From the NCBI GenBank assembly GCA_963924565.1, contig OZ004608.1, forward strand, positions 14,012,001 through 14,076,000: 64,000 nucleotides of DNA, given 5' to 3'. This DNA is from Ascidiella aspersa. Taxonomy: Eukaryota. Under the pieces are notes generated by a model. It had not been told where the DNA came from. It saw only the letters and a list, made by a program, of their open reading frames with translations, and ran no database searches. This document shows positions 1 through 64,000 of this stretch, in pieces. Both the position numbers and the translations under genes were made by a program. Numbering within the stretch: the first letter of the stretch is position 1; every line of letters begins with the position of its first letter.

Positions 1-205
1 CAAAACTTTTATTCTACAAAAGTAGTTTTAGGAATATCATAGTGGACGTTTTAAATTCAATTATTTTATTAAAAAAAACAGCTAAAAAAAAACAAAAAGT
101 GCCACTGCCAGCAAAAAATAATCCAAAGCAAAAAATATTTTTATGAAAAAGCATTCAATTTATAATTTAATTATGTTTATTTTATTTTAATAATTTTTTT
201 GTTAC

Positions 206-2563
206 CTGATGTGTATTTGGCCCACTCCTGATCTTTGCCTGTATTGTTTTGTTGGTTTGGTTTCACTGGAAGCATTTCGTGTGCGAGAAACTCATCATCA
301 CTAGACATGCCATCGCCACCTCTGTCAAATTTGCTTGATGATACTGTATCTTCTGTTAAATAATAATAAAAAAAAATTATGTCAATTGCTTATGAGATGT
401 TACTTAACCAAAAAATTTTGAATACTTTTTTCATTTTGGCTGCCTTTGGATTAGGTAAAAAAATGGAGAAGTTTGGCCATTCATTACAATTACAATAATG
501 TAGTACAAAGGTACACTTTTAAGTGAGTAGCAATGAGGCAATACATTTATACAAGTTTACCATTCTTCCTACAAACATAAATTTGCCAAGTAAATTATCC
601 TGCTCGTCATCATTGCAGAATGTAAATCACGATAATATATAAATGTGTGTAGGACCACAGAATATAAACTGAAGTAAAACAATTCGTTTTTTAATGGTTG
701 ATCATTTTACTGTATCCTAACAGGGGTTGAATACACAAGTTCAAACTAAGTATTAAATAATTCAAATGTGTGATAAGTTGCAAAGTATTTCTCCCTGAAA
801 CGTATGTACAGAAGGATAGATGTTTATATCTAATGAATCCTACCTATTATCATATTATTTTTTTGCTTTAAGTATTAAAGGCTTGTAGACAATAAAGTTT
901 GTTTTGATCAACTCAATAATGCCCATTACAAATCTATCACATTTTTAGTAACACTTTTTGTTTTAATATATTTCGTTTCTTAAAAAACTTAAAAAAAATA
1001 CTTGACAAATACTTGTGCAACCTCCAACAAATACCCACCTTTTGCATTCTTGGCATACTGACTGCGGAAGGCAATTGATCTGGAACGAACCTCCTCAAGG
1101 AAATCCTCAAAATCGTCTTCCACTTCGTCACTGGTAAAAAAAAATAAAAAAAAACATCCATTAACTTGTAATGAAAGTAATTAGGTTTGAAACAACATGG
1201 TTGAGGTAAGTGGTTCATAAACGTTTCCCCTTTATCTGTTATTGAATTTTAAAAATAATGAGCGGAGTAGCAAACACCTTAAACTTTCAAGGTTGCTAAA
1301 CCAAGGTGGAGTACCATTGGTTTAATCTAGAATTAACTTACAGTGTTAGGCTGTTTGGTCTACTGCTTGAGGTGCCCACAGCATTGGAAAGACTAGCAGA
1401 CTTCTCCTGCAACAATAATTGCGAAATGAAGAAGGCACAAGTAGAACTTAAAAAACCTTAAACACATTTTATAAAAGGTAAGTATAAATACAAACTTTTA
1501 ATGAAAGTGTCATTGATGCAGCTCTTGCTGCTTCACGTTGTGCTTCATTAAAGGCTTCGTCTTCAACTCTTAATAGCTCTTCCTCTTCATATAACTATAA
1601 TGTATATAAATTGGAGTCGTGACAAGTATTTGCAATGATAAGAAAAATATTTTTCTAAACAATAGCTTAAAGCACAAAAGTTTAAAAACTAAATTAAATG
1701 ATATGCATCTACTAAAGAAATTCTTAAAATGCATACAGAAGTCAAACTCCCCAAAGGAAAGACTGGTAAGTTTACAACATATCTTAAGATGACATATATA
1801 ACAGCCGGCTTTTACCTATAATACAAAAGAAAAATCCCTAATGTATGAAGCAGCCAGTAGAAGGGCAATATTAGAATAAAGCTCTATGCCAAATAGTTAC
1901 AAAAGAACAAGTATATATCTAGATATTTGCAAACAGCGAGGAAAGCGTTTCACAGGAAAACAAAACCTTAATATATTTGGTCTATTTTAGGCTGACAATT
2001 GCTTTGCACATATCCTTTATACATAACCATCCTGGTAAACCACCAATATATAAATAAATTAGCAGTTGTATTTATTACCTCTTTGTTAATCTGTTCATCA
2101 ACTTTCTTTTGCTCTTCAAGTAACTTATCATAGTCACGCTTGGCAATAAATTCTCGCTCTTCTTGTGTAATGATGCTAAAATTGAAAAAGATTTCATGGT
2201 AAATATCAAAAAGAATAATGAAGGTTTAAGGCAGAAACTAATAAACCAACTATCAAACAACTAACGGCAAATCAGTTCCATAATTTGACTGGTTTGCATC
2301 ATCAAGCATTAGGTTTTCAAACTCAACTCCAAAGTTCTGTGAAACATCATCTTTGTACTTTACCAAATGGCGCAACCTGAACATAAAATGGACCCGATTG
2401 AAATGCATGGCCACATTAATCAAAACATGCAATTTTGGTTTTATTATAGTTGTAGTTTTCTAGTGCAACTTTATTCCAAAAAACTGTCATAAAATTAGGT
2501 TTGGTACCTTTTCCTCCGGTTACTGCCAAACAAAATGCCAAGGCAGCCATAACACTGTTGCAT
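206..2563 (-). CDS. AP1AR: AP-1 complex-associated regulatory protein (Gadkin/gamma-BAR), 5' part; continues beyond the left edge
   Basis: Phase-consistent GT-AG exons 2563-2508, 2376-2266, 2175-2079, 1594-1496, 1406-1342, 1130-1039 and 352-206. They give MQQCYGCLGILFG...VEFENLMLDD...ITQEEREFIAKRDYDKLLEEQKKVDEQINKELYEEEELLRVEDEAFNEAQREAARAA...EDDFEDFLEEVRSRSIAFRS. This matches recalled vertebrate Gadkin motifs (N-terminal Cys cluster, IEFENL, AQREAARAA, EDDFE..L......FRS). Confidence 0.9.
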
Positions 2564-3575
2564 ATTGAATAAATTGGAAGTGCTTGGATTGAATTTTTTT
2601 TTCACAAATTAATCACATGGTTTCAATTTTTAGTCCTAGTTTTCTCTACAAAATTAAAATAAAAAGTTCATTATTGAAATCGCAGTGACAGATAAATGCT
2701 TAAATTACATACAATATTCTGACAGCACATCAACTGCTGGATTCCGAATTATTTTCAAAACAATAAACTATCCTTACAAGTTACAACATTATGATGCTGC
2801 TATAAATATCCTACGTCATCGAAATACGTTTTGAAGGGAATTTCCCCATTTAGCATACGTCAGAACTAGCGAAACATCATTTTACGATTTTACATGGAAA
2901 ACCAAAGCCGATGGATTTTAATGAGAAGTTTTTATTAAGCAAACGCGCATTCTAACGGTATAAAGTTGATTCACATATCACTTTTTTAAACAAAAAATTT
3001 TATTTATGATTTACTTATCAATTTATTTCTCTACTTTGTAATCCACATATCCTATTTATGATTACCTAAACTAATTGAGAACTTTTCGACATGTAATAGT
3101 AAAATAGTTTACAACGTATCACAGCCCACAGGTGATTTAACGTCACAATGCCACAACTGATTTAGATTTGCGCATACGGCGCGTGCAAATCAAACAGCAG
3201 ATCATGGAATGACACCTTTGCGTTTTTCACAACATAAAAGAGTTGAATTGAAGAGAAAATTGGCGAATGGAATGAGAAAAACACAAATGACTTGGCAACA
3301 TTAAGCATAACTTGGCCTCTTTAGGATTGTAAGATGTCAAATGAAACGCCTAGTTAACGAGTGGGATGGTTACTTTGCGAATCAAACAGCAACATGGCAA
3401 ATGACATAGCATGTTTAGGATTTTAGCAACATGTCAAATGAAACACCTAGTTAACGAATGTAATGGCAACTTTACAAATGGAATGGCTATACCTTGCAAA
3501 TCGAACAGAAACGGTAGTTCAAGCTTATTAAACTTATTTCTGTGTATTTACCTGCATCTTGCAATAGCAACTCAA

Positions 3576-4075
3576 CCTTTTTCTCTTTTTTTTTACGCAA
3601 CTCAACTTTTTTTTTTCTTTTTTTTTATGTTGATATTTTTATTATTAGACAGCTACACAACAAAGCGAGTGCGAAAGAAAAAAAAAAGCTTGCAAAGAAA
3701 GTCGTTAATTTTATAATTCCGAATGGCGATAAGATGTTCCGATTTCTGAACCGATTTAACCATACTTAGGAACATATTGAAATTCGGCACGGATTCGGCG
3801 TACTTACAGCGGTAAATTACAAAACGCGCACACAACAACAAACAATTCAAAAGGGTTTCAGATTGATCTGCCACAATACCAAACAACATATGAACAGGGC
3901 TAGGCCGTAAATCAATCAGAAGTTTCGCCGAGATCAAGGCAGTTACTTCTTCCCAGAAAGTTACTACTTTGGTACAAAAATAAAACGTGATCTACAGTTT
4001 CTAATGCATCGCAGCAGAAAACACTTTATCTGAGTCTTTACTTCCAAATGAGCACAGGGCGTCATTGGTCATGAT
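3576..4075 (-). mobile_element. 5'-truncated L1/Tx1-clade non-LTR retrotransposon, 3' end (ORF2 C-terminal zinc-finger region plus A-rich tail)
   Basis: Frameshifted C..C...ETVDH..F.C.KV..FW motif at about 3950-4060. It is followed by ORF 3653-3937 (LFGI...LLNCLLLCARFVIYRCK...), typical of L1/Tx1 ORF2 C-termini, then an A-rich tail at about 3576-3630. Confidence 0.75.
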
Positions 4076-5501
4076 GGCCCTAAGGTTTAATTTTATCTAA
4101 AAAAACTTCTAAATTTGTTTTCCACGGTAACGTCGTAGTTAATTTGGTAAAGTTTGTCCCAAGGGATTCGGTTTGGTAAAACTTGTAAGTAGGCTGCGCA
4201 ACTCAACTTAGGTTTTACTTAATAAAGCCCCACGAATGTGCTGCCATCTAGCGACAAACATGTTTTACAAGAGGGATAATTGAACTTTCCGCCAGGTGCA
4301 TTTTTTCGCACCGTGCAAAAATGCTGTGGATACACAGGAAATAAGTTTAATAAGCTTGAAGTACCCGTGAACTTGTTATTTGTTGCCCCGCAATGTGTTT
4401 TGTAGTTTTATTTCGTGGCTTTAAAATAATAAATTCCGCTAGTGGTCAATCCTTGATAAATTTATTAACATTTTGCATAATTTTATCTAAAGGGGCGTTT
4501 AGGGAGTTCAGTAAATGTAAAAATATTATGCTGACATACCCACAGCGTTTTCAATCTTACAGTGAACATATTTTTTTATTAGAAGATCGCGTTTTTAAGA
4601 CCGGCGTACCTACTCGAAGAGCAAAATTAGGCCCATATATGGTATTGGATTGTAGTACTCCTGGTATTGGGATATTTTTTCCACTGGCGGTAAAATATTG
4701 CTAATGGGTGGCAAGTTGAAAGCCAGACCATGGTCAGTCTGAGTTGAACAGTACCATTTGAATACGCAAGCATGTTAAAATGGTTTATTCATGTTTCAGT
4801 TACACCCCACATCGTCCTCTCGTGGTACATTGGTTCCTGAGCACAGCTCTGTAAACACTTATCCTATAAGCCTATATAGACTGCGATCTTCTAAGCAAGG
4901 AGTTTATAACTTTTTTGGGTTGCGGCACAACAAAAAAATTAAAAAAATATTGGCGGCAGACTTTCTAAAAAACAACAATTTCCCAAATTGACCATCACCC
5001 TCAATATACGTGGCGGTAATACGTAGAGCATTAATATTATCTTATTTCTTGTGGATAGTGTGCAATCAAATCTTGCTTGCATACATGTTTTTTTGCAATA
5101 CTAAAATGTTTCAAAAAAATAAAACGTTACGCGGTATACTTAAGGATCTCTTGAGGCACGCTAGTGGGCCGCGGCGAACGAGTACATAGTTTAAGAATTA
5201 CTGTTCTAAACAAAAACTATATGGAAGTGCCAAAAGCATTATGGCTTCATGCAAACTTCAAACATTCTTGGACTTGCGTTACAAAAACTAAGCACAACTA
5301 AATCCTAGGAACAAAATAGTACCAATTACACAAACGCAATATCAAACATTTCTTTAAACAGTCGGATATCTACTTCTTTATATAACCACATATACAATGT
5401 TTTTACTTAAGGTGCAAAAAAGAGAGCAAAAATAAATAATAAAGTTTCACAACAAAATAACGTAGCAAGTACAAATGATGGGTTTTCGACAGGATGGATT
5501 T

Positions 5502-8500
5502 TCACTTGCCAACCCGGTCTGCTAAGCTTTGAATAATTTTCCAACAGCTAGACAGCCCTTCCCTGGTAGTGTTGACATGCCCTGCCGACACCCGAAGAAA
5601 GTAAATTCCCTTTTCGACCGTCGATGTCAAGAAGATAGTTTTGTCTGCCATCACTTCTTCGTAGAGACGCTCGTTCATGTCGTTAAGTTCCTAACATAAG
5701 TTATTGGATGAATTTTTTTTTATAGTTGGAAATAACTTAAATATAAGATATAAGTTCATTTACGATCCACATCATGACTACTATCTTGCATAAATATAAG
5801 GTGTATTCTTTTCAACTGAAATAGGCCCAAAAAATAGGAAATCTGATGACAAAAGATAGTAATAATCAGCGACTAAACAGTTGTGTCTGACAATAAAATG
5901 ATTAAAGAAAATGGTAACGTTTTAAAAAATCCAAAATGGCAGATAAATTTGTCACGAACCTTCTTGCTTAAATCTTTGTTAAACAGACGAAAGCAGACCA
6001 ATCCCATAGTGACTGGATATAGAACCTCGAACCTTTGATCTTTCTCTACGAGAGCTTCAAAATATTTCGCCTCGGCAATCGACCGTCGCACATGAGTGCG
6101 CAAGCCTTCCAAACCGACCATGCGCATCACAAACCAAAGCTTGATTGCTCGGAAACGTCTTCCAACCGGAAGTTCCCAATTCTAGAAATTAGTACATAAC
6201 ACAGTTAAACTTTAATTGTGGTACAATAATTTTCTTTTACTTTTTGTAATTACTTGTTCGGCCAGAAACAGCGGCTCCTTATTTTTACAATTTAGAAAAT
6301 ATTAGGAAATGGAGTCGTTATGAAACGAATTTTGTAAAAAAATTGATTTCATTAACTGAGTGATAAATTATGGTCTTTGAAGGAGCCACAAAGTGGCAAA
6401 TTCTGACAATCAATTGCTTGAAAAATAATATTGAATTTATACCATTTTTAAAGCGTTCGACGCATTTCAGCACTGCTGAATATTCTTAGTACGACATTGG
6501 TTGGTCTATATGTTTGCAAAATATATACAAACGACAATTTAAACTGCTGACTCATTTTCCTGCAAAATTATACTTTTTACACAAATAAATAAATTAAACA
6601 AAAAAACTTCTATTCAAAATCAATCTAAAAACAAATGTATTTACTAACCATGTAGTCTATGGCTATGTTTTGATTGTCGTGTCGAAGGTAGTGAGGATTA
6701 ACGTCAAAAACATTCGTCAATTCGACGCTATTTTTGACCCTGGAATGGTTAAATATAGTTCAAGCATATTATAAAGTAAAAACAAAATCATGTTGGTTTT
6801 ATCAATATACGCAAATGTAAGAGACTGTGGTCAACATTAAATGAAGAAGCATTTTTCAACACATTTACTGCAAGCTAATAAGGTGAGCGGTGGTCCCTAA
6901 TAGAGAGGCTGGTTCACGCAAAGTATAGGGTTCTTGGAAAATGTACTCAATTTACAAAGAGGAAATATGAAATCGTTGGTGAAAAAGCAGCTTCAGAAGG
7001 GCTAGACCACAGTTGTTAACACAGTTATGTGCGTGCATCTTTCATTTAACGAAATATGAAAATAGGGAAGTACGGACAACACCTATAAAGGCAAAAATTA
7101 AACTGAAAAATATTTTTGTGATACTTACCAGAACGCCGAGCAGTCGAAATTGACCATCATAAGTTTGTGCGGGTTGAAATTATAGGAGTCGCTGTACTGC
7201 GTGTAAAGTTTGTGAAACTCAGTTAAACACAATTGGTGAATTGATTTGACACAAAAGGACAATTACTATAGAGAAAAATATTACTGCGATACCATAAACA
7301 AGTCGCGAAAGTACAAGCTTAATTTTAGAGCTTTTTCAAAAAAAGGGTTATCCCAAAACAAAACTTTTTTTTAGGTTTAAAATATATCTGCATGTAAAGT
7401 GACTTCTTTATAAATTATAGGCCAGGGGTGTGTAACCTTTTAGAGTTAGACTAACGGACCAACTAAGCGTATACAGATAAGTTTTAATTCAGAGGAGCTA
7501 TGTCACATTGAGTACACAAAAATATTTACACAATATTTCAGTATGTCTGAATTAAACACGGCGATTTGGGGCAAACAAGTTGTAGTTGGTGGACTCAACA
7601 GCGGTATTGCAAAGTTTGGTTCACATTGATTTTATCTATATGAAGTCTACATCGCTTTAATTCTGTGAAGAACACACATTGCTTTTTCTCTTGTTAAGAA
7701 GTTCTTAACATTGCTTTTATATTGTACGGAAAATTTTTGTAACTTTAAGTCTTTAACACTCCTATACTAAAGCAGCACCGTCCTGTAGATACTATCCACA
7801 ACCTTAAAAGACATTTAATAATAGTAAAAATAATAGCATTTTTGGTCGTTACTACTATTTATCGGTTTGCATTGTACAAGTCTTTCTTGGTCGACGCCTC
7901 AAAAGACAATTCAAGTGTAAGGATTCAATTTTCAAATACTATTTTGGTTTAGTTTTTTCACAATTTAGATTGGGTAAGACAAAATGTCTATATATTTGCG
8001 ACTATCATGTATAAACCGTTATAGTTGGTCCAAAAGCGACTTCTGAAGGGCTAGATCGTACAGCCGTACAGGTATATATGTGTGTGTCTTTCATTGAAAG
8101 ATATGGTAAGTGCACCCCTTTAATGTGAAGTTGCTTGTACTAACAGAATGGAGCAGCATTGGCGTCATGGTTGTTTGTCGACTCGCTCCCCTCTTACCCT
8201 GTGTAGCTTAGTTGGTAGAGGCAAGGTCATGGTATGGCCGGAGGTTGAGAGATCTAATCTCTCTGCAGACTAGTTGTATTTCTAGCCTGCCTTGTTTTTT
8301 TTATATCTTTTATATCAACAGATTCGGTTAGTCCGGTGTACTATAATGCGTGAGCCGTAGATCACGGTGGTTGTACATTTCTATGTGTGTTTATCTTTCA
8401 TTGTTTGGGTCATGCGCACATTTAATCATAAAGGATTTAGGACCGAATGGTAAACAACCATTTTATGTGGGCTTTATTTCATAGGTAAAGGCTATTTATC

Positions 8501-11500
8501 AGCGCATTTAATTGTGTGGATAACATGAATGAAATCAATTTACCTCAATTCCTTCAGCAATATAACGCATCTCTGGACAAAGCAGCGCAGAACCAGCGTA
8601 AGCTGCGTCCACATGGAGCCACAAGTTTTCATCTTTACCTGTTATACAATGACATTCTGAGTTATAGGGACTATTTGTAAACAATGGATTTAATTTTCAA
8701 TGAAACGAATATGCACAAGTCTGTAAAACCTACATTCAGGTCTAGTTTACCTAGGTAATTATTGGATAAATTACTTTTGTTAATTACTTTATTACTTATA
8801 TGTTTTACTTGATTCCTATAAGTTACTTTGGATCTTTTTTCTGATAAGCAAATAGTTTAGATTAGAAGCTTACGTTTGCTAATACATAATACACAGCATG
8901 ACGTATGGTTTCGCAAACGGTTTTGCAAACATCGGATGCTAGCTTAAAACGTTTTGTGTAAGCAGTTAAGACACTTTTCACTTAATTTTTCTTACGTTGG
9001 ATAACGACTATTAAATAAACCTAGCCGAGAATGACTTTGCACTGGGAATACACGTTTGCTAATATGTATCTGTAATTCCTAATAGTGTTACTTCTTCGAC
9101 AAGGGCCATGTCCTATTTTAATTGTTAGAAAGTATTTACTCGACCCAATTTAGACACAATACGAAGCATTACATTTCGTTCAACATTGTGGAATTCTACG
9201 TAACTTATCGCGCTTACTGCAAAAGCTGCATACTATATAGTAATGTTACAACTAATTAACCCAAAAAGCGATGACAAGCATATTATAAGACGCTTAAACA
9301 TTTTAAACACTGGAAATAATACAGTTCGACTGTTTGTGTTTTGTATTTTTTTAAGTAATTTAAAAATAAATCAACGTTCGTCTATTTTAGATATGATTAA
9401 ATGTGCACTGGTGTACGTGTTTGATTTCGATGTGATTTGATGTTTTTGAGTCTAAATGTCGTTCACAGATGTTTTTGGCCTATAATAAGTTACTTAACAA
9501 CTTTATGGAAAATACTTTTAATTAAAAAGTACGATTTCGTTACTGGAACCTAGTCTTATACTCACATATCGGTCCAATCTCTTTCAGATTGTCGTAAGTG
9601 CAGCATGAAGTTGTTCCAAGTGTAGCGCAAAACTGTAGGAAATCATTAACATTTGGCTGAATATAGATTATTTTAATTTTTAGGAATGCTGCTATATTCG
9701 TGGTAAATTTTGGCAAAACCAAACCGATTGTTGAATTGCATGTTTTTTATACAGATATTCTCAACTTTCTTAATCTCGTTGGGTTCATAAGAACCTGTCG
9801 AAGGGATCCACAGACTCTCTTTAAAATATTACTTTTGTTCCTGAGCGGTGTAAATATGCAGTTTATTTAACAGGGACTATAGTGACTATAGTCAATTCGT
9901 TGCTGTTCAAAAAATCAAGCAGCAGTTAGGGTCAGTTTCGCTCTTCGCATTTTAGATGTAACATTGAGAATATGGCATTTAATTGTTTTTTTCTTCTGGG
10001 GGTTGACTGAACCGGTATGAAAAAAACGTAACATATATTTTATCATGAAAGGATTGAACGGGATTCTATTAGACCTATTATTCCTTAAATTATTTCTAAC
10101 AGATACAAGAATAGTCTCACAGTAGAGTGCAACTATAATTTAAAGCTAAATAAATACAAAACATTAACAATAACAAAATTCGCAAACACAGTAGATATCT
10201 TAATAACGGCCTTATTTTTTTGTTGTCCCAAAAGCTTACAGCTTCACTGAAGGCTTTAAGTCTTATACAGTGGTGGGATTCAAAATTTTTATCAGCCGGT
10301 TCTATCACAAAAGTCATATTTTTTAGCCGGTTCTGTTACAAAAAGTCATACTTTCTACTTATGACGCAACAATTCGATATTTAGACAAACAATCAAAAAG
10401 GAAAAATACTACAATTATAAAAATTAACACAATGTATAACTGTTACGTGCAAACTTGACTATTGCATATTAAAAATTACACTCAAAAATCGGTGTATCGG
10501 ATAAGATGCAAAAATCCGTTGACAGTAATAGGGTGTATCTTTATAGAATCCAAAACCATCGGCAGCAGGTTTTAGCCAGTCGATCACTGCTCCGCTGACG
10601 CGTATATTAACAAGTAAAACTCATTGTTAAAAAACATGAGTAAAAACAGGATCAGACGTTTTGTTCAAAGGAAAATCCGCTGACAGTATTAACCCGTAAT
10701 TCTAATTAACCGACTTAAGCCATAAAACCGAGATAAGAACAACATCAACGTCGGAATAAAAGACAGTTCGGAACAAAACCAAACTAGGAGTAATTCCACC
10801 TAATAAAATCTGAATAAGTTCTAAATCGGTCCTAAGTTCATAACTAACTCACCTAACAATTTTCACTCTAACCATTTTATTATCCCAGAATTAAACAAAA
10901 CCAAAAATATGTTGCTAAAACAGCGGCACCTTTTTCCAGTCGCGGACCAAAACCAGAACAGTGAATTTCTCATTACAAATTCTTAGATTTGCAGAGGTGT
11001 AGATTACGTTACTACCAGTGGTGGGATTCAAAATTTTTGTCAGCCGGTTCTGTTACAAAAAGTTATATTTTTCGGCAAATAATTAAAGTTGTTGCAATAA
11101 CAGGATGCAACCCCTGGTTACAGCGGAAGGTTTGAACCGGCTGAATACCATCACTGCGAACAGCCACACTAAAAAGCAGCAGTCGTCTCATGACTCGTAC
11201 TTATGACGCAACAATGCAATTTCCAGACAAACTATTAATGAAAATTATTACAATTATAAAAATTTAACACTATGAGAATTGCACATTTTGAAAAAAACAC
11301 GTAAACTACTTGGATATCAAAAATCGGTGTATCATCTCAGTTAAGATGCAAAAATCCATTGACAGTAACCAGTAATGCTAACCGGTTCGCTAATCTCATA
11401 AAATTTCGTGAGACGGTTCTATAGAACCGGTGCGAACCGGCTGAATCCCACCACTGGTCTTATATCGTCTAATGGAGGTTAAAATAAAAATCTAAATGTA

Positions 11501-14500
11501 ATGTTCCCCTTCGTTATGAAGCTGCTTGTACTAACAGATTGAGCAAGCATTGGCGTATGGTTGTTTCTCGACTCGTTCCCTTGTGAGCCTGCATAGCTCA
11601 GTTGGTAGAGCGACGGTCCCGGCTTGACCGGAGGTCGTGAGTTCGAACCTCACTGCAGGCTAGTTGTTGTTCTAGTCTGCTCTGCTTGCATCATTGATCG
11701 ACAGATTCGGTGAGTCTGCAATGGCTTTTCGGTGTACTAATAATACGTAAGCCGTTATCGTTGGTCAAAAAGCAGCTTCAGAAGGGCTAGATCTCAGTTG
11801 TAAGCACACATATATGTGTGTACATATGTTTCATTGTATTATGATATGATACTGGCGATCCCCTTCGTTATGAAGCTGCTTGTACTAACAGATTGAGCAA
11901 GCATTGGCGTATGGTTGTTTCTCGACTCGTTCCCTTCTGAGCCTGCATAGCTCAGTTGGTAGAGCGACGGTCCCGGCTTGACCGGAGGTCGTGAGTTCGA
12001 ACCTCACTGCAGGCTAGTAGTTTTTCTAGTCTGCTCTGCTTGCATCATTGATCGACAGATTCGGTGAGTCTGCAATGGCTTTTCGGTGTACTAAATGTAA
12101 TGTTCTATCATTAACTGAGTTGAAATATTACCAACACAGAACATGGGCCGCGGTTAATTGGAATTACAAGTAGCACTAAACAATACTAACATATATTGGA
12201 ATTTTTCCTCGGGCCTTGTCCTCCTTAATCGCTTCGAGAAGGGTCTCTCCCCGAACTGCTCCTAATTCATCTGCCTCCAGAAAGCGCATGTGCACCAGAG
12301 AAACTTGACCTGAATTCGATACACTTTAGGTAGAAGTTGCATTGCAGTTTTTTAACTTTACAAAAGTTGTGCCCTTGAAGACCTACTTGCTCTTTCCACG
12401 GACGAGTGACTATAAGAAGAGGTATAGGCGACCAATCGGTTCACGATCTCGCAGGTTGATTGGTCAGGGTTTAAGGCCAGTTGCTTTCGCACCGTTCTAC
12501 TTCGAGCAGAAAGCAAAGACATGAGTGTTGCTTCGCTTGCAGTTGCTGTTTGGAAGAATTTCGGTGATAGCAGTTGTACGTGATATTGTAATATATGCAT
12601 ACAAACACAACCAACTAATTGACAACCTAATGAAAAATTACAACACGAAGCAGATAAGCCATACTAATTTCTTTTATTTTGGAAAGAGCTATCCATCAAA
12701 TTATTTCCTTCGTTAGTAATATGCTACACCAGTGGTTTTCAACCGCCGGTCCGCCAAATATATTACAATTTTATATCTCAATTGTAAAATGCAAGATGTT
12801 GAAGGCTTGTCCAACAAATTTAGAACTTCGCCAGTACCGTAAATTGTAGCATTGTGACATAACATAGAGTTATTGGTCGACCTTTAACTTTATCGTACGT
12901 CACAATGCTGTTGTGCGAAACTGTTTAAAAGTAGGCTTTAACTTTTTTAAGTCTTAAATGTTAAAACCAGTTGTATGTGTCAAACCACGTATAACACATA
13001 TGATATCAAAAATACAGCAGCAAATTTCTCATTTAATTGAAGTTTCCACTCTTTGCTTTTAAGTTGCATGCTTTTGTCGTAATTACATATTGGGTTGATT
13101 TGTTTTTTTTGAACGTCCACCGGTCCTCAAATTTTGTTTTGGAATTTTACCTGTCCGTAAGCTAAAAAGATTGATAACCACTGTGCTACACTATAAAGGT
13201 GACATATCATAGTAACGGTCGGAAAACCACAACATTGCAAAGTGTCTTTGCGTCTCCAAATTCTGACCTTGAATAACCCCGCCACCTTTTCCGTTTCCTT
13301 CATTCAAGTAGAACTGTGGAAGATCAATAGCTTTTGCAAGCCAATCCATCACCACCGTTTCTAACTCGGTACAAGAAGGCGACGATTCCTAAAAAGAAAT
13401 AAGAAATTTTTAGAGTTGAATAAAATTGCTGATAAATTCTACTGAGTTCCAAGATCACAATCTTTTGTGACTTTCAAGTCACATTTCTCGTCAATTTAAT
13501 TTAATAAAACAACAAGACAACCTTAGAAATTATACAAAAAAACATTTGTATCCTGTCCTAATTATTCAGGAAAATGTTCCGGTTTGGGCTTTTTTATATA
13601 ACTTTTTGTGTTTACTGCTGTTTTTTTGCACTTAATTTGCATTTTAAAGCAAGTGAATTTTTTTAAGGCAGGGATTGGAAACCTGCAGTTCTTGGACACA
13701 ATGTAGCCTGCTTGCATATTTAATGTGAGCCGCATATTTAATGTGTCAAAGTTTTCTAAAAGTTAAAACTTAATTAAAACTCTACAAACATTACAAACAA
13801 TAAATACTAGTTATGCTGTAGTAATCAACAAGTATCCCTTTTGGAATTTCTTCTTACCCAAGTAAACCCAATATCGGCGATCGCAGTTGACAACACGTCG
13901 CCCAACATCGCCGGGTAGCTGTTAGCCGCTGGGAAAAACCCAAACATGTTGGACGAGTGCCATTGAAGAACGTTTTTGGTGACGTCAACGATATCTTTGA
14001 ACACATCCTGCCACTTTTCTCGCCCTTCGGGGGCTTCCTGGGGAACTAGGTTGCGCATGAAACCTTAAGAAAACGTAAATGGTAATTGCGTTGACTTTCT
14101 AGGCATAATCGGAAAATGTTAAGGTTTAAAAACGCTTTAACCAACAAGGTTATTTCGTGTGGCTTAAGAACACGTTTTATTTTATTGTTAAAAATCGTGA
14201 CGTAAATGCACTTTACCACAATATAATAATATATTTTTCTAGTTAGTGCTATCGGGTTCTTTTTAAGTTTCCGGTTGAATCTGGCAGATATTATATCATT
14301 TTTAACCTTGGTATTTGTGTTTTGTATTATAGAAGTCTTTTTTGTGTTTTATTAGTTACATTCTAAATCAGTGGTCGGCAAACTTTGGGCCGTGGCCCAA
14401 ATGTGGGCTGCAGAGCAATTTTTGTGGGCCGCGAGTTTCTTTTGAATAGCTTATAGTGTTTTATGTAGTTGTGGGCCGCGCGATAGACGTATTCATTGCA

Positions 14501-15573
14501 CTTGTTGGTGTGGCGTAAAATTTTTAAATTGGCTTAGCTTGGAAAGAGCCACGTGTCAAATGTAGTCCTGGGAGCCTGTCGAACTACATTTGTTGCCAAC
14601 TTTAATTATATGTAAAAGCAATTTTTTTCGCGCCTTGCGTGTATTGTTTCCTTTTATAGTGTGTTACATTAATGCATGGTAGTATTTTCAGCATCAAGTC
14701 GCCAATATGTCACCTTAAAGTCAAATATGTATCCGGCACTGTTTTCGTATAATTTTTACTTAGTGGGGGTTCAATAACTCTGAAACGAGTACTTTGGGCC
14801 AAGACAAAGAACTTTGCCGGCCACTGTACTAACGCAACTGTGGCTTTAAGGTAAATTTTTGTTACTGTTTTATATGGTTGGCTCACGGAAGGACGAATAA
14901 GCGCCAGAGTTCATTAGTCATATCAAAAAGGTATGGAAAAAAATATATATTAAGGATCACCCATTATATATTCAAAAAATGGGGGGAATGTACCAAACCA
15001 TAAATTTTGCCCGTTTTATTAATGTAAATGCCAAATGTTTTCGAATATTTTCTGTCTATCTAAATGTTGACACGAATTAGGCAAAATTGTGATAATCTTG
15101 GGAAAAACTTAAAAAAAAAGAATTGGGAAAACTTTTTCAACATAAAGGCAGAAATAGGTTGAAGACCACTGGCTTTAACGCATGTGGTAGAGGGCACTAA
15201 CTACCATCAGTTTAACCGCTGGACTGCACCGGGACAAGTTTTTAATTTATTTGCACATTTAGAACTTATACGTTGATACTGGATAAGGCATCATTTTTAC
15301 AATTCGCTACTACTACTACGATAAGTTGTAGTTACAAATAAGTTCTGCATTTTTCTGAAACATTGTGGAGTTTGCACCGGGACCCACCGACTAAGTTACT
15401 TCCTCGCTGTGGCACTTACCAGGAGTTACATCAGGCATGGGTTGAACGTCTTTAATGTCTTCGTTGTTCTGAATGATATAGTCTACCAAAGCAACTGAGG
15501 CCTCTCGATATTCTTCAGTCGTCAGTCCTCTCCGTGGTGATGCTTCGAAGACGCTTTCTGCGGTTTTGTTCAT
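5502..15573 (-). CDS. DDC: Aromatic-L-amino-acid (DOPA) decarboxylase-like group II PLP enzyme, 11 exons, 496 aa
   Basis: Exons 15573-15420, 14063-13858, 13388-13268, 12545-12387, 12309-12191, 9632-9566, 8638-8544, 7196-7129, 6739-6649, 6181-5960 and 5690-5502. All are GT-AG and phase-consistent, totalling 1491 nt. Motifs: [56 protein letters not shown] (PLP lysine), [14 protein letters not shown]. Whether this is the DDC orthologue or a lineage-specific paralogue is uncertain. Confidence 0.92.
6973..7058 (+). mobile_element. Short fragment of the 354-bp tRNA-mimic repeat family
   Basis: Matches about 11757-11848 (tcgttggt..aaaagcagcttcagaagggctaga...). Flanked by the direct repeat gaaatatgaaa at 6962-6972 and 7051-7061. 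Confidence 0.75.
8015..8404 (+). mobile_element. Diverged, circularly permuted copy (more than one unit) of the tRNA-mimic repeat family
   Basis: Colinear with the 11505-12094 array but starts at a different point of the unit and runs across the unit junction. Degenerate cloverleaf at about 8198-8270. Confidence 0.8.
10268..11456. mobile_element. Composite non-autonomous hAT element (MITE) in a DDC intron
   Basis: TIR cagtggtgggattca...tgaatcccaccactg with a perfect 8-bp TSD gtcttata (10260-10267 and 11457-11464). There is a second internal left end at 11016. Confidence 0.9.
11505..12094 (+). mobile_element. Head-to-tail 1.7-unit array of a 354-bp tRNA-mimic repeat
   Basis: Near-identical units offset by 354 bp. 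Flanked by the direct repeat ctaaatgtaatgttc at 11492-11506 and 12091-12105. Confidence 0.9.
11587..11660 (+). other. tRNA-like cloverleaf inside the repeat unit (second copy at 11941-12014); not a canonical tRNA
   Basis: Acceptor stem gcctgca/tgcaggc, D stem gctc/gagc, stem cggtc/gaccg with loop ccggctt, T stem gtgag/ctcac with a ttcgaac loop. Pol III A box (tagctcagttgg) and B box (gagttcgaac) are present. U33 and purine 37 are missing. Confidence 0.8.
12730..13183. mobile_element. hAT MITE
   Basis: TIR cagtggttttcaa...ttgataaccactg with a perfect 8-bp TSD tgctacac. Confidence 0.9.
14369..14826. mobile_element. hAT (Charlie-like) MITE
   Basis: TIR cagtggtcggcaaa...tttgccggccactg, internal gggccgc subterminal motifs, degenerate TSD. 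Confidence 0.75.
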
Positions 15574-16292
15574 GGATAATTTCTATTAAAGGCGCTGAAA
15601 ACGGTACTAAAATACCCTAAGAAGGAATGGGAATGTCGTCAAAACGAAACGGTTACAATAGGATTAATCCGATAAAATGTTGTTAAAATATATGGCTTGC
15701 ATTTCTGTTGAGCGTTAGCCTATATACTTTAGGCCTTTAGAAGGTGTCGCACACATATTTTTTGTTATTCAGCTAATCTGAAAAACCAACCTGTTCTAAA
15801 ATGGCGGCAGTTTTGAATTCGTATGACAGTATGACACGTACACTGCTTACGGTTGCCCGTGACCATCAACATTTAAACATCGGTCGTCGTGTTCATCTAC
15901 ATTGTTTATTACAGTTGGTTCAATGTTAATGTCTAGTGACGTAAAGTTGGGCAACGCAATGGGGTAAGTTAGGAACATTACTTCCTAACGCTACAAAAAT
16001 TGTACAAACTAAGAAAGGGCTAAAGTAATAGGTAAAATGTCTGATTTCGATATAAGAAAATGGTATTAATTGGCACAGAAGGCGGCATATGCAGGGTTTC
16101 TGTAGTTTATGTAATTGACTCATTTGTCTGTCCCCTTAACAAAGAACAATGTAGCTTTATATTATGTTTCCCAATTGTTGGAAAGCTAAGGCGCCATCGA
16201 GCATATACAATACGGTAGCTTGCTACATACTATAGCATCGTTTACGTTCCGGGACCCGAATTACTAAGTTACATCCTCGTTGTAGCACTTAC

Positions 16293-16446
16293 CAGGAGTT
16301 ACATCAGGCATGGGTTGAACGTCTTTAACGTCTTCGTTGTTCTGAATGATATGGTCTGCCATAGCAATCGAGGCCTCTCGACATTCTTTAGTCTTCAATC
16401 CTCTACTTGGGGATTCTTCGAAGACGCTGTCTGTGGTTTTATTCAT
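16293..16446 (-). CDS. Duplicated (distal) alternative first coding exon of the DDC-like gene
   Basis: 154-nt copy of exon 15573-15420 with an intact ATG, an open frame and the same phase-1 donor (G|gtaagtgc). It also has the same upstream cattccttcttag acceptor. 12 of 51 aa differ. Confidence 0.8.
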
Positions 16447-18285
16447 CTTTGATTTCTAATAAAAGCGCTTAAAAAAGTACTCCGATAACCTAAGAAGGAA
16501 TGCTAAAGTCGTTAAAACAAAACACAATACTAAACTTCCGATAACGGTCACAATAGGATTGTCCCGACACAATTTTTTTTAATTTATGGCTTCTGCGCGA
16601 TTTCCTATGATGTGTCGCAAACAAATTAGTTTGACAAAGTTTTAAAACAATCAAATCACATTTATGATCTCCACAGACACTCCAAAGTTATCACGTTAAA
16701 TAAATTTGCAGAAATCCGGGATTTTTCCCAACACGATATGCCAGTTTTTGTTAAAAATATGGAAATCTTCTAATGTTTATACCAATAAATCGGAATCTAT
16801 TTAGATTTTTCATTTTAATTCCATGGTATTTTTCGACATTCAAGGGCTCGACGCAGTGCTCCTGTTTAGCGCATTTTTTAATAATGTTTTTTTACTGATT
16901 TCAAACGCCTGTCTTCTTACATGGCTTCCGTGATCAATCTTTTTTAATCTACATAAAATACGTTCAGTACCCACTTTTACTGTACCAATTTTTCCAAATT
17001 TTCTTACATTCCGGCCCGAACTAGTTTTTATTTCGAGTTATGTACAAACAAAACACAGTGCCCAAATTATTTTTGGGAGGGGTACGAGCATAAAAGGCTG
17101 GGTATCTTGAAAAATATATATAGCTTCATAGCGATACGGCTTTAACCTAGAAAACATCCGTGTCGTAAATCTTTTGTACCCGTTGGCGCAATTTAAGTAG
17201 GTCATGGTGGCACAAGGCCGCACAGCCCCACTTTATAATGTGGTACAGAAGTCGACTCTGGTACAAAAGTATTCGCAAGCTACATTTATTAAATTAAATA
17301 TTAGATTTAATGGCATGACAAGAACACAAACCGTATTTGTATTTTTTTTTATAAAAGGAAATGACGTAAATGAGCCGAACGATATTAAGTTAGGAAACCA
17401 TGATTTAATTTTGTTTATTGTGATCTGTTACGACCATAAATGCAAACTTGTTTAGTTAAACTTTAGGCGAAATCGTACATAAAACAACCGATCAGAGCTT
17501 TAAAATAACGATACCTATCTCAACAAAACCTCATCACATAAACGCTGCAGCTATAACTTTGTACGAATACACCGCACCATTTACATCCGCACATTCATCC
17601 GTACGACGTTTGTCATCCGAATTACATTTTTTTCATCCGCACAAGTTGCGCCCACGGTTTGAAAACACCGATCTACATTGTTTATTACAGTTTTTTCAAT
17701 GTGAACAGTCCTATTTCAGAACAAACGTAAATCGCCTGGCGCTTGTTACCGGGTATTACTCAGCGAGATAAACACATTGAATTACATGTGTTTAACTTTA
17801 AAGTGTGAATAACCATGTAACAGGCAACATAATAAAAAATGCCGTTTGATATTTTAGCTTATTTGAAAAATAATTGTTTTTCAATAAATTTTTATGTTCA
17901 TGTTAGTTGCATAAAAAAACATAAAAAACTTTCATTCCCCAGAACATAAAAAACTTTCATTTACGCAGCTAAAATCCAGGTTGGGGGCTACAATGCAACG
18001 CGTTGATAGGCATTAAGTATCAATAATTAACGAATAATAGCACAACCAGAACTATTAACGTGACGCTTCCACATCTTTGTTATTTCAAATAGTTTTACGT
18101 CGTGATGGTTTACTTTCGATGAAATAAAGGGTAAAAAAACGTGTTCTAGGACAGGCTGACAACATTCGTGTTTACGCCATAAGAATGTTACACCGTAATT
18201 CGTGCTTTTTGCTGTATTTTGATCTGTGGTGTAAAATTTTTCAATATAATCGATAGACTAAAATTTATCTATGTTGAACTGCGAA

Positions 18286-18525
18286 ATTTATTTATAGTAT
18301 GGTTTCCAAGACAGCATCACATTATGTGGTTTTAACATATTTTTTTGGTGCCATGGGTATTTAATTTTGGCTAATGATTTATTTATAGTATGGTTTCTAA
18401 GACAGCATCACATTATGTGGTTTTAACATATTTTTTTGGTGCCATGTGTATTTAATTTTGGCTAATGATTTATTTATAGTATGGTTTCCAAGACAGCATC
18501 ACATGATGTGGTTTTAACATCTTTT
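18286..18525. repeat. Tandem repeat, about 91-bp unit x about 2.6
   Basis: atttatttatagtatggtttccaagacagcatcac... recurs at about 18286, 18377 and 18468. Confidence 0.9.
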
Positions 18526-20677
18526 TGACAATAAAAGTGCATAACAAGTAAGTTAAACAGTCAATGTTTGGTGATAAAAACAGTAGTGATAAAAAAATAG
18601 CAACTTTAATAGGAAATATAATGTTGCCTATACTGATTATTACGATGGCGATCAACCATGCAATTACGGAAATATATTCATAATAGTAGAAATCTCATAC
18701 CATTCTAGATACCCAAGCCTTTCTCTGGCCCACAATTGCTTCCTAAAGGCGGATTAGGTTCTGAAGGATATTTTGTGAAAAACACGGCGCAAAAAATTGG
18801 AAAGTTTAGTGGTTTGAGTTCGTAAAATAAAATTTGACTAGATTTGTTATTTTTAACTTATATAATTTAACCCCATTGAAATTGTTGAACTTATTACACA
18901 CTATACATAAAAGTAACCTGTATTTTAAATCTGTAGTTTGTGAGATTTGTTTTTCCATTTTACTCAATCGATTTTTCATTGATGTGGATCAAATGGACGA
19001 ACCGGTTGACTGGCATGTTTCTGTTAGTTATTTTACCCAGGTGTTGTCCACAACATCTAATGCTCCGACTTTTATGCTAGACCCGCCTTTAACCAATTGT
19101 TCCCACTTTATTAGGTGATTAAACACGATGTTCTTAACCTCTCAAGTCATCCAGAATCTGCACATCTACTACTAAAACCCGTGCTTAGAGTTCATAAGTG
19201 TGAAAAGCAAGCTTGAAATGTTTTTTATAATATTTCGAGTCGCTCTATGATGTTGATGTAGACTTATAAGATATTATTAGTTTGCGGCTTTAAGGCTATG
19301 TACGTGTTGCGGTCTTGCAACATCTTTAGCCGTTAGTAATTACTTAAGGAATACTAAATTAACACACTCAGTAACCCAGTGGGTTTTAAACATTCGTGCA
19401 TTTCATAGGCGCCGGTTACCACGCAATTTACCTCGCGAATCTGTGTATGACTATAGCATGTGATATCACTTTTTATTGTGTAGATAATGTTGGATCAATT
19501 AGGATAGTATTCAGATATAGGAATTGGTATAGTGTATTTGTCGCCTAGTATTGTTGCCGTTTTGAAGATATATTCTATGATAAGGGAAAATGTTATGTAA
19601 AAGTCTTTGATTATAGTTGTTTATTGTTTGGTCGATAATGTATGTAAGTTACTGTAATGCTTAAGCTCGTTTTTGTTGCCAATAATTAATAATGGTATTT
19701 ACGTTTCTTGGTATTTTTGAGTATCAGGCAGATAGTCTTACTGCGGCAGAAAATTAGCGCTAAGATACAAATAATCAGAACTCACGCTAAATTTTTATTT
19801 ACGATATATGAGATCGTAAAATTGGTCCCCGAGTAACTTGACGTTTTTGTTCTGCTAAAGTAATATCTGCAATCACACATTATTATATTATGTCTATTCT
19901 TGTTAATTAAATTTGACAATAATGCAGTCCGCAAAGAAAGTTTTAACGCACTTAACGGATAAAAAATAAAAACGATAACGATTTAACTCAGTTAGCACAT
20001 GAGAGGTTAGCTGCTTTGACCGTTTTAAACCAGGCTAATTATGCAGTTTGAAGTTTGGATTGCACGCCATAAAGTATAATAGGGTTGCCAGCTGATATAA
20101 TGAAATATGATCTATTGCCGGAAAGCAGTCTGTCAATGCATGGGACGCACCATGAAGCGGCCCACGTATTAACACTTTTGCGCTCTGCTTACACATGTAA
20201 AAGCTAACATTGACGCGACGCCTTTTCGCTGGAAAAACGACACGCATGTTATTTTTCCACTCCGTTTGCGCGAAAATAAAATAGCACCTGAAAGGGAAGG
20301 TCCTTTTCGCATTGTAGGCTACGTTAACGCGCACCAATTTAACTGTCGATTTGTCGCAAAATGAATTGCGCACGATTCCGCGTAATGAGGCTTATTCTAT
20401 AACCTTAAACCATAATATCACTACTGCACTACTGAATGATAAAGCATTTTAACGAAAAGTAGAATTCAACGAAATTCAATTGCTCGTTAAATTGAACGAA
20501 GTTTAAAATGCAGATTTCCGCTTGTAAATGTAAGCATTTTTCTGTGAAACAATGCATAATTATTTTGTAAATAAATAACGTATCAGACCGTGTGGTTGTG
20601 CAGTTTTATGTTTGACAATGATAGCAGTAATGCTACTTATCGTATGATTAATGTGATAATTAAGTTATATATGAATT

Positions 20678-21012
20678 GAAGTGATCGGAACACTTTTGCA
20701 AAAAATTCCGGAGGTGACGGCCACCTTTGCAAAAAACGGAAGTGATCGGAACACTTTTGCAAAAAATTCCGGAGGTGACGGCCACCTTTGCAAAAAACGG
20801 AAGTGATCGGAACACTTTTGCAAAAAATTCCGGAAGTGATCGGAACACTTTTGCAAAAAAATCCGGAGGTGACGGCCACCTTTGCAAAAAACGGAAGTGA
20901 TCGGAACACTTTTGCAAAAAATTCCGGAGGTGACGGTCACCTTTGCAAAAAACGGAAGTGTGAGGGGCACTTTTGCAACACTCCCTTGAGGTTTGAAAAA
21001 CACCTTTGCAAA
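20678..21012. repeat. Array of alternating 33-bp (A) and 28-bp (B) hairpin units inside the LTR element
   Basis: A = ggaagtgatcggaacacttttgcaaaaaattcc; B = ggaggtgacggccacctttgcaaaaaac. Order is ABABAABAB plus two degenerate units. Confidence 0.95.
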
Positions 21013-22322
21013 ATTTTTTAAAAAATCAATTTTTGTCTGATTTTTTTATCGCCTGAAATCGTAACTGCAATTATTCCATAATCAATATGCGCAGCTGGAG
21101 ATTAGTATGAACGTCTTGTGGTTTCAGAAGGTTTGGCACATGCACGGGAAAGCAGGCTAATATGCGAATGAGTTGTTAGCACGAAATGGATCGGTAACAC
21201 TAGCTATTATGGTACGTAGAATGCGATAAATGCTTCACGCTTCAGGCTGGGCCACTCTGTAAATACCGCTCACTAGCATCGTTTCATTGTTTCCCTCCAA
21301 TGATCTTGGATAGCAGCGCAGAAGACTCGTAATTGGAGTAGGGATTGGTTGCAGGTTGTTTTCCTAATCATTTTACAGCTAGGCCTGATCCCCTGGATAA
21401 CTGTGAACTAAGATTAGCGATAAAATCCTGTCATTGAGGAAGTGCGCACACTCATGTAACCATTTCCGAAGATATTCACGACGACACTAAAGTCTTGTCA
21501 GTGTTGTCCAACGTCAATTGTTTTCCGTGTTCTTCGACTTGTGGACATGCCATTCAACGTTATTCAGATGGTCAGTCACGCGCATGCAGCACGCGTCCAT
21601 GTGACACCGCGTGTCCTCCTTGCAAGACTCGGGCGGGAGCCCCTGCTTCATTAAAACTTTCAATTTCAAGAAGGAAAACTTCAAGCCTGGCGTCATTGCT
21701 TTCCTACCTGGACATCTTGGGGAAATTGGATCAAGTTTTCAGCTCCTGGCATAGAAATGCAAAGTCGTTCTTTGCAGTTGCAACCGGCCAAATGACTGGA
21801 TACGTATACAGGAAACCAATAACTGCCCTTAAATTTTCGCAAACATATCGCTATTTGAACCTCGCTTTTCTCACTTTTCTCACTTTTCGTCTAATTAATT
21901 AATTGTTACTATACAACAACGGGGTGATTTTAACGCTCCTCTCCTTGATTTATTTTTGTTAGCTTATCCACAAGAATGGTTTCCCAATAACACCATAATA
22001 ACGAACCGTAAAGCTTCCTTTCCTGTTCGTTAGCTACGGACCGCGCATGTATAAAAAGGTCGCGCCCTTTCATGTCGTTTAGCAACTGGTTCTCCTAGGG
22101 TCGCCATAGCACATAAAATAACCCTTGCCCTATTTGGCAATGTAATTAATATTTCAGTAGCTCTCGTATGTTTCAAACCGACTAACTTTCGGATAAAGCG
22201 TTTTCTTTTATGTCTTTGATTGCTTGTTTGTTTTCCGACGATTCACTATGAAATGCACAAATTTAAAACTGAACTAAATTCTAGGCTAATTATACCCTCC
22301 AAAAAACAAATAGACCAAATTC

Positions 22323-23278
22323 ACGGCTACTGAACTGCAGGATCAAAGCATCGCTTTTTCCTTGCAACAAACAAGTTTTACAGTTAAAGATTTACATGCT
22401 GGGACAGAAGCACTCGCCCGCGACTTGCGAAACTTTGAACAAATGCAACGTTCCGAAGACTGTCAACTATTCCGCCTAACACAACAAAACCGTCTTCTTG
22501 GGCTACAGAACCAACGTAAGCAACTTGAGACGTCTCACATTTCTCTCGCCACTTCAACCGCTGAACGGGATTTGCTCCGAGCCTGCCTTCGTTCACTACA
22601 CACCCTTGGAAACCTCACCCGGTATAACACTTCGATTTATTCCTTCACCTCATCGTAAGGCATTCTAAGATTTTCTCGCCTTGCAAGAATTGAGTCTATG
22701 GAAGCCTCCAACACTTCCGATACGAACTTCACTGGAATCAGCGCGATCCTCCACCGGCAAAACACAAACATCTCTAAGAAACTTGAAGACATCGCGAGTT
22801 TCGACAACACAAGCATAAATCTAACGTTCAGCAACTTTCGTCCTTTGGTTTTCACTGAGGATAGCCACCTATTCAACTTCTCGCATGGCGCTTTCTTTGC
22901 TAATGCTGGTGCAGGACCCAACTCAATCGAAGGCGTCCGTGACATAGGATTTTAGGCCAACCCCTTTCAATGGTGGCAATCATCGGAAGTTTGGCGCTAG
23001 CAGCATTTTTACTTCTCATCGGCGGATGCTACGCATGGAATCGTTTTCGTCACAGTAAAGACAATGGCAAACACCGACAAGGAATCGCGTTTTCAACTCT
23101 CTTAAAAAGGGCGATGGCATGTTGCGGTCTTGCAACATCTTTAGCCGTTAGTAATTACTTAAGGAATATTAAATTAACACACTCAGTAACCCAGTGGGTT
23201 TTAAACATTCGTGCATTTCATAGGCGCCGGTTACCACGCAATTTACCTCGCGAATCTGTGTATGACTATAGCATGTGA
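22323..23278 (+). pseudogene. Degenerate envelope-like type I membrane glycoprotein, C-terminal part
   Basis: ORFs 22362-22658 and 22698-22955 are in the same frame, separated by a single TAA. A frameshift near 22950 leads into ORF 22970-23278 with the TM helix MVAIIGSLALAAFLLLIGGCYAW followed by a basic tail. Many N-x-S/T sequons; canonical env position just before the PPT. Confidence 0.65.
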
Positions 23279-24500
23279 TATCACTTTTTATTGTGTAGAT
23301 AATGTTGGATCAATTAGGATAGTATTCAGATATAGGAATTGGTATAGTGTATTTGTCGCTATGTATTGTTGCCGTTTTGAAGATATATTCTATGATAAGG
23401 GAAAATGTTATGTAAAAGTCTTTGATTATAGTTGTTTATTGTTTGGTCGATAATGTATGTAAGTTACTGTAATGCTTAAGCTCGTTTTTGTTGTCAATAA
23501 TTAATAATGGTATTTACGTTTCTTGGTATTTTTGAGTATCAGGCAGATAGTCTTACTGCGGCAGAACATTAGCGCTAAGATACAAATAATCAGAACTCAC
23601 GCTAAATTTTTATTTACGATATATGAGATCGTAAAATTGGTCCCCGAATATCGTAAAAGTACGGTAAAGACAAATCACAAAATGTACAGAATTCGTTACA
23701 CAGGAAATTATACCAAGACTGTTATTCTCACAAGTGCAGGTTATAAATATAGCGTTTGATCCCATGTATCCCAATGAAAAACAACTCTGTGCAACGCTTA
23801 TAATCGTGCCGGAAGTTGTCTGTCTCATAGTGTTCAAGTTCAGTAGCGGATGACGTTTGTATTTAATTGCATGTTTACAAATTTGTGCATTAAGTTCGTG
23901 ACAAGTTTGTCCATTTTTGCAAAATAATGCTGGTGTTAAGAACAATCTTCTTCGAGTTTTCCATTTGTGCACGAACGTTTAATCGCCTAACTGAAATGCT
24001 AATCTAGTTGTCCAAATCTGCCAACAAATACTTTTAACTGAAACGTTTACTCGATCTAAAGACACAAGCTACCACCAGACTGTAGGTAGACGCTGATTAA
24101 CATAATTACATCGCCCAACCAGTATTTAAGAAAACCACTAATCAAACAAAAAAGCGCCTTTTGTCCTTTCTGTGCAATAATTCTGAAAAATTATTAAAAA
24201 CACCATAGGCCTACCTATAGAATTCAGATTTTTCTGCATTAAACATAACACTAAAATCACATTGGTTTTGTGAAAAAAATCACATTGGTTTTGAGAAAGT
24301 TATCTTTCAATCGTATGAAACACGCACTGAGTCGCACTCGTCTTAGTCTTATTTACGTCTTTAGACAGTCTAAATTCGCAACGGTAATAAACGTGCGCTA
24401 CAACCCGACTATAGGCCTCTTTATGGCACCTTTTAGTCGTCTAAAATTCGTTTTCGTCTTGGTCATATCTGCGTCTATGGGAAATCGTAAAGGTAATACA

Positions 24501-24729
24501 ACTAGTACTGCAGTAAGGTTCGAACTTACGACCTCCGGTCAAGCCGGGGCCGTCGTTCTACCAACTGAGCTATGCAGGATCAGAGAGGGACACGCGAGAA
24601 ACAACCATGCGCCAATGCTCGCTCAATCTGTTAGTACCGGTACAAGCAATACAATTGAAGGGGATCCACAGTACCATATCATTTATTCGATGAAACATGC
24701 ACACATAAGCGTTCTGATAACGGAGATCT
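24501..24729 (-). mobile_element. Circularly permuted partial copy of the tRNA-mimic repeat family
   Basis: Reverse complement of about 11787-12020, spanning the unit junction and the cloverleaf. Flanked by aggtaataca (24491-24500) and aggtaatgca (24730-24739). Confidence 0.85.
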
Positions 24730-25553
24730 AGGTAATGCACACTTATTAAAATCGTTTAAAAACACATTTCAAATATACTCTCGTTTTGGGTGTTTAAGGC
24801 GTCTTCTTGTCATTTTTATTCGTCTAAACTCGTAAAACACCTAAAAAACATCATTTAAATCGAGTACAAAAACGTTTTTATGGCGTCTTTTGAACGTCCA
24901 AAACTGGTTTTCGTCTTGGTCTAGTTTTCGTCTATGAAAAATCGTAACGGTATTTCACGACCATAAAAATCGTTTGAAATACGTGTCAGATATGATCTCT
25001 TTTGGGGGGTTAGGACGTCTCAGGTATTTTTTAATTCGGCTAAAACGCATTGATTATTTCGTCTTTTAAGTTACACATTTTCGCAACACTTTGGTTATCA
25101 ACACTAGAATTACCGCGTTGTTGACAAACCTAAAACTACCACGAGCGGTCAAAATAACTGTTAGTTCAATAAGAAAAATGCAAAATAATTGCGTTTTCTT
25201 TTCATTAGGAGTTTCTTTTAACTATTGAGACGTTTCAGCGTTTATCTAGTTTAAGTTTAGCAAAACATTGTATTTCAAATGGGCCTTTATACCGTCGGTG
25301 TTGTTCCTACTAACAAAAACAGTAAACGTAATTGTGCTTCCATAACGCTATCCGTCTTACCGCACACGGATTAGTTTTAAAGTAGAAATCACTACCGCTC
25401 CTGATATCATGCAATATTGCGCTTTTAGTTTACAGACCCCAAACTAGTTTAGCGGATTATTAGAATTACAACACTATATAACACATATATTTTCAAGTTT
25501 TCGGAAACTATGAAACCATAGGAGGAAACAAATTACGAAAGGATGTTTTAACG

Positions 25554-25559
25554 TTTATT
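25554..25559 (-). terminator. Putative polyadenylation signal of KNTC1
   Basis: AATAAA on the minus strand about 65 nt downstream of the stop codon. Confidence 0.55.
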
Positions 25560-25624
25560 AGCAAATGTACACATAACAAGGTATAAATATTAATAATGGC
25601 ACTCTAGTGGACAGAGAAAGAACT

Positions 25625-28600
25625 TCAAGAGTTTAAGCGACGCAGAAAGTCTTTGATCTGAAATTTAAAGGCATTGATAAGCAAACCTAAATAAACTGGT
25701 TTACTATTAAATAACGTAACACAACTTTACGCACGCATGTAATATTGTCTGGTATTTAACGAACGGTAAACAACACAGATCAATAACTTTTTGGACACAA
25801 AGTGTTAGGGTCTTTTATGATATTTCTGGGCCCACGAGCCCGAAAATGCGTTCATTGTTTTTTGATTAGTTTGTTTTTAAAAGCTCTACTTTTCAAAATA
25901 TTCGTCAATAAAAATATGTTTAATTTTCCACGAGTGTGGTGTCTAGCAACGTGGAGGTTAAATCAGACTTAATGCAATATTTTTTTATCTTAGATTTTGC
26001 TAATACCACATCAATGTGCAGATTCAAACCTTACTTTGAGCTGGGAGATCAAGTTAATTTCGGGCTTCGCGCAAGTTTGTAAATGTTCCACAGAAACTAT
26101 TTGTTTCTGGACTTAAAGCTAAATAGATAGCAATCACTTAAACAACTTTCCTCTCAGATATACGCCATGTCGCATTTTGAGGGTAACTTTTTGGTCAATA
26201 AACAATAAATGACTGTTTGTTTGTTGCATTAAGGCTTTTTTATTTCTTTGAATGTACCTGGGCGTACTCACGCTATGCCTATGTGATGTACGAGGCGACG
26301 TTTATGTATTCGTAGGCGAAAAATGCGAAAAAAATAATTTTGCGATATCTCAGAAACTAGAGCAAATTCAAACAACCCAAGTCCATTTTCGGAATCAGGG
26401 GCCCTAAAGTATCATTAGAAAATTGTTGACCCGGTAATTAAGCCACGTGTTACTTAAGCCCAAACGAACAAAGCTCACCATTGCGTATCCCAGCAAAGGT
26501 CGCTGGTTTGAATGCAAATAACCAAGTTGGTGCTCGATCTCAGATGCGAAGTCGGTGGCGAAGCTGGTTGCGTTGCGACGCTCGCCCGGCGAAATTAGCA
26601 TGCAGCCTGGGAAGTAATGGACACAAGATCATTTGATTTAGTGTTAAGATTTTCTTTCAGTGTTCAGTTCACTCAAAGCAGTGGTTCTCAAAGTATCACC
26701 TGCGACCTAAACATGGGTCGCGCAGTGTCTGCCAAGATGATTCAAATCTGTTGACACCATCTTTTTTTATTCAATGTTGTGAGCTTTTTTAATTCCACCG
26801 GAATTGAATTAGTGCATTTTACGTATTTCATTTAGCTTCATCTCAATAAAACATGTTTTTTGTTTACCGTGCCGTAACAGGTTCCGAGAGTTAGCCAAGT
26901 AGCTTGTAAGACTTTAGGTTAATATTAGTTGATAACGGGAGTGTCTTTGGAGTTGAATAGTTCAGCAAGTAGGTAGTGGAGTATCAAGACACTGAAACAT
27001 TGATACACAGGGGCGTACAACTGCGATCTGGCCCTTCAGAAGTCGTACTGACCAACGATAACGCCACACATATCATAGTACACGAAATACCTTCAAAGGG
27101 CTAACTAAAATCAGTTAATCAATTCAGGAATATTTGATGAATTGTGTAAGCAAGGCCCGACTACAAAAACAACTAGCCTGAGGTGATTTTGAACTTACGA
27201 CATCCGGCCATACAGGGATTTTTTCACTGTTGTCAGTTTCACAACTTTTTTTAACAACAAAAAATATGACCTAATTGACCGTTACTTGCCCCACGACTAA
27301 TGAGACAAAAAGGCCATTGGATAGGCCGTGATCTTGTTGATCACTCATGGTAAATCCAAGGGATGAAATTACACGTGAAAAAGCAGGAATCCATTCTAAC
27401 TGACACAACAAGTTTTAAATATAAACACGACGTTAAACTCTTGTTAGTATTTTTAGATTGGCGAAACACCACATTTTAAAACAAAAACGTATACATAGGT
27501 CAAGTATGAATCGTACTGCAACTGCGACGCCAACACAATTTCGGCGTTACTTACCAAGTGCGAGGGCTTGCAGATCGAGCGCCTTGAAGTGTTGAGCCAC
27601 ACCGGAGATGTCGATTCTCAGCAAAACGGGACACTTCATAAGGAAGCGGTACGAAGTCAGGGCCGCATCGCGCTGAAACGTAGAAAGTACATACCACAAT
27701 CAAGTGTTCGTATTGCAAAAATATGTTTCTTAGTGGCCTAATATTGTCGCCATATTAATGCCCCATATAAGTCGACCAACAAACTGAAAGAGAGTAGGGC
27801 GAGAGCAGTAACCCCTCTAAGATGCGCAAATGCGCAAATTGTAGACCGGGACATTTGTGCGGCAAAACTGCTTTTTTCGCACTTTTGCAATAAATTTCTT
27901 ATTAGGATTAGGCAATAAACAAAGACAATTGTTAAAAAACTATAAAAGCACAAAAGTACGTAGAAGCTATATGAATTAAATGCGTATTTGTTCGTAATTC
28001 GGTAAAATTGTACACAAATTTTACCAGTTTACAACATTTCTAACTTATTTGTCCCTGTGGTAACTCAACGTTATTCATGCTCAACAAAACATACATTTGC
28101 AGCATACAAAGTTTCGCGAAAGAGACACTGGCAAAAAGTCTTTTTGTAGCTGACAACAAAAAACAACTGCTTACGTTTGTCTACTTTTCGATTCGATAAG
28201 TTGTAAGGAGGCTGGTACTTTTACAATATCGATAAGTTATAAGGAGGCTGGTACAATTACAATATCGATAAGTTGTAAAGAGGCTGGTACTTTTACAATA
28301 TCGATAAGTTATAAGGAGGCTGGTACAATTACAATATCGATAAGTTATAAGGAGGCTGGTACAATTACAATATCGATAAGTTGTAAAGAGGCTGGTACTT
28401 TTACAATATCGATAAGTTATAAGGAGGCTGGTACAATTACAATATCGATAAGTTGTAAGGAGGCTGGTACTTTTACAATATCGATAAGTTATAAGGAGGC
28501 TGGTACAATTACAAAGCTTGAATACTTTGTACTTAACTGGGACAAACCTGTCGAGTGTCGAGTGGTGGTGTTAGCGCCACTAGCGGCAGTGTGACGCACG

Positions 28601-31600
28601 ATTGCCAGACCGAGGCGAGGCAAGACAAGGAGCGGACAGCCGGGATGAGACAGATCGAAGGTAAAAGTTGTTGCAGGTAGGTCACCTGTGATGGAATGCA
28701 AGTGGGAAGATTACAGGTTACGTAAAAAGTAACAAAAAAGACACGGAAAAGACTTGGAAATATGTGTTTTAGATGGTAACTTTGGTAGGGTCTTAAAAAT
28801 GTGCACCAAATGTTGCGTAACTAACTGGTTTTTGTCGACAACAGTATCTGATAAAGAACGTATAATATATAATCCATACCAGAATCTAGCATGAATATTC
28901 AAAAAAAAAAAAAGTATCGCTAAAAAGGATTACCAGCAGAAAATATTTTTTCAAAATGTTAAAAAAATATCAATAAATATACTGTTGCAGCCAGGCATTG
29001 TATCAACTGTAAAAATTTTCGTTCGGCAATATATTTTAATAAATGTACCGACGTTGCGACAACCCGTTATTATATTATTATACAAAGATTTTTACAGAAA
29101 CATCAGCGATGCAACTGTACCGCATTTTTTTACTGGGGTTCTCTAGAAAAAAAAATCCGTGCCAGTTTTACTAAATGTACCGACGTACCGACGTACATCT
29201 AATAAATTTCATATTCTATAAAATATTTTGCCCAAACTGCAGCGACAGCAACTTTCCCCGAGGCTCTCCGTAACAAAAAATCAGTGACAGTTACGCGCAC
29301 GTCGAAAGAAACAGAAGTCCGACCTGCTGCAGCGAGACGAGATGTTGCAGCAGAACGGCCCAAGTCTCAGGTGCCACTGGGCCGAACTCGCGACAGAGGT
29401 CGGCCGCCGCCCTGAGGGCCAAGGGATTGTGTCGGTGGGCCGGGGAGGCCACGATGCTGCGGGCCACCGACGACTTGTCGCTGCGTCTGAGGTGAGCCGA
29501 CGGGATCTTGAAATGGGCGGCCTCCAGCTGGGTCAGGTAGACCAGGATTCGAAGCTCGGACCTGTAGTTGGAAAGTTTCCCTTTTTTAATAAAAGACGCG
29601 TTTTTATAACGGGCGTATAAACCTTGGAAAAAACTATGGGCCGCAAGGAGCCTTTTCTCTTTTGTTCTTTAATTACCAATTGTTAAATGGCATTGGAGCA
29701 TAATGGTTGTGGTTGTACTTAGACGTAGTAAGAATATGAAAGCCCATAGCGAAGTAGGCATCATTTTGAACGTTTCGAGCATATCATTGTTCACTTGCAC
29801 CATTGTGAGAAAAAACTGATTATGAGTATATATTAATGGCATTTTTTCGTATACAAAATCTGGGCCCATCTAAAAATGTTTTTCAACAGGTGTTTCAACT
29901 CAGTGAACAAATAGTTGTTTGTACATTTATAAATACACCTTTAAATATTTTGGCTTTTAGTCCTGTACAGCTTCGAAAAAAAGTTTAAAATTCGCACAAG
30001 AGAAAGTAACCTGACAATTGGCAGATTTTATAAACAACCACTTTTTGGATTTTTAAATTTAAACGAATTATAATGGCATATATTACCAATAATCTAGTCT
30101 ATTTACTTGTTATCTGATGTTATATTTTTTTCAACTCAACGTCGTCTATGAGGGTGTCTTTCAGCAGCATTGGTAATAATATTAAGTTTTTTTGGTAATG
30201 TTGAGTGAATCACCCTTTGAATAACAAAACATTTCGTTTTGGATCGGATCGGTTGCCAGTATTCACTGCGACGAATCCTTACCGGAGCTGGTCGCCGGTC
30301 TTGTCAGTGAGCGATTGCACGATACTGTCGTTGGCGATGTGCAGCAGACAGTTGATGGCACGAACACGACAGGCGTTGGTGAACTTGCGGTTCTTGTGGT
30401 CGCCAATTAAGCGCACCAGGTAACTGCAAAATAACAAAGTTAGCAACGCTCACCTTTCTGTCCGGCAAGCTAAATTTTGGGGTTTTAGAATCTTAACTAC
30501 ATTTTTGGTATTGACGGACATGCGAAAAGTTTCTTTACCGACTTTCAAATGTCCCGGGACCGGTTTTTCGTCAAGATAAGAGTTTAGATGGGAGGGTTAC
30601 TTAAAATGTAGAGCAGTTAATTACACACGAGGAAGCTTGGAATTGAAGTTGGATAATTAATCTTTAGGTTTATTAGGGAGACAATGTAATAGTTTTCAGA
30701 ACTTGTAAAAACATTTTATGATTCCATTTGATAAACATTAACATTAGCAAACAAGTGATTTAACATAAACAGGTGATTTGTTTACTTTATTGAAAATGGA
30801 AGTATATTAATAAGATTAACCAAGAGTTGGAATGACAATTGTGATTTCTTTCTTTATGCAATTAGCTGGTCTAACCAAAGTTAGTATATGTTTTCTTGCT
30901 AATCGATTAGGACTTAAATTGTCCCACTTACGTGGCTTGCTTCAGTGGATTGGTGTGAGTGAGAAGGTAAATCAGGTGAATAAGTTCCTTTTCGTCTTCG
31001 GAACGTTCCGAGGGTTCCTGGATCAAAGCCGCAGTTCGTATCCTCTCCAAATTTGTTGTCTTAAAACAAAGTTTTAATTGGAAAGCAAGAATAAAAAATA
31101 AATAACTCCAAGAAACAACAAACACAGATAGCAGGTGGTGGTTATTTTTTGTATCTGTTTTACACGGGCACTAAGCTGAGTAATAACTAGCGAAAAATAT
31201 GTTTGAAATATGAAATTAGGAATATTGTTCTGCTGGCGGCATTTACGTCTTATTAGAACCACTAATTGCCCCACCAACCAGACTTGCAGAACAGATATAA
31301 TTCTAGTTTAACGCAACTAATCCTAATTCTATTCTAGTTTGTGGTTTGCTTGTGCGCTAATTTAGTGCTAATCTATTTCGGCTTTTACCAAAAATGCTAC
31401 TTTCTCCAACAGCATTTTTTTAATTTTTTTTGTTGAAACTACTTGTTGAGTAAGTTTTACAGCATAGAAGCCAAAACCCACAGAAATATTTGGAATTTAC
31501 ATTCTGATTAGAATATACTGCGATTTAAACTAAACTGATTGTGAGTAATTAAATGTAATTCTAGTTCAAAATGTAGTATTACTTTTTTTTTTTTCAAGAA

Positions 31601-34600
31601 TTCACTAATTCTTATACTAATCTATAGATTTTAATTCTTTTGTAATTTTGAAAAGCAAAAATAAATCAAGTTGTGCAAGTCTGCCACCAACCGTGTCATC
31701 GTCTGCAGCCGAGGTGTCTGGTTTGTCAGCAGCCAGCAGAAGTTGCCAGATCATGGTCAGTCGGAGCTTGGTGACGTCATGACCGTGTACCTCGCCCAGG
31801 TGCTCAACAACCGCGTGTATATCTGCGAGAAACATAGTGGTCACTGTAGGTTATCTAGGAAGCATCAGGGGGCGTGTTTCGAACTGTCTTGATTTTATGC
31901 GAATAGTAGCCTTGGACGAATTCAAGAATTTAAAGTGCGGATTAAAACAGAGAATCTATTACAGGATTTATGTTGACAATTCCATCCAGGCTGTACAACA
32001 CTTGAACTTCAAAGTAAAGTTTGTCGATTTTCTAACGGGGCGTTATCATCCTGACAACTCCTTAAATGTTGAACTTCGAAGTAAAGTATGAAAATTATAG
32101 CTTTTGAAATATCTAAAATTGGTTCGCTCAACGCTTTTTTAATATAATTCGAAACAAATCAGTATATATAATTATACATGCCATGGTCACCGCCATAAAA
32201 AATAGTAATAGTTTTTTTTCAATGCACTTACTGAACACCTAACTTAAAGCTGCACATAACATAAATCCAAAGACTTTTAAATATACAAATAGGTTCAAAG
32301 AGTTTTAAAGACTCAAAGACTTTGTGGCAACCCTGTACATTGTACAACGTTTATTACAGTTTACAATTGCCTTGAATGCTTCAAAAAATTCGCTCGTAAA
32401 AATGTAAAAAGGGGACAAACGCCCGATGTTTAACATGCGGAGAATAGCAAAGCGCCAAAGTTCCATCAAAAAACAGCACCAGGCCGACAACGGCGTTTGA
32501 AAGGTGCCTCCGTCTCAACAAAATGCTCCCCGAATCGGTTAAACGGCTCCACGCACCTGGGTACTTGTCGCCGGGCTCGAAGAACCTCCTTACTATGGAG
32601 GGATGCTTATAGAGCTGCACCACTAGATTGGTGGGCTGGTTCATCAGTTTCAGCAGGTCAGGGCTGTCCAGGGCGTGTCGGGCCAGCAGGGCCTCGGTGT
32701 CGGCCTGTTTGTAGCTCCACACCAGGGTCTGGTGAGCGTTGCTAATGGCCTGCCGTTCGTCCGAATCGTCAGTGATCGTTTCACGCCACTTGTCCACCAG
32801 CGAAATGCACCTGTACGTGTACAGTAAAAAAAAAGACAGTCGTTTATTGTTGCAACTGACTAAAGCCTAAGAGTTTGCCCGACATTAGCTATTTCTAACT
32901 ACCCCGAAATTCATCAATACTGTTAAGATTAACAGTGAGCTTGCTTAACCGCATTTTTATGTAAGTACTTTATGACCTATTTAATTGTGTGATCCTTCTA
33001 TGACTTGCGGTCAAAGGTCACTGAGCACATGGTGCCTTGACATTGTAGTTGTCCTTACGGCAGTTGGTGTTACTACCTTGTCGCGGTAGGAGCTCATTTT
33101 ATTAGTTACTTGTAAGTGTTTGGCAATGATGTTTAACTTACTGATTCTGTTTCAGTTTTATTAACGTTGTTCTGTATTGATTCTATTGGAATAAGGAATC
33201 CACTTGTTTAAGCCTTTGCGTGTTTTAGTAAATTCCTGTACGTGTACACTGATAAAGACTTCAGTATCGGATCGGATCCATTAGTTTTCAAATACCACAC
33301 CATTTAACTGCACTGAACTGGACAATACGTAGGCAATTTTGCGATTAGATAGATGTCACAATTGTCACATAGTCAAGGTTTGGCTAAATAAAATACCAAT
33401 CCTTTAAAAAAATGTGCCAAAAATAAACGATTTTCAAACAGCAAATGCATACGAAAAACATTAATCGATGTTAGCTTGAAACTACTGTAAATAACTTGGG
33501 CCTAACTCCGGCCTAACTGGCCAAGCTACAATACTGGGGTATATATTTTGTTTCAAACAAGGTATTGCTAGTATTTTTATTCGCTCCAAAAGACATAAAA
33601 TAAATGTGTCACTTACCACTGGTAAGCGGCCACCTTGTCTTCGCCAGGCGATAGCACCTCGGAAATGCGCTTGGCCATTGCGACGGCCATCGTGCAAGAA
33701 GTCATCTTTTCCGTGAGGGCTTGAACTTGGGCGAACACGTCGGTGGCAAGTGCTGCGTTGCCGTCAATCTTCGATGCTTGCTGCAACAGCGATAAGACAT
33801 TTAAGTTGCTTATTTCATTGAAATATTTTTAAGAAACTGGGAACCAGAAAGCATTTTAATAAATGGAACTTAAATATAGATCGCAGTAAACTTTAAACCG
33901 TTTTTTTTTTATGTTTTTTTGGTCCCGTTTGTATACATACAGTATCTGTACACACAGCCCGGACAAAGGCGACTGGGTAGTGGATAGGTACAATTTTTAA
34001 ATTGGCTATGAGAGCTCTATTCCAATATTTAACTTTTTTAATGATTTTATTGATTTCATGTTGCGTTTGTTGTAAATTTTGCTTTCATACTGTCCTGTGC
34101 TTTAGTAACTGAAGAAAAACTGTTCATAATTTTGCGATTTGCGAATGTTTGGGCTACTATGTGGTAGAAAAAAGGTTAAGAACCACTGTTCTAAAGTATA
34201 CAAGTTTATACAGATGTTAACTATTGATGTCCCACAATATCGGATACGAGGTTATAAGGCTAAGTGATAGTATCGGTTCACATTCGATACAAGTGTGACA
34301 TTTCAGCAATTTTCTTCATTTCAGTCATGTCTTGCGATCCAACGCACAATTTTTTACCTTGAAAGGTTAATCTCTCAGAAACTGACATTAAACTTTGAGG
34401 GTCTAAGCTTTCTAAAGCCAAATCAAACGTTTGCTTACTAAGCTGGACAATGGACATTGGACAGCCATGCTTTTGCACGTTTTAGTTTTATCCATTTTGT
34501 AATTAAACAATACTAAAGGGGTCGTTTTTAAATCGGACGGCCCACTTTTAGCCCTGTAAGTAACAGAAGAAAAGAATCGTACATTCCCAGTGTAATCAAT

Positions 34601-37600
34601 ATCGCCCAACTTCACCACTGTAAGAACGTGGCGTTAAAAGTATATGGGTGCAATTTATGCCGCCATGGCATCCACGTTCTTGTGACACGCACAACATAAA
34701 AAAAAAACTAAAAAGCAGTAAATTCCCCCCGCAGACTATTTACCGTGTATCGCGTGATGACGTTCTCGGCGGCCACCATGTACAGCTGGTCGACGTCGAG
34801 GCCGAGCAGTTTAACGACGGGAGCGAGAAGGTGCGCCGACTTGTCGTCCAACTCGGGGCCAATGATCTTCCACGCCTGCGCCGCGTCGCCGTACAGAAGC
34901 GGGTGCAGCGGCAGCCTGCGAGGTTAAGAAGGAATATGAGCGATCGACGGCGGACGCCAAAATGGGACTTCCACAAGAAAACTGAAACATATGACACACT
35001 AAATGAGAGCACTCATTGCTTGAAAATTTAATGCGTGTCGCAGGCTGCACAAAATGTTCTTACAGAGAGCGTCTCTCCCTTGCTGTAAAGGCACTTTTGA
35101 TGAGCAGTACACTGAGCTCCTAATCTAAATAGATATATTTGTCGCTATGCATGCGTAATCCTTATCAAGCATTTCGATTCCTGACCAAAGTATTTTGTAT
35201 ATATAGTCGAGTGTCTCGTTATCGAATCAAGAACCTTGCAGTACTGCAGCATTCGATTTGCTTTACCTCTCGGCGGCCAGCTTTGAGGACGACTTTGGAG
35301 CGAAGTTCTCGCGGTGATCTCGGTGCCACAATCGGCGCGATTCGAAGTCGCTCGGTTTTTGGTTACGCTTCACTTGGCGCAAGCAGCTGATCAGTCCCAA
35401 GCCCTGCGAATCCAAGTCAAAAAAAATTTGATAAGCCAAATCTAGCACATGTAATGTGTATACGAAAATATACGTCTGGTTGGGCAAGACCGACATACAA
35501 CGGTCAACTTGGGTTAATCGCTTTTAAGGGTCAAGGGTTAGGACAACTTTTGCAAAAATTTTACAAATTTATAGATATCAGAATGTATTAACTTATACAG
35601 GTTTACAGGTGACACAGATAAACGTAAAGCGCTTTGCCTAATTTGGGGAAGAAACACAGGCGAGGGTCATATTTTACATCAGCGCGGTTTACAATCTGTA
35701 AAGACATTCTTTATTTTTAGACCGTTTAGTAAGGCGTACGAAACAGAAAAATCTATTTTCCAAGATGCTTTACATCAGTGCTTTTCAACCCGTGGGATGG
35801 TACGCACTTATGATGAAAAAAATTGTAATACGGATGAATGTGCGGATGAAAATGGTGCATATAATTATTTTTCATTATGTGTAATACAGTAATCCAATAA
35901 GGTGGTGCGCCAACTTATGCCTTACGGATACAACAAGATAGTCTCTTAGTGGTTCAGTGAAGCTATCTATTTTATATCGATTAAGGGCAACGGTTTTAAT
36001 ACACAAACCTATTCATTGGTATTTCACAAATAAGGAAAACTATAAACTAAAGGAAGCAAACTGACTGTGCTTGTTTCGCGCCGATGAAAATTTTGCGAAA
36101 TAACAAAGTGCGAACGGTTCTTTTTAAAGGTTGAAAAGCACTGCTTTACAGTAACTTGAACCCTCCAAGGCATTCGAAGTTGCACTGTACTTTGCACACC
36201 ACACAAGATAAAATCACAATTCAGCAACGTTCGTCCCAACGCACCTTGGTCACGTTCAGAACGCCCCTGGTGGCCGATTGGCAGGATTCGATGACGTAGA
36301 GCAAAAACTCGGCTCTGTCGTAGTCGTACGGGGTCACGTGATTGTAGAGGCAGTGCTCGAGTTGACGACGCAGTTCGTACTTGTCGCGGATGTGCTGCAC
36401 GAGCCAACCTGACGCAAACGACAGGGGAAGAGTCAGCTGGTATAAACTACAGAGCAGTGTTTCTCAGCCTTTTATGGCTAGCGTTACCCCTCATAAATAA
36501 TAAATAGATTGCGGCACCCCGTTAGATTTTTCTGTAGGTAATTCACTACAGAATGTCACAATAAACGGAACTGGAACAACACACATCAATTCTACACAAT
36601 ATAGGAAGTTATTTGCATTCATTCCACTCTAATCTAACACAAAAAGTTGTAGAAGTTAAGGAAAAATCAGATTCCCAAATATATTGCGGCACCCTCGAGG
36701 ACTAAAAACGGCACCCCGGTTAAGAACAACTTCTATAAGTGTGAAGAACGTGGAGTCGTCGATTCAAACGATCACATATAAGTACGCATATTTTTTCATA
36801 GAAAGCATTTTTGAATTAAGCAAACGGGAAGGAAGTGATTAGTCATGTAACAAATAGTTTATAATGGTAGTTTGTAGCCCGAAAGGCAAGTTATTCCGAC
36901 CAAGTGAAAAAAATCAGACGTCGATAAATTGATTTTCGGATTTTCGGTGTTTTGAAAATTACCGAACGAACAAAAAGCTGACCATACAATAGAAAAACTA
37001 AACTCTGTGAGCACATATATTTTAATAATATTTATTTTTTACGATTGATGTGCGTTCATTTTAGAATGAAGCTTGGTATTCATAAATGCATTTAACATAT
37101 ATAATATATATAATATAGTGTATATACGTCTTATGGATATCAATAAAATGAATATAATAGACCAAATATCATATAGCCAACTTACGCAGTTCTTCTTTTA
37201 CTTTATTCCAGGGGAAGGTTTCTTCGTCGTCTTGCTCTTCCCGATTGTTCGAAGACGGCTTGGCCGTTTTGTAGCTGTGTCCGACCGCGAGCAGTGCAGT
37301 CGACGAGCGAGAGAACTCGATCATGCACGTGTCAGGCGAATGAGGGCTAGAGGCCTCTGCGCCGCTCAGGATATCGGCGCCGAGCAGCACTTTGACGAAC
37401 TGTAGCAGTGACTGGTCACGGTCAAGGCCGTAATCGCTGTAAAGATGAATTGCGCTCACTTTAGGTGGCAACGCTACTGCTTAGCTTGCTTAAACTGCAA
37501 GTGTTGGGCGCCTGACACAATGTGGTGGGCGACGAGTTAATAATCTTTGGGCGCTAGTTTCTGATTTAGGGGTTGTGGTGAGTTTATGACTCCCTCTATG

Positions 37601-40600
37601 AGTGGATTTCTGTATATACTCCTCATTTTAGTTGCTTAAATAAGTAGTATGGGCTGGTAGAGTCGGACCTGAACTCGAGATTTTGACGGAATCGGCCAAG
37701 TTCGAGTTTATTTTTTAATCTGAGTGGGACTCAAGAGTAGGACTCGGGTTGTGTTAACCGACTCTGCAGCCTTTCTTAAACGAAACATCTACTATATGCA
37801 ATACGATACGGACGCCAGGTAAAAACAACTTGTACTATTGAGTCAACTGCTTACTGCTTAAACACTTCATCTTACTTGCAGTAGTCGAGGATAATCGCTC
37901 CAGTCATCTGAGGATGGGCGAGAATTCGCAAGAGGAACTTTTGCTTCCACTGTTGTGAAGAGCACACGAAGCTGTCGACTGCGATCTGAAGAGGATAAAT
38001 TGACAATACTAAGAGTAATGTGTTTTTTCTACATTATTTAGTGCTAATCGACCCGTCTTGCTTTCTGCCTAGTGGAAACACTAAAAACAAATTAAAACAG
38101 TTAAGTTGTTCCCAGGATAGCACCTATAAAACCACTCAGTATTACCTCACGGGATTTACGCTAGGAATTTTGCAATCATTTTTTAAGGGCTTCTAACTGG
38201 GTATTTTAAGGCTGTTTTTAAAAATCGTTTTGGTCAGTTTTGTATTAAATTTACTCATATCTTTATTTATTATACGATAAAAGCGAAAAGTTTCCCTTAA
38301 AATGAGATACACCAAGTTAAAAAAACAACTTCACAACCATCAATATTTGCGGCCCGCCTAACTGCTTAATCTGAATTCCTCTTTTTAGCAGGGGCAGCAT
38401 TTACAGAATGGTTAGTGGTTACACAAGATCGACTTGTCGAAAATTAGCAAAGGTCCTACTGTAAAATAACGTATAATAAAATAAAAACAATTTGTTAAAT
38501 TTATAAATTTAATGTTGTCAATCAAGTTAAATAATCGAGTATTAGCAAAGGTGTAACCTAATTAACCTGCCCATTTTCTGCAAAATATACCAATTTCAGA
38601 CATACATACAAAAATGTTCAATTACACGTCGTACGTTATAATGTAATACACAGTATATATACTGTTATTTCAAATCACAGCGAAGATTCGAACGACTTAC
38701 CTGTAGGGGCGATAAGTTCTGCGCCCACTTTGAGTCGAGAAGCAGCGATTCAAAGCGAGGAACGCGGGAAAGCAAGCTGTGCTTGCGAGCAACAGTCAAA
38801 CCGGTTTGAGCGACCGCCTATAAAGGTAGAATATAGTCTTTTATAAGTGGATCCTCCAACCAATTGATCAAGAGTAATCTAAATTTAGGTTTTTATAAAA
38901 AACTACTTGTTTTTTTTTATTTTTAGCTCGACACAATTCAACAAGACATCTTTGAGACAAATTGTGTCAGTGCGGCGATCACTCAATCGCGGCCTTGGAG
39001 AAGGTTTGGGTTTTTTTTCCTTATTTAATTATTATTTACGTGTTTAAATATAAGCTCTATATTGTAAACAACTAAACATATAACAAAAAGCAGGATTTTA
39101 ATTTCCGCCGATAAACATTTCAAAAAGTTGCAGTTTATGTGGTAATGCATATTAAACCAAAGATATTAACAGGCGCTTTTAACCAGAAACGATGACGCGC
39201 TTTCTGCTTTCCACTTAAAATACAAAAACATCCTTGTATAGAAAAATTTAGGTTCGGTATATTTTTATCAGGTGAACATCCGCTCACGCTGATCCGCTTG
39301 AAGTTCTTGCCGGCGCCCTGATAAATGTTGGTGAGAATCTGGAAAGAGTGCTCAGGCTCAAGATCAAGCAGCAAACCAATCGCAAGCGCCACGTCGGGTT
39401 CGCGACTCAAAAGCACCTGGGTAAAGTGACACGAATTATTATTTATCATTATAGGCAAGGTTCTTAACTTAAAAAAAAATTAAATATTTATTTAAACAAG
39501 GGTCTTGACTTAAAAAAAAAATATTTTATAGACAAGGGTCTTAACTTAAAAAACGAAAACCTAAGTATAAGGTAAGGTTCCCAACTTAAAGAAACAACTT
39601 ATTATATCATTATAGGCAAGTTTATTAACTTAAACAAAAAATAAATATCATTAGAGGCAAGGTTCTTAAGTTAAAAAAATTGAAATATCTTTATAGACAT
39701 GGTTCTTAAGTTAAAAAAAACTTAAATAACATTATAGGCAAGCTTCTTAACTTCTAAATATCACTATACCCATGGGTCTTAACTTAAAAAAAAAACTTAA
39801 ATATGATTATAGGCAACGTTCTAAACTTGAAAAAAAAACTTAAATATTATTATTGCCAAAGTTCGTAACCCAAAAAAAACTTAAATATTAGTATTGACAA
39901 GGTTACTAACTTAAAACAACAAAACTTTAATATCAATATAGGTAAGGTTCTTAAATTAAAAAAACAAGAGAGGTCGATTTTTAACAGGTTTTTTTTTTCG
40001 GACAAGATTGCATCCTCCAACTTTGAGTAACAAAATATAATATTTATGATAATATTCGGATTAGATCGAACACTGGTCGGTTTTTCACTATTGCCTGCAG
40101 CATTACAGAATTTAGCCGATAAGAACAAGTAATTTATTTTCTTGTTCAAGTATTGTAAAGAAGAAGGATTTGTCAGATAATATCTCATTTACTCATTGTA
40201 ACATTGACTTATATTAGTGCTGTTATCAAAGGAAATTTGCTTATATTAACGTTCCACAAAACGACGTTTTAAACTACACATTGCTACTTAATGCCTCAAT
40301 AGAGAAACTTACTTTTTCAACAAGGGTCTCCAGAAAACCTTTAACTTCGGTCCCTCCCTTTTTCATTGTTGTAAAAATAATCGCCTGGATCGATTTGCGG
40401 AGCTTGCTGCCGCGCTGTAAACACAATGGGAACGATAATTATGAAAAATGATATATTTTTGTTCTACGTATCTTGGTTTATTACTAAAGGTAATATATTG
40501 ATGACGAGCTCAAAGTTAGGATCGCATGTTTAGAAAATAATAAGTCTCATGCCCAAGAAAACCATAATTTGATTTGAAAGTTCTCCAATTGAATTCCATT

Positions 40601-43600
40601 GTGTTAACAACAGTATGAACCCACTTAACACTGGAAAGAAAGTATTTTCCAAAACAAGCAATACATCGACCTACAACACTACTTTGCTCACACAACCACC
40701 TTACATGCTACATTGCTACATTTCAATTAAAAATCATATCGAGGATTAACGGACTCGGTGCTACCACCATAAGATGACAAGTGCGAATCTATCAACAAAA
40801 CCACGATTGGGGTAAAAAACGACCACCAAATGCTAAAACTTAACCGACGTCGTAGAATGACTTGTGGTTGGAGAGGTGGCTAATGAGTGTGTAGCGGCAC
40901 TTGACCACCAGACGCATGGACATGGTGCATCTGCGCGCGTTCAACAGATGCTCGACCAGTTGCGCCGACACCTCGCCCAGCTTTCCCACTGTCGCCTTAG
41001 CTGCGTCCACGCTGACGGGCTGAGTGCAAGCCAACGATACTCCTGCAGCAGACAAGATATATAAAATATATAAACTGTTGCTATCAGGCATAGTAATATA
41101 AATAAAAAACAGCCCCTCTGGTAATTGTAATTATTTACCAACGTTTCGGCAACCTATGCGGGTCGCCTTCGTCAGGGTGAATGACACTGAACAATCTTGC
41201 CTAAAACGTTGGTAAAAAATAACAATTACCAAAAAAGCTGTTTTTTGATTTATAAGATATATAGAATGTAGAATCATAACTCAAAACAGCGACTCTTCTG
41301 TTGGAGCATTTTTACGAAGTTTGCGTGTTAAGGTTGGAGGCTGTGGATTGATACGCTTGTGTGGTTAGCGTCGCAATACCTACCACCATGTCAGGCGGTG
41401 GTCCTTGACCTTTTTCCTTGCTGTACCCCTTTCAAATCACTAACCAATCCTGGCACCCCCTTCTAGAATTGCTTATATAAATAAAACATTGTAATTTTAT
41501 TTTTATACAACAAGTAATAACACAGTAATACAATACCAAAATGAGAGTTAGTTTTACATTTAACTGAGCAAAGAGTAACTTACAGTAACACATTTTCTGT
41601 GTCTGATTCAGCATCCCCGCACCCCCTTGGGAACAGCACCCCTGGTTAAGAACCCCTGATGTAAGTAAACGCGATCTATTGCAAGCGTGAGGGGATTTTA
41701 TAGCACCCTATTTATGTTAATGACGTATTGATGTACAGTACAGTATTCCTACTTTCAGGCCAAAAAGAGAAACCAGTGTTTCACAACTGATATTTGTGCC
41801 ATTAAGGGTCTATATAACACAAAAAATTGGTCCAGCTTATTTGACCCGTGGGAAGTCGCCCTTTTGGATTATAAAATGGCAGCAAGGGTCGTTACATGTC
41901 AGTTCACCATCCCATGTAACCAATGGTTTCAGATTCTCAAAAATGAACAAGTCTCTTTGAGAAAAGTTACGCATTTATTTTATTCAATTATTTTTTATTA
42001 AAAAATAGGGATGTTAATAGAAGTCCCGGTGGAAAACATCAGTTGGCCAAGTGCAAATCCAAGTGATCGTCATACCAAGTCAAACCATTGATATCAAGTA
42101 TAATTATAGTATTAAAACTTGTCCTATACTAAATGATTTAAACCGAAGTCAAGCCATTGACCTAAGACAACGCTGAATTATATGGTCAAATAATTCAAAC
42201 GCAATTGTTTTCTCAAATCTTTACCTATAAAATAAAACCAGTTGGATTAATACTAAAACAATACGGTCGGAGCACGTCAACAAAAATCGTCAAATCATCG
42301 ACGGAGGATTCTACCTTTTTCGTTGATGAGACAGGTTCGCAGTTTGCCGATCAGCGGAATGAGTTGGTCAGCTTCGAGGTTCAGTCCGTCTTCTTCCCTG
42401 TACCAGCCGTGCAACCACTCTGTGTGATCGAACTGGGATCGCTTTACCTTGGGACCCGACGTCATGCACTAGCGCGATAAAACAGATAAAAATGGTTTAA
42501 AATATGTGGATATTAATTGTTATAAACTATAGACTGCAATCGGGTGCACGTCAGTCATAACTAAACAAAATAAAAGTATTCATCAATAAGTGTCTCCTTT
42601 GAGAAGATGTTCGATATCCGTTATGTAACAAATTGTTATCCTACCACGGTTTGTTTAGTAAAACAAAACCAAAGTTACAATCTACCGATACGACAAAATA
42701 ACAAAACAAAAAATAAAAAAAGAGGTCTCTTGTAAATAGTTACTGCCCTTTTTCCAAGAAACAGAAAATTATCAATACAAAAAGGTGAAGCAACCCAAAG
42801 TATTGACAAACACACGCTAACCTTATATTTCGAGTATGACATATTAGCATCATTAACCTTTTCGGGCATCACCACGAATTGAAAAACAACGGTCAACAGT
42901 AGAGGACTTTACACCATCGATAGAGGACATTTTACAAACCGTTGTCGCATACCAAAAATAGTTCTTGCAAAATAAGTCGTTTTAAAAACATGCCACTAAG
43001 TGGCGGTGGCTCCGGTGTGCCGCAGCACCATGGTGTGCCATTTCTAATGCCTAATGGTGCCGAGAGATATTTCTTTAAGAATTTGATTGTTGCTCAACTT
43101 TTACAACTTTTTTTGTAAAGATTAGAGTGGAATAAATCCAACTATAACTTTCTACGTTGTGTAGAGTTTGTGTGTTGTTCCAGTTCCGTTTATTGTAAGA
43201 TCCTAGTGAATGACCTACGGAAAATTTGTAGGGCTGCCGCAAGCTATTTGTTATTTCTGAGGGTGCCGCTAGCCATAAAATGTTGAGAAACACTGGGCTA
43301 TCGTAACCAAAACAAGTACAACCAACCTGCGAGAGCACCGCCTTCTTGTTGGTATCGCTGGCTAGGAAGAGCTGTGCGGCGATGTTGCACAGATCGTAGA
43401 GCGCCATCACGTTAAGAAGGTCGTCTTCGCGGCAACAAGTCGACGCCAGGCCAGCCAGGGAACGGAGATCTGATTTGGAGAAAGTTAGATCTGATGCGAA
43501 AAACGTAAATTAATGCCGGAGCATGGTTAGATTTTTGGCACGTATTCAAAAAACTTTTTTGCAGGCCCTCTAGTGCAACAAAGTTTATTTTAAGAGGAAA

Positions 43601-46600
43601 GTTGGCCCCTTGACAAAAAAGCTCAACATGCACAACACGTGAAAATATCCAAGTGGAAAATGCTGCTTGGAAACGTCAGAAGCGATAAACGATTATGTGC
43701 CTATAATCATTTGCGCTGTGGTATTTTCTGGCTTTAATACTCTCGTTTAAACATATGTAACAAGGTTGCTCAACTGGGTCCCTCGGCCCTCAAGGGGCAA
43801 CACGGAACAATCTTTGGGGGATCACGAGCATATAACATTTTGATTATTCGTCAGTTAAACTCAGATTTGTGACAGATTTCCCCTGTGACGTTCCGTGACG
43901 TATTTATCGGCAAGTTGGGCTAACTTCAACGGAATAAAATAATTCCGAATGGGATTACATATCCGCGGACGAAACCTATTTTCCAGCATTTAAAACGCGC
44001 AGCAGGAGACATTTTTGGGACAAAACTCACTTGGCAGCTGGCGAAAAATGATGTCGGGGTGATTTTCAAGTTGTTGGAAAAGCAAGAGGGCGACCCTGTG
44101 TAGGGTCCCAGCAGTAGATGCGGAAGGTGAGGTGTCAAATAAATCTCTACAAAGTTGAAAGATACATAACATATTGCAAATGCGACACATATGCGTGACG
44201 CAATCAGTTATATGGGTAATTTTTATTGCTTAACTTAACACATACGGCGTGTTTTAGGATTTCCCTTATTGGAAGGAGGGGCCAATAATATGATTTACAT
44301 ATTCTTCACAAGAGTAACATGCGCACGGCTGTTTTCGGACATTGCTAAAAAAAACTAAAATTTAATATAAACATGGCCAACACGTTATTGTCTTTACTAA
44401 TACTTGATTTTGAGGCATAAAGCACCACCGTTCAACTCGAAAACAAATTTCATTACTTCAGTTAAATCAGAATTAGGCAAAATTGATACTAAAATTTCAA
44501 ACAAATTTTTTGAGGGAATAAAACAAAAAAAATATTTTATAACTTAAAAGTTAAGTTCCCATTAGATATAGCGCCTCGCCTATATTTGCAAGTACTCATC
44601 GGGTATTATCGGACACCACATCAATGGTATCGGTTGTAAATCCTCGTCGAACAATTGTTAAGCTCATTCACCTGCAAAGCTTTATTGCGGCTTCGGCTTG
44701 GCACTTTTTGGCCGCCTGAACGGCGATCTTGGATTGCATGGTTTGCTGCGGTACCTGCAGCAGGCGGGCCAGGAATATCACCGACGCGAAAGTTTCACGA
44801 TTCTTAGGAGTCCTTGCGTCGCCTTGCGCTGCATCGGCTTCGTGGAGCTGATTGCTGCTGCAAAACGGAGAGTTTTCTTAAAAACATGGGGGGCTGCTTT
44901 ACTAAATAGAAATCATCTGTACTGTAGAGGTGTTTAATGAGACATGTTTTCGAAAGGCAGTAGGTTGGGAGGTTTTCGCAAAGCGTAGAGCAAATTTGAC
45001 CGTTTATGCAGCAACATTGTCATAGATCAGAGGTGTCCAACTCAAACAGGCAGGCGTGCCAATTGTATCTTACAACTTCTTCCTGTGCCAAAGTTTGGTA
45101 AATAATTCGTTCTAATATTAAAAGCGCTTTTTTGCCAATAATAAAGCGTTTATTTGCACATGAAAAACATTTCTTTATTTAATCAAGCTAAACATTTATA
45201 TTATTGACCAGACTGCCTCTTTGCAAAGGTTTGTTTTCAGACAAACTCTGCAGATTGGCCTTAACTGTGTAGTAGCAGTGCGCATTACTGCATCTTAAGT
45301 GTCCGTCGGTGAGCTGACTTTTGGTTCTTGTTTTTTTACACCAAGCTTTATAATTATGTGAATGCTAGCCTCCACTACAGTATAATGTTATAGTATCAGA
45401 AGTAATTGTTAGTTGTCGTGATTGCCGCGATTATTTTATATAGTGAATAAACAATGGCAATTACCTGTATACGAATTTAGCATTTTTTGACAGTTAGCTA
45501 AATAACAAATCTAGTAGTTTTGAAGGGCTTACGTGCTATTTTTATTAGGTCGCGTGTAACATTTGTCACGCGTGCCGCATGTTGGACACACCTTCCATAG
45601 ACGCTAAAACTACTATTTTTCATACACGATATTTGTGTCTTCTACATATCGCTATAATTAGACACTAGACAGTCATTCCAGCAGCTATACGAAAAAAATA
45701 TCCTTTTGCCTTCCTTTTTCGAGGCAACCTTAAACACGAGGATATATTGTTGTTTTTAGCGACCACACAGTTTAAAAAAATAGGCAAAAACTCAAACCTT
45801 TGGTTGGCGATTATCGATTTGCTTGCGTCGAGCTCGGACACCTTAAAAAAATGTAAGTTTGGTCTAACAATGGTATTTCAAAGTGGTAAATAATTGAGCT
45901 TTATTCTCACGTTAGTCTGAACGATGGCGGCCTGATGCGGCAACCCGGTGTGATTGCGGTAATAGGTCACGATGTGGTTGTTGAGTATAGCGTCCCTGTG
46001 ACGCTTGTCGTTATAGTCGTTCACAGAAACCAGCTCACCGTACTGACTCTGAAATACAGGTTTGATTCAGGAGAGCTAAAACAATTGAAATATATCCAAA
46101 TCAATCCGGTCGTTTTGGAGGAGTTCAAAAGTGTGACATTACATATGCCTTCACACAATATTTCTACATTAAGCAAATTTGTTTTGTCACATAATTGGTT
46201 GTTATAGTTGCAAACGCTTTAATTTAATAGAACTGCTAAATAGTTGTTAAATTGTTAAGATACCAAGCATCAGTATTAAAATTGTTAGGATACTAAGCCT
46301 CAATATCTCACACAGGAAAACAATCTAAAAAGTTATCCGCGATCTAAATTACACTTTCACCTAAAATACGTTTTAGACGAGGTATACGATGTTTTAACAC
46401 ACTAAGCGGCGTTGGCCTAACGTGGGACAGTCTAGGAATTATAATTAGAAGCGCAACACAAAAAATAGTTTAAAAACTCGAGTATTGTACAAAAAAATAT
46501 GAAAAACAAAAAGCAACTTGGCGTAGCACAATCTTTTCGATTTAACTCATACAAATTAGGAAAAGCGCAAAAACGTGATAACCCAAAGTGGTAAATAGCA

Positions 46601-49600
46601 AAAAGTCTGTTTTTACCACCAGAGCCCAAAATTAGCATTGAAGTTCCCAGCTCACCTGCAGGGAGTAGATGTTCCTGTACATTTCCAGCGCGTCCTTCCA
46701 ATCGCGCAGCAGGGCGACGTCCAAGTGGCCGGGGAAGTCCCGCAGCATGTACTCGACCATGCTGATGGCACTCTGGGCGTAGTCGGCCCGCTCGCCGGTC
46801 CACACTGGGTCGGTCTTCTCCAAAACCAGGAAGGCACGGCACAGGACCCGCTTGACCAAGGTGACGGCAAGGTCGGGGTAGCGGACTAGGAGCTCGACGC
46901 ATTCGAAAATCTGATTGTGGTTGAAATTTTAAGTTTGAGCTTCGGGCGGAGAACATTTTTACTTTTTATGCTGGCATTACCAAGCTAATTATTATTGATA
47001 GAAAGAATTTCACTGAGCTTGTAAGGCACACTTACGTACTTTACTTGTAAATCGTTTCTTTCTGAACAAGCTTGTAATCGATTAGATTCATTTACCTATT
47101 ACGGAGTAATTTAAACGTTGACCCATCAGTTATGGCGGAGAACGTTTTTACTTTTTATGCTGACATTACCAGACTGGCAATTTCAGACTATGGAAGCAAG
47201 AACTTCTCTGAGCTGTTCTATGCGGCACATTTACTTACTGTACTTGTAAAACGCTGCGTTCTGAATACACATGCAATCGATTAGATTCCTTTACTCAAAA
47301 AGAAGACAATTTGCAAATTAATTTTGCAAATTAAAGTTTTGAAATTAAAAAATCAAGAAGTGAAATGGTTTGAAAGCTGTCATTCAATCAGCTTACAACA
47401 AATCATCGCTTACTAGAAGTGTATTCCTTAGTTTATTTAAATAATTTAATCTAACTTTATTCTAGTCTCCAAAACAACATTTTCATAAAGACTTCAGAGC
47501 GCATTTTAAAGGTTGAAATTATAAAACAGGACATAATTTCAATAAAAATATAAAAGCCATAATATTTGATAAAAGCGACATTTCGCAATTTACAGACGTT
47601 TCAGCAATAAAGGACATAATTTTCTCCAACAAAAAATATAACAGTTTAATTGAAACTTTCAAACAGTATTCGCAACCTTTGGCTTTGACCTTTGATATAT
47701 CTTCAGGACACACAGTCACACACACATCACCTTACTAATGACAGACATGTTTAACCTGAGCTGCGTAAAATTGGGATCGCAACCGACGTAATTCTAAAGG
47801 TATACCTTCTTTTTCTTGATGAGGTGGTGCACTTGGTAGATGTAGACGGCTTCTTTAGGTTGGCTGGAAAAGGTGTGAGCGACTTCGATTGCGTCGCATA
47901 AAGCTTCCTCGCTGTCTTGGTTGATTAGATAGCGGACGAATTTCTGTTGAATAACGAATACGGTGTTTTAACGACCACCTGCACGGTAAACGGTATTTTG
48001 AAGTGCATGCGCGCCATTTCGACAGTCAGCCGCCCAGCTACGTCACGTGTCACATTCAAAAACCCAATAAACGATTTTTTTTCGCGCCTCGCGCGATTAG
48101 ACTATACTTCAGTTTTCAAAAGAGATCGTTAGACAACAACAAGCATGTTTAAGAATAATTGTTCTATCTTCTATGACGTCACGTTATGATTTTGTACTGG
48201 TGGCCGTGAGATAAATAAAGACTGTCAATGCGGCCGTAAAGAGCTAAAAGGTTGGGCACCCCTGGTCTAAACCCTACCAAAGCGTATTTTTGTTCTTAAT
48301 TACGCGACTGCAGCTTGTGCTTTATTTGGCTGTATAGGAAACTACGTAAAACTGTTCTTTTAACAATAGTCACGGGTTGGAATTTGACCTGTTTACCTCG
48401 TTACCAATTGCGTCACGCTTGAAGAACTCGCTGACGTTGTACTTGGCGGTGATGGACGGGATCCTTTCAAGGTGGACGTAATGCTGCAACTCCCTGAACA
48501 CCTCGCTTTGCCACTGGAACAAAAAAAGATCATAAGATCAAGTTATTCAGTAGGTCCTATAGGCAGAGCAACACTTGCGGCAGAGCAATAATAAAAATTG
48601 AAAAATCAATTTTGATTATTTTGCTATTGCAAAGACACTCATCTTAAAACTAAAACTAATACGAAAAATAGGAGGATACTTCTAGAACAAGAAGTATTTT
48701 GGAACAAGAAGGTAGTTAATTTAAAATGTTAATACATAATCAACAGAAAACTCGGATTGTAATATAGTTTACACTAAAGGGTGGATTAAACACTCACAGC
48801 TGGTTCCGTGCGCGTGCTTTCCGATTTGGTAGACTCTAGCGCAGCTTTCACCAGATCAGTGACGTCATTGGACCAGGGTATCGACGCTTTTTTGGCAAGT
48901 TTGGCAGTGGCTTCGGCAACAACCTGCGAAAATCAACTTTAAATTAAACGAATTAAATAAATGCGGCTAAAATAAAATGCAGCTGGAATCAAATCGGTCA
49001 CAAATTTCCACAATTTTTTTTATTCGCTTAACTTATTCAATATGTTATTTTTTCATCGAATCGTTTACTGCTGCTTGTCTCGAACTTACCTTATCGTTTC
49101 TCATGCACCTGATGACGGCGATCACTTTTCGTTCTCGTATCGATTGGAAGGCTCCCCGGGAATTCTCGTGACACCCAGTCAGAGCATCCTTGTGGAAACA
49201 AGACGCGAATAAGTACAAGAGGAAATACCAGTTTTGATAGGTTTACAAACACAACAAAAAAAACAAAATACTGGTCGATATGGCAGTAGTGGTTGTTTCA
49301 TAAACCCTGTGATGAATCGACCCTGGTAATTCAAAGCTATATTCACCGTTGAAAATAATTCTATACCTCCCCTGTAAACGTGTATGTTACCCTTTGCAAA
49401 ATACACGAAAACAATAACAATAAATTACACGAAAAAAAATTACCCTTTGAAAATAACACCGCCAGAGTTGACTATTTAAAAATCAGAGTTTAAAAATCCT
49501 AAAAAAATTCTGAACATAAATTCTACCTCGATGTACTGCAAGAGAGTCTGGTCCTCGTTGAGCTTATGTTCTTTCATGTAAGGACGCAGCGTGGTCTCTA

Positions 49601-52600
49601 GCGACTTGGGAACCAGCTCCGGAACGCGAACCTTGTCCAACATACGGAAGGCCAAGGACGTGGTCGTCTCCTACGAAGGAAAGTAACAGTTTAGTGTTTA
49701 AGATAGATACATAACCTTTTTTCCTATATTGGAATAGGAGTTCCGCACGCGACACAGATTGTTTGAATCGATTGTACGTCTGCGGTGTACTTGGCATATT
49801 AGGGAAGTGGCTCTCAACGTTTTTTGACTTACGGCACATTCAAATATAGTTTGCGACCATCCTATTAGCATTTTCGTTAAATGCTGAACTGAAAAGTTAC
49901 AGTCATCAAATCTGGAACAACTTACATCATTTCTTCACATAGGAAAAAGCAATTAGATTTCGTATACGGTAATCGCACACAAACATTAAAAATATCTCTA
50001 AATATCTCTCGGCACCGAGGACCATTCGAAATGGCACCCCAGGGCACACCTACATAGAAGCCACTGTATTTGGGTTATAGAAATATAACTGTGATGTATT
50101 TTTGTTGCGCTTACTATTAAAACGGGCAGCTTTAAACGGACATTAATAAAGTTTTTATACACATAAATTGTGGAGTACAGTATATCAAGTGTAATGCGCA
50201 CATCGCGACCGACGTCTATTATGTCGGCTGTGATTGTTTAGTAGCACTCATAAACTCATTATTTATATTGAATATAGACATAAAAACTTAATAGAAACAG
50301 CAAAGTAGGAAAAATGTTGTTCAACAGAAGTAGCACGACCCTTTCTCGTCTTTCTCTAAATTCTGGAAAATCTTGCAACGTTTCTTTACCTTTATGAACT
50401 CGCTGAGCGAAACGGTACACTGGTATCTGGTCTGCAGCTTGCACAAGAGCTGAAGTCGCGACACAAGAAGCTGCAGCTTGGACACTTGCTCGTTCTTGTT
50501 CTTGTGCACGAGGTAGGTGGCCGACATTTCTTCCCTGATAGTTGGACAAGTTTAAAACCGGAAAGAAGTGCAATAATTTGGATAGATTTGTAATCAACGG
50601 GGGTGATTCTAGTCAACGGGGGTGATTCTAATCAACGGGGTGAAATATTAGGTAGCATTATTTTAACAAACTTTGATCGGGCATTAGTTTATAGGGACAT
50701 TGTTCAAAACAGCTCAATGTTAAAATAACAACGTTTTTTTGGGCGTATAGTCGAACATCTTGAATGGCAGTAATCACCAAAAAAGGTCAATGGCGATATT
50801 TTTTATAACGAACCGTATGGAACCAGTCGAGGAAAGCTGCCTCTGAACTTGAAAGAACACATTGGCGAGTTTGAGTCCGTTCTCGGGCCACTCGTCGGGG
50901 AAGATCTCCTCCAGCGTCTCACTGCGTTCATGAAGCCACGACGCCAGAGTCTGCGGGGGAAAAATCCGTCGTGTTAGTGGTACGGGCCGATGCCGGGCCG
51001 GAAAAGGGGGGCCGGAAAAGCCGCAACCACAGTCGGGGTTATTTTTAAATGACTCCACAGACCTGAAAAGATCTACTACTGGTGCCAACATGTCTCCTAG
51101 TGCAGTGTATGAGAAGGCCGTTTATGTGATTTACGTATAAGCATTTAGAGATAAGACTATACGAATAGTGAATTAGTACTCACAAATAGCGTTTAACGAA
51201 ATACATAAGTTTGCACAAAAAGACCCAAAGAAATTGCCAATGACTATATATTAAAAGTGAGTCTCATAGCACCCCTAGATTACGTGACGAAACTAGACAC
51301 AAAGTTGGGTCATAGGATTGTCCAGCGTAAATTTAGATTACTTATAGTTGCTTTATATGCGATACCTTTATAACTTTACTAATTCGGACGAAACAGAACC
51401 CTGAAATAATTAAGGGCTAAGAAAAATAGGTAAAATTCGAAAATTTGTACCCGAGTTCAACAAATGTTATATTGAAACCAATAGACAGCCTGTTTGAAAC
51501 ACTTAATCCACTGGTTCTCAACCTTTTATGGCTTGCGGCACCCCTCAGAAACAACAAATGGATTGCGGCACCCCTACACGATTTTTCGTAAGTAAATCAA
51601 TAGAATGTCATAATAAACAGAACTGGAACAACACACATCAACTCTACACAACGTTGGAAGTTATAATTGAATTTATTCAACTCTAATATTTTACAAGGAG
51701 TTGAGCAAAAATCAGATTGTTCAATATTCTTAAATATCTCTCGGCAACCTTGAGCATTAGAAATGGCACCCCTGACTTAATCGGTTCGATTGTATGATAG
51801 TTTTTCAGTTAATTTCGCGAAACTCACTTCAACAGAGTTTGGTAGCGACGAAGACAGTATCGAAGGAATGACGTCCTCCAACCAACTAACGAGCGAGTCG
51901 GTGGCGACATCTTGCGGAATGAGTTTGAGCAGTTTCTGGAGACTTTCCTCGCCTCCCTGTTTCAGATAGCTGAACAAGTCGGCCTGGAGAATAAGCAATG
52001 ACGTTAAAAGTAGTAAGAATATCAAAGCCAATAAAGAAGTAGGTATCATTTTGAACTTTTCGAATAACTCTTTATTTATTTAAAGTGTCTTCTCACGATG
52101 TTGAAAATGAATTAAGAGTTATTCGAAACATTCAAAATGATACCCACTTCTGTATGGGCTTTGATATTCTTACAACAACATCCAACCATTATGCTCGAAA
52201 CTTTAAAACAAATTTGGCGATAAAACGTCAAACAAAAATACGACCTCATGAAATTTTCATTGGTGAACACTAAACATAGCTCGGTGCACTAAACGAAATG
52301 TTTGTCACGTACAATCATAAAGTCGTCAGATAGATAAAAAAAAGTGTGAATATCTCAGTAAATATATAAGGCAGATTCTAATTACACTACTTCTCAAACC
52401 AAACTTGTTTAAAATATGTCGTGTAGAATCACATGAAGAAAACAGCAGCTTTGTTGCAAACAATGTGATTTTCCAAGTGTTGTTAGACGTGCTTTTTCTA
52501 AGTTAAAAATCAGAAGAAAATCTAGTGTTTCATTACGATGCATTGGCAATATTCACCGCAACAAAATGTCAGATAAACCAAACAAATTGTGCTTCGTAAC

Positions 52601-55600
52601 AAATAACTGAAAAAAAAAGTTTGATTTGCATGCTGTTACTGTTAAGCGACATGTGGTGCCACAACCACCAAGGAAGGCGCAAAATACAAAACTGAACTTT
52701 GTAATTGGGTGACATCGTATTTTTAGTGGGTATGTATAATTAAGTATGTTGGTAACTTAAATGTTCTCAGTTTTAGTGACGATAAAACACAGTCTTCGCC
52801 GGATAAGAAGCATGGTACGGGTATGGTCATAGCTGAATAACTTTAAACACTCCAAAAAAATTAAAAAAAGTGTTGAATCGGCAGCGATCATACCTCGTGT
52901 CGAACACAGATGACCGACGCCGACTGCAAGTGTCCGGTGGCCAACAGACCCGCCACCTGCTCGGCCAGAGGTCGACTGCTGAAGGTCAACCACGTGGTGG
53001 CGTCGCTGCTCGAAAAGGCCATTTGGAAGGTGACCACCAGGTCGAGCAGTTTGTCGATCTAAAACGAAATATTTTTAAAGAACTTTGTTTTAAACGGTTA
53101 CCTTATTATCATGAAGTGCACTAACATCAGGATCTCTATACGCATAGAGGACTTTAACAAACTAGAAAAGTATTATTTACTTAACGCGGGCGTTATTGAG
53201 GTTTTTAAACTGGACTAAAGCCCAATGGAATCAAAGTGAGCATATTTTTTTCTAAAAAGATAGGAACCGAAATCCCTCTCTGACAGATAACTAAACCTTC
53301 AATCGAGGGGTTCCTAAATTTCAATGCGCTCTTAAAAAATTGTGACCCCTGTTACCGTTTCATTAAAATAGCCACGAAAAATTACAAAGAAAAAGAGAAC
53401 CCTGCGGTCTTACACAAAGCCTTGTTTGCTCCGGTCACGATTCTGTTAGCAAAAAGAACAACTTACAAGAGCATCTGGTCATACAAACTAAGACAAACAG
53501 TTCCACGCCGCGATAAAGTTCAGCTGCCAAAAGGCCAAGGATTTAAATCACAAAAATTTGGGGCTATTAATTGGTAATGGGTGGGGTTGGAAAATGGGTC
53601 AGGATTGAACTTATTATTAGGGGAGTTAGTGATGAACTTAGGGGTGGAGTTCGGGGTTAGGGAGTGTTATTTAGGCCCGATTTTGACCATTTGGGTCTTA
53701 TTCCGACGGGTTTAGGACTTATACCGATTAAGACGTTATTACAATATAGGTATTAGCCCTATTTTGGTCTTATTTCGAACTGTGTTTTATTACGAAGTTG
53801 GTGTTGTTCTTATCTCGGTCATATGGTTGAAGTCCACAAAAATTCCAAGACAAAAAAAAACAGAAACTATACTGGGCGCACCTCGAGCCGGAGATGCAGA
53901 TCTTGCTCGTGGCCAGGATGTGACGTCAGAGAAGCGCGAAAGGACCTTCCGCCGCTATCGATGTGCTCGCGGGCGAGGGTGAGCAGACGAAAGGTGAGCG
54001 TGATGTCGGGAAGCGAGACGCTGGTGCAGAGCTCACTCACGAACACCGAGTCCGACACCCTGAGCAAGAACGACACGTTAACAAAGTTTTTTTAATGCTT
54101 GCCGGAGACAATGTGTCCGACATTGAAACGAAACGCACAAGGCGAAATGTTTCTTGCAGGTAGCCATTGGGTTTTCAACACGTCCGACACCCTGAGCGGG
54201 AATGACACGTTAACAATGCTTTTTCCAACGTCTGGGGCAGACTTGTACAACTAGATCAGGGGTTCTCAACCTGGGGGCCATGAAATCAATTAAAAATAAT
54301 AAATAATAATGATATTGTATTTGTATTTATATCATTTTATCATTCTAACTACCGGTCACTGTATAAACCAGGTTTTTAAGTAAACTGATGTTTCCTTATT
54401 TTTTCAAAAGGTTTAAAACATAAGAGGGCAATTGATTTCTCAAAATTTTCAAAGGGGGCCACGGTGTAAAAAAGTTGGGAACCCCTGAACTAGATAATTC
54501 TAGTTTTCTAATCCATTGAATTGGAGCAAAAAGCGGCCAATTCTACTTTTAATCTAATTTGTGAATTGCCTGTGCGCTCTGATTCCAGTTCTAATCTAAT
54601 TCGGATTTTACTAAAAATGCAACTTTGTCCAACGGCATTTTTAGTCTCTTAGTCAAAACAAAGAATTTAAATTCAAACGCTGTGGTTGGAACGTAATTTT
54701 CACGGTCTGATAAGCTTATGCTATGCTAAAAGGCATCAAAATTAGCCCACATATATTTACCATTCACATTCTTACTAGAATACATATCGATTTAAACGAA
54801 ATTGATTGTGAATAATCAAATATAATTCTAGTTCAAATTCGTTTTTTTTAATAATTCGGTAATCATAGTTCCAATTTAATTTGAAAAACTGAAATGGTCT
54901 AATTTCAATTCTAATCTAATTTTAGTTGTCCAAGTCTTGTCTGGAGACAGTTTGTCCGACATTAAACCGAAAAGTACAAGGCGAAATTTTTGTTGTACAT
55001 AGCGATTGAGTTTCTTAAGATATTTAGGAAAATTGGTTTTCGCCTATCAAACTGTTTTTCGTGGTTTCGACCTTAAAAACATTAATGGAAAATTTACTAT
55101 TTATTTCGTATTGCTCAACAAGCTTTAAAGTTTTGCAGCAAAGTTTTAATTTTTTAGAGAATTCCTCTGTTAAAATATTTCGTAAATTTCGCTGTAATGT
55201 GTAATACAAAAACAAGCCATTAGTTCTAGTTTGTAATATTTAGACTATTTTTAAAGTTACAGACAAAATATTCACGATGTAACTAAAATGTTTTTGATAT
55301 AACTGTATGATTACTTCAAACAAGGAGCGACAGATATATTGGTTCATACTAGGAGCAAACGACTGAGAGCAAGTTGAATTGACAGCATTGCCTTCTATCG
55401 GCAATTTGCAAACGCTATTGGTCTCTTACTTGTTTGCGCAATCGCAAAACGCCTCAAAAATGCTGTTCAGTTTCGCTTGGTCGGTCAAGTTCTCCATCGA
55501 GTGAAGCAAGAAGGAAGCCTGTAGAAGAAAAGTATCAAACAGAATATCGTTTTCCACGTTTCACAACTACAGAAATAACAGGTAATGAATAGAAAAAATG

Positions 55601-58600
55601 TGAAACCATGTTTTTAAAAACGCGGTCCACATAAATTTACATTGATCAATTGCAGTGTTTTTACATCGTTTTCTATAACATAAGTATTATATTTTTGTCG
55701 CTGGTAGCTTTACGGCCTGCACCGAAATTTGTGATTCGAAAAACATCTTTCCGCTTTTACGGTGAGAAAAGATATTATTAACAACAAGTAAGAAGAAGTT
55801 ATGCTAATTTAGAGCACTTTGAAAAAACACCCGCCTGTTGTTTGTAAATTGGCTGAGGGTCCAGGCTGTACTTTTTGGCGAACTGCAACGCTTCGGCGAA
55901 CTTGTGCTGCTGCAAGAGTATCAACAGCCTGCTGTCGGGCGACGCTTGGCTGATGCACTTTACATTTACTCTCATGTCCATTTCTTCCTCGCTAAAGCAA
56001 GAAAAGGTGCATTGGGGTATTGCGTCAAAAACAAATAAACACAATAAAAGTGCACTGAGAAAATAAGTTTACTTTATGATGATTTAATGTTTTTTCGCAA
56101 AAAGATTTGTTTTTCTGAAAAAAGGTCCTACTACGTACGTTCCATGGCGTATTGTTTATTATCAACAGATTCACAAACCGCTAAAATGGCCTTGTTTAAA
56201 TTATCTCTCAAAACGGTTTTATAAAGGTACTTTAAATAAACTATATGTTTAGATACGGCCCAGAGAAAGAATTACTATCGTACAGCAAGGCCGTTACAAA
56301 ACCAAAAAGGCTGGACGTTTTAAACAATAGACAACGGCGAAATGTTTGGGTTGAGTGCAAAAAATGTGTGACTTGCATTTCATTTACCTTCGCAGTGGCC
56401 CTTCAGTCCATACAACGTCGTTCACAGCGCAAGGTGCTGCGCAGAATGTAGCAGTTTCATCAACCGTTTCACTGAACACCTTACAAATAAATAAAAAATA
56501 TTTGTAACACTCGTTAACAAACTATTATGCGAGAGCGAAATAAATAGCACTGACCTTTTCCATTTCGGGTATCTTGAAAACCACAACACTCTGCACCGGC
56601 GAATTTGGTTCTTTTACCATAGCGTAAACTCTTGCAAGACTTGGACTAAAATTTGTTTCACAGTTAAATTAAAACCTCTAAATCAGGGATGTCCAGCCTT
56701 CTAGCAGAATGGGCCGCATTGCCACTTTAAAAATTTCGATAAATCCCGTTAAATTAAAGGGGTGACGTCATAAGTTGCGTTATAAAACAACTTTAATTAT
56801 AAACACCCGCTCTTCCAGATAGAACCGCAAATACGCAAGAATTAACCCCGGGAAAGCGAAGTTCTAATCGCGCGAAACGCGAAAAATTGGTTTTACATGC
56901 TGTATCATGCTATGGTACGACACCATTTATTTCCTTAAAACCGTCCGCAAAAACACACATTAAAAAAAAACGTTAGATTCGGTTATAGTCTTAGACAATA
57001 TATTAAATTAGGTCTACATCCAATACAAGTCGGAGCAAAATGTTTATATTTCTAAGTACTTATAAGTTATAGCCAAAAAGACAAAGAAAATGTACACAAT
57101 TTTCATAGAAATGCCATTATAACAAACCTGGCTTGGTTGAAGGGCGAGCAAGGCATCCTTACTGTAATATCGTGGAGTTGATGGCTGTGACACCATTTTA
57201 GAAGTAGTAAATTGTTTGCCTCGAATTGATACAGGTGGCCCTAAAATATAGCTATCTTACGTATTTGAAAAGTTGTATTACTTTTAAGGTGGTGGAATGA
57301 CAATTAGTGAGACTTCAGTTTTGCCAGGAGCTATTATTTTAGATATACATATGCACGTGATAAAACGTTGCAGCTAATTAACTATTATATAGTCTTTGAA
57401 TGGACCAAAATCCAGGATTTTTGGTAATCAGAAAAATAATATACTTTTATGTAACTGAGCCAAGGAATTGACGCGAATACTGTGAACTAGCGCAAGCATT
57501 TGCTTCATGTTTTTAGCCCTTTTTATGTATAGTTGTATCTATTAGCCTTTTTAACTTGTTAGAAACGACAAACCAGCAAAATATTGGCTTAATAACTCTT
57601 TCCAAGGAATATGGATTATTTTATAGAACAAATGTTTATACCTCATTACTCATACAGTAAACTGCATTGAATGCGACACAAATTTTGCTGAAGCCGAGAA
57701 AAGACGAATTTTGTGCTCCAGGAAGCCTCGACATGAAGCTCCTTGTTACAGTTATTGCGGGAGAATATTCTTTGGGTGCTTTCTCGAATGCAAAGAGAGA
57801 CTTGCCTGATGTCCAACTAACAAGCACGTCGTTGCCAAAACCCTTAAAACATAGAAGATGTTGATTTGCTTATTCTGTTGTTGAAGTCAGAAAAAAAGTT
57901 TAAACCGAGTGCACAAAATAAATTTTAGTATTAGCGCAAAATTCGGGAAACGCACTTTTTCAACTAAAGTGCGCAAGCAAAAAAAAAAGTATGTTTTTCA
58001 CCAATTCCGTTTTTCACCAATTATCTCCAGTTATCTCCTGGAACCCCCACGACCACTATTTTATAAGGATAAATAACTGTAATACCTTCAGTGCCCCATT
58101 TTGACTTTATTAAATTTTAAAAAAGTAACCAAATTACTTTTATTTATTTTTTTTGTTTACGTACGACCAAAAATGCCCATCTTAGTTTTGTTCCAGTAAC
58201 GTACGACCCAAAAACGAAATACATGTATATATACAAAAAAGCAATGTTGTGTGTTATGTCTGAAAGGAATAGACTAAATGAGCACCCTGAATGTATCTGT
58301 GAACACAGAAGACATAAGCAATAAATATGTGGCCTTTTAATCACTACTCGTGTTGTGCCATCCCTGTTTAAGTTTTTCAAAGTCACGTGTTATTACTTAT
58401 AGGTTCAAAAAAATGATTATTGCAATTTAACATGTAAGTAACTAAATTGCAATGTTTTTTTGAAGTTTTTTTGAAGGCTCTAGCACGCGAAACTTGACTA
58501 ATCACGTCATGCATCTTTAACGAAATGAAAACAATTGACATATATCAGCAATGCATAACGTAAAATCTTAAAGATACGCCCCAGTGTGGTGTTCGACTTG

Positions 58601-61284
58601 CGTAATGTGCGAACCTGGTTAAACACACTGTACGAAGCCATTACGCTTATAATTAAATCACTATTTTCCATTATGTTATACTATCTTAGAGTAAGTTTTA
58701 TTGAGTCTTGTTTGCTTACCGGTAAGCCGCGTTTTATAACGGCCGCAAACGCAATAGAACCCGTGACCATTTAAAAGTGAAAACTGCTTTGACTATTGGG
58801 TGGCTTTAGCGCACTACTTTTGGAAAGTCCGTCACCCAACTCAAACAAACAAGGAAAATGGCATCTCAACCGAGCTACTTTGGCAATAGTCCAAATAGAA
58901 AGAGAGTAATTTTTTCAGTCTGGAATAAAATGATAAAATGACTCAATTTAAGAGTATTGCAAGGCCTCTTGCTTGAGGCGCGATGATACTTTCACGCTCT
59001 CTTAGTCTCTAGTGCACATTTCTCCGTCTCTTGCTATTGCTATGCAAACCTCCGCCGTCCGGCGAACAAACCAAGCCAAATATATTTATAAAATATTTTT
59101 GGGTGTTGGAAAGAACCTTTCAAAAATATATATATATATTTTTTATTCCTTGCAACGTTTATAGAATTTGCCAGACAGGTAAAAACCCATAATTTTCATG
59201 TCGCCAAAGGAATGCCTAAATCTAAACAGTTATTATAAGGGTTAGAAAGCGGTGGTTCCGATAGATCTGGCGCAAGCCTTGATCAATGTAAGAAACATAA
59301 AGACCAAAATAAAAAGCCCGCAGTCGATTTGGGCACTTTTTACATTTGGTAATTTGATCACTTTGCCCCCTAAATTTTCACTTTGCGCAAATTTTTACTG
59401 CGTATGTGGTAAAATTGTGAGGGAACACTGATGAGAACTAACTCTAGGGTACTTTTCAATTTCGAATGGACGTTTGAAACACACTAAACTACCATTTAAA
59501 TTGCATAACATGATGATGATGGTTTACATGGCAAGATATTCCGGAATTTAAAAAAATATACAATAACGTTTTATAAGCAAACTAAAAAAGGCATCTGTTG
59601 TTTTTTAGGTAACTATAATTAAAAACATGCACTATAAAAAAAGGCAATACTTACAGATGTGAAAAAGCCTTGTCCAAATGCAAGATGATAAGCAACTAGT
59701 GATGAAAGTTGGTCATGATGTGAATGGAAATCAAACACACTGTGGCTGATTTTACTTTTGGTTGCACTTTTCACCTCAAGTCCTTCTGTAAAAACGAGTC
59801 TATTAATGCAGTTTAAAACACTAATTAAATTTACTTTATGTAAAAAACAGATATCTTACTGTCAAAATATAAATTTTATCTCACCATGTGTAAGTACATC
59901 AAGGTTAATGTTGCTAAAGACATGTGCATTTCCGCAATGCAGACCAGCAGCAATACAATAACAACCTAAAAAAATTGTTTCAAGTGAAACATAATTTGGA
60001 CAGTTTAAGCAAAGTAATATTAACATCAAACAAGTATGCTCTATTATGATAAGTATTTCATAAAATATCCAGGAGAATGACACCACCATACAATAAGTTT
60101 ACTGGTAAAATATGTACATATTTATTTGTCATAATTGTTCTACAAACAATGAAGAAATATGTTATATAAACACATTCCTAACTTTTTGATATTTCGAGTT
60201 GTTTATCGTTTTATAAGGTAAAGTGTCTGTACTACTGCAGACATCTGCACTTAAAACTTGCAGTGACAAAACCTTAGAAATCGAATTCATAAATTTAATA
60301 TTCTTAATCAATACAAAAGATTTTATGCCAGGATCCACAATATATTTTATGATACATTTATTACCCACATTTTATTAAGGCCTCAAAGTTAAATTCAAAT
60401 AACTTGCAAATTTAGGAGGATTACTTTGTTGTATAATTTGAAAAAAACTTACCATTGCCTATCGCAAAAATATTCAAACATGAAAAACATTCACTCATTG
60501 AAGTTACTGGTTTAATGTTGACAACCTCTTTAGAGAAAATCAATTTGGCAGAAGCACTGGCAACTATGTGAATGAAACCAACTGAGTCGCCAAGGACAAG
60601 GTAGTTTCCGTCATCACTCCATGCAATACAATCTACCATGCAGTCTTCAATACAAAATTTTAGTATATAAATAACAAGCACAAATTGATTTAAATAGGGT
60701 TTATATAGAATAGACTATAGTATCTTAAATGCCGTACTTAGGCAAACATCCCATTAACTTTTTTGCCCAAAAACTATACTAAAAAGTACCATTTTTAATA
60801 GTTGTAACATTAACCAACATAAAACAAATAATTAGAACCCACCAAGTTGTGCAGTTTCTTTGCATGTTGAACCATTATCAGACAATAAAAATAAAGAGTT
60901 GTTGATGATAAGAGCTACATTCGACTTCAATGACTGTGCTGATACAATTTGCTTGGGAAGAATCTGACAATTTAAGGTAAATGGACAATGTTGAATAAAA
61001 TTAACATACAATTGTTACGGTTTCTAATAAATTTCACAACTGCAAACAGAGAATTAACATTTTTAACCTTTGTAAAAACATGAAATTATTCTCAACAAAT
61101 CTTACTTAAATGAGCCAGTTCGTTTAAACCTGAAAATCATTATTACAAATTCATGTAGTTAAAATATAGTACCAATTTTAACAGACAAACATTATCACAA
61201 ACCATTTAACTTTTCACGACACTTACAGTTGTGACATCATATGATAGAGATTGAAGATCTTCAACATCGTAAAGCGCTGACATG
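25625..61284 (-). CDS. KNTC1: Kinetochore-associated protein 1 (Rod, RZZ complex), more than 40 exons
   Basis: Exon peptides match recalled KNTC1: MSALYDVEDL (61284-61227), VDCIAWSDDGNYLVLGDSVGFIHIV (60644-60453), SPDSRLLILLQQHKFAEALQFAKKYSLDPQPIYK (about 55990-55835), PELVPKSLETTLRPYMKEHKLNEDQTLLQYIE (about 49670-49527), FLMKCPVLLRIDISGVAQHFKALDLQALALGCMLISP (27672-27555 plus 26605-26479). Last exon is IKDFLRRLNS* at 25657-25625. The true start codon may lie in a further short upstream exon at about 61.3-61.6 kb. Confidence 0.93.
25815..26416. mobile_element. Inverted-repeat (MITE-like) element in the last KNTC1 intron
   Basis: atgatatttctgggcccacgagcccgaaaatg near the left end; its imperfect reverse complement cattttcggaatcaggggccctaaagtatcat near the right end. 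Confidence 0.5.
26992..27210 (-). mobile_element. Old diverged fragment of the tRNA-mimic repeat family
   Basis: gatctggcccttcagaagtcg, accaacgataacg and aacaactagcctg...gaacttacgac match the reverse complement of the unit. Confidence 0.65.
28194..28514. repeat. 36-bp minisatellite x about 9 in a KNTC1 intron
   Basis: cgataagttRtaaRgaggctggtacWWttacaatat repeated head-to-tail with no spacers. Confidence 0.95.
36455..36732. mobile_element. hAT MITE (related copies at about 51510-51775 and about 49975-50050)
   Basis: cagtgtttctcagcc...ggttaagaacaactt ends, gcggcaccc subterminal motifs, and internal sequence shared with 51510-51775. Confidence 0.7.
39445..39965. repeat. Degenerate about 40-bp AT-rich minisatellite (about 13 units) next to a KNTC1 splice acceptor
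   Basis: Recurring atatcattataggcaaggttcttaacttaaaaaa(a)cttaa units. Confidence 0.85.
41137..41178 (-). ncRNA. Minimal type I hammerhead ribozyme motif (Penelope-like element type)
   Basis: Minus strand reads ACC-CTGACGA-A-GGCGACC-cgcata-GGTTGCC-GAAAC-GTT-GGT. This gives an intact CUGANGA/GAAA core, a 7-bp stem II and a palindromic minimal stem III. It sits within the inverted repeat 41098-41253. Confidence 0.8.
45028..45594. mobile_element. hAT MITE
   Basis: cagaggtgtccaac...gttggacacacctt termini with an imperfect TSD tcatagat/ccatagac. Confidence 0.65.
54238..54939. mobile_element. MITE (TIR cagacttgtacaacta...tagttgtccaagtct) carrying a nested hAT MITE
   Basis: Terminal inverted repeats with gtctgggg/gtctggag flanks. 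A related copy begins at about 31279. Confidence 0.65.
54257..54487. mobile_element. Nested hAT MITE
   Basis: TIR caggggttctcaac...gttgggaacccctg with a perfect 8-bp TSD aactagat. Confidence 0.9.
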
Positions 61285-62904
61285 CTAAAAACTCTTATCA
61301 GAAGTATATAGGGCGAAAACCGCCAAGTGATACTTAATCTTTAACACGACTTCCTACATTAGAATTTAGATCTTGATTAGACGTGTTTTTTGGCAAACGG
61401 GTTACTTTATACGAGCGTTGTTTTAGTAAACAAATACAAAAACGTCCCTAATTAAAAAGTAGCAAAATTTAGATTCAGTTTTACTATGCTTAAATAGCCA
61501 AAAAGTCCCGCCTGTTCTGCTCCGTCGGTTTTCAACTCAAGCGTCAGAACACCTTACAGAAATTCTTTTACTGCATTTTTCAACAAACAAACAAGGTTTT
61601 AAAAATTGAACAACCATTAATTTATTATAACGTAATGTTTATGTTACATTAGTTTGATTATTGTGAGATGTATACTTTTTCACCTTTCGATGTTGTCTCT
61701 TTTATTATTGACATTGTGGAAGAAAGACAAGATGCACTGAAGCAAAGCGAGTTATATAACTTTTTGCTTTGCGTTTTTCTGGACAACTTTACTACATCGA
61801 GCGCGCAAGATAAAATTATGGGTGCTATGGGAAAAAGCGTGATGTACCTTCTATCTGCTGTACAATGGTGTGAGCAGCAAAACTACTTTACTCTAAATAT
61901 CGTATGCTTGAGGGGTACTAGCAACGGTTTAATGTCGTTTTGTTACGCAGTAAATATGTAGCAAGTCAATATTTTGTTTTAATTAGGCCTCGCCTTGGCG
62001 CTTTATGTATATTCACAATTATTTCTTATTGTTCGTGAAATAATAAATCTATTTAGTGAATAAGGCATGGCAACACCGCAACTGGTTATTATCTGGCGTC
62101 AGAAAAATGCAACATATGAGGTTCGCATTTAGAAATGGGCAGTTCGTATATTTTAGTTTTGAATTAAAGTTAGCAGTCTGCTTTCGTTTAACTGCTATTA
62201 CATGCCGTTTTTTAGTAAAAAACGAAGAAATACGAAGCTGAAAAAGGTTGATGGTGCTTACATTTGGTTAGCTTGGGCACTTAAAGTACAAACAGTGAGT
62301 TACGTAAGTTTAAAAACATTGTTACACAAAGCAGGCGTTTGGCTTACGTAAGATCAAATATCGCGGTATTTGAACGAACCTTTATTACTGAATTTTTCCA
62401 GTGTTCTAGAGTAGTGTTTTCTAGATAGTGGATTTTAAACGAAGATTATCAGGCAAACAGAAAGAAATGATGTAAAATTGTTAAAAGCACATTTTGTTTT
62501 GTTTTTTTAATAAAAAATTAGAAAAACGAAAAGACATTAACAGTCAATTAAAAAATAGGGGAATGCATTTATATTAGTTTTTTTTTTTTGAACAATGACC
62601 AACATGTTTTGATTTTTAGTGCACTGTTGCTGCTATTTTAGTAACAAATAGATGGCATGTAGGTCTGTAATAATAATCCAACAACTTTTAAGACTATTGT
62701 TTTAGGTTTTTGTACCCCACATTAGTGTCAACAGTTGTACAAAATTTATGCATATAATTGTTATCTTATTTGTATTTTTTATGTTCTACTTGTTTTGGTA
62801 TTTTTTTGGTAAAAATAGCATTTTTGTTTGCAATTAGCATTTTACCCAATGATGTTTTTTTCTATTAGGCTTTTCTTGTATTAGATTGGCTTGAAATAGA
62901 AAAT

Positions 62905-63780
62905 ATGAGTTTGGGGAAAAGTAAGTCCAATGAAGTCCTTCCATTGGAAGAAGTAAATCATCAAAATGCAGATGCATTGTCTACAATTTCAGTGGAGGTT
63001 GATGCCAAGGAACAATTGAAAACATCCCAAACTGTTATGTCATTTCACAAAATCCAGTATACGGTGGAAACTAAAGGTTTCTGTTGTCGAAAATCATCAA
63101 AGGAGATTTTGCATAATGTTAGGTAATTACTTTTTTAAGCTTTTATTAGAGTTACTTGCTTGATGCTTACTTAGGCAAGTTTGTTTACTGTTCAGTTTTA
63201 TTACTGTTTGTTTATTAGTAATCTATTACTTGGTATGTTACCACAGCCAAAAAACTATTGATTTAGCTATGAACTTATTTTTTTGGGGTACAATCCAGTT
63301 GCTAAGTTGGCAGCACTGGTTATTTTGCAATAAATGAATTGTTATATAAGAAAACATATAAAAAACAAAGTAAAATGATGAAACCTAATTCTTAACCAAT
63401 GAAAGGATATAACTAATATGGTCTTAAGACAAAGTATCATTACCTACACAAGGAAAGAAATTTGCCACAACATAACTAAAAAAACTTTTGTGGTCACTGT
63501 ATTTTTATAGTTGTTAGATTAAACCGTATATGTGTTTTATTTAATGAGTTGACAACTGACTTTAAACACCAAATGTATAATGCTTATTATATATTGCCAA
63601 ATATGCTACTTTGGTGTTAGCACAATATTGTTTAGCTACCTAATAGCTTTATTTTAAAGGACAATTTTATAGAGAATGATCTGGTTTCATAATTTTAATC
63701 ATTTTGTTTCAATTCTACAGTGGGGTTATGAAGCCCGGACTGAATGCCATAATGGGACCAACTGGCAGTGGAAAATCGTC
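62905..63780 (+). CDS. ABCG2: ABCG2-like ABC half transporter, first two coding exons; continues beyond the right edge
   Basis: Exons 62905-63122 and 63721-63780 (phase 2, GT-AG) join to ...VMSFHKIQYTVETKGFCCRKSSKEILHNVSGVMKPGLNAIMGPTGSGKS. This is an N-terminal nucleotide-binding domain with Walker A and the ABCG2-type MKPGLNAI.GPTG motif. Confidence 0.9.
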
Positions 63781-64000
63781 GTAAGTATATTGATGTGACC
63801 TGATCTGGCTTGTTTGCCACTAAAAGATCTGGCTTGTTTGCCACTAAAAGTCAATTGGAATTAATAATTTAATCGGCTTGCAGATAATTTGCGAGTTTAT
63901 ACATCTAATTTTAGCGAAAAATAGTAAGCATTATTTTTTCACTAATACCATCTTAAACCCCAGCCATTTTTATCCCACCTACATTGCCTTATGAAATGAT

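Follow-up and report, generated by a model that had tools for sequence, protein, structure and literature searches.

A high-copy 354-nt repeat with a tRNA-like cloverleaf and a long hairpin in Ascidiella aspersa, probably a non-autonomous retroposon found as partial tandems

An insertion near 11.5 kb of a 64,000-nt stretch of Ascidiella aspersa DNA (contig OZ004608.1, positions 14,012,001 to 14,076,000; here called the window) consists of a short repeat unit with a tRNA-like cloverleaf in its interior and a long hairpin beside it. The locus raises the question of what kind of RNA, if any, such a unit is copied from. An earlier note on this DNA, made from the letters alone, had proposed that the hairpin closes across the junction of a repeat array and that its pairing calls for a multimeric or circular transcript if Pol III starts at the tRNA. 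We analyzed the insertion, its copies in the window, and DNA and RNA sequencing reads.

The window is animal genomic DNA with a GC content of 31-42%. The minus strand carries exons of an aromatic amino acid decarboxylase at ~12380-12650 and 5880-6180; exons of KNTC1/Rod are found between 29 and 61 kb. The best matches of the decarboxylase exon, at 54-64%, came from several animal phyla, and a search with a KNTC1 exon returned no match. The insertion sits in an intron of the decarboxylase gene, and its tRNA-like strand is antisense to that gene.

Anatomy of the insertion

The insertion (11505-12094, 590 bp) is made up of 236 nt, a further 118 nt, and the same 236 nt again, with three differences between the 236-nt parts. 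Read as repeat units, it holds 1.67 of them, and not the array described earlier: a 5'-truncated unit of 236 nt (11505-11740, plus strand; three mismatches relative to 11859-12094) is followed by a full 354-nt unit (11741-12094, plus strand) with an internal tRNA-like sequence. Upstream of the cloverleaf is a leader (11896-11940, plus strand) that is conserved in the window copies. Downstream, a 9-bp hairpin (12009-12034, plus strand) is predicted to sequester the 3' acceptor strand, and all three of the read variants listed within it keep the pairing. A run of four T residues (12080-12083, also 11726-11729, plus strand) is a weak candidate for a Pol III terminator and is reduced to T3 in many copies; the second unit additionally carries T5 at 12021-12025.

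The insertion is flanked by a perfect 15-bp direct repeat (11492-11506 and 12091-12105, plus strand) that occurs nowhere else in the window and is likely a target-site duplication. Sharing of at least 12 nt was seen in two of 3165 control window pairs at equal spacing, and the insertion site is one of the two. The last 2 nt of the left copy are also the 5' end of the element, and the first 4 nt of the right copy are also its 3' end; the duplication is 9-15 bp long. Variable-length duplications with short end matches are a mark of target-primed reverse transcription. The duplication brackets 1.67 units, which suggests a template longer than one unit. At 12094, the sole intact 3' end, there is no simple-repeat tail.

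A layout of repeat, spacer and repeat could also be that of a Helenus-type TRIM, with 11505-11740 and 11859-12094 as LTRs that bear a tRNA-like promoter and enclose 118 nt of internal sequence, and with an LTR retrotransposon as the mover. LTRs have TG...CA ends, whereas the insertion runs from TC to AA and lacks TG...CA on either strand; after the first repeat, neither strand has a TGG primer site; and other copies start and end in other registers, as permuted copies. Helenus TRIMs as described in PMC10886601 do carry a tRNA-like sequence in the terminal direct repeat, and 590 bp lies within their range of 311-1263 bp, but the duplication reported for animal Helenus elements is 4 bp, far shorter than the 9-15 bp found here. 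The element is thus not a member of that group, and we consider the TRIM reading, already contradicted at the 11.5-kb locus, very unlikely.

The TC at the start of the insertion bears on a second DNA-level explanation. Helitrons start with TC and end with CTAA, and the insertion can be read as having both motifs, so that a non-autonomous Helitron (DNA rolling circle) with a captured tRNA would also account for head-to-tail copies. Such an origin is at odds with the flanking duplication of 9-15 bp, with a target that is not A|T, and with the absence of TC after the internal unit junction; of all the readings considered, it has the least chance of being right.

The long hairpin

The long hairpin (11760-11889, plus strand) is composed of stems 11760-65/11884-89, 11770-80/11871-81, 11781-86/11861-66 and 11790-98/11851-60. 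Its complementarity is real in the sequence. The core pairing of aagcagcttca with tgaagctgctt, on which the earlier note was built, holds without exception (11770-11780 and 11871-11881 are perfectly reverse-complementary), and the further stems proposed there (11781-86/11861-66, 11790-93/11857-60 and 11794-98/11851-55) all have a mean pair probability of 0.9-1.0, as does the outer helix 11760-65/11884-89. Folding of 11761-11891 gives -44.6 kcal/mol (z -4.71), a value that none of 200 shuffles equaled. A z of -4.7 or less was found in one of 320 grid windows of 131 nt over the 64 kb, to be compared with a hairpin window that was picked by hand.

The whole unit had been described as a highly structured RNA. 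This is so for the unit at 11.5 kb, which beats its shuffles as a circle (-124.4, z -5.0; none of 150 shuffles as good), and not clearly so for the unit at 8 kb (z -1.61, 3 of 100 shuffles). Linear permutations of the 11.5-kb unit (z -5.2 to -6.2) are on a par with the circle, so folding energy cannot separate a circle from a linear RNA. Two additional helices named earlier, cagattc/gagtctg and gcaagca/tgcttgc, do appear in lowest-energy folds, and none of their pairs exceeds a probability of 0.5 in the ensemble of the unit. The 5' arm could instead pair with 11932-11946, an arrangement that we rejected as the 8-kb copy does not keep it.

We found no closure across a junction. The supposed junction 11858|11859 merely matches the point, 11505, at which the 11.5-kb copy is truncated, and both arms of the hairpin lie in one unbroken stretch in the unit 11741-12094 as well as in the 8-kb copy. 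Nor does the hairpin require a multimer or circle: a linear RNA transcribed from the first tRNA (11587) onward spans both arms in 305 nt and folds the hairpin, and such an RNA is shorter than one unit and needs only read-through of the T4 run. The broader proposal of an RNA template longer than the unit fares better. It is carried by the anatomy of the insertion and by the reads described below, and not by the hairpin.

Conservation of the hairpin

The 8-kb copy keeps the pairing, as had been pointed out: all 10 pairs of the long helix are retained, one having changed on both sides (G-C to A-U) and one from A-U to G-U, and the seven pairs that come next are kept around a bulge displaced by one base. 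In all, the outer stem of this copy has gained two wobbles besides the G-C to A-U change and the moved bulge, and it is weaker (z -2.62, 5 of 200 shuffles). Reads favor the letters of the 8-kb copy at 11876 (89%) and 11867 (about 65%); these letters being the commoner ones, two subfamilies keep the helix.

The covariation does not amount to a statistical signal. One of 31 pairs is changed on both sides, a count reached by 277 of 500 shuffles in an alignment of five copies, of which two rows span the helix. Read variants offer a second view, in data that skip 11741-11829 (a repeat), that is, the hairpin's 5' arm. Forty of 88 variants were listed, 25 of those in the unit; among these 25, 10 are at paired sites, and seven of the 10 keep the pair if the partner is unchanged. 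Restricted to transitions, seven of eight listed variants at paired sites keep pairing versus 0.55 expected (p 0.06). Taken with the two subfamilies, we conclude that the structure is probably maintained.

The tRNA-like cloverleaf

Each 236-nt part contains a tRNA-like cloverleaf (11587-11662 and 11941-12016, plus strand), the first of which matches RF00005 with 55 bits across 75 nt and is likely an internal Pol III promoter. In the full unit, the cloverleaf lies 200 nt in and not at the 5' end. Two distinct two-sided changes fall in the T-stem, in the 8-kb and 24.5-kb copies; these 2 of 21 pairs are matched by 105 of 500 shuffles and are not significant. In the acceptor stem, both of the read variants listed there keep pairing.

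A working tRNA is expected to have U33 and a purine at 37. The anticodon loop here has C at 33 and T at 37, and the stems are broken in other window copies. Together with a copy number above 800, these features make it unlikely, as judged from sequence, that the cloverleaf is a working tRNA.

Search for ribozymes and the case for a circle

No Rfam ribozyme family was matched at the gathering score over the window, nor at E values up to 10 in the 11.5-kb and 8-kb copies. The only Rfam family found was tRNA, in a scan in which motifs of up to 236 nt are contiguous within the insertion; sub-threshold matches to mir-5697, Plastid-ycf2, HOTAIR_2 and GNAS-AS1_3 (E up to 10) were taken as chance. The hammerhead core CTGANGA is absent from both strands of all five window loci. 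One subfamily of reads does have CTGATGA at the position of 11852 (2,639 loose ends), which we rejected as a hammerhead; the motif complements the 5' arm of the hairpin, and the aligned part shows no GAAA after it. For this subfamily, with its 348-nt unit, the scan covered all but ~65 of the 125 unit-specific letters. We also set aside a likeness to the twister ribozyme around the long helix, whose required bases are not kept in other copies or read variants, and one to the P4 stem of the CPEB3 ribozyme at 12055-12072, where again the required bases are not kept; neither has an Rfam match.

These results weigh on a circular route, in which an unrecognized ribozyme or a host nuclease would cut a multimer once per unit, within a loop where two units meet, the paired ends would be ligated, and the circle would be reverse-transcribed for more than one round. 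This is the circular branch of the retroposon reading set out below. The unit ends are predicted to pair in the ensemble (11749-56/12074-81, p 0.9; 11743-46/12086-89, p 0.7), and a predicted hairpin (11720-11756, plus strand) spans the natural unit boundary with 11740|11741, the position of the insertion's 3' end, within its 7-nt loop. That hairpin is weak, however, with a z of -2.0, and folding of the 8-kb and 27-kb copies did not yield it. The circular fold with its z of -5.0 would suit a circle, but linear permutations fold as well; the overlapping parts of the insertion differ at only three of 236 positions, and unit lengths of 354 and 348 nt with low GC resemble those of metazoan retrozymes as described in PMC7229834, yet neither a ribozyme family match (E up to 10) nor a CTGANGA core (five of five loci) was found to do the cutting. 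On balance we view the circle as possible and rather unlikely. A fuller version of the idea, about equally doubtful, is that of an animal retroposon with a circular, viroid-sized RNA driven by Pol III, which would be cut in the boundary loop by a novel self-cleaving motif or a host tRNA-processing nuclease, closed with its paired ends kept in contact, and returned to the genome by a borrowed reverse transcriptase, in effect a retrozyme cycle without a hammerhead.

Other copies and the family in reads

Besides the insertion, the window contains a diverged copy with one unit and the deleted start of the next (8004-8404, plus strand), a partial copy covering unit positions 201 to 81, with 1 as the first base of the cloverleaf (24498-24731, minus strand), a partial copy across the unit boundary from unit positions 31 to 260 (26982-27218, minus strand), and a partial copy with the 5' arm of the hairpin (6971-7068, plus strand). 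The five loci start and end at differing unit positions and preserve one circular order throughout; beyond the main insertion, two of the other four cross the unit boundary. Against a retroposon, a target-site duplication is present at one of the five loci, with the remaining four sharing only 0-7 nt, and the proposed 3' end is likewise reached by only one of the five.

Depth in DNA run X23 was 6,700-20,700 over the unit versus 8.0 in the flank, which corresponds to ~830-2,580 copies at an identity of at least 85%. The same flank depth suggests a genome size of ~240 Mb, a rough figure from few reads. Head-to-tail continuity is direct: 2,844 and 2,268 DNA reads cross the unit end and go on into the beginning of the following unit. 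In run X9, a contig links 12093 to 11871 through 125 letters, giving a unit of 348 nt. The T4 run is one T shorter in 1,452 of 13,869 DNA reads, and 4,208 further loose ends fit T3; with T3 this widespread, read-through templates would be common. At the unit end, loose ends agree for ~10 letters and then diverge (runs X24, X3 and X9; agreement 0.54-0.67). This pattern, drawn from mixed consensus lines, suggests that many copies stop at the position of 12094, making it a preferred 3' end.

Reads also revealed a sister repeat of ~130-150 nt, with joints from 12018 back to 11896-11914 and ~16-32 other letters. It has the leader and cloverleaf in common with the 354-nt unit, lacks the long hairpin, and is likewise arranged head to tail, so the hairpin is not needed for tandem arrangement as such. 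A pattern scan for further copies matched no metagenome contigs, one viral locus and two prokaryote loci; only 19-27 nt were matched in these three, which we took as chance. We found no published account of the family or of a ribozyme-less tandem retroposon with a tRNA promoter in a search that did not extend to repeat databases, where the family may be catalogued.

RNA reads

The element made up 166 per million RNA reads in run X24 versus 3,243 per million DNA reads. X24 is a single cDNA RNA-seq run, of which about 6% was read with 11741-11829 skipped. RNA reads map to both strands. Once DNA strand bias is corrected for, sense reads are in excess by 1.1-1.75, most of all 3' of the cloverleaf; strandedness was judged from few host-gene reads. 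Neither a pile-up of RNA starts or ends nor enrichment was seen in this part of the run, and reads that cross the unit boundary cannot distinguish a circle from tandem DNA. The pattern is in keeping with transcription as an intronic passenger, perhaps joined by some Pol III product.

Low-level RNA from both strands is also what one would expect of a simpler history, in which an ordinary tRNA SINE of 154 nt (11941-12094) had its source copy tandemly duplicated at the DNA level with ~200 nt of flank, longer copies spread by recombination or as Pol II passengers, and the hairpin is incidental. Read depth is highest on the cloverleaf and trailer, the covariation tests are non-significant, and the sister repeat does without the hairpin, all in keeping with such a SINE. 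The direct repeat, however, encloses the whole 1.67 units and not 154 nt, and each of the five window loci extends outside 11941-12094. An incidental hairpin also sits poorly with a helix that two subfamilies retain across a two-sided change and a displaced bulge, and with the pairing-conserving transitions among the listed variants (seven of eight, p 0.06). We therefore give this history a low probability.

A working model

The reading we favor, at a probability of about 0.6, is that the 354-nt non-coding, high-copy repeat is a non-autonomous retroposon with a putative Pol III promoter that exists as partial tandems. It builds on the unit anatomy, the 1.67 units inside a 15-bp direct repeat, the copy number and the head-to-tail continuity in DNA. 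Pol III would likely start at the internal cloverleaf, transcription would likely run past the weak T-run into the head-to-tail unit that follows, and a borrowed reverse transcriptase acting by target priming would likely return the RNA to the genome. With an internal promoter, a copy would have to exceed one unit to yield a complete RNA, and the family would survive as partial tandems for that reason. Reverse transcription may begin at the preferred 3' end (12094), primed by the 4-nt target match, and stop at variable points. If RNA is the replicating stage, the long hairpin and other stems may have been kept for the stability of the RNA or for binding of the enzyme. For the template, we credit a linear multimer with roughly two thirds of the retroposon reading and a circle with roughly one third.

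Several results fit the retroposon poorly. Besides the scarcity of duplications, the low share of the element among RNA reads, from both strands and with no piled-up starts or ends, speaks against Pol III transcription, and covariation is not significant for either the hairpin or the cloverleaf. The 3' end is also 11 nt past the T4 run, which simple termination does not account for. The partner enzyme could be of the Penelope-like or LINE type; among the 83 open frames of at least 80 aa in the 64-kb window, none encodes a reverse transcriptase, an endonuclease or a GIY-YIG domain.

Relation to known systems

The Sm-alpha and Sj-alpha repeats of Schistosoma, SINE-like elements with a hammerhead, are described in PMC6765202 as having an internal Pol III promoter, occurring in tandems of at least two, and deriving from multimeric transcripts. 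The Ascidiella repeat resembles them in its short non-coding unit, in a putative Pol III promoter placed away from the 5' end of the unit that propagates, and in its tandems. It differs in that their hammerhead frees monomers, whereas the Ascidiella unit has a 130-nt rod-like hairpin and no hammerhead was found in it.

Metazoan non-LTR retrozymes, according to PMC7229834, carry a type I hammerhead in each unit and give rise to abundant circular RNA. Tandem units of 150-450 bp, GC below 50%, the lack of LTR, PBS and PPT, a duplication longer than 4 bp (at one of five loci here) and a highly self-paired predicted RNA are common to both, but no hammerhead was found in the Ascidiella repeat, which places it outside that group. 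A tRNA-like cloverleaf is a further difference. The same source only proposes Penelope-like elements as movers of retrozymes (PMC7229834).

Penelope-like elements and their non-autonomous derivatives form "partial tandem" insertions, and Naiad and most Chlamys elements of this class are without hammerheads (PMC8557442). With the non-autonomous MRC1 described there, our insertion shares a 5'-truncated copy ahead of a full one (a pseudo-LTR), head-to-tail order and, from one locus here, a variable-length duplication. A putative tRNA-derived promoter sets it apart, none being reported for Penelope-like elements in the available text of PMC8557442.

By the description of tRNA-derived SINEs in SINEBase (PMC3531059), the repeat is SINE-like in being under 1 kb, non-coding and dispersed, with more than 100 copies and a tRNA-related region of at least 60 nt. 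It is not a strict SINE, with its tRNA internal, ~5,100 reads running head to tail, and no simple-repeat tail.

Should the favored reading be right, the repeat would link SINEs and retrozymes, as a unit with a tRNA promoter that needs copying over more than one unit and has no recognizable ribozyme. It would offer a small, high-copy test case for how multimers acquire a defined 3' end without a hammerhead and for which reverse transcriptase moves retrozyme-like repeats. With no circle or cleavage, it would be an unusual repeat of an ordinary class. In annotation, the repeat accounts for false tRNA-Ala(GGC) calls in the Ascidiella aspersa genome.

Alternative pairing and motifs within the repeat unit

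The 5' arm of the long hairpin (11760-11889, + strand) has an alternative partner within the 354-nt repeat unit (11741-12094, + strand). Positions 11772-11786 in the arm are 87% complementary over 15 nt to 11932-11946, a segment that spans the leader upstream of the tRNA-like cloverleaf and the start of its acceptor stem. This alternative pairing is lost in the diverged 8-kb copy (8004-8404, + strand).

Each unit carries the motif GTACTAA twice. The second occurrence (12088-12094) marks the intact 3' end; the first (11883-11889) is directly followed by CAG, and because of this we take it to resemble a splice branch point plus acceptor.

Within the cloverleaf (11941-12016), two positions of the anticodon loop (11973-11979) were altered in ∼30% of the mapped reads. 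These variants, at 11977 and 11978, create a GGT triplet followed by A. Our guess is that the cloverleaf was derived from a threonine tRNA.

A short sister repeat and occurrence in other sequencing runs

Reads on 11896-12018 revealed a sister repeat of ∼130-150 nt that shares the leader (11896-11940) and cloverleaf with the 354-nt unit and lacks the long hairpin. Its copies are arranged head-to-tail through linkers of 16-32 nt of different sequence, in which a GCAG repeat varies, and its joints were covered by ∼1,000 DNA reads among the joints listed.

Runs whose labels name seven further organisms also contained sequence words from the window, as did metagenomes of marine, seawater and sediment origin. 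The main, hairpin-bearing repeat was present in runs X3 and X9 with its flank nearly absent, a pattern that could reflect relatives or stray DNA.

Other repeats in the window

The insertion (11505-12094) is adjoined on the left by a MITE-like element (11014-11458) whose terminal inverted repeats are perfect over 17 bp. A related end lies at 10268-10323, and a similar element begins near 12728. A palindrome (12848-12909) falls within the sole window with a folding z-score (relative to shuffles) below -4.7, out of 320 windows of 131 nt across the 64 kb.

Farther along, a 531-bp direct repeat (19305-19835 and 23120-23650; 98.7% identity) is possibly a young mobile element. Another dispersed repeat, of 265 bp, has three copies in the KNTC1 region (36455-36717, 43032-43296 and 51508-51772), with 75%-79% identity.

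What the first reader, a model, noticed from the sequence alone, without database searches (positions are those of the whole stretch)
11505..12094. Retrozyme-like mobile element built on a tRNA mimic: circularly permuted, TSD-flanked copies of a 354-bp unit
Seen: five insertions of one family (6973-7058, 8015-8404, 11505-12094, 24501-24729 minus, about 26992-27210 minus). All have different start and end points, and three run across the head-to-tail unit junction. The tRNA-like part is internal rather than a 5' head, and there is no common poly(A) or simple-repeat tail. Three copies have 10-15 bp flanking direct repeats, in two cases overlapping element sequence (microhomology). Known: ordinary tRNA-SINEs have a fixed 5' tRNA head and a fixed 3' end. 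Animal non-LTR retrozymes form tandem, permuted units of a few hundred bp via circular RNA, but they carry a hammerhead; I see no CUGANGA/GAAA core on either strand here. Inference: a Pol III-transcribed multimer is cut once per unit by tRNA-processing enzymes (RNase P/Z or an anticodon-loop endonuclease plus RtcB), circularised, and reinserted by rolling reverse transcription. I do not recognise this as a described family.
Basis: partly seen in the sequence, partly recalled or inferred. Interest (0 to 1): 0.9.

Follow-up and report, generated by a model that had tools for sequence, protein, structure and literature searches.

The report
tRNA-like retroelement with Penelope-style insertions
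This is a young, abundant non-coding mobile element with a 354-bp unit carrying a tRNA-shaped fold; it inserts as head-to-tail arrays, often with an inverted piece at the 5' end, as Penelope-like retrotransposons do, but it has no hammerhead ribozyme.

Summary
Window 11505-12094 is 1.67 copies of a 354-bp unit between a perfect 13-15 bp target-site duplication (TSD). Four older, permuted copies lie in the window. The genome holds thousands of copies.

One claim fails: the ends are not uniformly permuted. The 5' ends vary, but nearly all 3' ends fall in two short zones, S1 (unit 226-241) and S2 (unit 329-340), which share TTTC..TGTAYTA.

About 40-50% of insertions carry an inverted segment at their 5' side. 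It always ends in the other zone, and one TSD pair flanks the whole composite. Arrays reach 8 units, and each array is internally uniform, including its private variants.

Reading: 5' truncation, partial tandems, an inverted 5' copy and an extension at one end only form the published insertion signature of Penelope-like elements (PLEs). Active PLE copies in this genome show the same pattern. I read the family as a non-autonomous, PLE-mobilised, retrozyme-like element with a conserved tRNA-like fold and no hammerhead.

- No partner PLE was identified.
- No RNA data exist, so a circular RNA and cutting by tRNA enzymes are untested.
- T5 and T4 runs argue against a Pol III full-length transcript.

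An earlier unchecked note of this scan (s1-787262) reports the same idea elsewhere in this genome.

The parts
11505..12094 (+). The insertion: 1.67 head-to-tail units of the 354-bp element (unit position 1 = 11505). It ends in 3' zone S1.
11492..11506 (.). Left copy of the target-site duplication CTAAATGTAATGTTC. Its last 2 nt also match element sequence.
12091..12105 (.). Right copy of the target-site duplication. Its first 4 nt (CTAA) are also the element's 3' end, a priming microhomology.
11587..11661 (+). tRNA-like cloverleaf, first unit. It has A and B boxes and an aberrant anticodon loop CCGGCTT.
11941..12015 (+). tRNA-like cloverleaf, second unit
12021..12025 (+). T5 run 6 nt after the tRNA-like 3' end (consensus unit 163-167). 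It is disrupted in the first unit by a G at unit 165.
11730..11745 (+). 3' initiation zone S1 (unit 226-241, TTTTCGGTGTACTAATAATA region). Here it is internal and read through. The same zone at 12084-12094 is this copy's 3' end.
11833..11844 (+). 3' initiation zone S2 (unit 329-340, TTTCATTGTATTAT), internal here. Unit 235-331 between S1 and S2 behaves like a PLE 'tail'.
11757..11798 (+). 3' arm of a long predicted RNA helix (unit 253-294). It pairs with 11851-11893 (unit 347-354 plus 1-35).
6973..7050 (+). Older 5'-truncated copy holding only unit about 253-331 (tail only) and ending in S2. The 11-bp TSD GAAATATGAAA lies at 6962-6972 and 7051-7061.
8012..8404 (+). Older copy, about 73% identical, unit 244 through the junction to about 331 (about 1.2 units). 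It ends in S2.
24501..24729 (-). Older copy, unit 283 through the junction to 163. TSD AGGTAATACA (24491-24500) and AGGTAATGCA (24730-24739). The 3' end lies at a third TTGTAT motif.
26992..27218 (-). Older, decayed copy, unit about 113 to about 329. It ends near S2.

Best explanation
This is a recently active, non-autonomous retroelement. Its 354-bp unit holds a structurally conserved tRNA-like fold and no ribozyme. It integrates by target-primed reverse transcription in the manner of Penelope-like elements (PLEs).

Shown:
- cDNA synthesis starts in one of two short zones, S1 or S2, which share TTTC..TGTAYTA. There are 1-7 nt of microhomology to the nicked target.
- Synthesis runs a variable distance toward the 5' end and often passes the unit boundary. 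About 12% of young insertions hold 2 or more units, and arrays reach 8 units.
- In 40-50% of events an inverted segment lies at the 5' side and ends in the other zone.
- One 10-15 bp TSD pair flanks the whole composite.
- An A-rich run lies just 5' of the TSD.
- Each array is internally uniform.

Inferred:
- The enzyme is a PLE reverse transcriptase with GIY-YIG endonuclease acting in trans.
- The inverted segment is a second cDNA primed from the other target strand.
- The template is effectively endless: a unit-length circle, or a concatemer read repeatedly.
- The tRNA-like fold acts at the RNA level, in processing, stability or RT recruitment, rather than only as a Pol III promoter.
For: - Ends and TSDs: 3' ends cluster at unit 224-246 or 329-342 while 5' ends are spread. 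TSDs of 11-15 bp flank 12 of 14 young loci (a 13th has 8 bp; the 14th abuts an assembly gap), including all 7 composites. The null never reaches 10.
- Orientation: every close opposite-strand pair is in (-)(+) order, with 5' ends facing each other. This holds for 7 of 7 pairs, 6 of 6 clear pairs (one shared), and about 20 pairs.
- Opposite zones: main and inverted segments used opposite zones in 15 of 15 assignable composites.
- Array uniformity: all units of an array share its private variants (25C x7, 342G x4, 170G x3, 165del x6). Elsewhere those variants occur only as single copies or not at all.
- Literature: PLE insertions are 5'-truncated partial tandems, often with an inverted 5'-truncated copy and a 30-40 bp tail at one end only. 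Non-autonomous PLE derivatives give multicopy head-to-tail insertions (PMC8557442; PMC8969392). Animal retrozymes are proposed to be non-autonomous PLE derivatives (bioRxiv 10.64898/2026.07.22.740005).
- Active PLEs here: at least 62 GIY-YIG hits. One ORF has RVT_1 plus a C-terminal GIY-YIG domain, and its copies are 98-99% alike. Two composite PLE copies have an inverted arm, a 33-nt tail at one end only, and 10-12 bp TSDs.
- RNA structure: the tRNA-like fold shows covariation. The unit RNA folds with z = -5.1.
Against: - No partner was found.
- LINE twin priming also gives 5' inversions and variable TSDs.
- The comparison with PLE composites in this genome rests on two copies.
- No RNA evidence exists of any kind.
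- Array lengths have a heavy tail (about 65 loci with one copy, 7 with two, one with 4, one with 8). Later local amplification could also produce this.
- Variant 342G exists only in its own array, which fits local amplification as well as a circle.
Confidence: 0.66

Rival explanations
1. It is an ordinary tRNA-derived SINE mobilised by a LINE with an AP-type endonuclease. The inverted segments come from L1-style twin priming. Arrays of more than one unit arise later by unequal crossing-over between the repeated parts of 1.x-unit insertions.
For: The family has a tRNA-like module with A and B boxes, variable 5' truncation, fixed 3' zones, 10-15 bp TSDs and junction microhomology. The heavy-tailed array lengths and a variant confined to one array fit local amplification. 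In bivalves, TSD1-(SINE)n-TSD1 arrays have been attributed to recombination (PMC11481361).
Against: The tRNA part is not the 5' head, and 5' ends do not pile up at it. There is no poly(A) or microsatellite tail. Insertions of 1.2-1.9 units are common and already need a template longer than one unit. Classical twin priming predicts that the main segment's 5' end abuts the second priming site, but it is scattered. The inverted arm always uses the other zone (15 of 15), which is the PLE rule of a tail at one end only. The A-rich run lies outside the TSD rather than at its start as for L1.
Confidence: 0.2
2. It is a satellite DNA derived from a tRNA gene or SINE that spreads at the DNA level, through extrachromosomal circles, rolling-circle replication and microhomology-mediated reintegration.
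For: Copies are permuted tandems of variable length with microhomology at the junctions. Arrays are internally uniform.
Against: The polarity is strict: 3' ends are fixed, 5' ends vary, and inverted neighbours are only ever in (-)(+) order. TSDs are regular at 10-15 bp. About 85% of young insertions hold one unit or less. No large source array appeared among the best hits.
Confidence: 0.05
3. It is cargo or an internal tandem repeat of a Helitron/Helentron or another DNA transposon.
For: Helitron-type elements carry tandem arrays in some invertebrates (general knowledge, not tested).
Against: TSDs of 10-15 bp are present. No constant termini lie outside the unit, and flanks are unrelated between loci. 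Ends fall inside the unit itself.
Confidence: 0.01

Closest known systems
Animal non-LTR retrozymes (Cervera & de la Pena 2020, PMC7229834; Li et al. 2026 preprint 10.64898/2026.07.22.740005)
   Same: Short (150-450 bp), low-GC, non-coding units in head-to-tail arrays from dimers upward. TSDs are longer than 4 bp. They are presumed to be mobilised by PLEs, with rolling reverse transcription proposed.
   Different: Their defining type I hammerhead is absent here on both strands. This unit carries a conserved tRNA-like cloverleaf instead. Circular RNA is shown for retrozymes and unknown here.
Penelope-like elements and their non-autonomous derivatives (Craig et al. 2021, PMC8557442, e.g. MRC1/Chlamys; Evgen'ev & Arkhipova 2005)
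   Same: 5' truncation, partial or multicopy tandems, an inverted 5'-truncated copy at the 5' side, and an extension at only one end. The PLE copies of this genome have similar TSD lengths.
   Different: The unit has no ORF. No sequence similarity to the one PLE 3' end available was found. The 'tail' is 97 nt rather than 30-40 nt. It has a tRNA-like module, whereas this genome's canonical PLE has a minimal hammerhead about 58 nt before its 3' end.
Schistosome Sm-alpha / Sj-alpha SINE-like elements (as reviewed in PMC6765202)
   Same: A unit of about 330 bp with a Pol III-type promoter, found both dispersed and in tandem, with propagation through multimeric transcripts proposed.
   Different: Those carry an active hammerhead that cuts the multimers. 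None is present here.
Tandem tRNA-SINE arrays TSD1-(SINE)n-TSD1 in the clam S. broughtonii (PMC11481361)
   Same: tRNA-derived units in arrays of 4-15 flanked by one TSD pair, with head and tail truncated at internal junctions. Palindromic arrangements also occur.
   Different: Those were attributed to LINE partners plus unequal recombination. Initiation zones and the inverted-arm rule were not analysed there.
L1 twin priming (5' inversion)
   Same: Two target strands each prime a cDNA, the 5' ends are joined by 0-4 nt of microhomology, and one TSD pair flanks the whole.
   Different: Here the second primer uses a defined zone, always the other one. In older copies the inverted arm is just the stretch between S1 and S2. 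This geometry differs from L1.

Membership tests
LINE-dependent tRNA-derived SINE | tRNA-derived head forms the 5' end of full-length copies | tested here: not met
   The 5' ends are scattered over the unit. Only two of about 34 lie near the tRNA start (both at unit 90; tRNA start = unit 83). The tRNA-like part is flanked by element sequence on both sides.
LINE-dependent tRNA-derived SINE | Internal Pol III A and B boxes | tested here: met
   Rfam tRNA 55 bits and an ARAGORN cloverleaf, with canonical D and T arms. However, T5 and T4 runs lie inside the unit.
LINE-dependent tRNA-derived SINE | 3' tail that is poly(A), a simple repeat, or shared with a partner LINE | tested here: inconclusive
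   There are two fixed 3' zones and no poly(A). No LINE-like match was found in about 230 kb of held sequence. The genome as a whole could not be searched.
Animal non-LTR retrozyme | Type I hammerhead ribozyme in every unit | tested here: not met
   No CUGANGA core on either strand. No ribozyme family at E<=10.
Animal non-LTR retrozyme | Short low-GC units in head-to-tail arrays with TSDs longer than 4 bp | tested here: met
   354-bp units in arrays of 1.2-8 units, with TSDs of 10-15 bp.
Animal non-LTR retrozyme | Expressed as unit-length circular RNA | not testable with these tools
   No RNA run holds the sequence, and only DNA contigs were available.
PLE-type insertion (autonomous or non-autonomous) | 5' truncation with partial or multicopy head-to-tail tandems | tested here: met
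PLE-type insertion (autonomous or non-autonomous) | Inverted 5'-truncated copy adjoining the 5' end within one insertion event | tested here: met
   Seen in 7 of 14 young and 8 of 19 unselected insertions. TSDs flank the composite, and the order is always (-)(+).
PLE-type insertion (autonomous or non-autonomous) | Extension ('tail') present at only one end of the insertion | tested here: met
   Main and inverted arms ended in opposite zones in 15 of 15 composites, so the 97-nt stretch between S1 and S2 sits at one end only. The same holds for the two PLE composites L054 and L055.
PLE-type insertion (autonomous or non-autonomous) | 3' end similar to an autonomous PLE of the same genome | tested here: inconclusive
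   There is no similarity to the one PLE family fetched. Other GIY-YIG groups exist but could not be fetched.
Helitron / Helentron | No TSD, insertion between A and T, constant 5' TC and 3' hairpin-CTRR ends | tested here: not met
   TSDs of 10-15 bp are present, and the ends lie within the repeated unit.

The most novel reading that the evidence does not exclude
The tRNA-like fold has taken over the job of the hammerhead. Host tRNA-processing enzymes cut longer transcripts once per unit, and a tRNA-type ligase closes the product into a 354-nt circle. A Penelope-like reverse transcriptase then copies the circle round and round from the S1 or S2 zones. This would be a ribozyme-free route to retrotransposing circular RNAs.
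Probability: 0.18. Interest if true: 0.85.

Novelty: new variant of a known kind. Interest (0 to 1): 0.6.

Why it matters
How PLEs make their tandem and inverted insertions is not understood, and no in vitro system exists for them (PMC8557442).

This family is small, very young (copies 98-99% alike, about 300 exact hits of a 24-mer specific to the young copies) and non-coding. It has two mappable initiation zones, a strict rule that the two arms use opposite zones, and internally uniform arrays. That makes the mechanism readable from sequence and easy to rebuild in an assay.

It also shows that retrozyme-like amplification does not need a hammerhead. A tRNA-shaped RNA under structural selection sits where this genome's canonical PLE carries its ribozyme. 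This bears on what the ribozyme is for, and on whether some "SINEs" and "SINE satellites" of invertebrates are in fact mobilised by PLEs.

Tried and rejected
- Rfam at gathering and at E<=10 on the dimer gave only tRNA. Rfam also missed the minimal hammerhead of this genome's PLE, so the negative for the unit rests on the direct core-motif search.
- RNA evidence: no RNA run holds the sequence. All laid runs were DNA contigs and gave no RNA ends, no circle junction and no empty-site allele.
- Partner search: blastn of the unit against the PLE loci found only an unrelated nearby family copy in L056. Searching unit sub-regions against all held DNA found only short family fragments.
- One mistyped variant pattern gave an empty result and was redone.
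- A circular-fold script timed out. The linear fold was used instead.
- The organism was not identified because run names are coded.
- A link between the long helix and the inversion junctions (unit 10/253 and 36/246 in a few old copies) was considered. It does not hold for young copies and was not pursued.

Full report
**1. The observation**

Window 11505-12094 is 1.67 head-to-tail copies of a 354-bp unit. Positions 11505-11740 and 11859-12094 are 99% identical. The insertion lies between two copies of CTAAATGTAATGTTC, at 11492-11506 and 12091-12105. The first four letters of the right copy are also the element's last letters.

Each unit holds a tRNA-like cloverleaf, at 11587-11661 and 11941-12015 (Rfam tRNA 55 bits; ARAGORN "Ala-GGC" with an aberrant loop CCGGCTT).

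A blast of a unit trimer on the window recovers the four other copies:
- 6972-7059 (+), unit 253->331
- 8012-8404 (+), unit 244 across the junction
- 24501-24729 (-), unit 283 across the junction to 163
- about 26992-27218 (-)

TSDs are clear at three copies: 15 bp, 11 bp, and 10 bp with one mismatch. In 281 mock junctions an exact repeat of 10 or more never occurred.

No ribozyme family matches the dimer even at E<=10. The CUGANGA hammerhead core is absent from both strands of the consensus.

**2. The family in the genome**

The assembly is 308.6 Mb. A 24-mer from the T-arm and acceptor region has 2,675 matches at one mismatch or fewer, against 0 for the reversed control. A 24-mer specific to the young copies has 302 exact matches.

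The best hits are arrays of 1.7 to more than 7 units, 98-99% identical to the window copy, on many chromosomes.

**3. The ends are polar, not uniformly permuted**

I mapped 14 distinct young loci and 20 loci taken in genomic order from the pattern list. The 5' ends are scattered over the unit.

The 3' ends fall almost entirely in two zones:
- S1, unit 224-246 (..TTTTCGGTGTACTAATAATA)
- S2, unit 329-342 (..TTTCATTGTATTAT)

The two zones share TTTC..TGTAYTA. The exact end within a zone shifts with 1-7 nt of perfect or imperfect match between the target and the element. Contigs from other runs also leave the element at S1. One window copy ends at a third TTGTAT motif.

TSDs are 10-15 bp (n=19). 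An A-rich run lies immediately 5' of the TSD, with A in 14 of 19 sites at positions -2 and -8.

**4. Inverted 5' segments**

Seven of 14 young insertions and 8 of 19 unselected ones carry a segment of 50-330 bp in opposite orientation at their 5' side. The TSD flanks the whole composite, so each composite is one event. The inversion junctions overlap by 0-4 nt.

Every close opposite-strand pair seen anywhere is in (-)(+) order, with 5' ends facing each other. This holds for 7 of 7 pairs, 6 of 6 clear pairs (one shared), and about 20 pairs.

In all 15 composites where both ends could be assigned, the inverted arm ends in the zone the main arm did not use. Under independent choice each such outcome has probability 0.5 or less, so 15 in a row has p<=3e-5. 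In older copies the inverted arm is usually just the stretch between S1 and S2 (unit 223..253 -> 331).

**5. Arrays**

Within an array all units are identical, including variants private to that array: 25C x7, 342G x4, 170G x3 and 165del x6. Unit junctions are invariant.

Elsewhere in the genome:
- 25C occurs once.
- 342G occurs nowhere else.
- 170G occurs at five single-copy loci.

So I saw no case of one array being copied into another. Each array looks like one unit-length template read repeatedly. It could also be a short insertion amplified soon afterwards.

In the unbiased young sample of about 76 loci, about 65 hold one marker copy, 7 hold two, one holds four and one holds eight. This heavy tail fits a mixture of linear and endless templates. 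It also fits some later amplification. Insertions of 1.2-1.9 units are common, so a template longer than one unit is needed in any case.

**6. What this matches**

The literature describes PLE insertions as:
- 5'-truncated
- arranged in partial tandems (pseudo-LTRs)
- often with an inverted 5'-truncated copy at the 5' end
- carrying a 30-40 bp tail at only one end

Non-autonomous PLE derivatives give multicopy head-to-tail insertions (PMC8557442; PMC8969392). Animal non-LTR retrozymes are proposed to be non-autonomous PLE derivatives.

This genome has at least 62 GIY-YIG matches. One family has an ORF with RVT_1 plus a C-terminal GIY-YIG domain, and its copies are 98-99% alike.

Two composite copies of that PLE show the same rule as the element:
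- In L054 the inverted arm ends at the main 3' end, and the direct arm carries a 33-nt tail. The TSD is 10 bp.
- In L055 the arrangement is reversed. The TSD is 12 bp.

The element's S1/S2 behaviour is therefore the PLE "tail at one end" pattern, with a 97-nt tail.

That PLE carries a minimal hammerhead core (CUGAUGA..GAAA) about 58 nt before its 3' end. The element has its tRNA-like fold about 70-75 nt before S1.

No sequence similarity links the unit to this PLE. Other PLE groups could not be fetched. The partner therefore remains unidentified, and a LINE cannot be excluded.

**7. RNA features**

The cloverleaf is kept across copies that differ by up to 25%. In those copies 91% of cells pair, against 29-45% for slid controls. 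The acceptor pairs change CG/UG/UA and AU/GU/GC, and the T stem changes UA->AU and GC->AU. The sample is small and partly selected on the T arm, so this is supportive rather than conclusive. It agrees with the scan note s1-787255.

The whole unit folds far better than shuffles (-129.8 kcal/mol, z=-5.1). A long helix joins unit 347-35 to unit 253-294. It has a few compensatory changes at 18-271, 157-170 and 303-314.

The consensus has T5 directly after the tRNA-like part and T4 before S1. A Pol III transcript would therefore tend to stop before the initiation zones.

No insertion end marks an RNase P or RNase Z site. A circle would hide such a site, so the idea is untested rather than refuted. 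No RNA data were available.

**8. Verdict**

The element is real, mobile and young. The best reading (0.66) is a non-autonomous, PLE-mobilised, retrozyme-like element with a selected tRNA-like fold in place of a hammerhead.

The main rival (0.2) is a LINE-driven SINE with twin priming and later array growth. DNA-level satellite spread and Helitron cargo are unlikely, given the strand polarity and the TSDs.

The closest described relatives are animal retrozymes, non-autonomous PLEs, schistosome Sm-alpha (Pol III promoter plus hammerhead), and clam SINE arrays of the form TSD1-(SINE)n-TSD1.

It is a new variant of a known kind. An earlier unchecked note (s1-787262) reports the same idea on another piece of this genome. 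I reached the PLE reading before I saw that note.

Noticed in passing
window 41104-41246 (core at 41144-41175, minus strand): A hammerhead-like core (CUGACGA, a 7-bp helix II, GAAA) sits inside a 43-nt inverted repeat. It looks like a compact hammerhead retroelement of another family. Rfam did not report it at gathering score.
   Followed up: partly
L053-L056 (G000 C1:15.31 Mb, C1:28.94 Mb, C7:16.67 Mb, C7:23.15 Mb): A recently active canonical Penelope-like element (RVT_1 plus C-terminal GIY-YIG, copies 98-99% alike). It has a minimal hammerhead about 58 nt before its 3' end, inverted 5'-truncated arms, and a 33-nt tail at one end only.
   Followed up: partly
L051 (G000 contig C35:36721-39927): This contig carries a bacterial-type SSU-LSU rRNA operon. 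The LSU match spans about 700 nt more than the model, and a GIY-YIG frame lies inside it. It is probably a symbiont, contaminant or organelle-like contig with an intron homing endonuclease.
   Followed up: no
contigs of run X2 laid on window 11665-11910 and 12016-11910: A related repeat joins the tRNA-like 3' end (unit about 160) through about 30 other letters back to unit about 52. This suggests a shorter tandem variant of about 140 bp that is little more than the tRNA-like part.
   Followed up: no
window 11016-11456, also 10268-10312: A MITE-like repeat with terminal inverted repeats (CAGTGGTGGGATTCA...) lies directly upstream of the element. It has very high depth in DNA runs.
   Followed up: no
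window 19305-19604 and 23120-23419: Two 300-bp direct repeats, 99% identical and 3.8 kb apart, enclose a 61/155-bp tandem array (20678-21013). No long ORF lies between them. This could be a non-coding LTR-like or pseudo-LTR element.
   Followed up: no
window 36455-36717, 43028-43304 (inverted), 49891-50044, 51509-51772: A separate dispersed repeat family (78-90% alike), unrelated to the tRNA-like element.
   Followed up: no
G000 C4:21240139 (+) and C4:21242121 (+): A family copy carrying the 170G variant lies about 2 kb upstream of a weak GIY-YIG match on the same strand. This may be chance proximity or a composite, and it could not be fetched.
   Followed up: no
target sites of 19 insertions (element orientation): An A-rich run lies immediately 5' of the TSD, with A in 14 of 19 sites at positions -2 and -8. 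Unlike L1, the run is outside the duplication.
   Followed up: partly

Follow-up and report, generated by a model that had tools for sequence, protein, structure and literature searches.

Structure of the LTR element

The window, that is, the whole 64,000-nt stretch of Ascidiella aspersa contig OZ004608.1 analyzed here, contains an internally deleted LTR retroelement with a broken env gene. The element lies at positions 19305 to 23658, with an interior of 3.3 kb, and both paired LTRs and a probable target-site duplication, the hallmarks of an LTR retroelement, are present. Outside env, its parts are as follows.

19300..19304 (+): probable 5-bp target-site duplication, left copy; the same 5-mer recurs at 23659-23663
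19305..19821 (+): 5' LTR, a direct repeat of 23120-23636; right boundary inferred
19822..19832 (+): primer binding site (PBS)-like word beginning TGG, recognized in the sequence
20173..20364 (+): possible scrap of a GPF-type integrase C terminus, seen only by eye
20617..21039 (no strand assigned): tandem repeat with a 61-nt period, within the element (repeat family D2)
21040..21823 (no strand assigned): internal segment, multicopy like env; read depth 7-11x that of the flank (bins 21010-21759)
23104..23119 (+): polypurine tract (PPT)-like segment, 13/16 purines, directly 5' of the 3' LTR
23120..23658 (+): 3' LTR (23120-23636) with a 22-nt extension made up of a PBS-like word and a second LTR-end copy
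23659..23663 (+): probable target-site duplication, right copy, directly after the second copy of the LTR end

The LTRs share a direct-repeat block of 528 nt (19305-19832 versus 23120-23647) with 6 differences, which consist of three single changes and one 3-nt block. The copies differ by ~0.8-1.1%, and the insertion is therefore presumably young. The 5' LTR starts with TG, its terminal inverted repeat is imperfect, and AAAA stands at its end instead of CA. Because the 5-mer at 23659-23663 comes right after the repeated last bases of the LTR, the LTR end was set at 19821 and 23636. By eye, and with a 2-nt gap, the PBS-like word is similar to the tRNA-Trp PBS of one ascidian element in the supplement of PMC13524379.

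The right end of the element is unusual in that a PBS-like word and then the last bases of the LTR again (23637-23658) precede the target duplication. This arrangement suggests an aberrant reverse-transcription end.

No gag or pol was recognizable in the element interior (Pfam, three forward frames of 19833-21832), and the GPF-like scrap has neither Pfam nor PDB support. No pol was recovered, and the element may belong to Ty3/gypsy or to BEL/Pao. The internal segment at 21040-21823 has no Pfam match in its three forward frames and no match to the first 274 residues of P0003, the protein closest to the env gene, and it may represent a further open reading frame (ORF) or an unrelated surface-subunit region. 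A 154-codon Cys-containing frame is found at 21438-21902 and has no database match.

The env remnant

The env remnant extends from 21824 to 23116 and maps to residues 275-757 of P0003, an intact, natural, and unnamed protein of 757 aa.

21824..22189 (+): C-terminal part of the surface subunit (P0003 residues 275-428); tblastn identity of 48% over 21824-22318
22190..22201 (+): furin-type basic site R-I-K-R; K and R invariant in 7/7 aligned proteins
22202..22250 (+): predicted fusion peptide, broken by frame changes; aligns to P0003 433-446
22251..22955 (+): long N-terminal helix, hairpin, second helix, and glycosylated extended segment; 63% identity to P0003 473-685, secondary structure from the P0003 model
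22949..23116 (+): transmembrane (TM) helix (~22964-23038) and short basic tail; 64% identity to P0003 702-757

With stops read as X, the env piece is 63% identical to P0003 (E 2.6e-66), which was the sole homolog among 1,402 candidates, and such a match to a natural 757-aa protein indicates that the piece is more than a chance reading frame. Residues 1-274 of P0003 are not detectable in the window, and the remnant itself gave chance matches only against Pfam and PDB sequences.

The original prediction was that an LTR element has, at its 3' end, a decayed gene for an env-like membrane glycoprotein, and the LTR pair, the env homology, and the multicopy lineage bear this out. The peptides that it quoted are present in the sequence, as are the TM helix, the basic tail, many N-glycosylation sequons (8 N-x-S/T in 22314-22952), an in-frame stop (22656-22658), and a frameshift (a frame change near 22945-22955). 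The extent that it gave, 22323-23278, is homologous to env in part, but the gene really starts 500 nt upstream, at 21824, and ends at 23116, and 23120-23278 is read-through into the 3' LTR. The basic cleavage site at 22190-22201 and the frameshifted hydrophobic peptide had been missed.

The surface-subunit remnant (21824-22189) carries four in-frame stops and a ~35-codon deletion, and the segment at 22251-22955 has a frame change near 22315 in addition to the stop noted above. Just before the TM helix, the membrane-proximal helix is short of ~16 codons. In total, when set against P0003, the window copy has lost ~35 and ~16 codons in two deletions, and its reading frame is interrupted by five stops and changes at least three times. 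LTRs that are nearly identical on either side of so damaged an interior suggest copying in trans from a defective template. The proposed potential infectivity applies at most to the lineage, the window copy having a broken env and no recognizable gag or pol.

A family of unnamed proteins

Six distant relatives of P0003 (P0004 to P0009; 24-33% identity, E 1.7e-7 to 6.7e-5) were found with HMMER among 1.84 billion representative proteins. None of the seven proteins is named, and none has a Pfam fusogen match. A profile built from the six relatives alone scores P0003 at 151.8 bits, versus ≤3.9 in 300 shuffles. The window piece reaches only 9.6 bits on the same profile, versus a shuffle maximum of 6.3, and is therefore connected to the distant members by way of P0003.

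Overall identity across the seven is ~22%. Columns without variation comprise two Cys, one Pro, and one Asp, all a short way upstream of the basic site, and the K-R of the site itself, which is at the same column in all seven (six R-x-K-R and one K-x-K-R). A G-x-Y-(Y/W)...C-x-C motif is found near the N terminus of the five complete members. The 12-mer after the site is the most hydrophobic non-TM 12-mer of the protein in four of the seven and is within the top 1-4% in the other three; in P0003 it is the region of residues 433-446 that ranks first. In the six members with a whole C terminus, the ectodomain between site and TM helix is 274-313 aa long, with 0-2 Cys and 2-6 Pro, and all six have an amphipathic helix and a TM anchor. 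No Cys after the site is conserved across the seven aligned proteins.

Word-index searches with P0003 and with the family alignment returned only P0003, and a search for genomic loci found none for P0003, P0004, P0005, P0009, or P0019. For P0027, three viral-contig stretches were confirmed, and an exact DNA search for its locus found none. A Pfam match of P0003 to Baculo_PEP_C (27 bits, cut-off 38) was read as a generic coiled coil. A bacterial metagenome-assembled genome (MAG) locus, L003, showed a 36-residue coiled-coil match only, which was taken as chance.

Predicted fold

In all seven sequences, a hydrophobic peptide comes immediately after a basic site, as in class I fusogens, cleavage itself being only predicted. 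AlphaFold2 monomer models were made for P0003 (12 sequences) and P0009 (16 sequences), which are 24% identical to each other. Both models are of low confidence (mean pLDDT 36 and 41), and the surface subunit is unfolded in them. They nevertheless have an order in common: a peptide helix, a helix of 123-124 aa, a break, a second helix, an extended glycosylated coil, an amphipathic helix, and the TM helix. A class I protein is expected to have a long helix at its N-terminal end, a second helix, and a TM helix toward its C terminus, and the models predict all three. The helices of 123-124 residues are the best-predicted part of both (pLDDT ~50-75), and the break in the P0003 model is a beta hairpin at 579-594.

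The sequences after the peptide have a periodicity peak at 3.40-3.56 in five of the seven, and helical power beats shuffles (15/500 or fewer) in only four of the seven. A simpler heptad score was not significant, being equaled by 16/100 shuffles. Helical amphipathicity before the TM helix is found in all six members with a whole C terminus (0-5 of 500 shuffles).

The named look-alikes in the ESM Atlas were all class I fusogens, namely, spike (0.93), haemagglutinin (0.92), and a group of F, baculovirus F, and gypsy env (0.86-0.88), with a low recognition value (1542), with both searches counting as one source and with scores below 0.9 being leads only. The best PDB-profile row was haemagglutinin, in a weak alignment (E 0.29) that spans its cleavage site. 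No profile or fold match to any fusogen was significant. Fold searches with the low-confidence models gave a TM-score of ≤0.24 over the query or a Z of ≤7.8 with generic coiled coils. Among these matches, gp41 (Z 7.0, rmsd 5.2, 154 residues aligned) and the coronavirus fusion core (Z 7.2, rmsd 2.7, 83 aligned) tie with unrelated helical proteins. No gB was among the matches, which carries no weight against it.

On this evidence, we consider that there is a good chance that the env family, which is unnamed, works as a class I-type fusogen.

Comparison with the catalogued envelope types

In a survey of 1,512 intact invertebrate Ty3/gypsy elements that carry env, every envelope was sorted into an F-type or an HSV/gB-type (PMC13524379). 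The 15 tunicate rows in supplement 1 of that survey comprise nine from ascidians, all gB-type (ENV_HSV), and six from appendicularians, all F-type (ENV_F). Like the elements catalogued there, the window element has a 3' env-like type I glycoprotein, multiple copies, near-identical LTRs, and a PBS-like word starting with TGG. Unlike the two catalogued envelope types, the family has a long surface subunit before the site; none of the Cys after the site is conserved, and profile searches gave neither a gB nor an F match. Its env is thus likely to be of a type that the catalogue of such elements does not include.

The original prediction read the gene as a gB-like class III fusion protein, and a strongly diverged gB-type env would agree with what is catalogued for ascidian errantiviruses. 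All nine ascidian rows of the PMC13524379 supplement point that way, and for the same reason a gB env in a tunicate would already be known. The resemblance to gB that was seen by eye stands for the last ~70 residues before the TM helix, where a glycosylated extended strand is followed by a Gly/Val-rich amphipathic helix that ends at a Pro, and fails for the rest. An amphipathic membrane-proximal region is a trait of gB but is not specific to it. Cleaved gB also has a distance from basic site to TM helix similar to that of the family.

Other features argue against gB. Conserved cysteine bridges, some of them beyond the cleavage loop, are characteristic of gB. The predicted core helix with one Cys has a Gln at that position in intact P0003, and no Cys after the site is conserved in the family. 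The hydrophobic peptide lies directly after the basic site in all seven proteins, whereas gB has internal fusion loops in domain I and no fusion peptide at its cut end. In the models (pLDDT 36-41), an uninterrupted helix of ~123 aa with at most one short hairpin is predicted where gB, in its five-domain layout, has a beta-rich crown. No gB family appeared in the best 25 of 31 Pfam families (E up to 10), in 50 PDB rows, or in the Atlas matches listed. We thus regard a gB-type env as very improbable.

A second alternative is that the family is a highly derived member of a described env type, either F-type or that of Oikopleura Tor3a. The Atlas features of residues 360-757 are nearest to F, baculovirus F, and gypsy env, at the scores given above, all of them low enough to be leads only. 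The F-type, however, retains a set of cysteines between fusion peptide and TM helix, and the bulk of the protein follows its cleavage site, while here 430-660 aa precede the site and 0-2 Cys follow it. Furthermore, none of the seven peptides has the F-x-G start. No family member has a Pfam F match, and the fold models are too weak for a comparison with F. The Env proteins of Oikopleura Tor3b and Tor4b have F-x-G and seven cysteines, both absent from the present family, and Tor3a Env, described as being without those motifs (Henriet et al., PMC4402516), may be an earlier description of the family. The Tor elements are also similar in being LTR elements of marine animals with a furin-cleaved, glycosylated Env (the site being only predicted here) and target duplications of 4-5 bp (PMC4402516). 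Against this reading, the six appendicularian rows in the PMC13524379 supplement are all typed ENV_F. A derived F-type or Tor3a-type Env is, on balance, unlikely. Rotifers are reported to have an F-type env and small gp41-like ORFs (PMC5408684).

The preferred class I reading agrees with the layout. Like retroviral SU/TM Env, influenza HA1/HA2, and coronavirus S1/S2, the family has a signal peptide, a large N-terminal subunit, a basic site, an N-terminal hydrophobic peptide, a long predicted helix, a predicted fold-back helix, and a TM helix, a similarity that is not significant in searches. Unlike those fusogens, its fusion subunit has neither a cysteine loop nor an intersubunit Cys, and it adds a ~40-aa amphipathic membrane-proximal helix. 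Influenza haemagglutinin has conserved fusion-subunit cysteines, including an intersubunit link, and orthoretrovirus Env has a cysteine loop in its TM-subunit ectodomain; the family has neither. The ectodomains of HA2 and gp41 are shorter than the 274-313 aa of the family. No account of this env family was found in the literature, the figures and supplements of which might contain one.

An intact relative without LTRs

An intact member of the family, of 990 codons, is found in another animal-like genome (L001:9986-12976). At its N terminus it is extended by a region that includes a hydrophobic segment. Its ORF begins, without an ATG, at a GC step from 0.30 to 0.49, where a word starting with TGG and a T-rich tract are located. 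No LTR pair is present, and no gag or pol match was found on the same strand in 10 kb upstream and 7.8 kb downstream. A second sequence, L002, is an exact repeat of the upstream part of L001, and the protein cluster of the L001 member has eight members that are almost identical. No family member was seen beside gag-pol, L001 (as repeated in L002) being the only relative context examined. Because L001 lacks LTRs, gag, and pol, the link between the family and LTR elements rests on the species of the window alone. The L001 member may represent a domesticated gene, a fragment of a virus, or a recent insertion that is truncated, and it is a candidate orphan or domesticated fusogen.

The L001 sequence also contains pieces of a Penelope-like RT and GIY-YIG at 15171-16457 and 3833-4411 (RVT_1 E 2e-4; the rest by eye) and, by eye, a scrap of a Polinton-type integrase at 13974-14336.

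The lack of a retroelement context in L001 would also agree with a third alternative, in which the ORF encodes no fusogen and was captured as cargo, for example, a host or viral coiled-coil membrane glycoprotein (adhesin, fiber, or tether), and the fold searches, which return only generic coiled coils, are in line with it. However, the basic site is invariant and the hydrophobic peptide is retained despite overall identity of ~22%, the ORF is intronless, and in the window it occupies the env position, just before the PPT and 3' LTR. The L001 copy, moreover, begins at its sharp GC step like an inserted foreign segment. Captured cargo is therefore a reading to which we give little credence.

Copy number, transcription, and neighboring sequences

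Read depth was determined over positions 21010-25500 with ~1% of the reads of one whole-genome run at 85% likeness (4 of 16 listed runs). The four flank bins had a depth of 4.0-4.7, against 19-48 for the nine env bins and 209-340 for the three LTR bins; these ratios correspond to ~4-11 env copies and ~47-76 LTRs. In one RNA run, env had a depth of 0.75-11, with reads partly in both directions; this is weak evidence that some env copy is transcribed.

Elsewhere in the window, exons of Rough deal/KNTC1 are found on the reverse strand at 29291-32866 (Pfam Rod_C, E 4e-13 and 5e-6) and mark the host as an animal. A duplicated exon-like segment (15390-15650 and 16263-16523, reverse strand; 85% identical) resembles by eye the N terminus of aromatic amino-acid decarboxylase, which is not confirmed. 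A very high-copy short repeat at 24460-24760, with a peak bin of >1,000x flank depth and inverted copies near 11505-12094, is probably a tRNA-derived SINE. A tandem repeat with a 36-nt period is located at 28121-28586.

Proposed mechanism and significance

Class I behavior involves SU/TM cleavage and a trimer of hairpins (PMC13709493). By analogy, a furin-type protease would act at R/K-x-K-R on the predicted precursor, which has a signal peptide and a surface subunit of 415-640 aa. The hydrophobic N terminus thus released would insert into the target membrane atop a trimeric coiled coil of ~120 residues, and the second helix, the extended leash, and the amphipathic membrane-proximal helix would then fold back, bringing the TM anchor to the fusion peptide. 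The protein would be used on retroelement particles, and the particles of intact elements would spread from cell to cell, as has been suggested for gypsy and Tor elements. No such fusion machinery can be encoded by the window copy, and the defective element would have been copied in trans. Cleavage, trimer formation, hairpin refolding, fusion, use on particles, and in-trans copying are all steps that we infer from such analogy.

A more specific scheme, which we regard as possible but doubtful, is that the family forms a class I lineage of its own among marine-invertebrate retroelements, with distant kinship to haemagglutinin or spike rather than to F or gB, and that it combines a cysteine-free spring-loaded core with an amphipathic membrane-proximal helix like that of gB. 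The member in L001, if no other, would then be an orphan kept by its animal host, possibly in a syncytin-like role.

If the gene were gB-type, F-type, or Tor3a-type after all, it would be an ordinary decayed member of a described group. The remnant belongs to an unnamed envelope family that is probably of class I type, its fold being unproven. A family with a class I layout in which the surface subunit comes first, and with neither an F nor a gB signature, would represent a further independent envelope capture. Such an envelope would be closer in layout to retroviral Env or haemagglutinin and would bear on the origin of class I fusogens of the SU/TM type. Seven natural sequences are now at hand for the study of structure and fusion, and the orphan intact member in L001 is a candidate for a domesticated fusogen of invertebrates.
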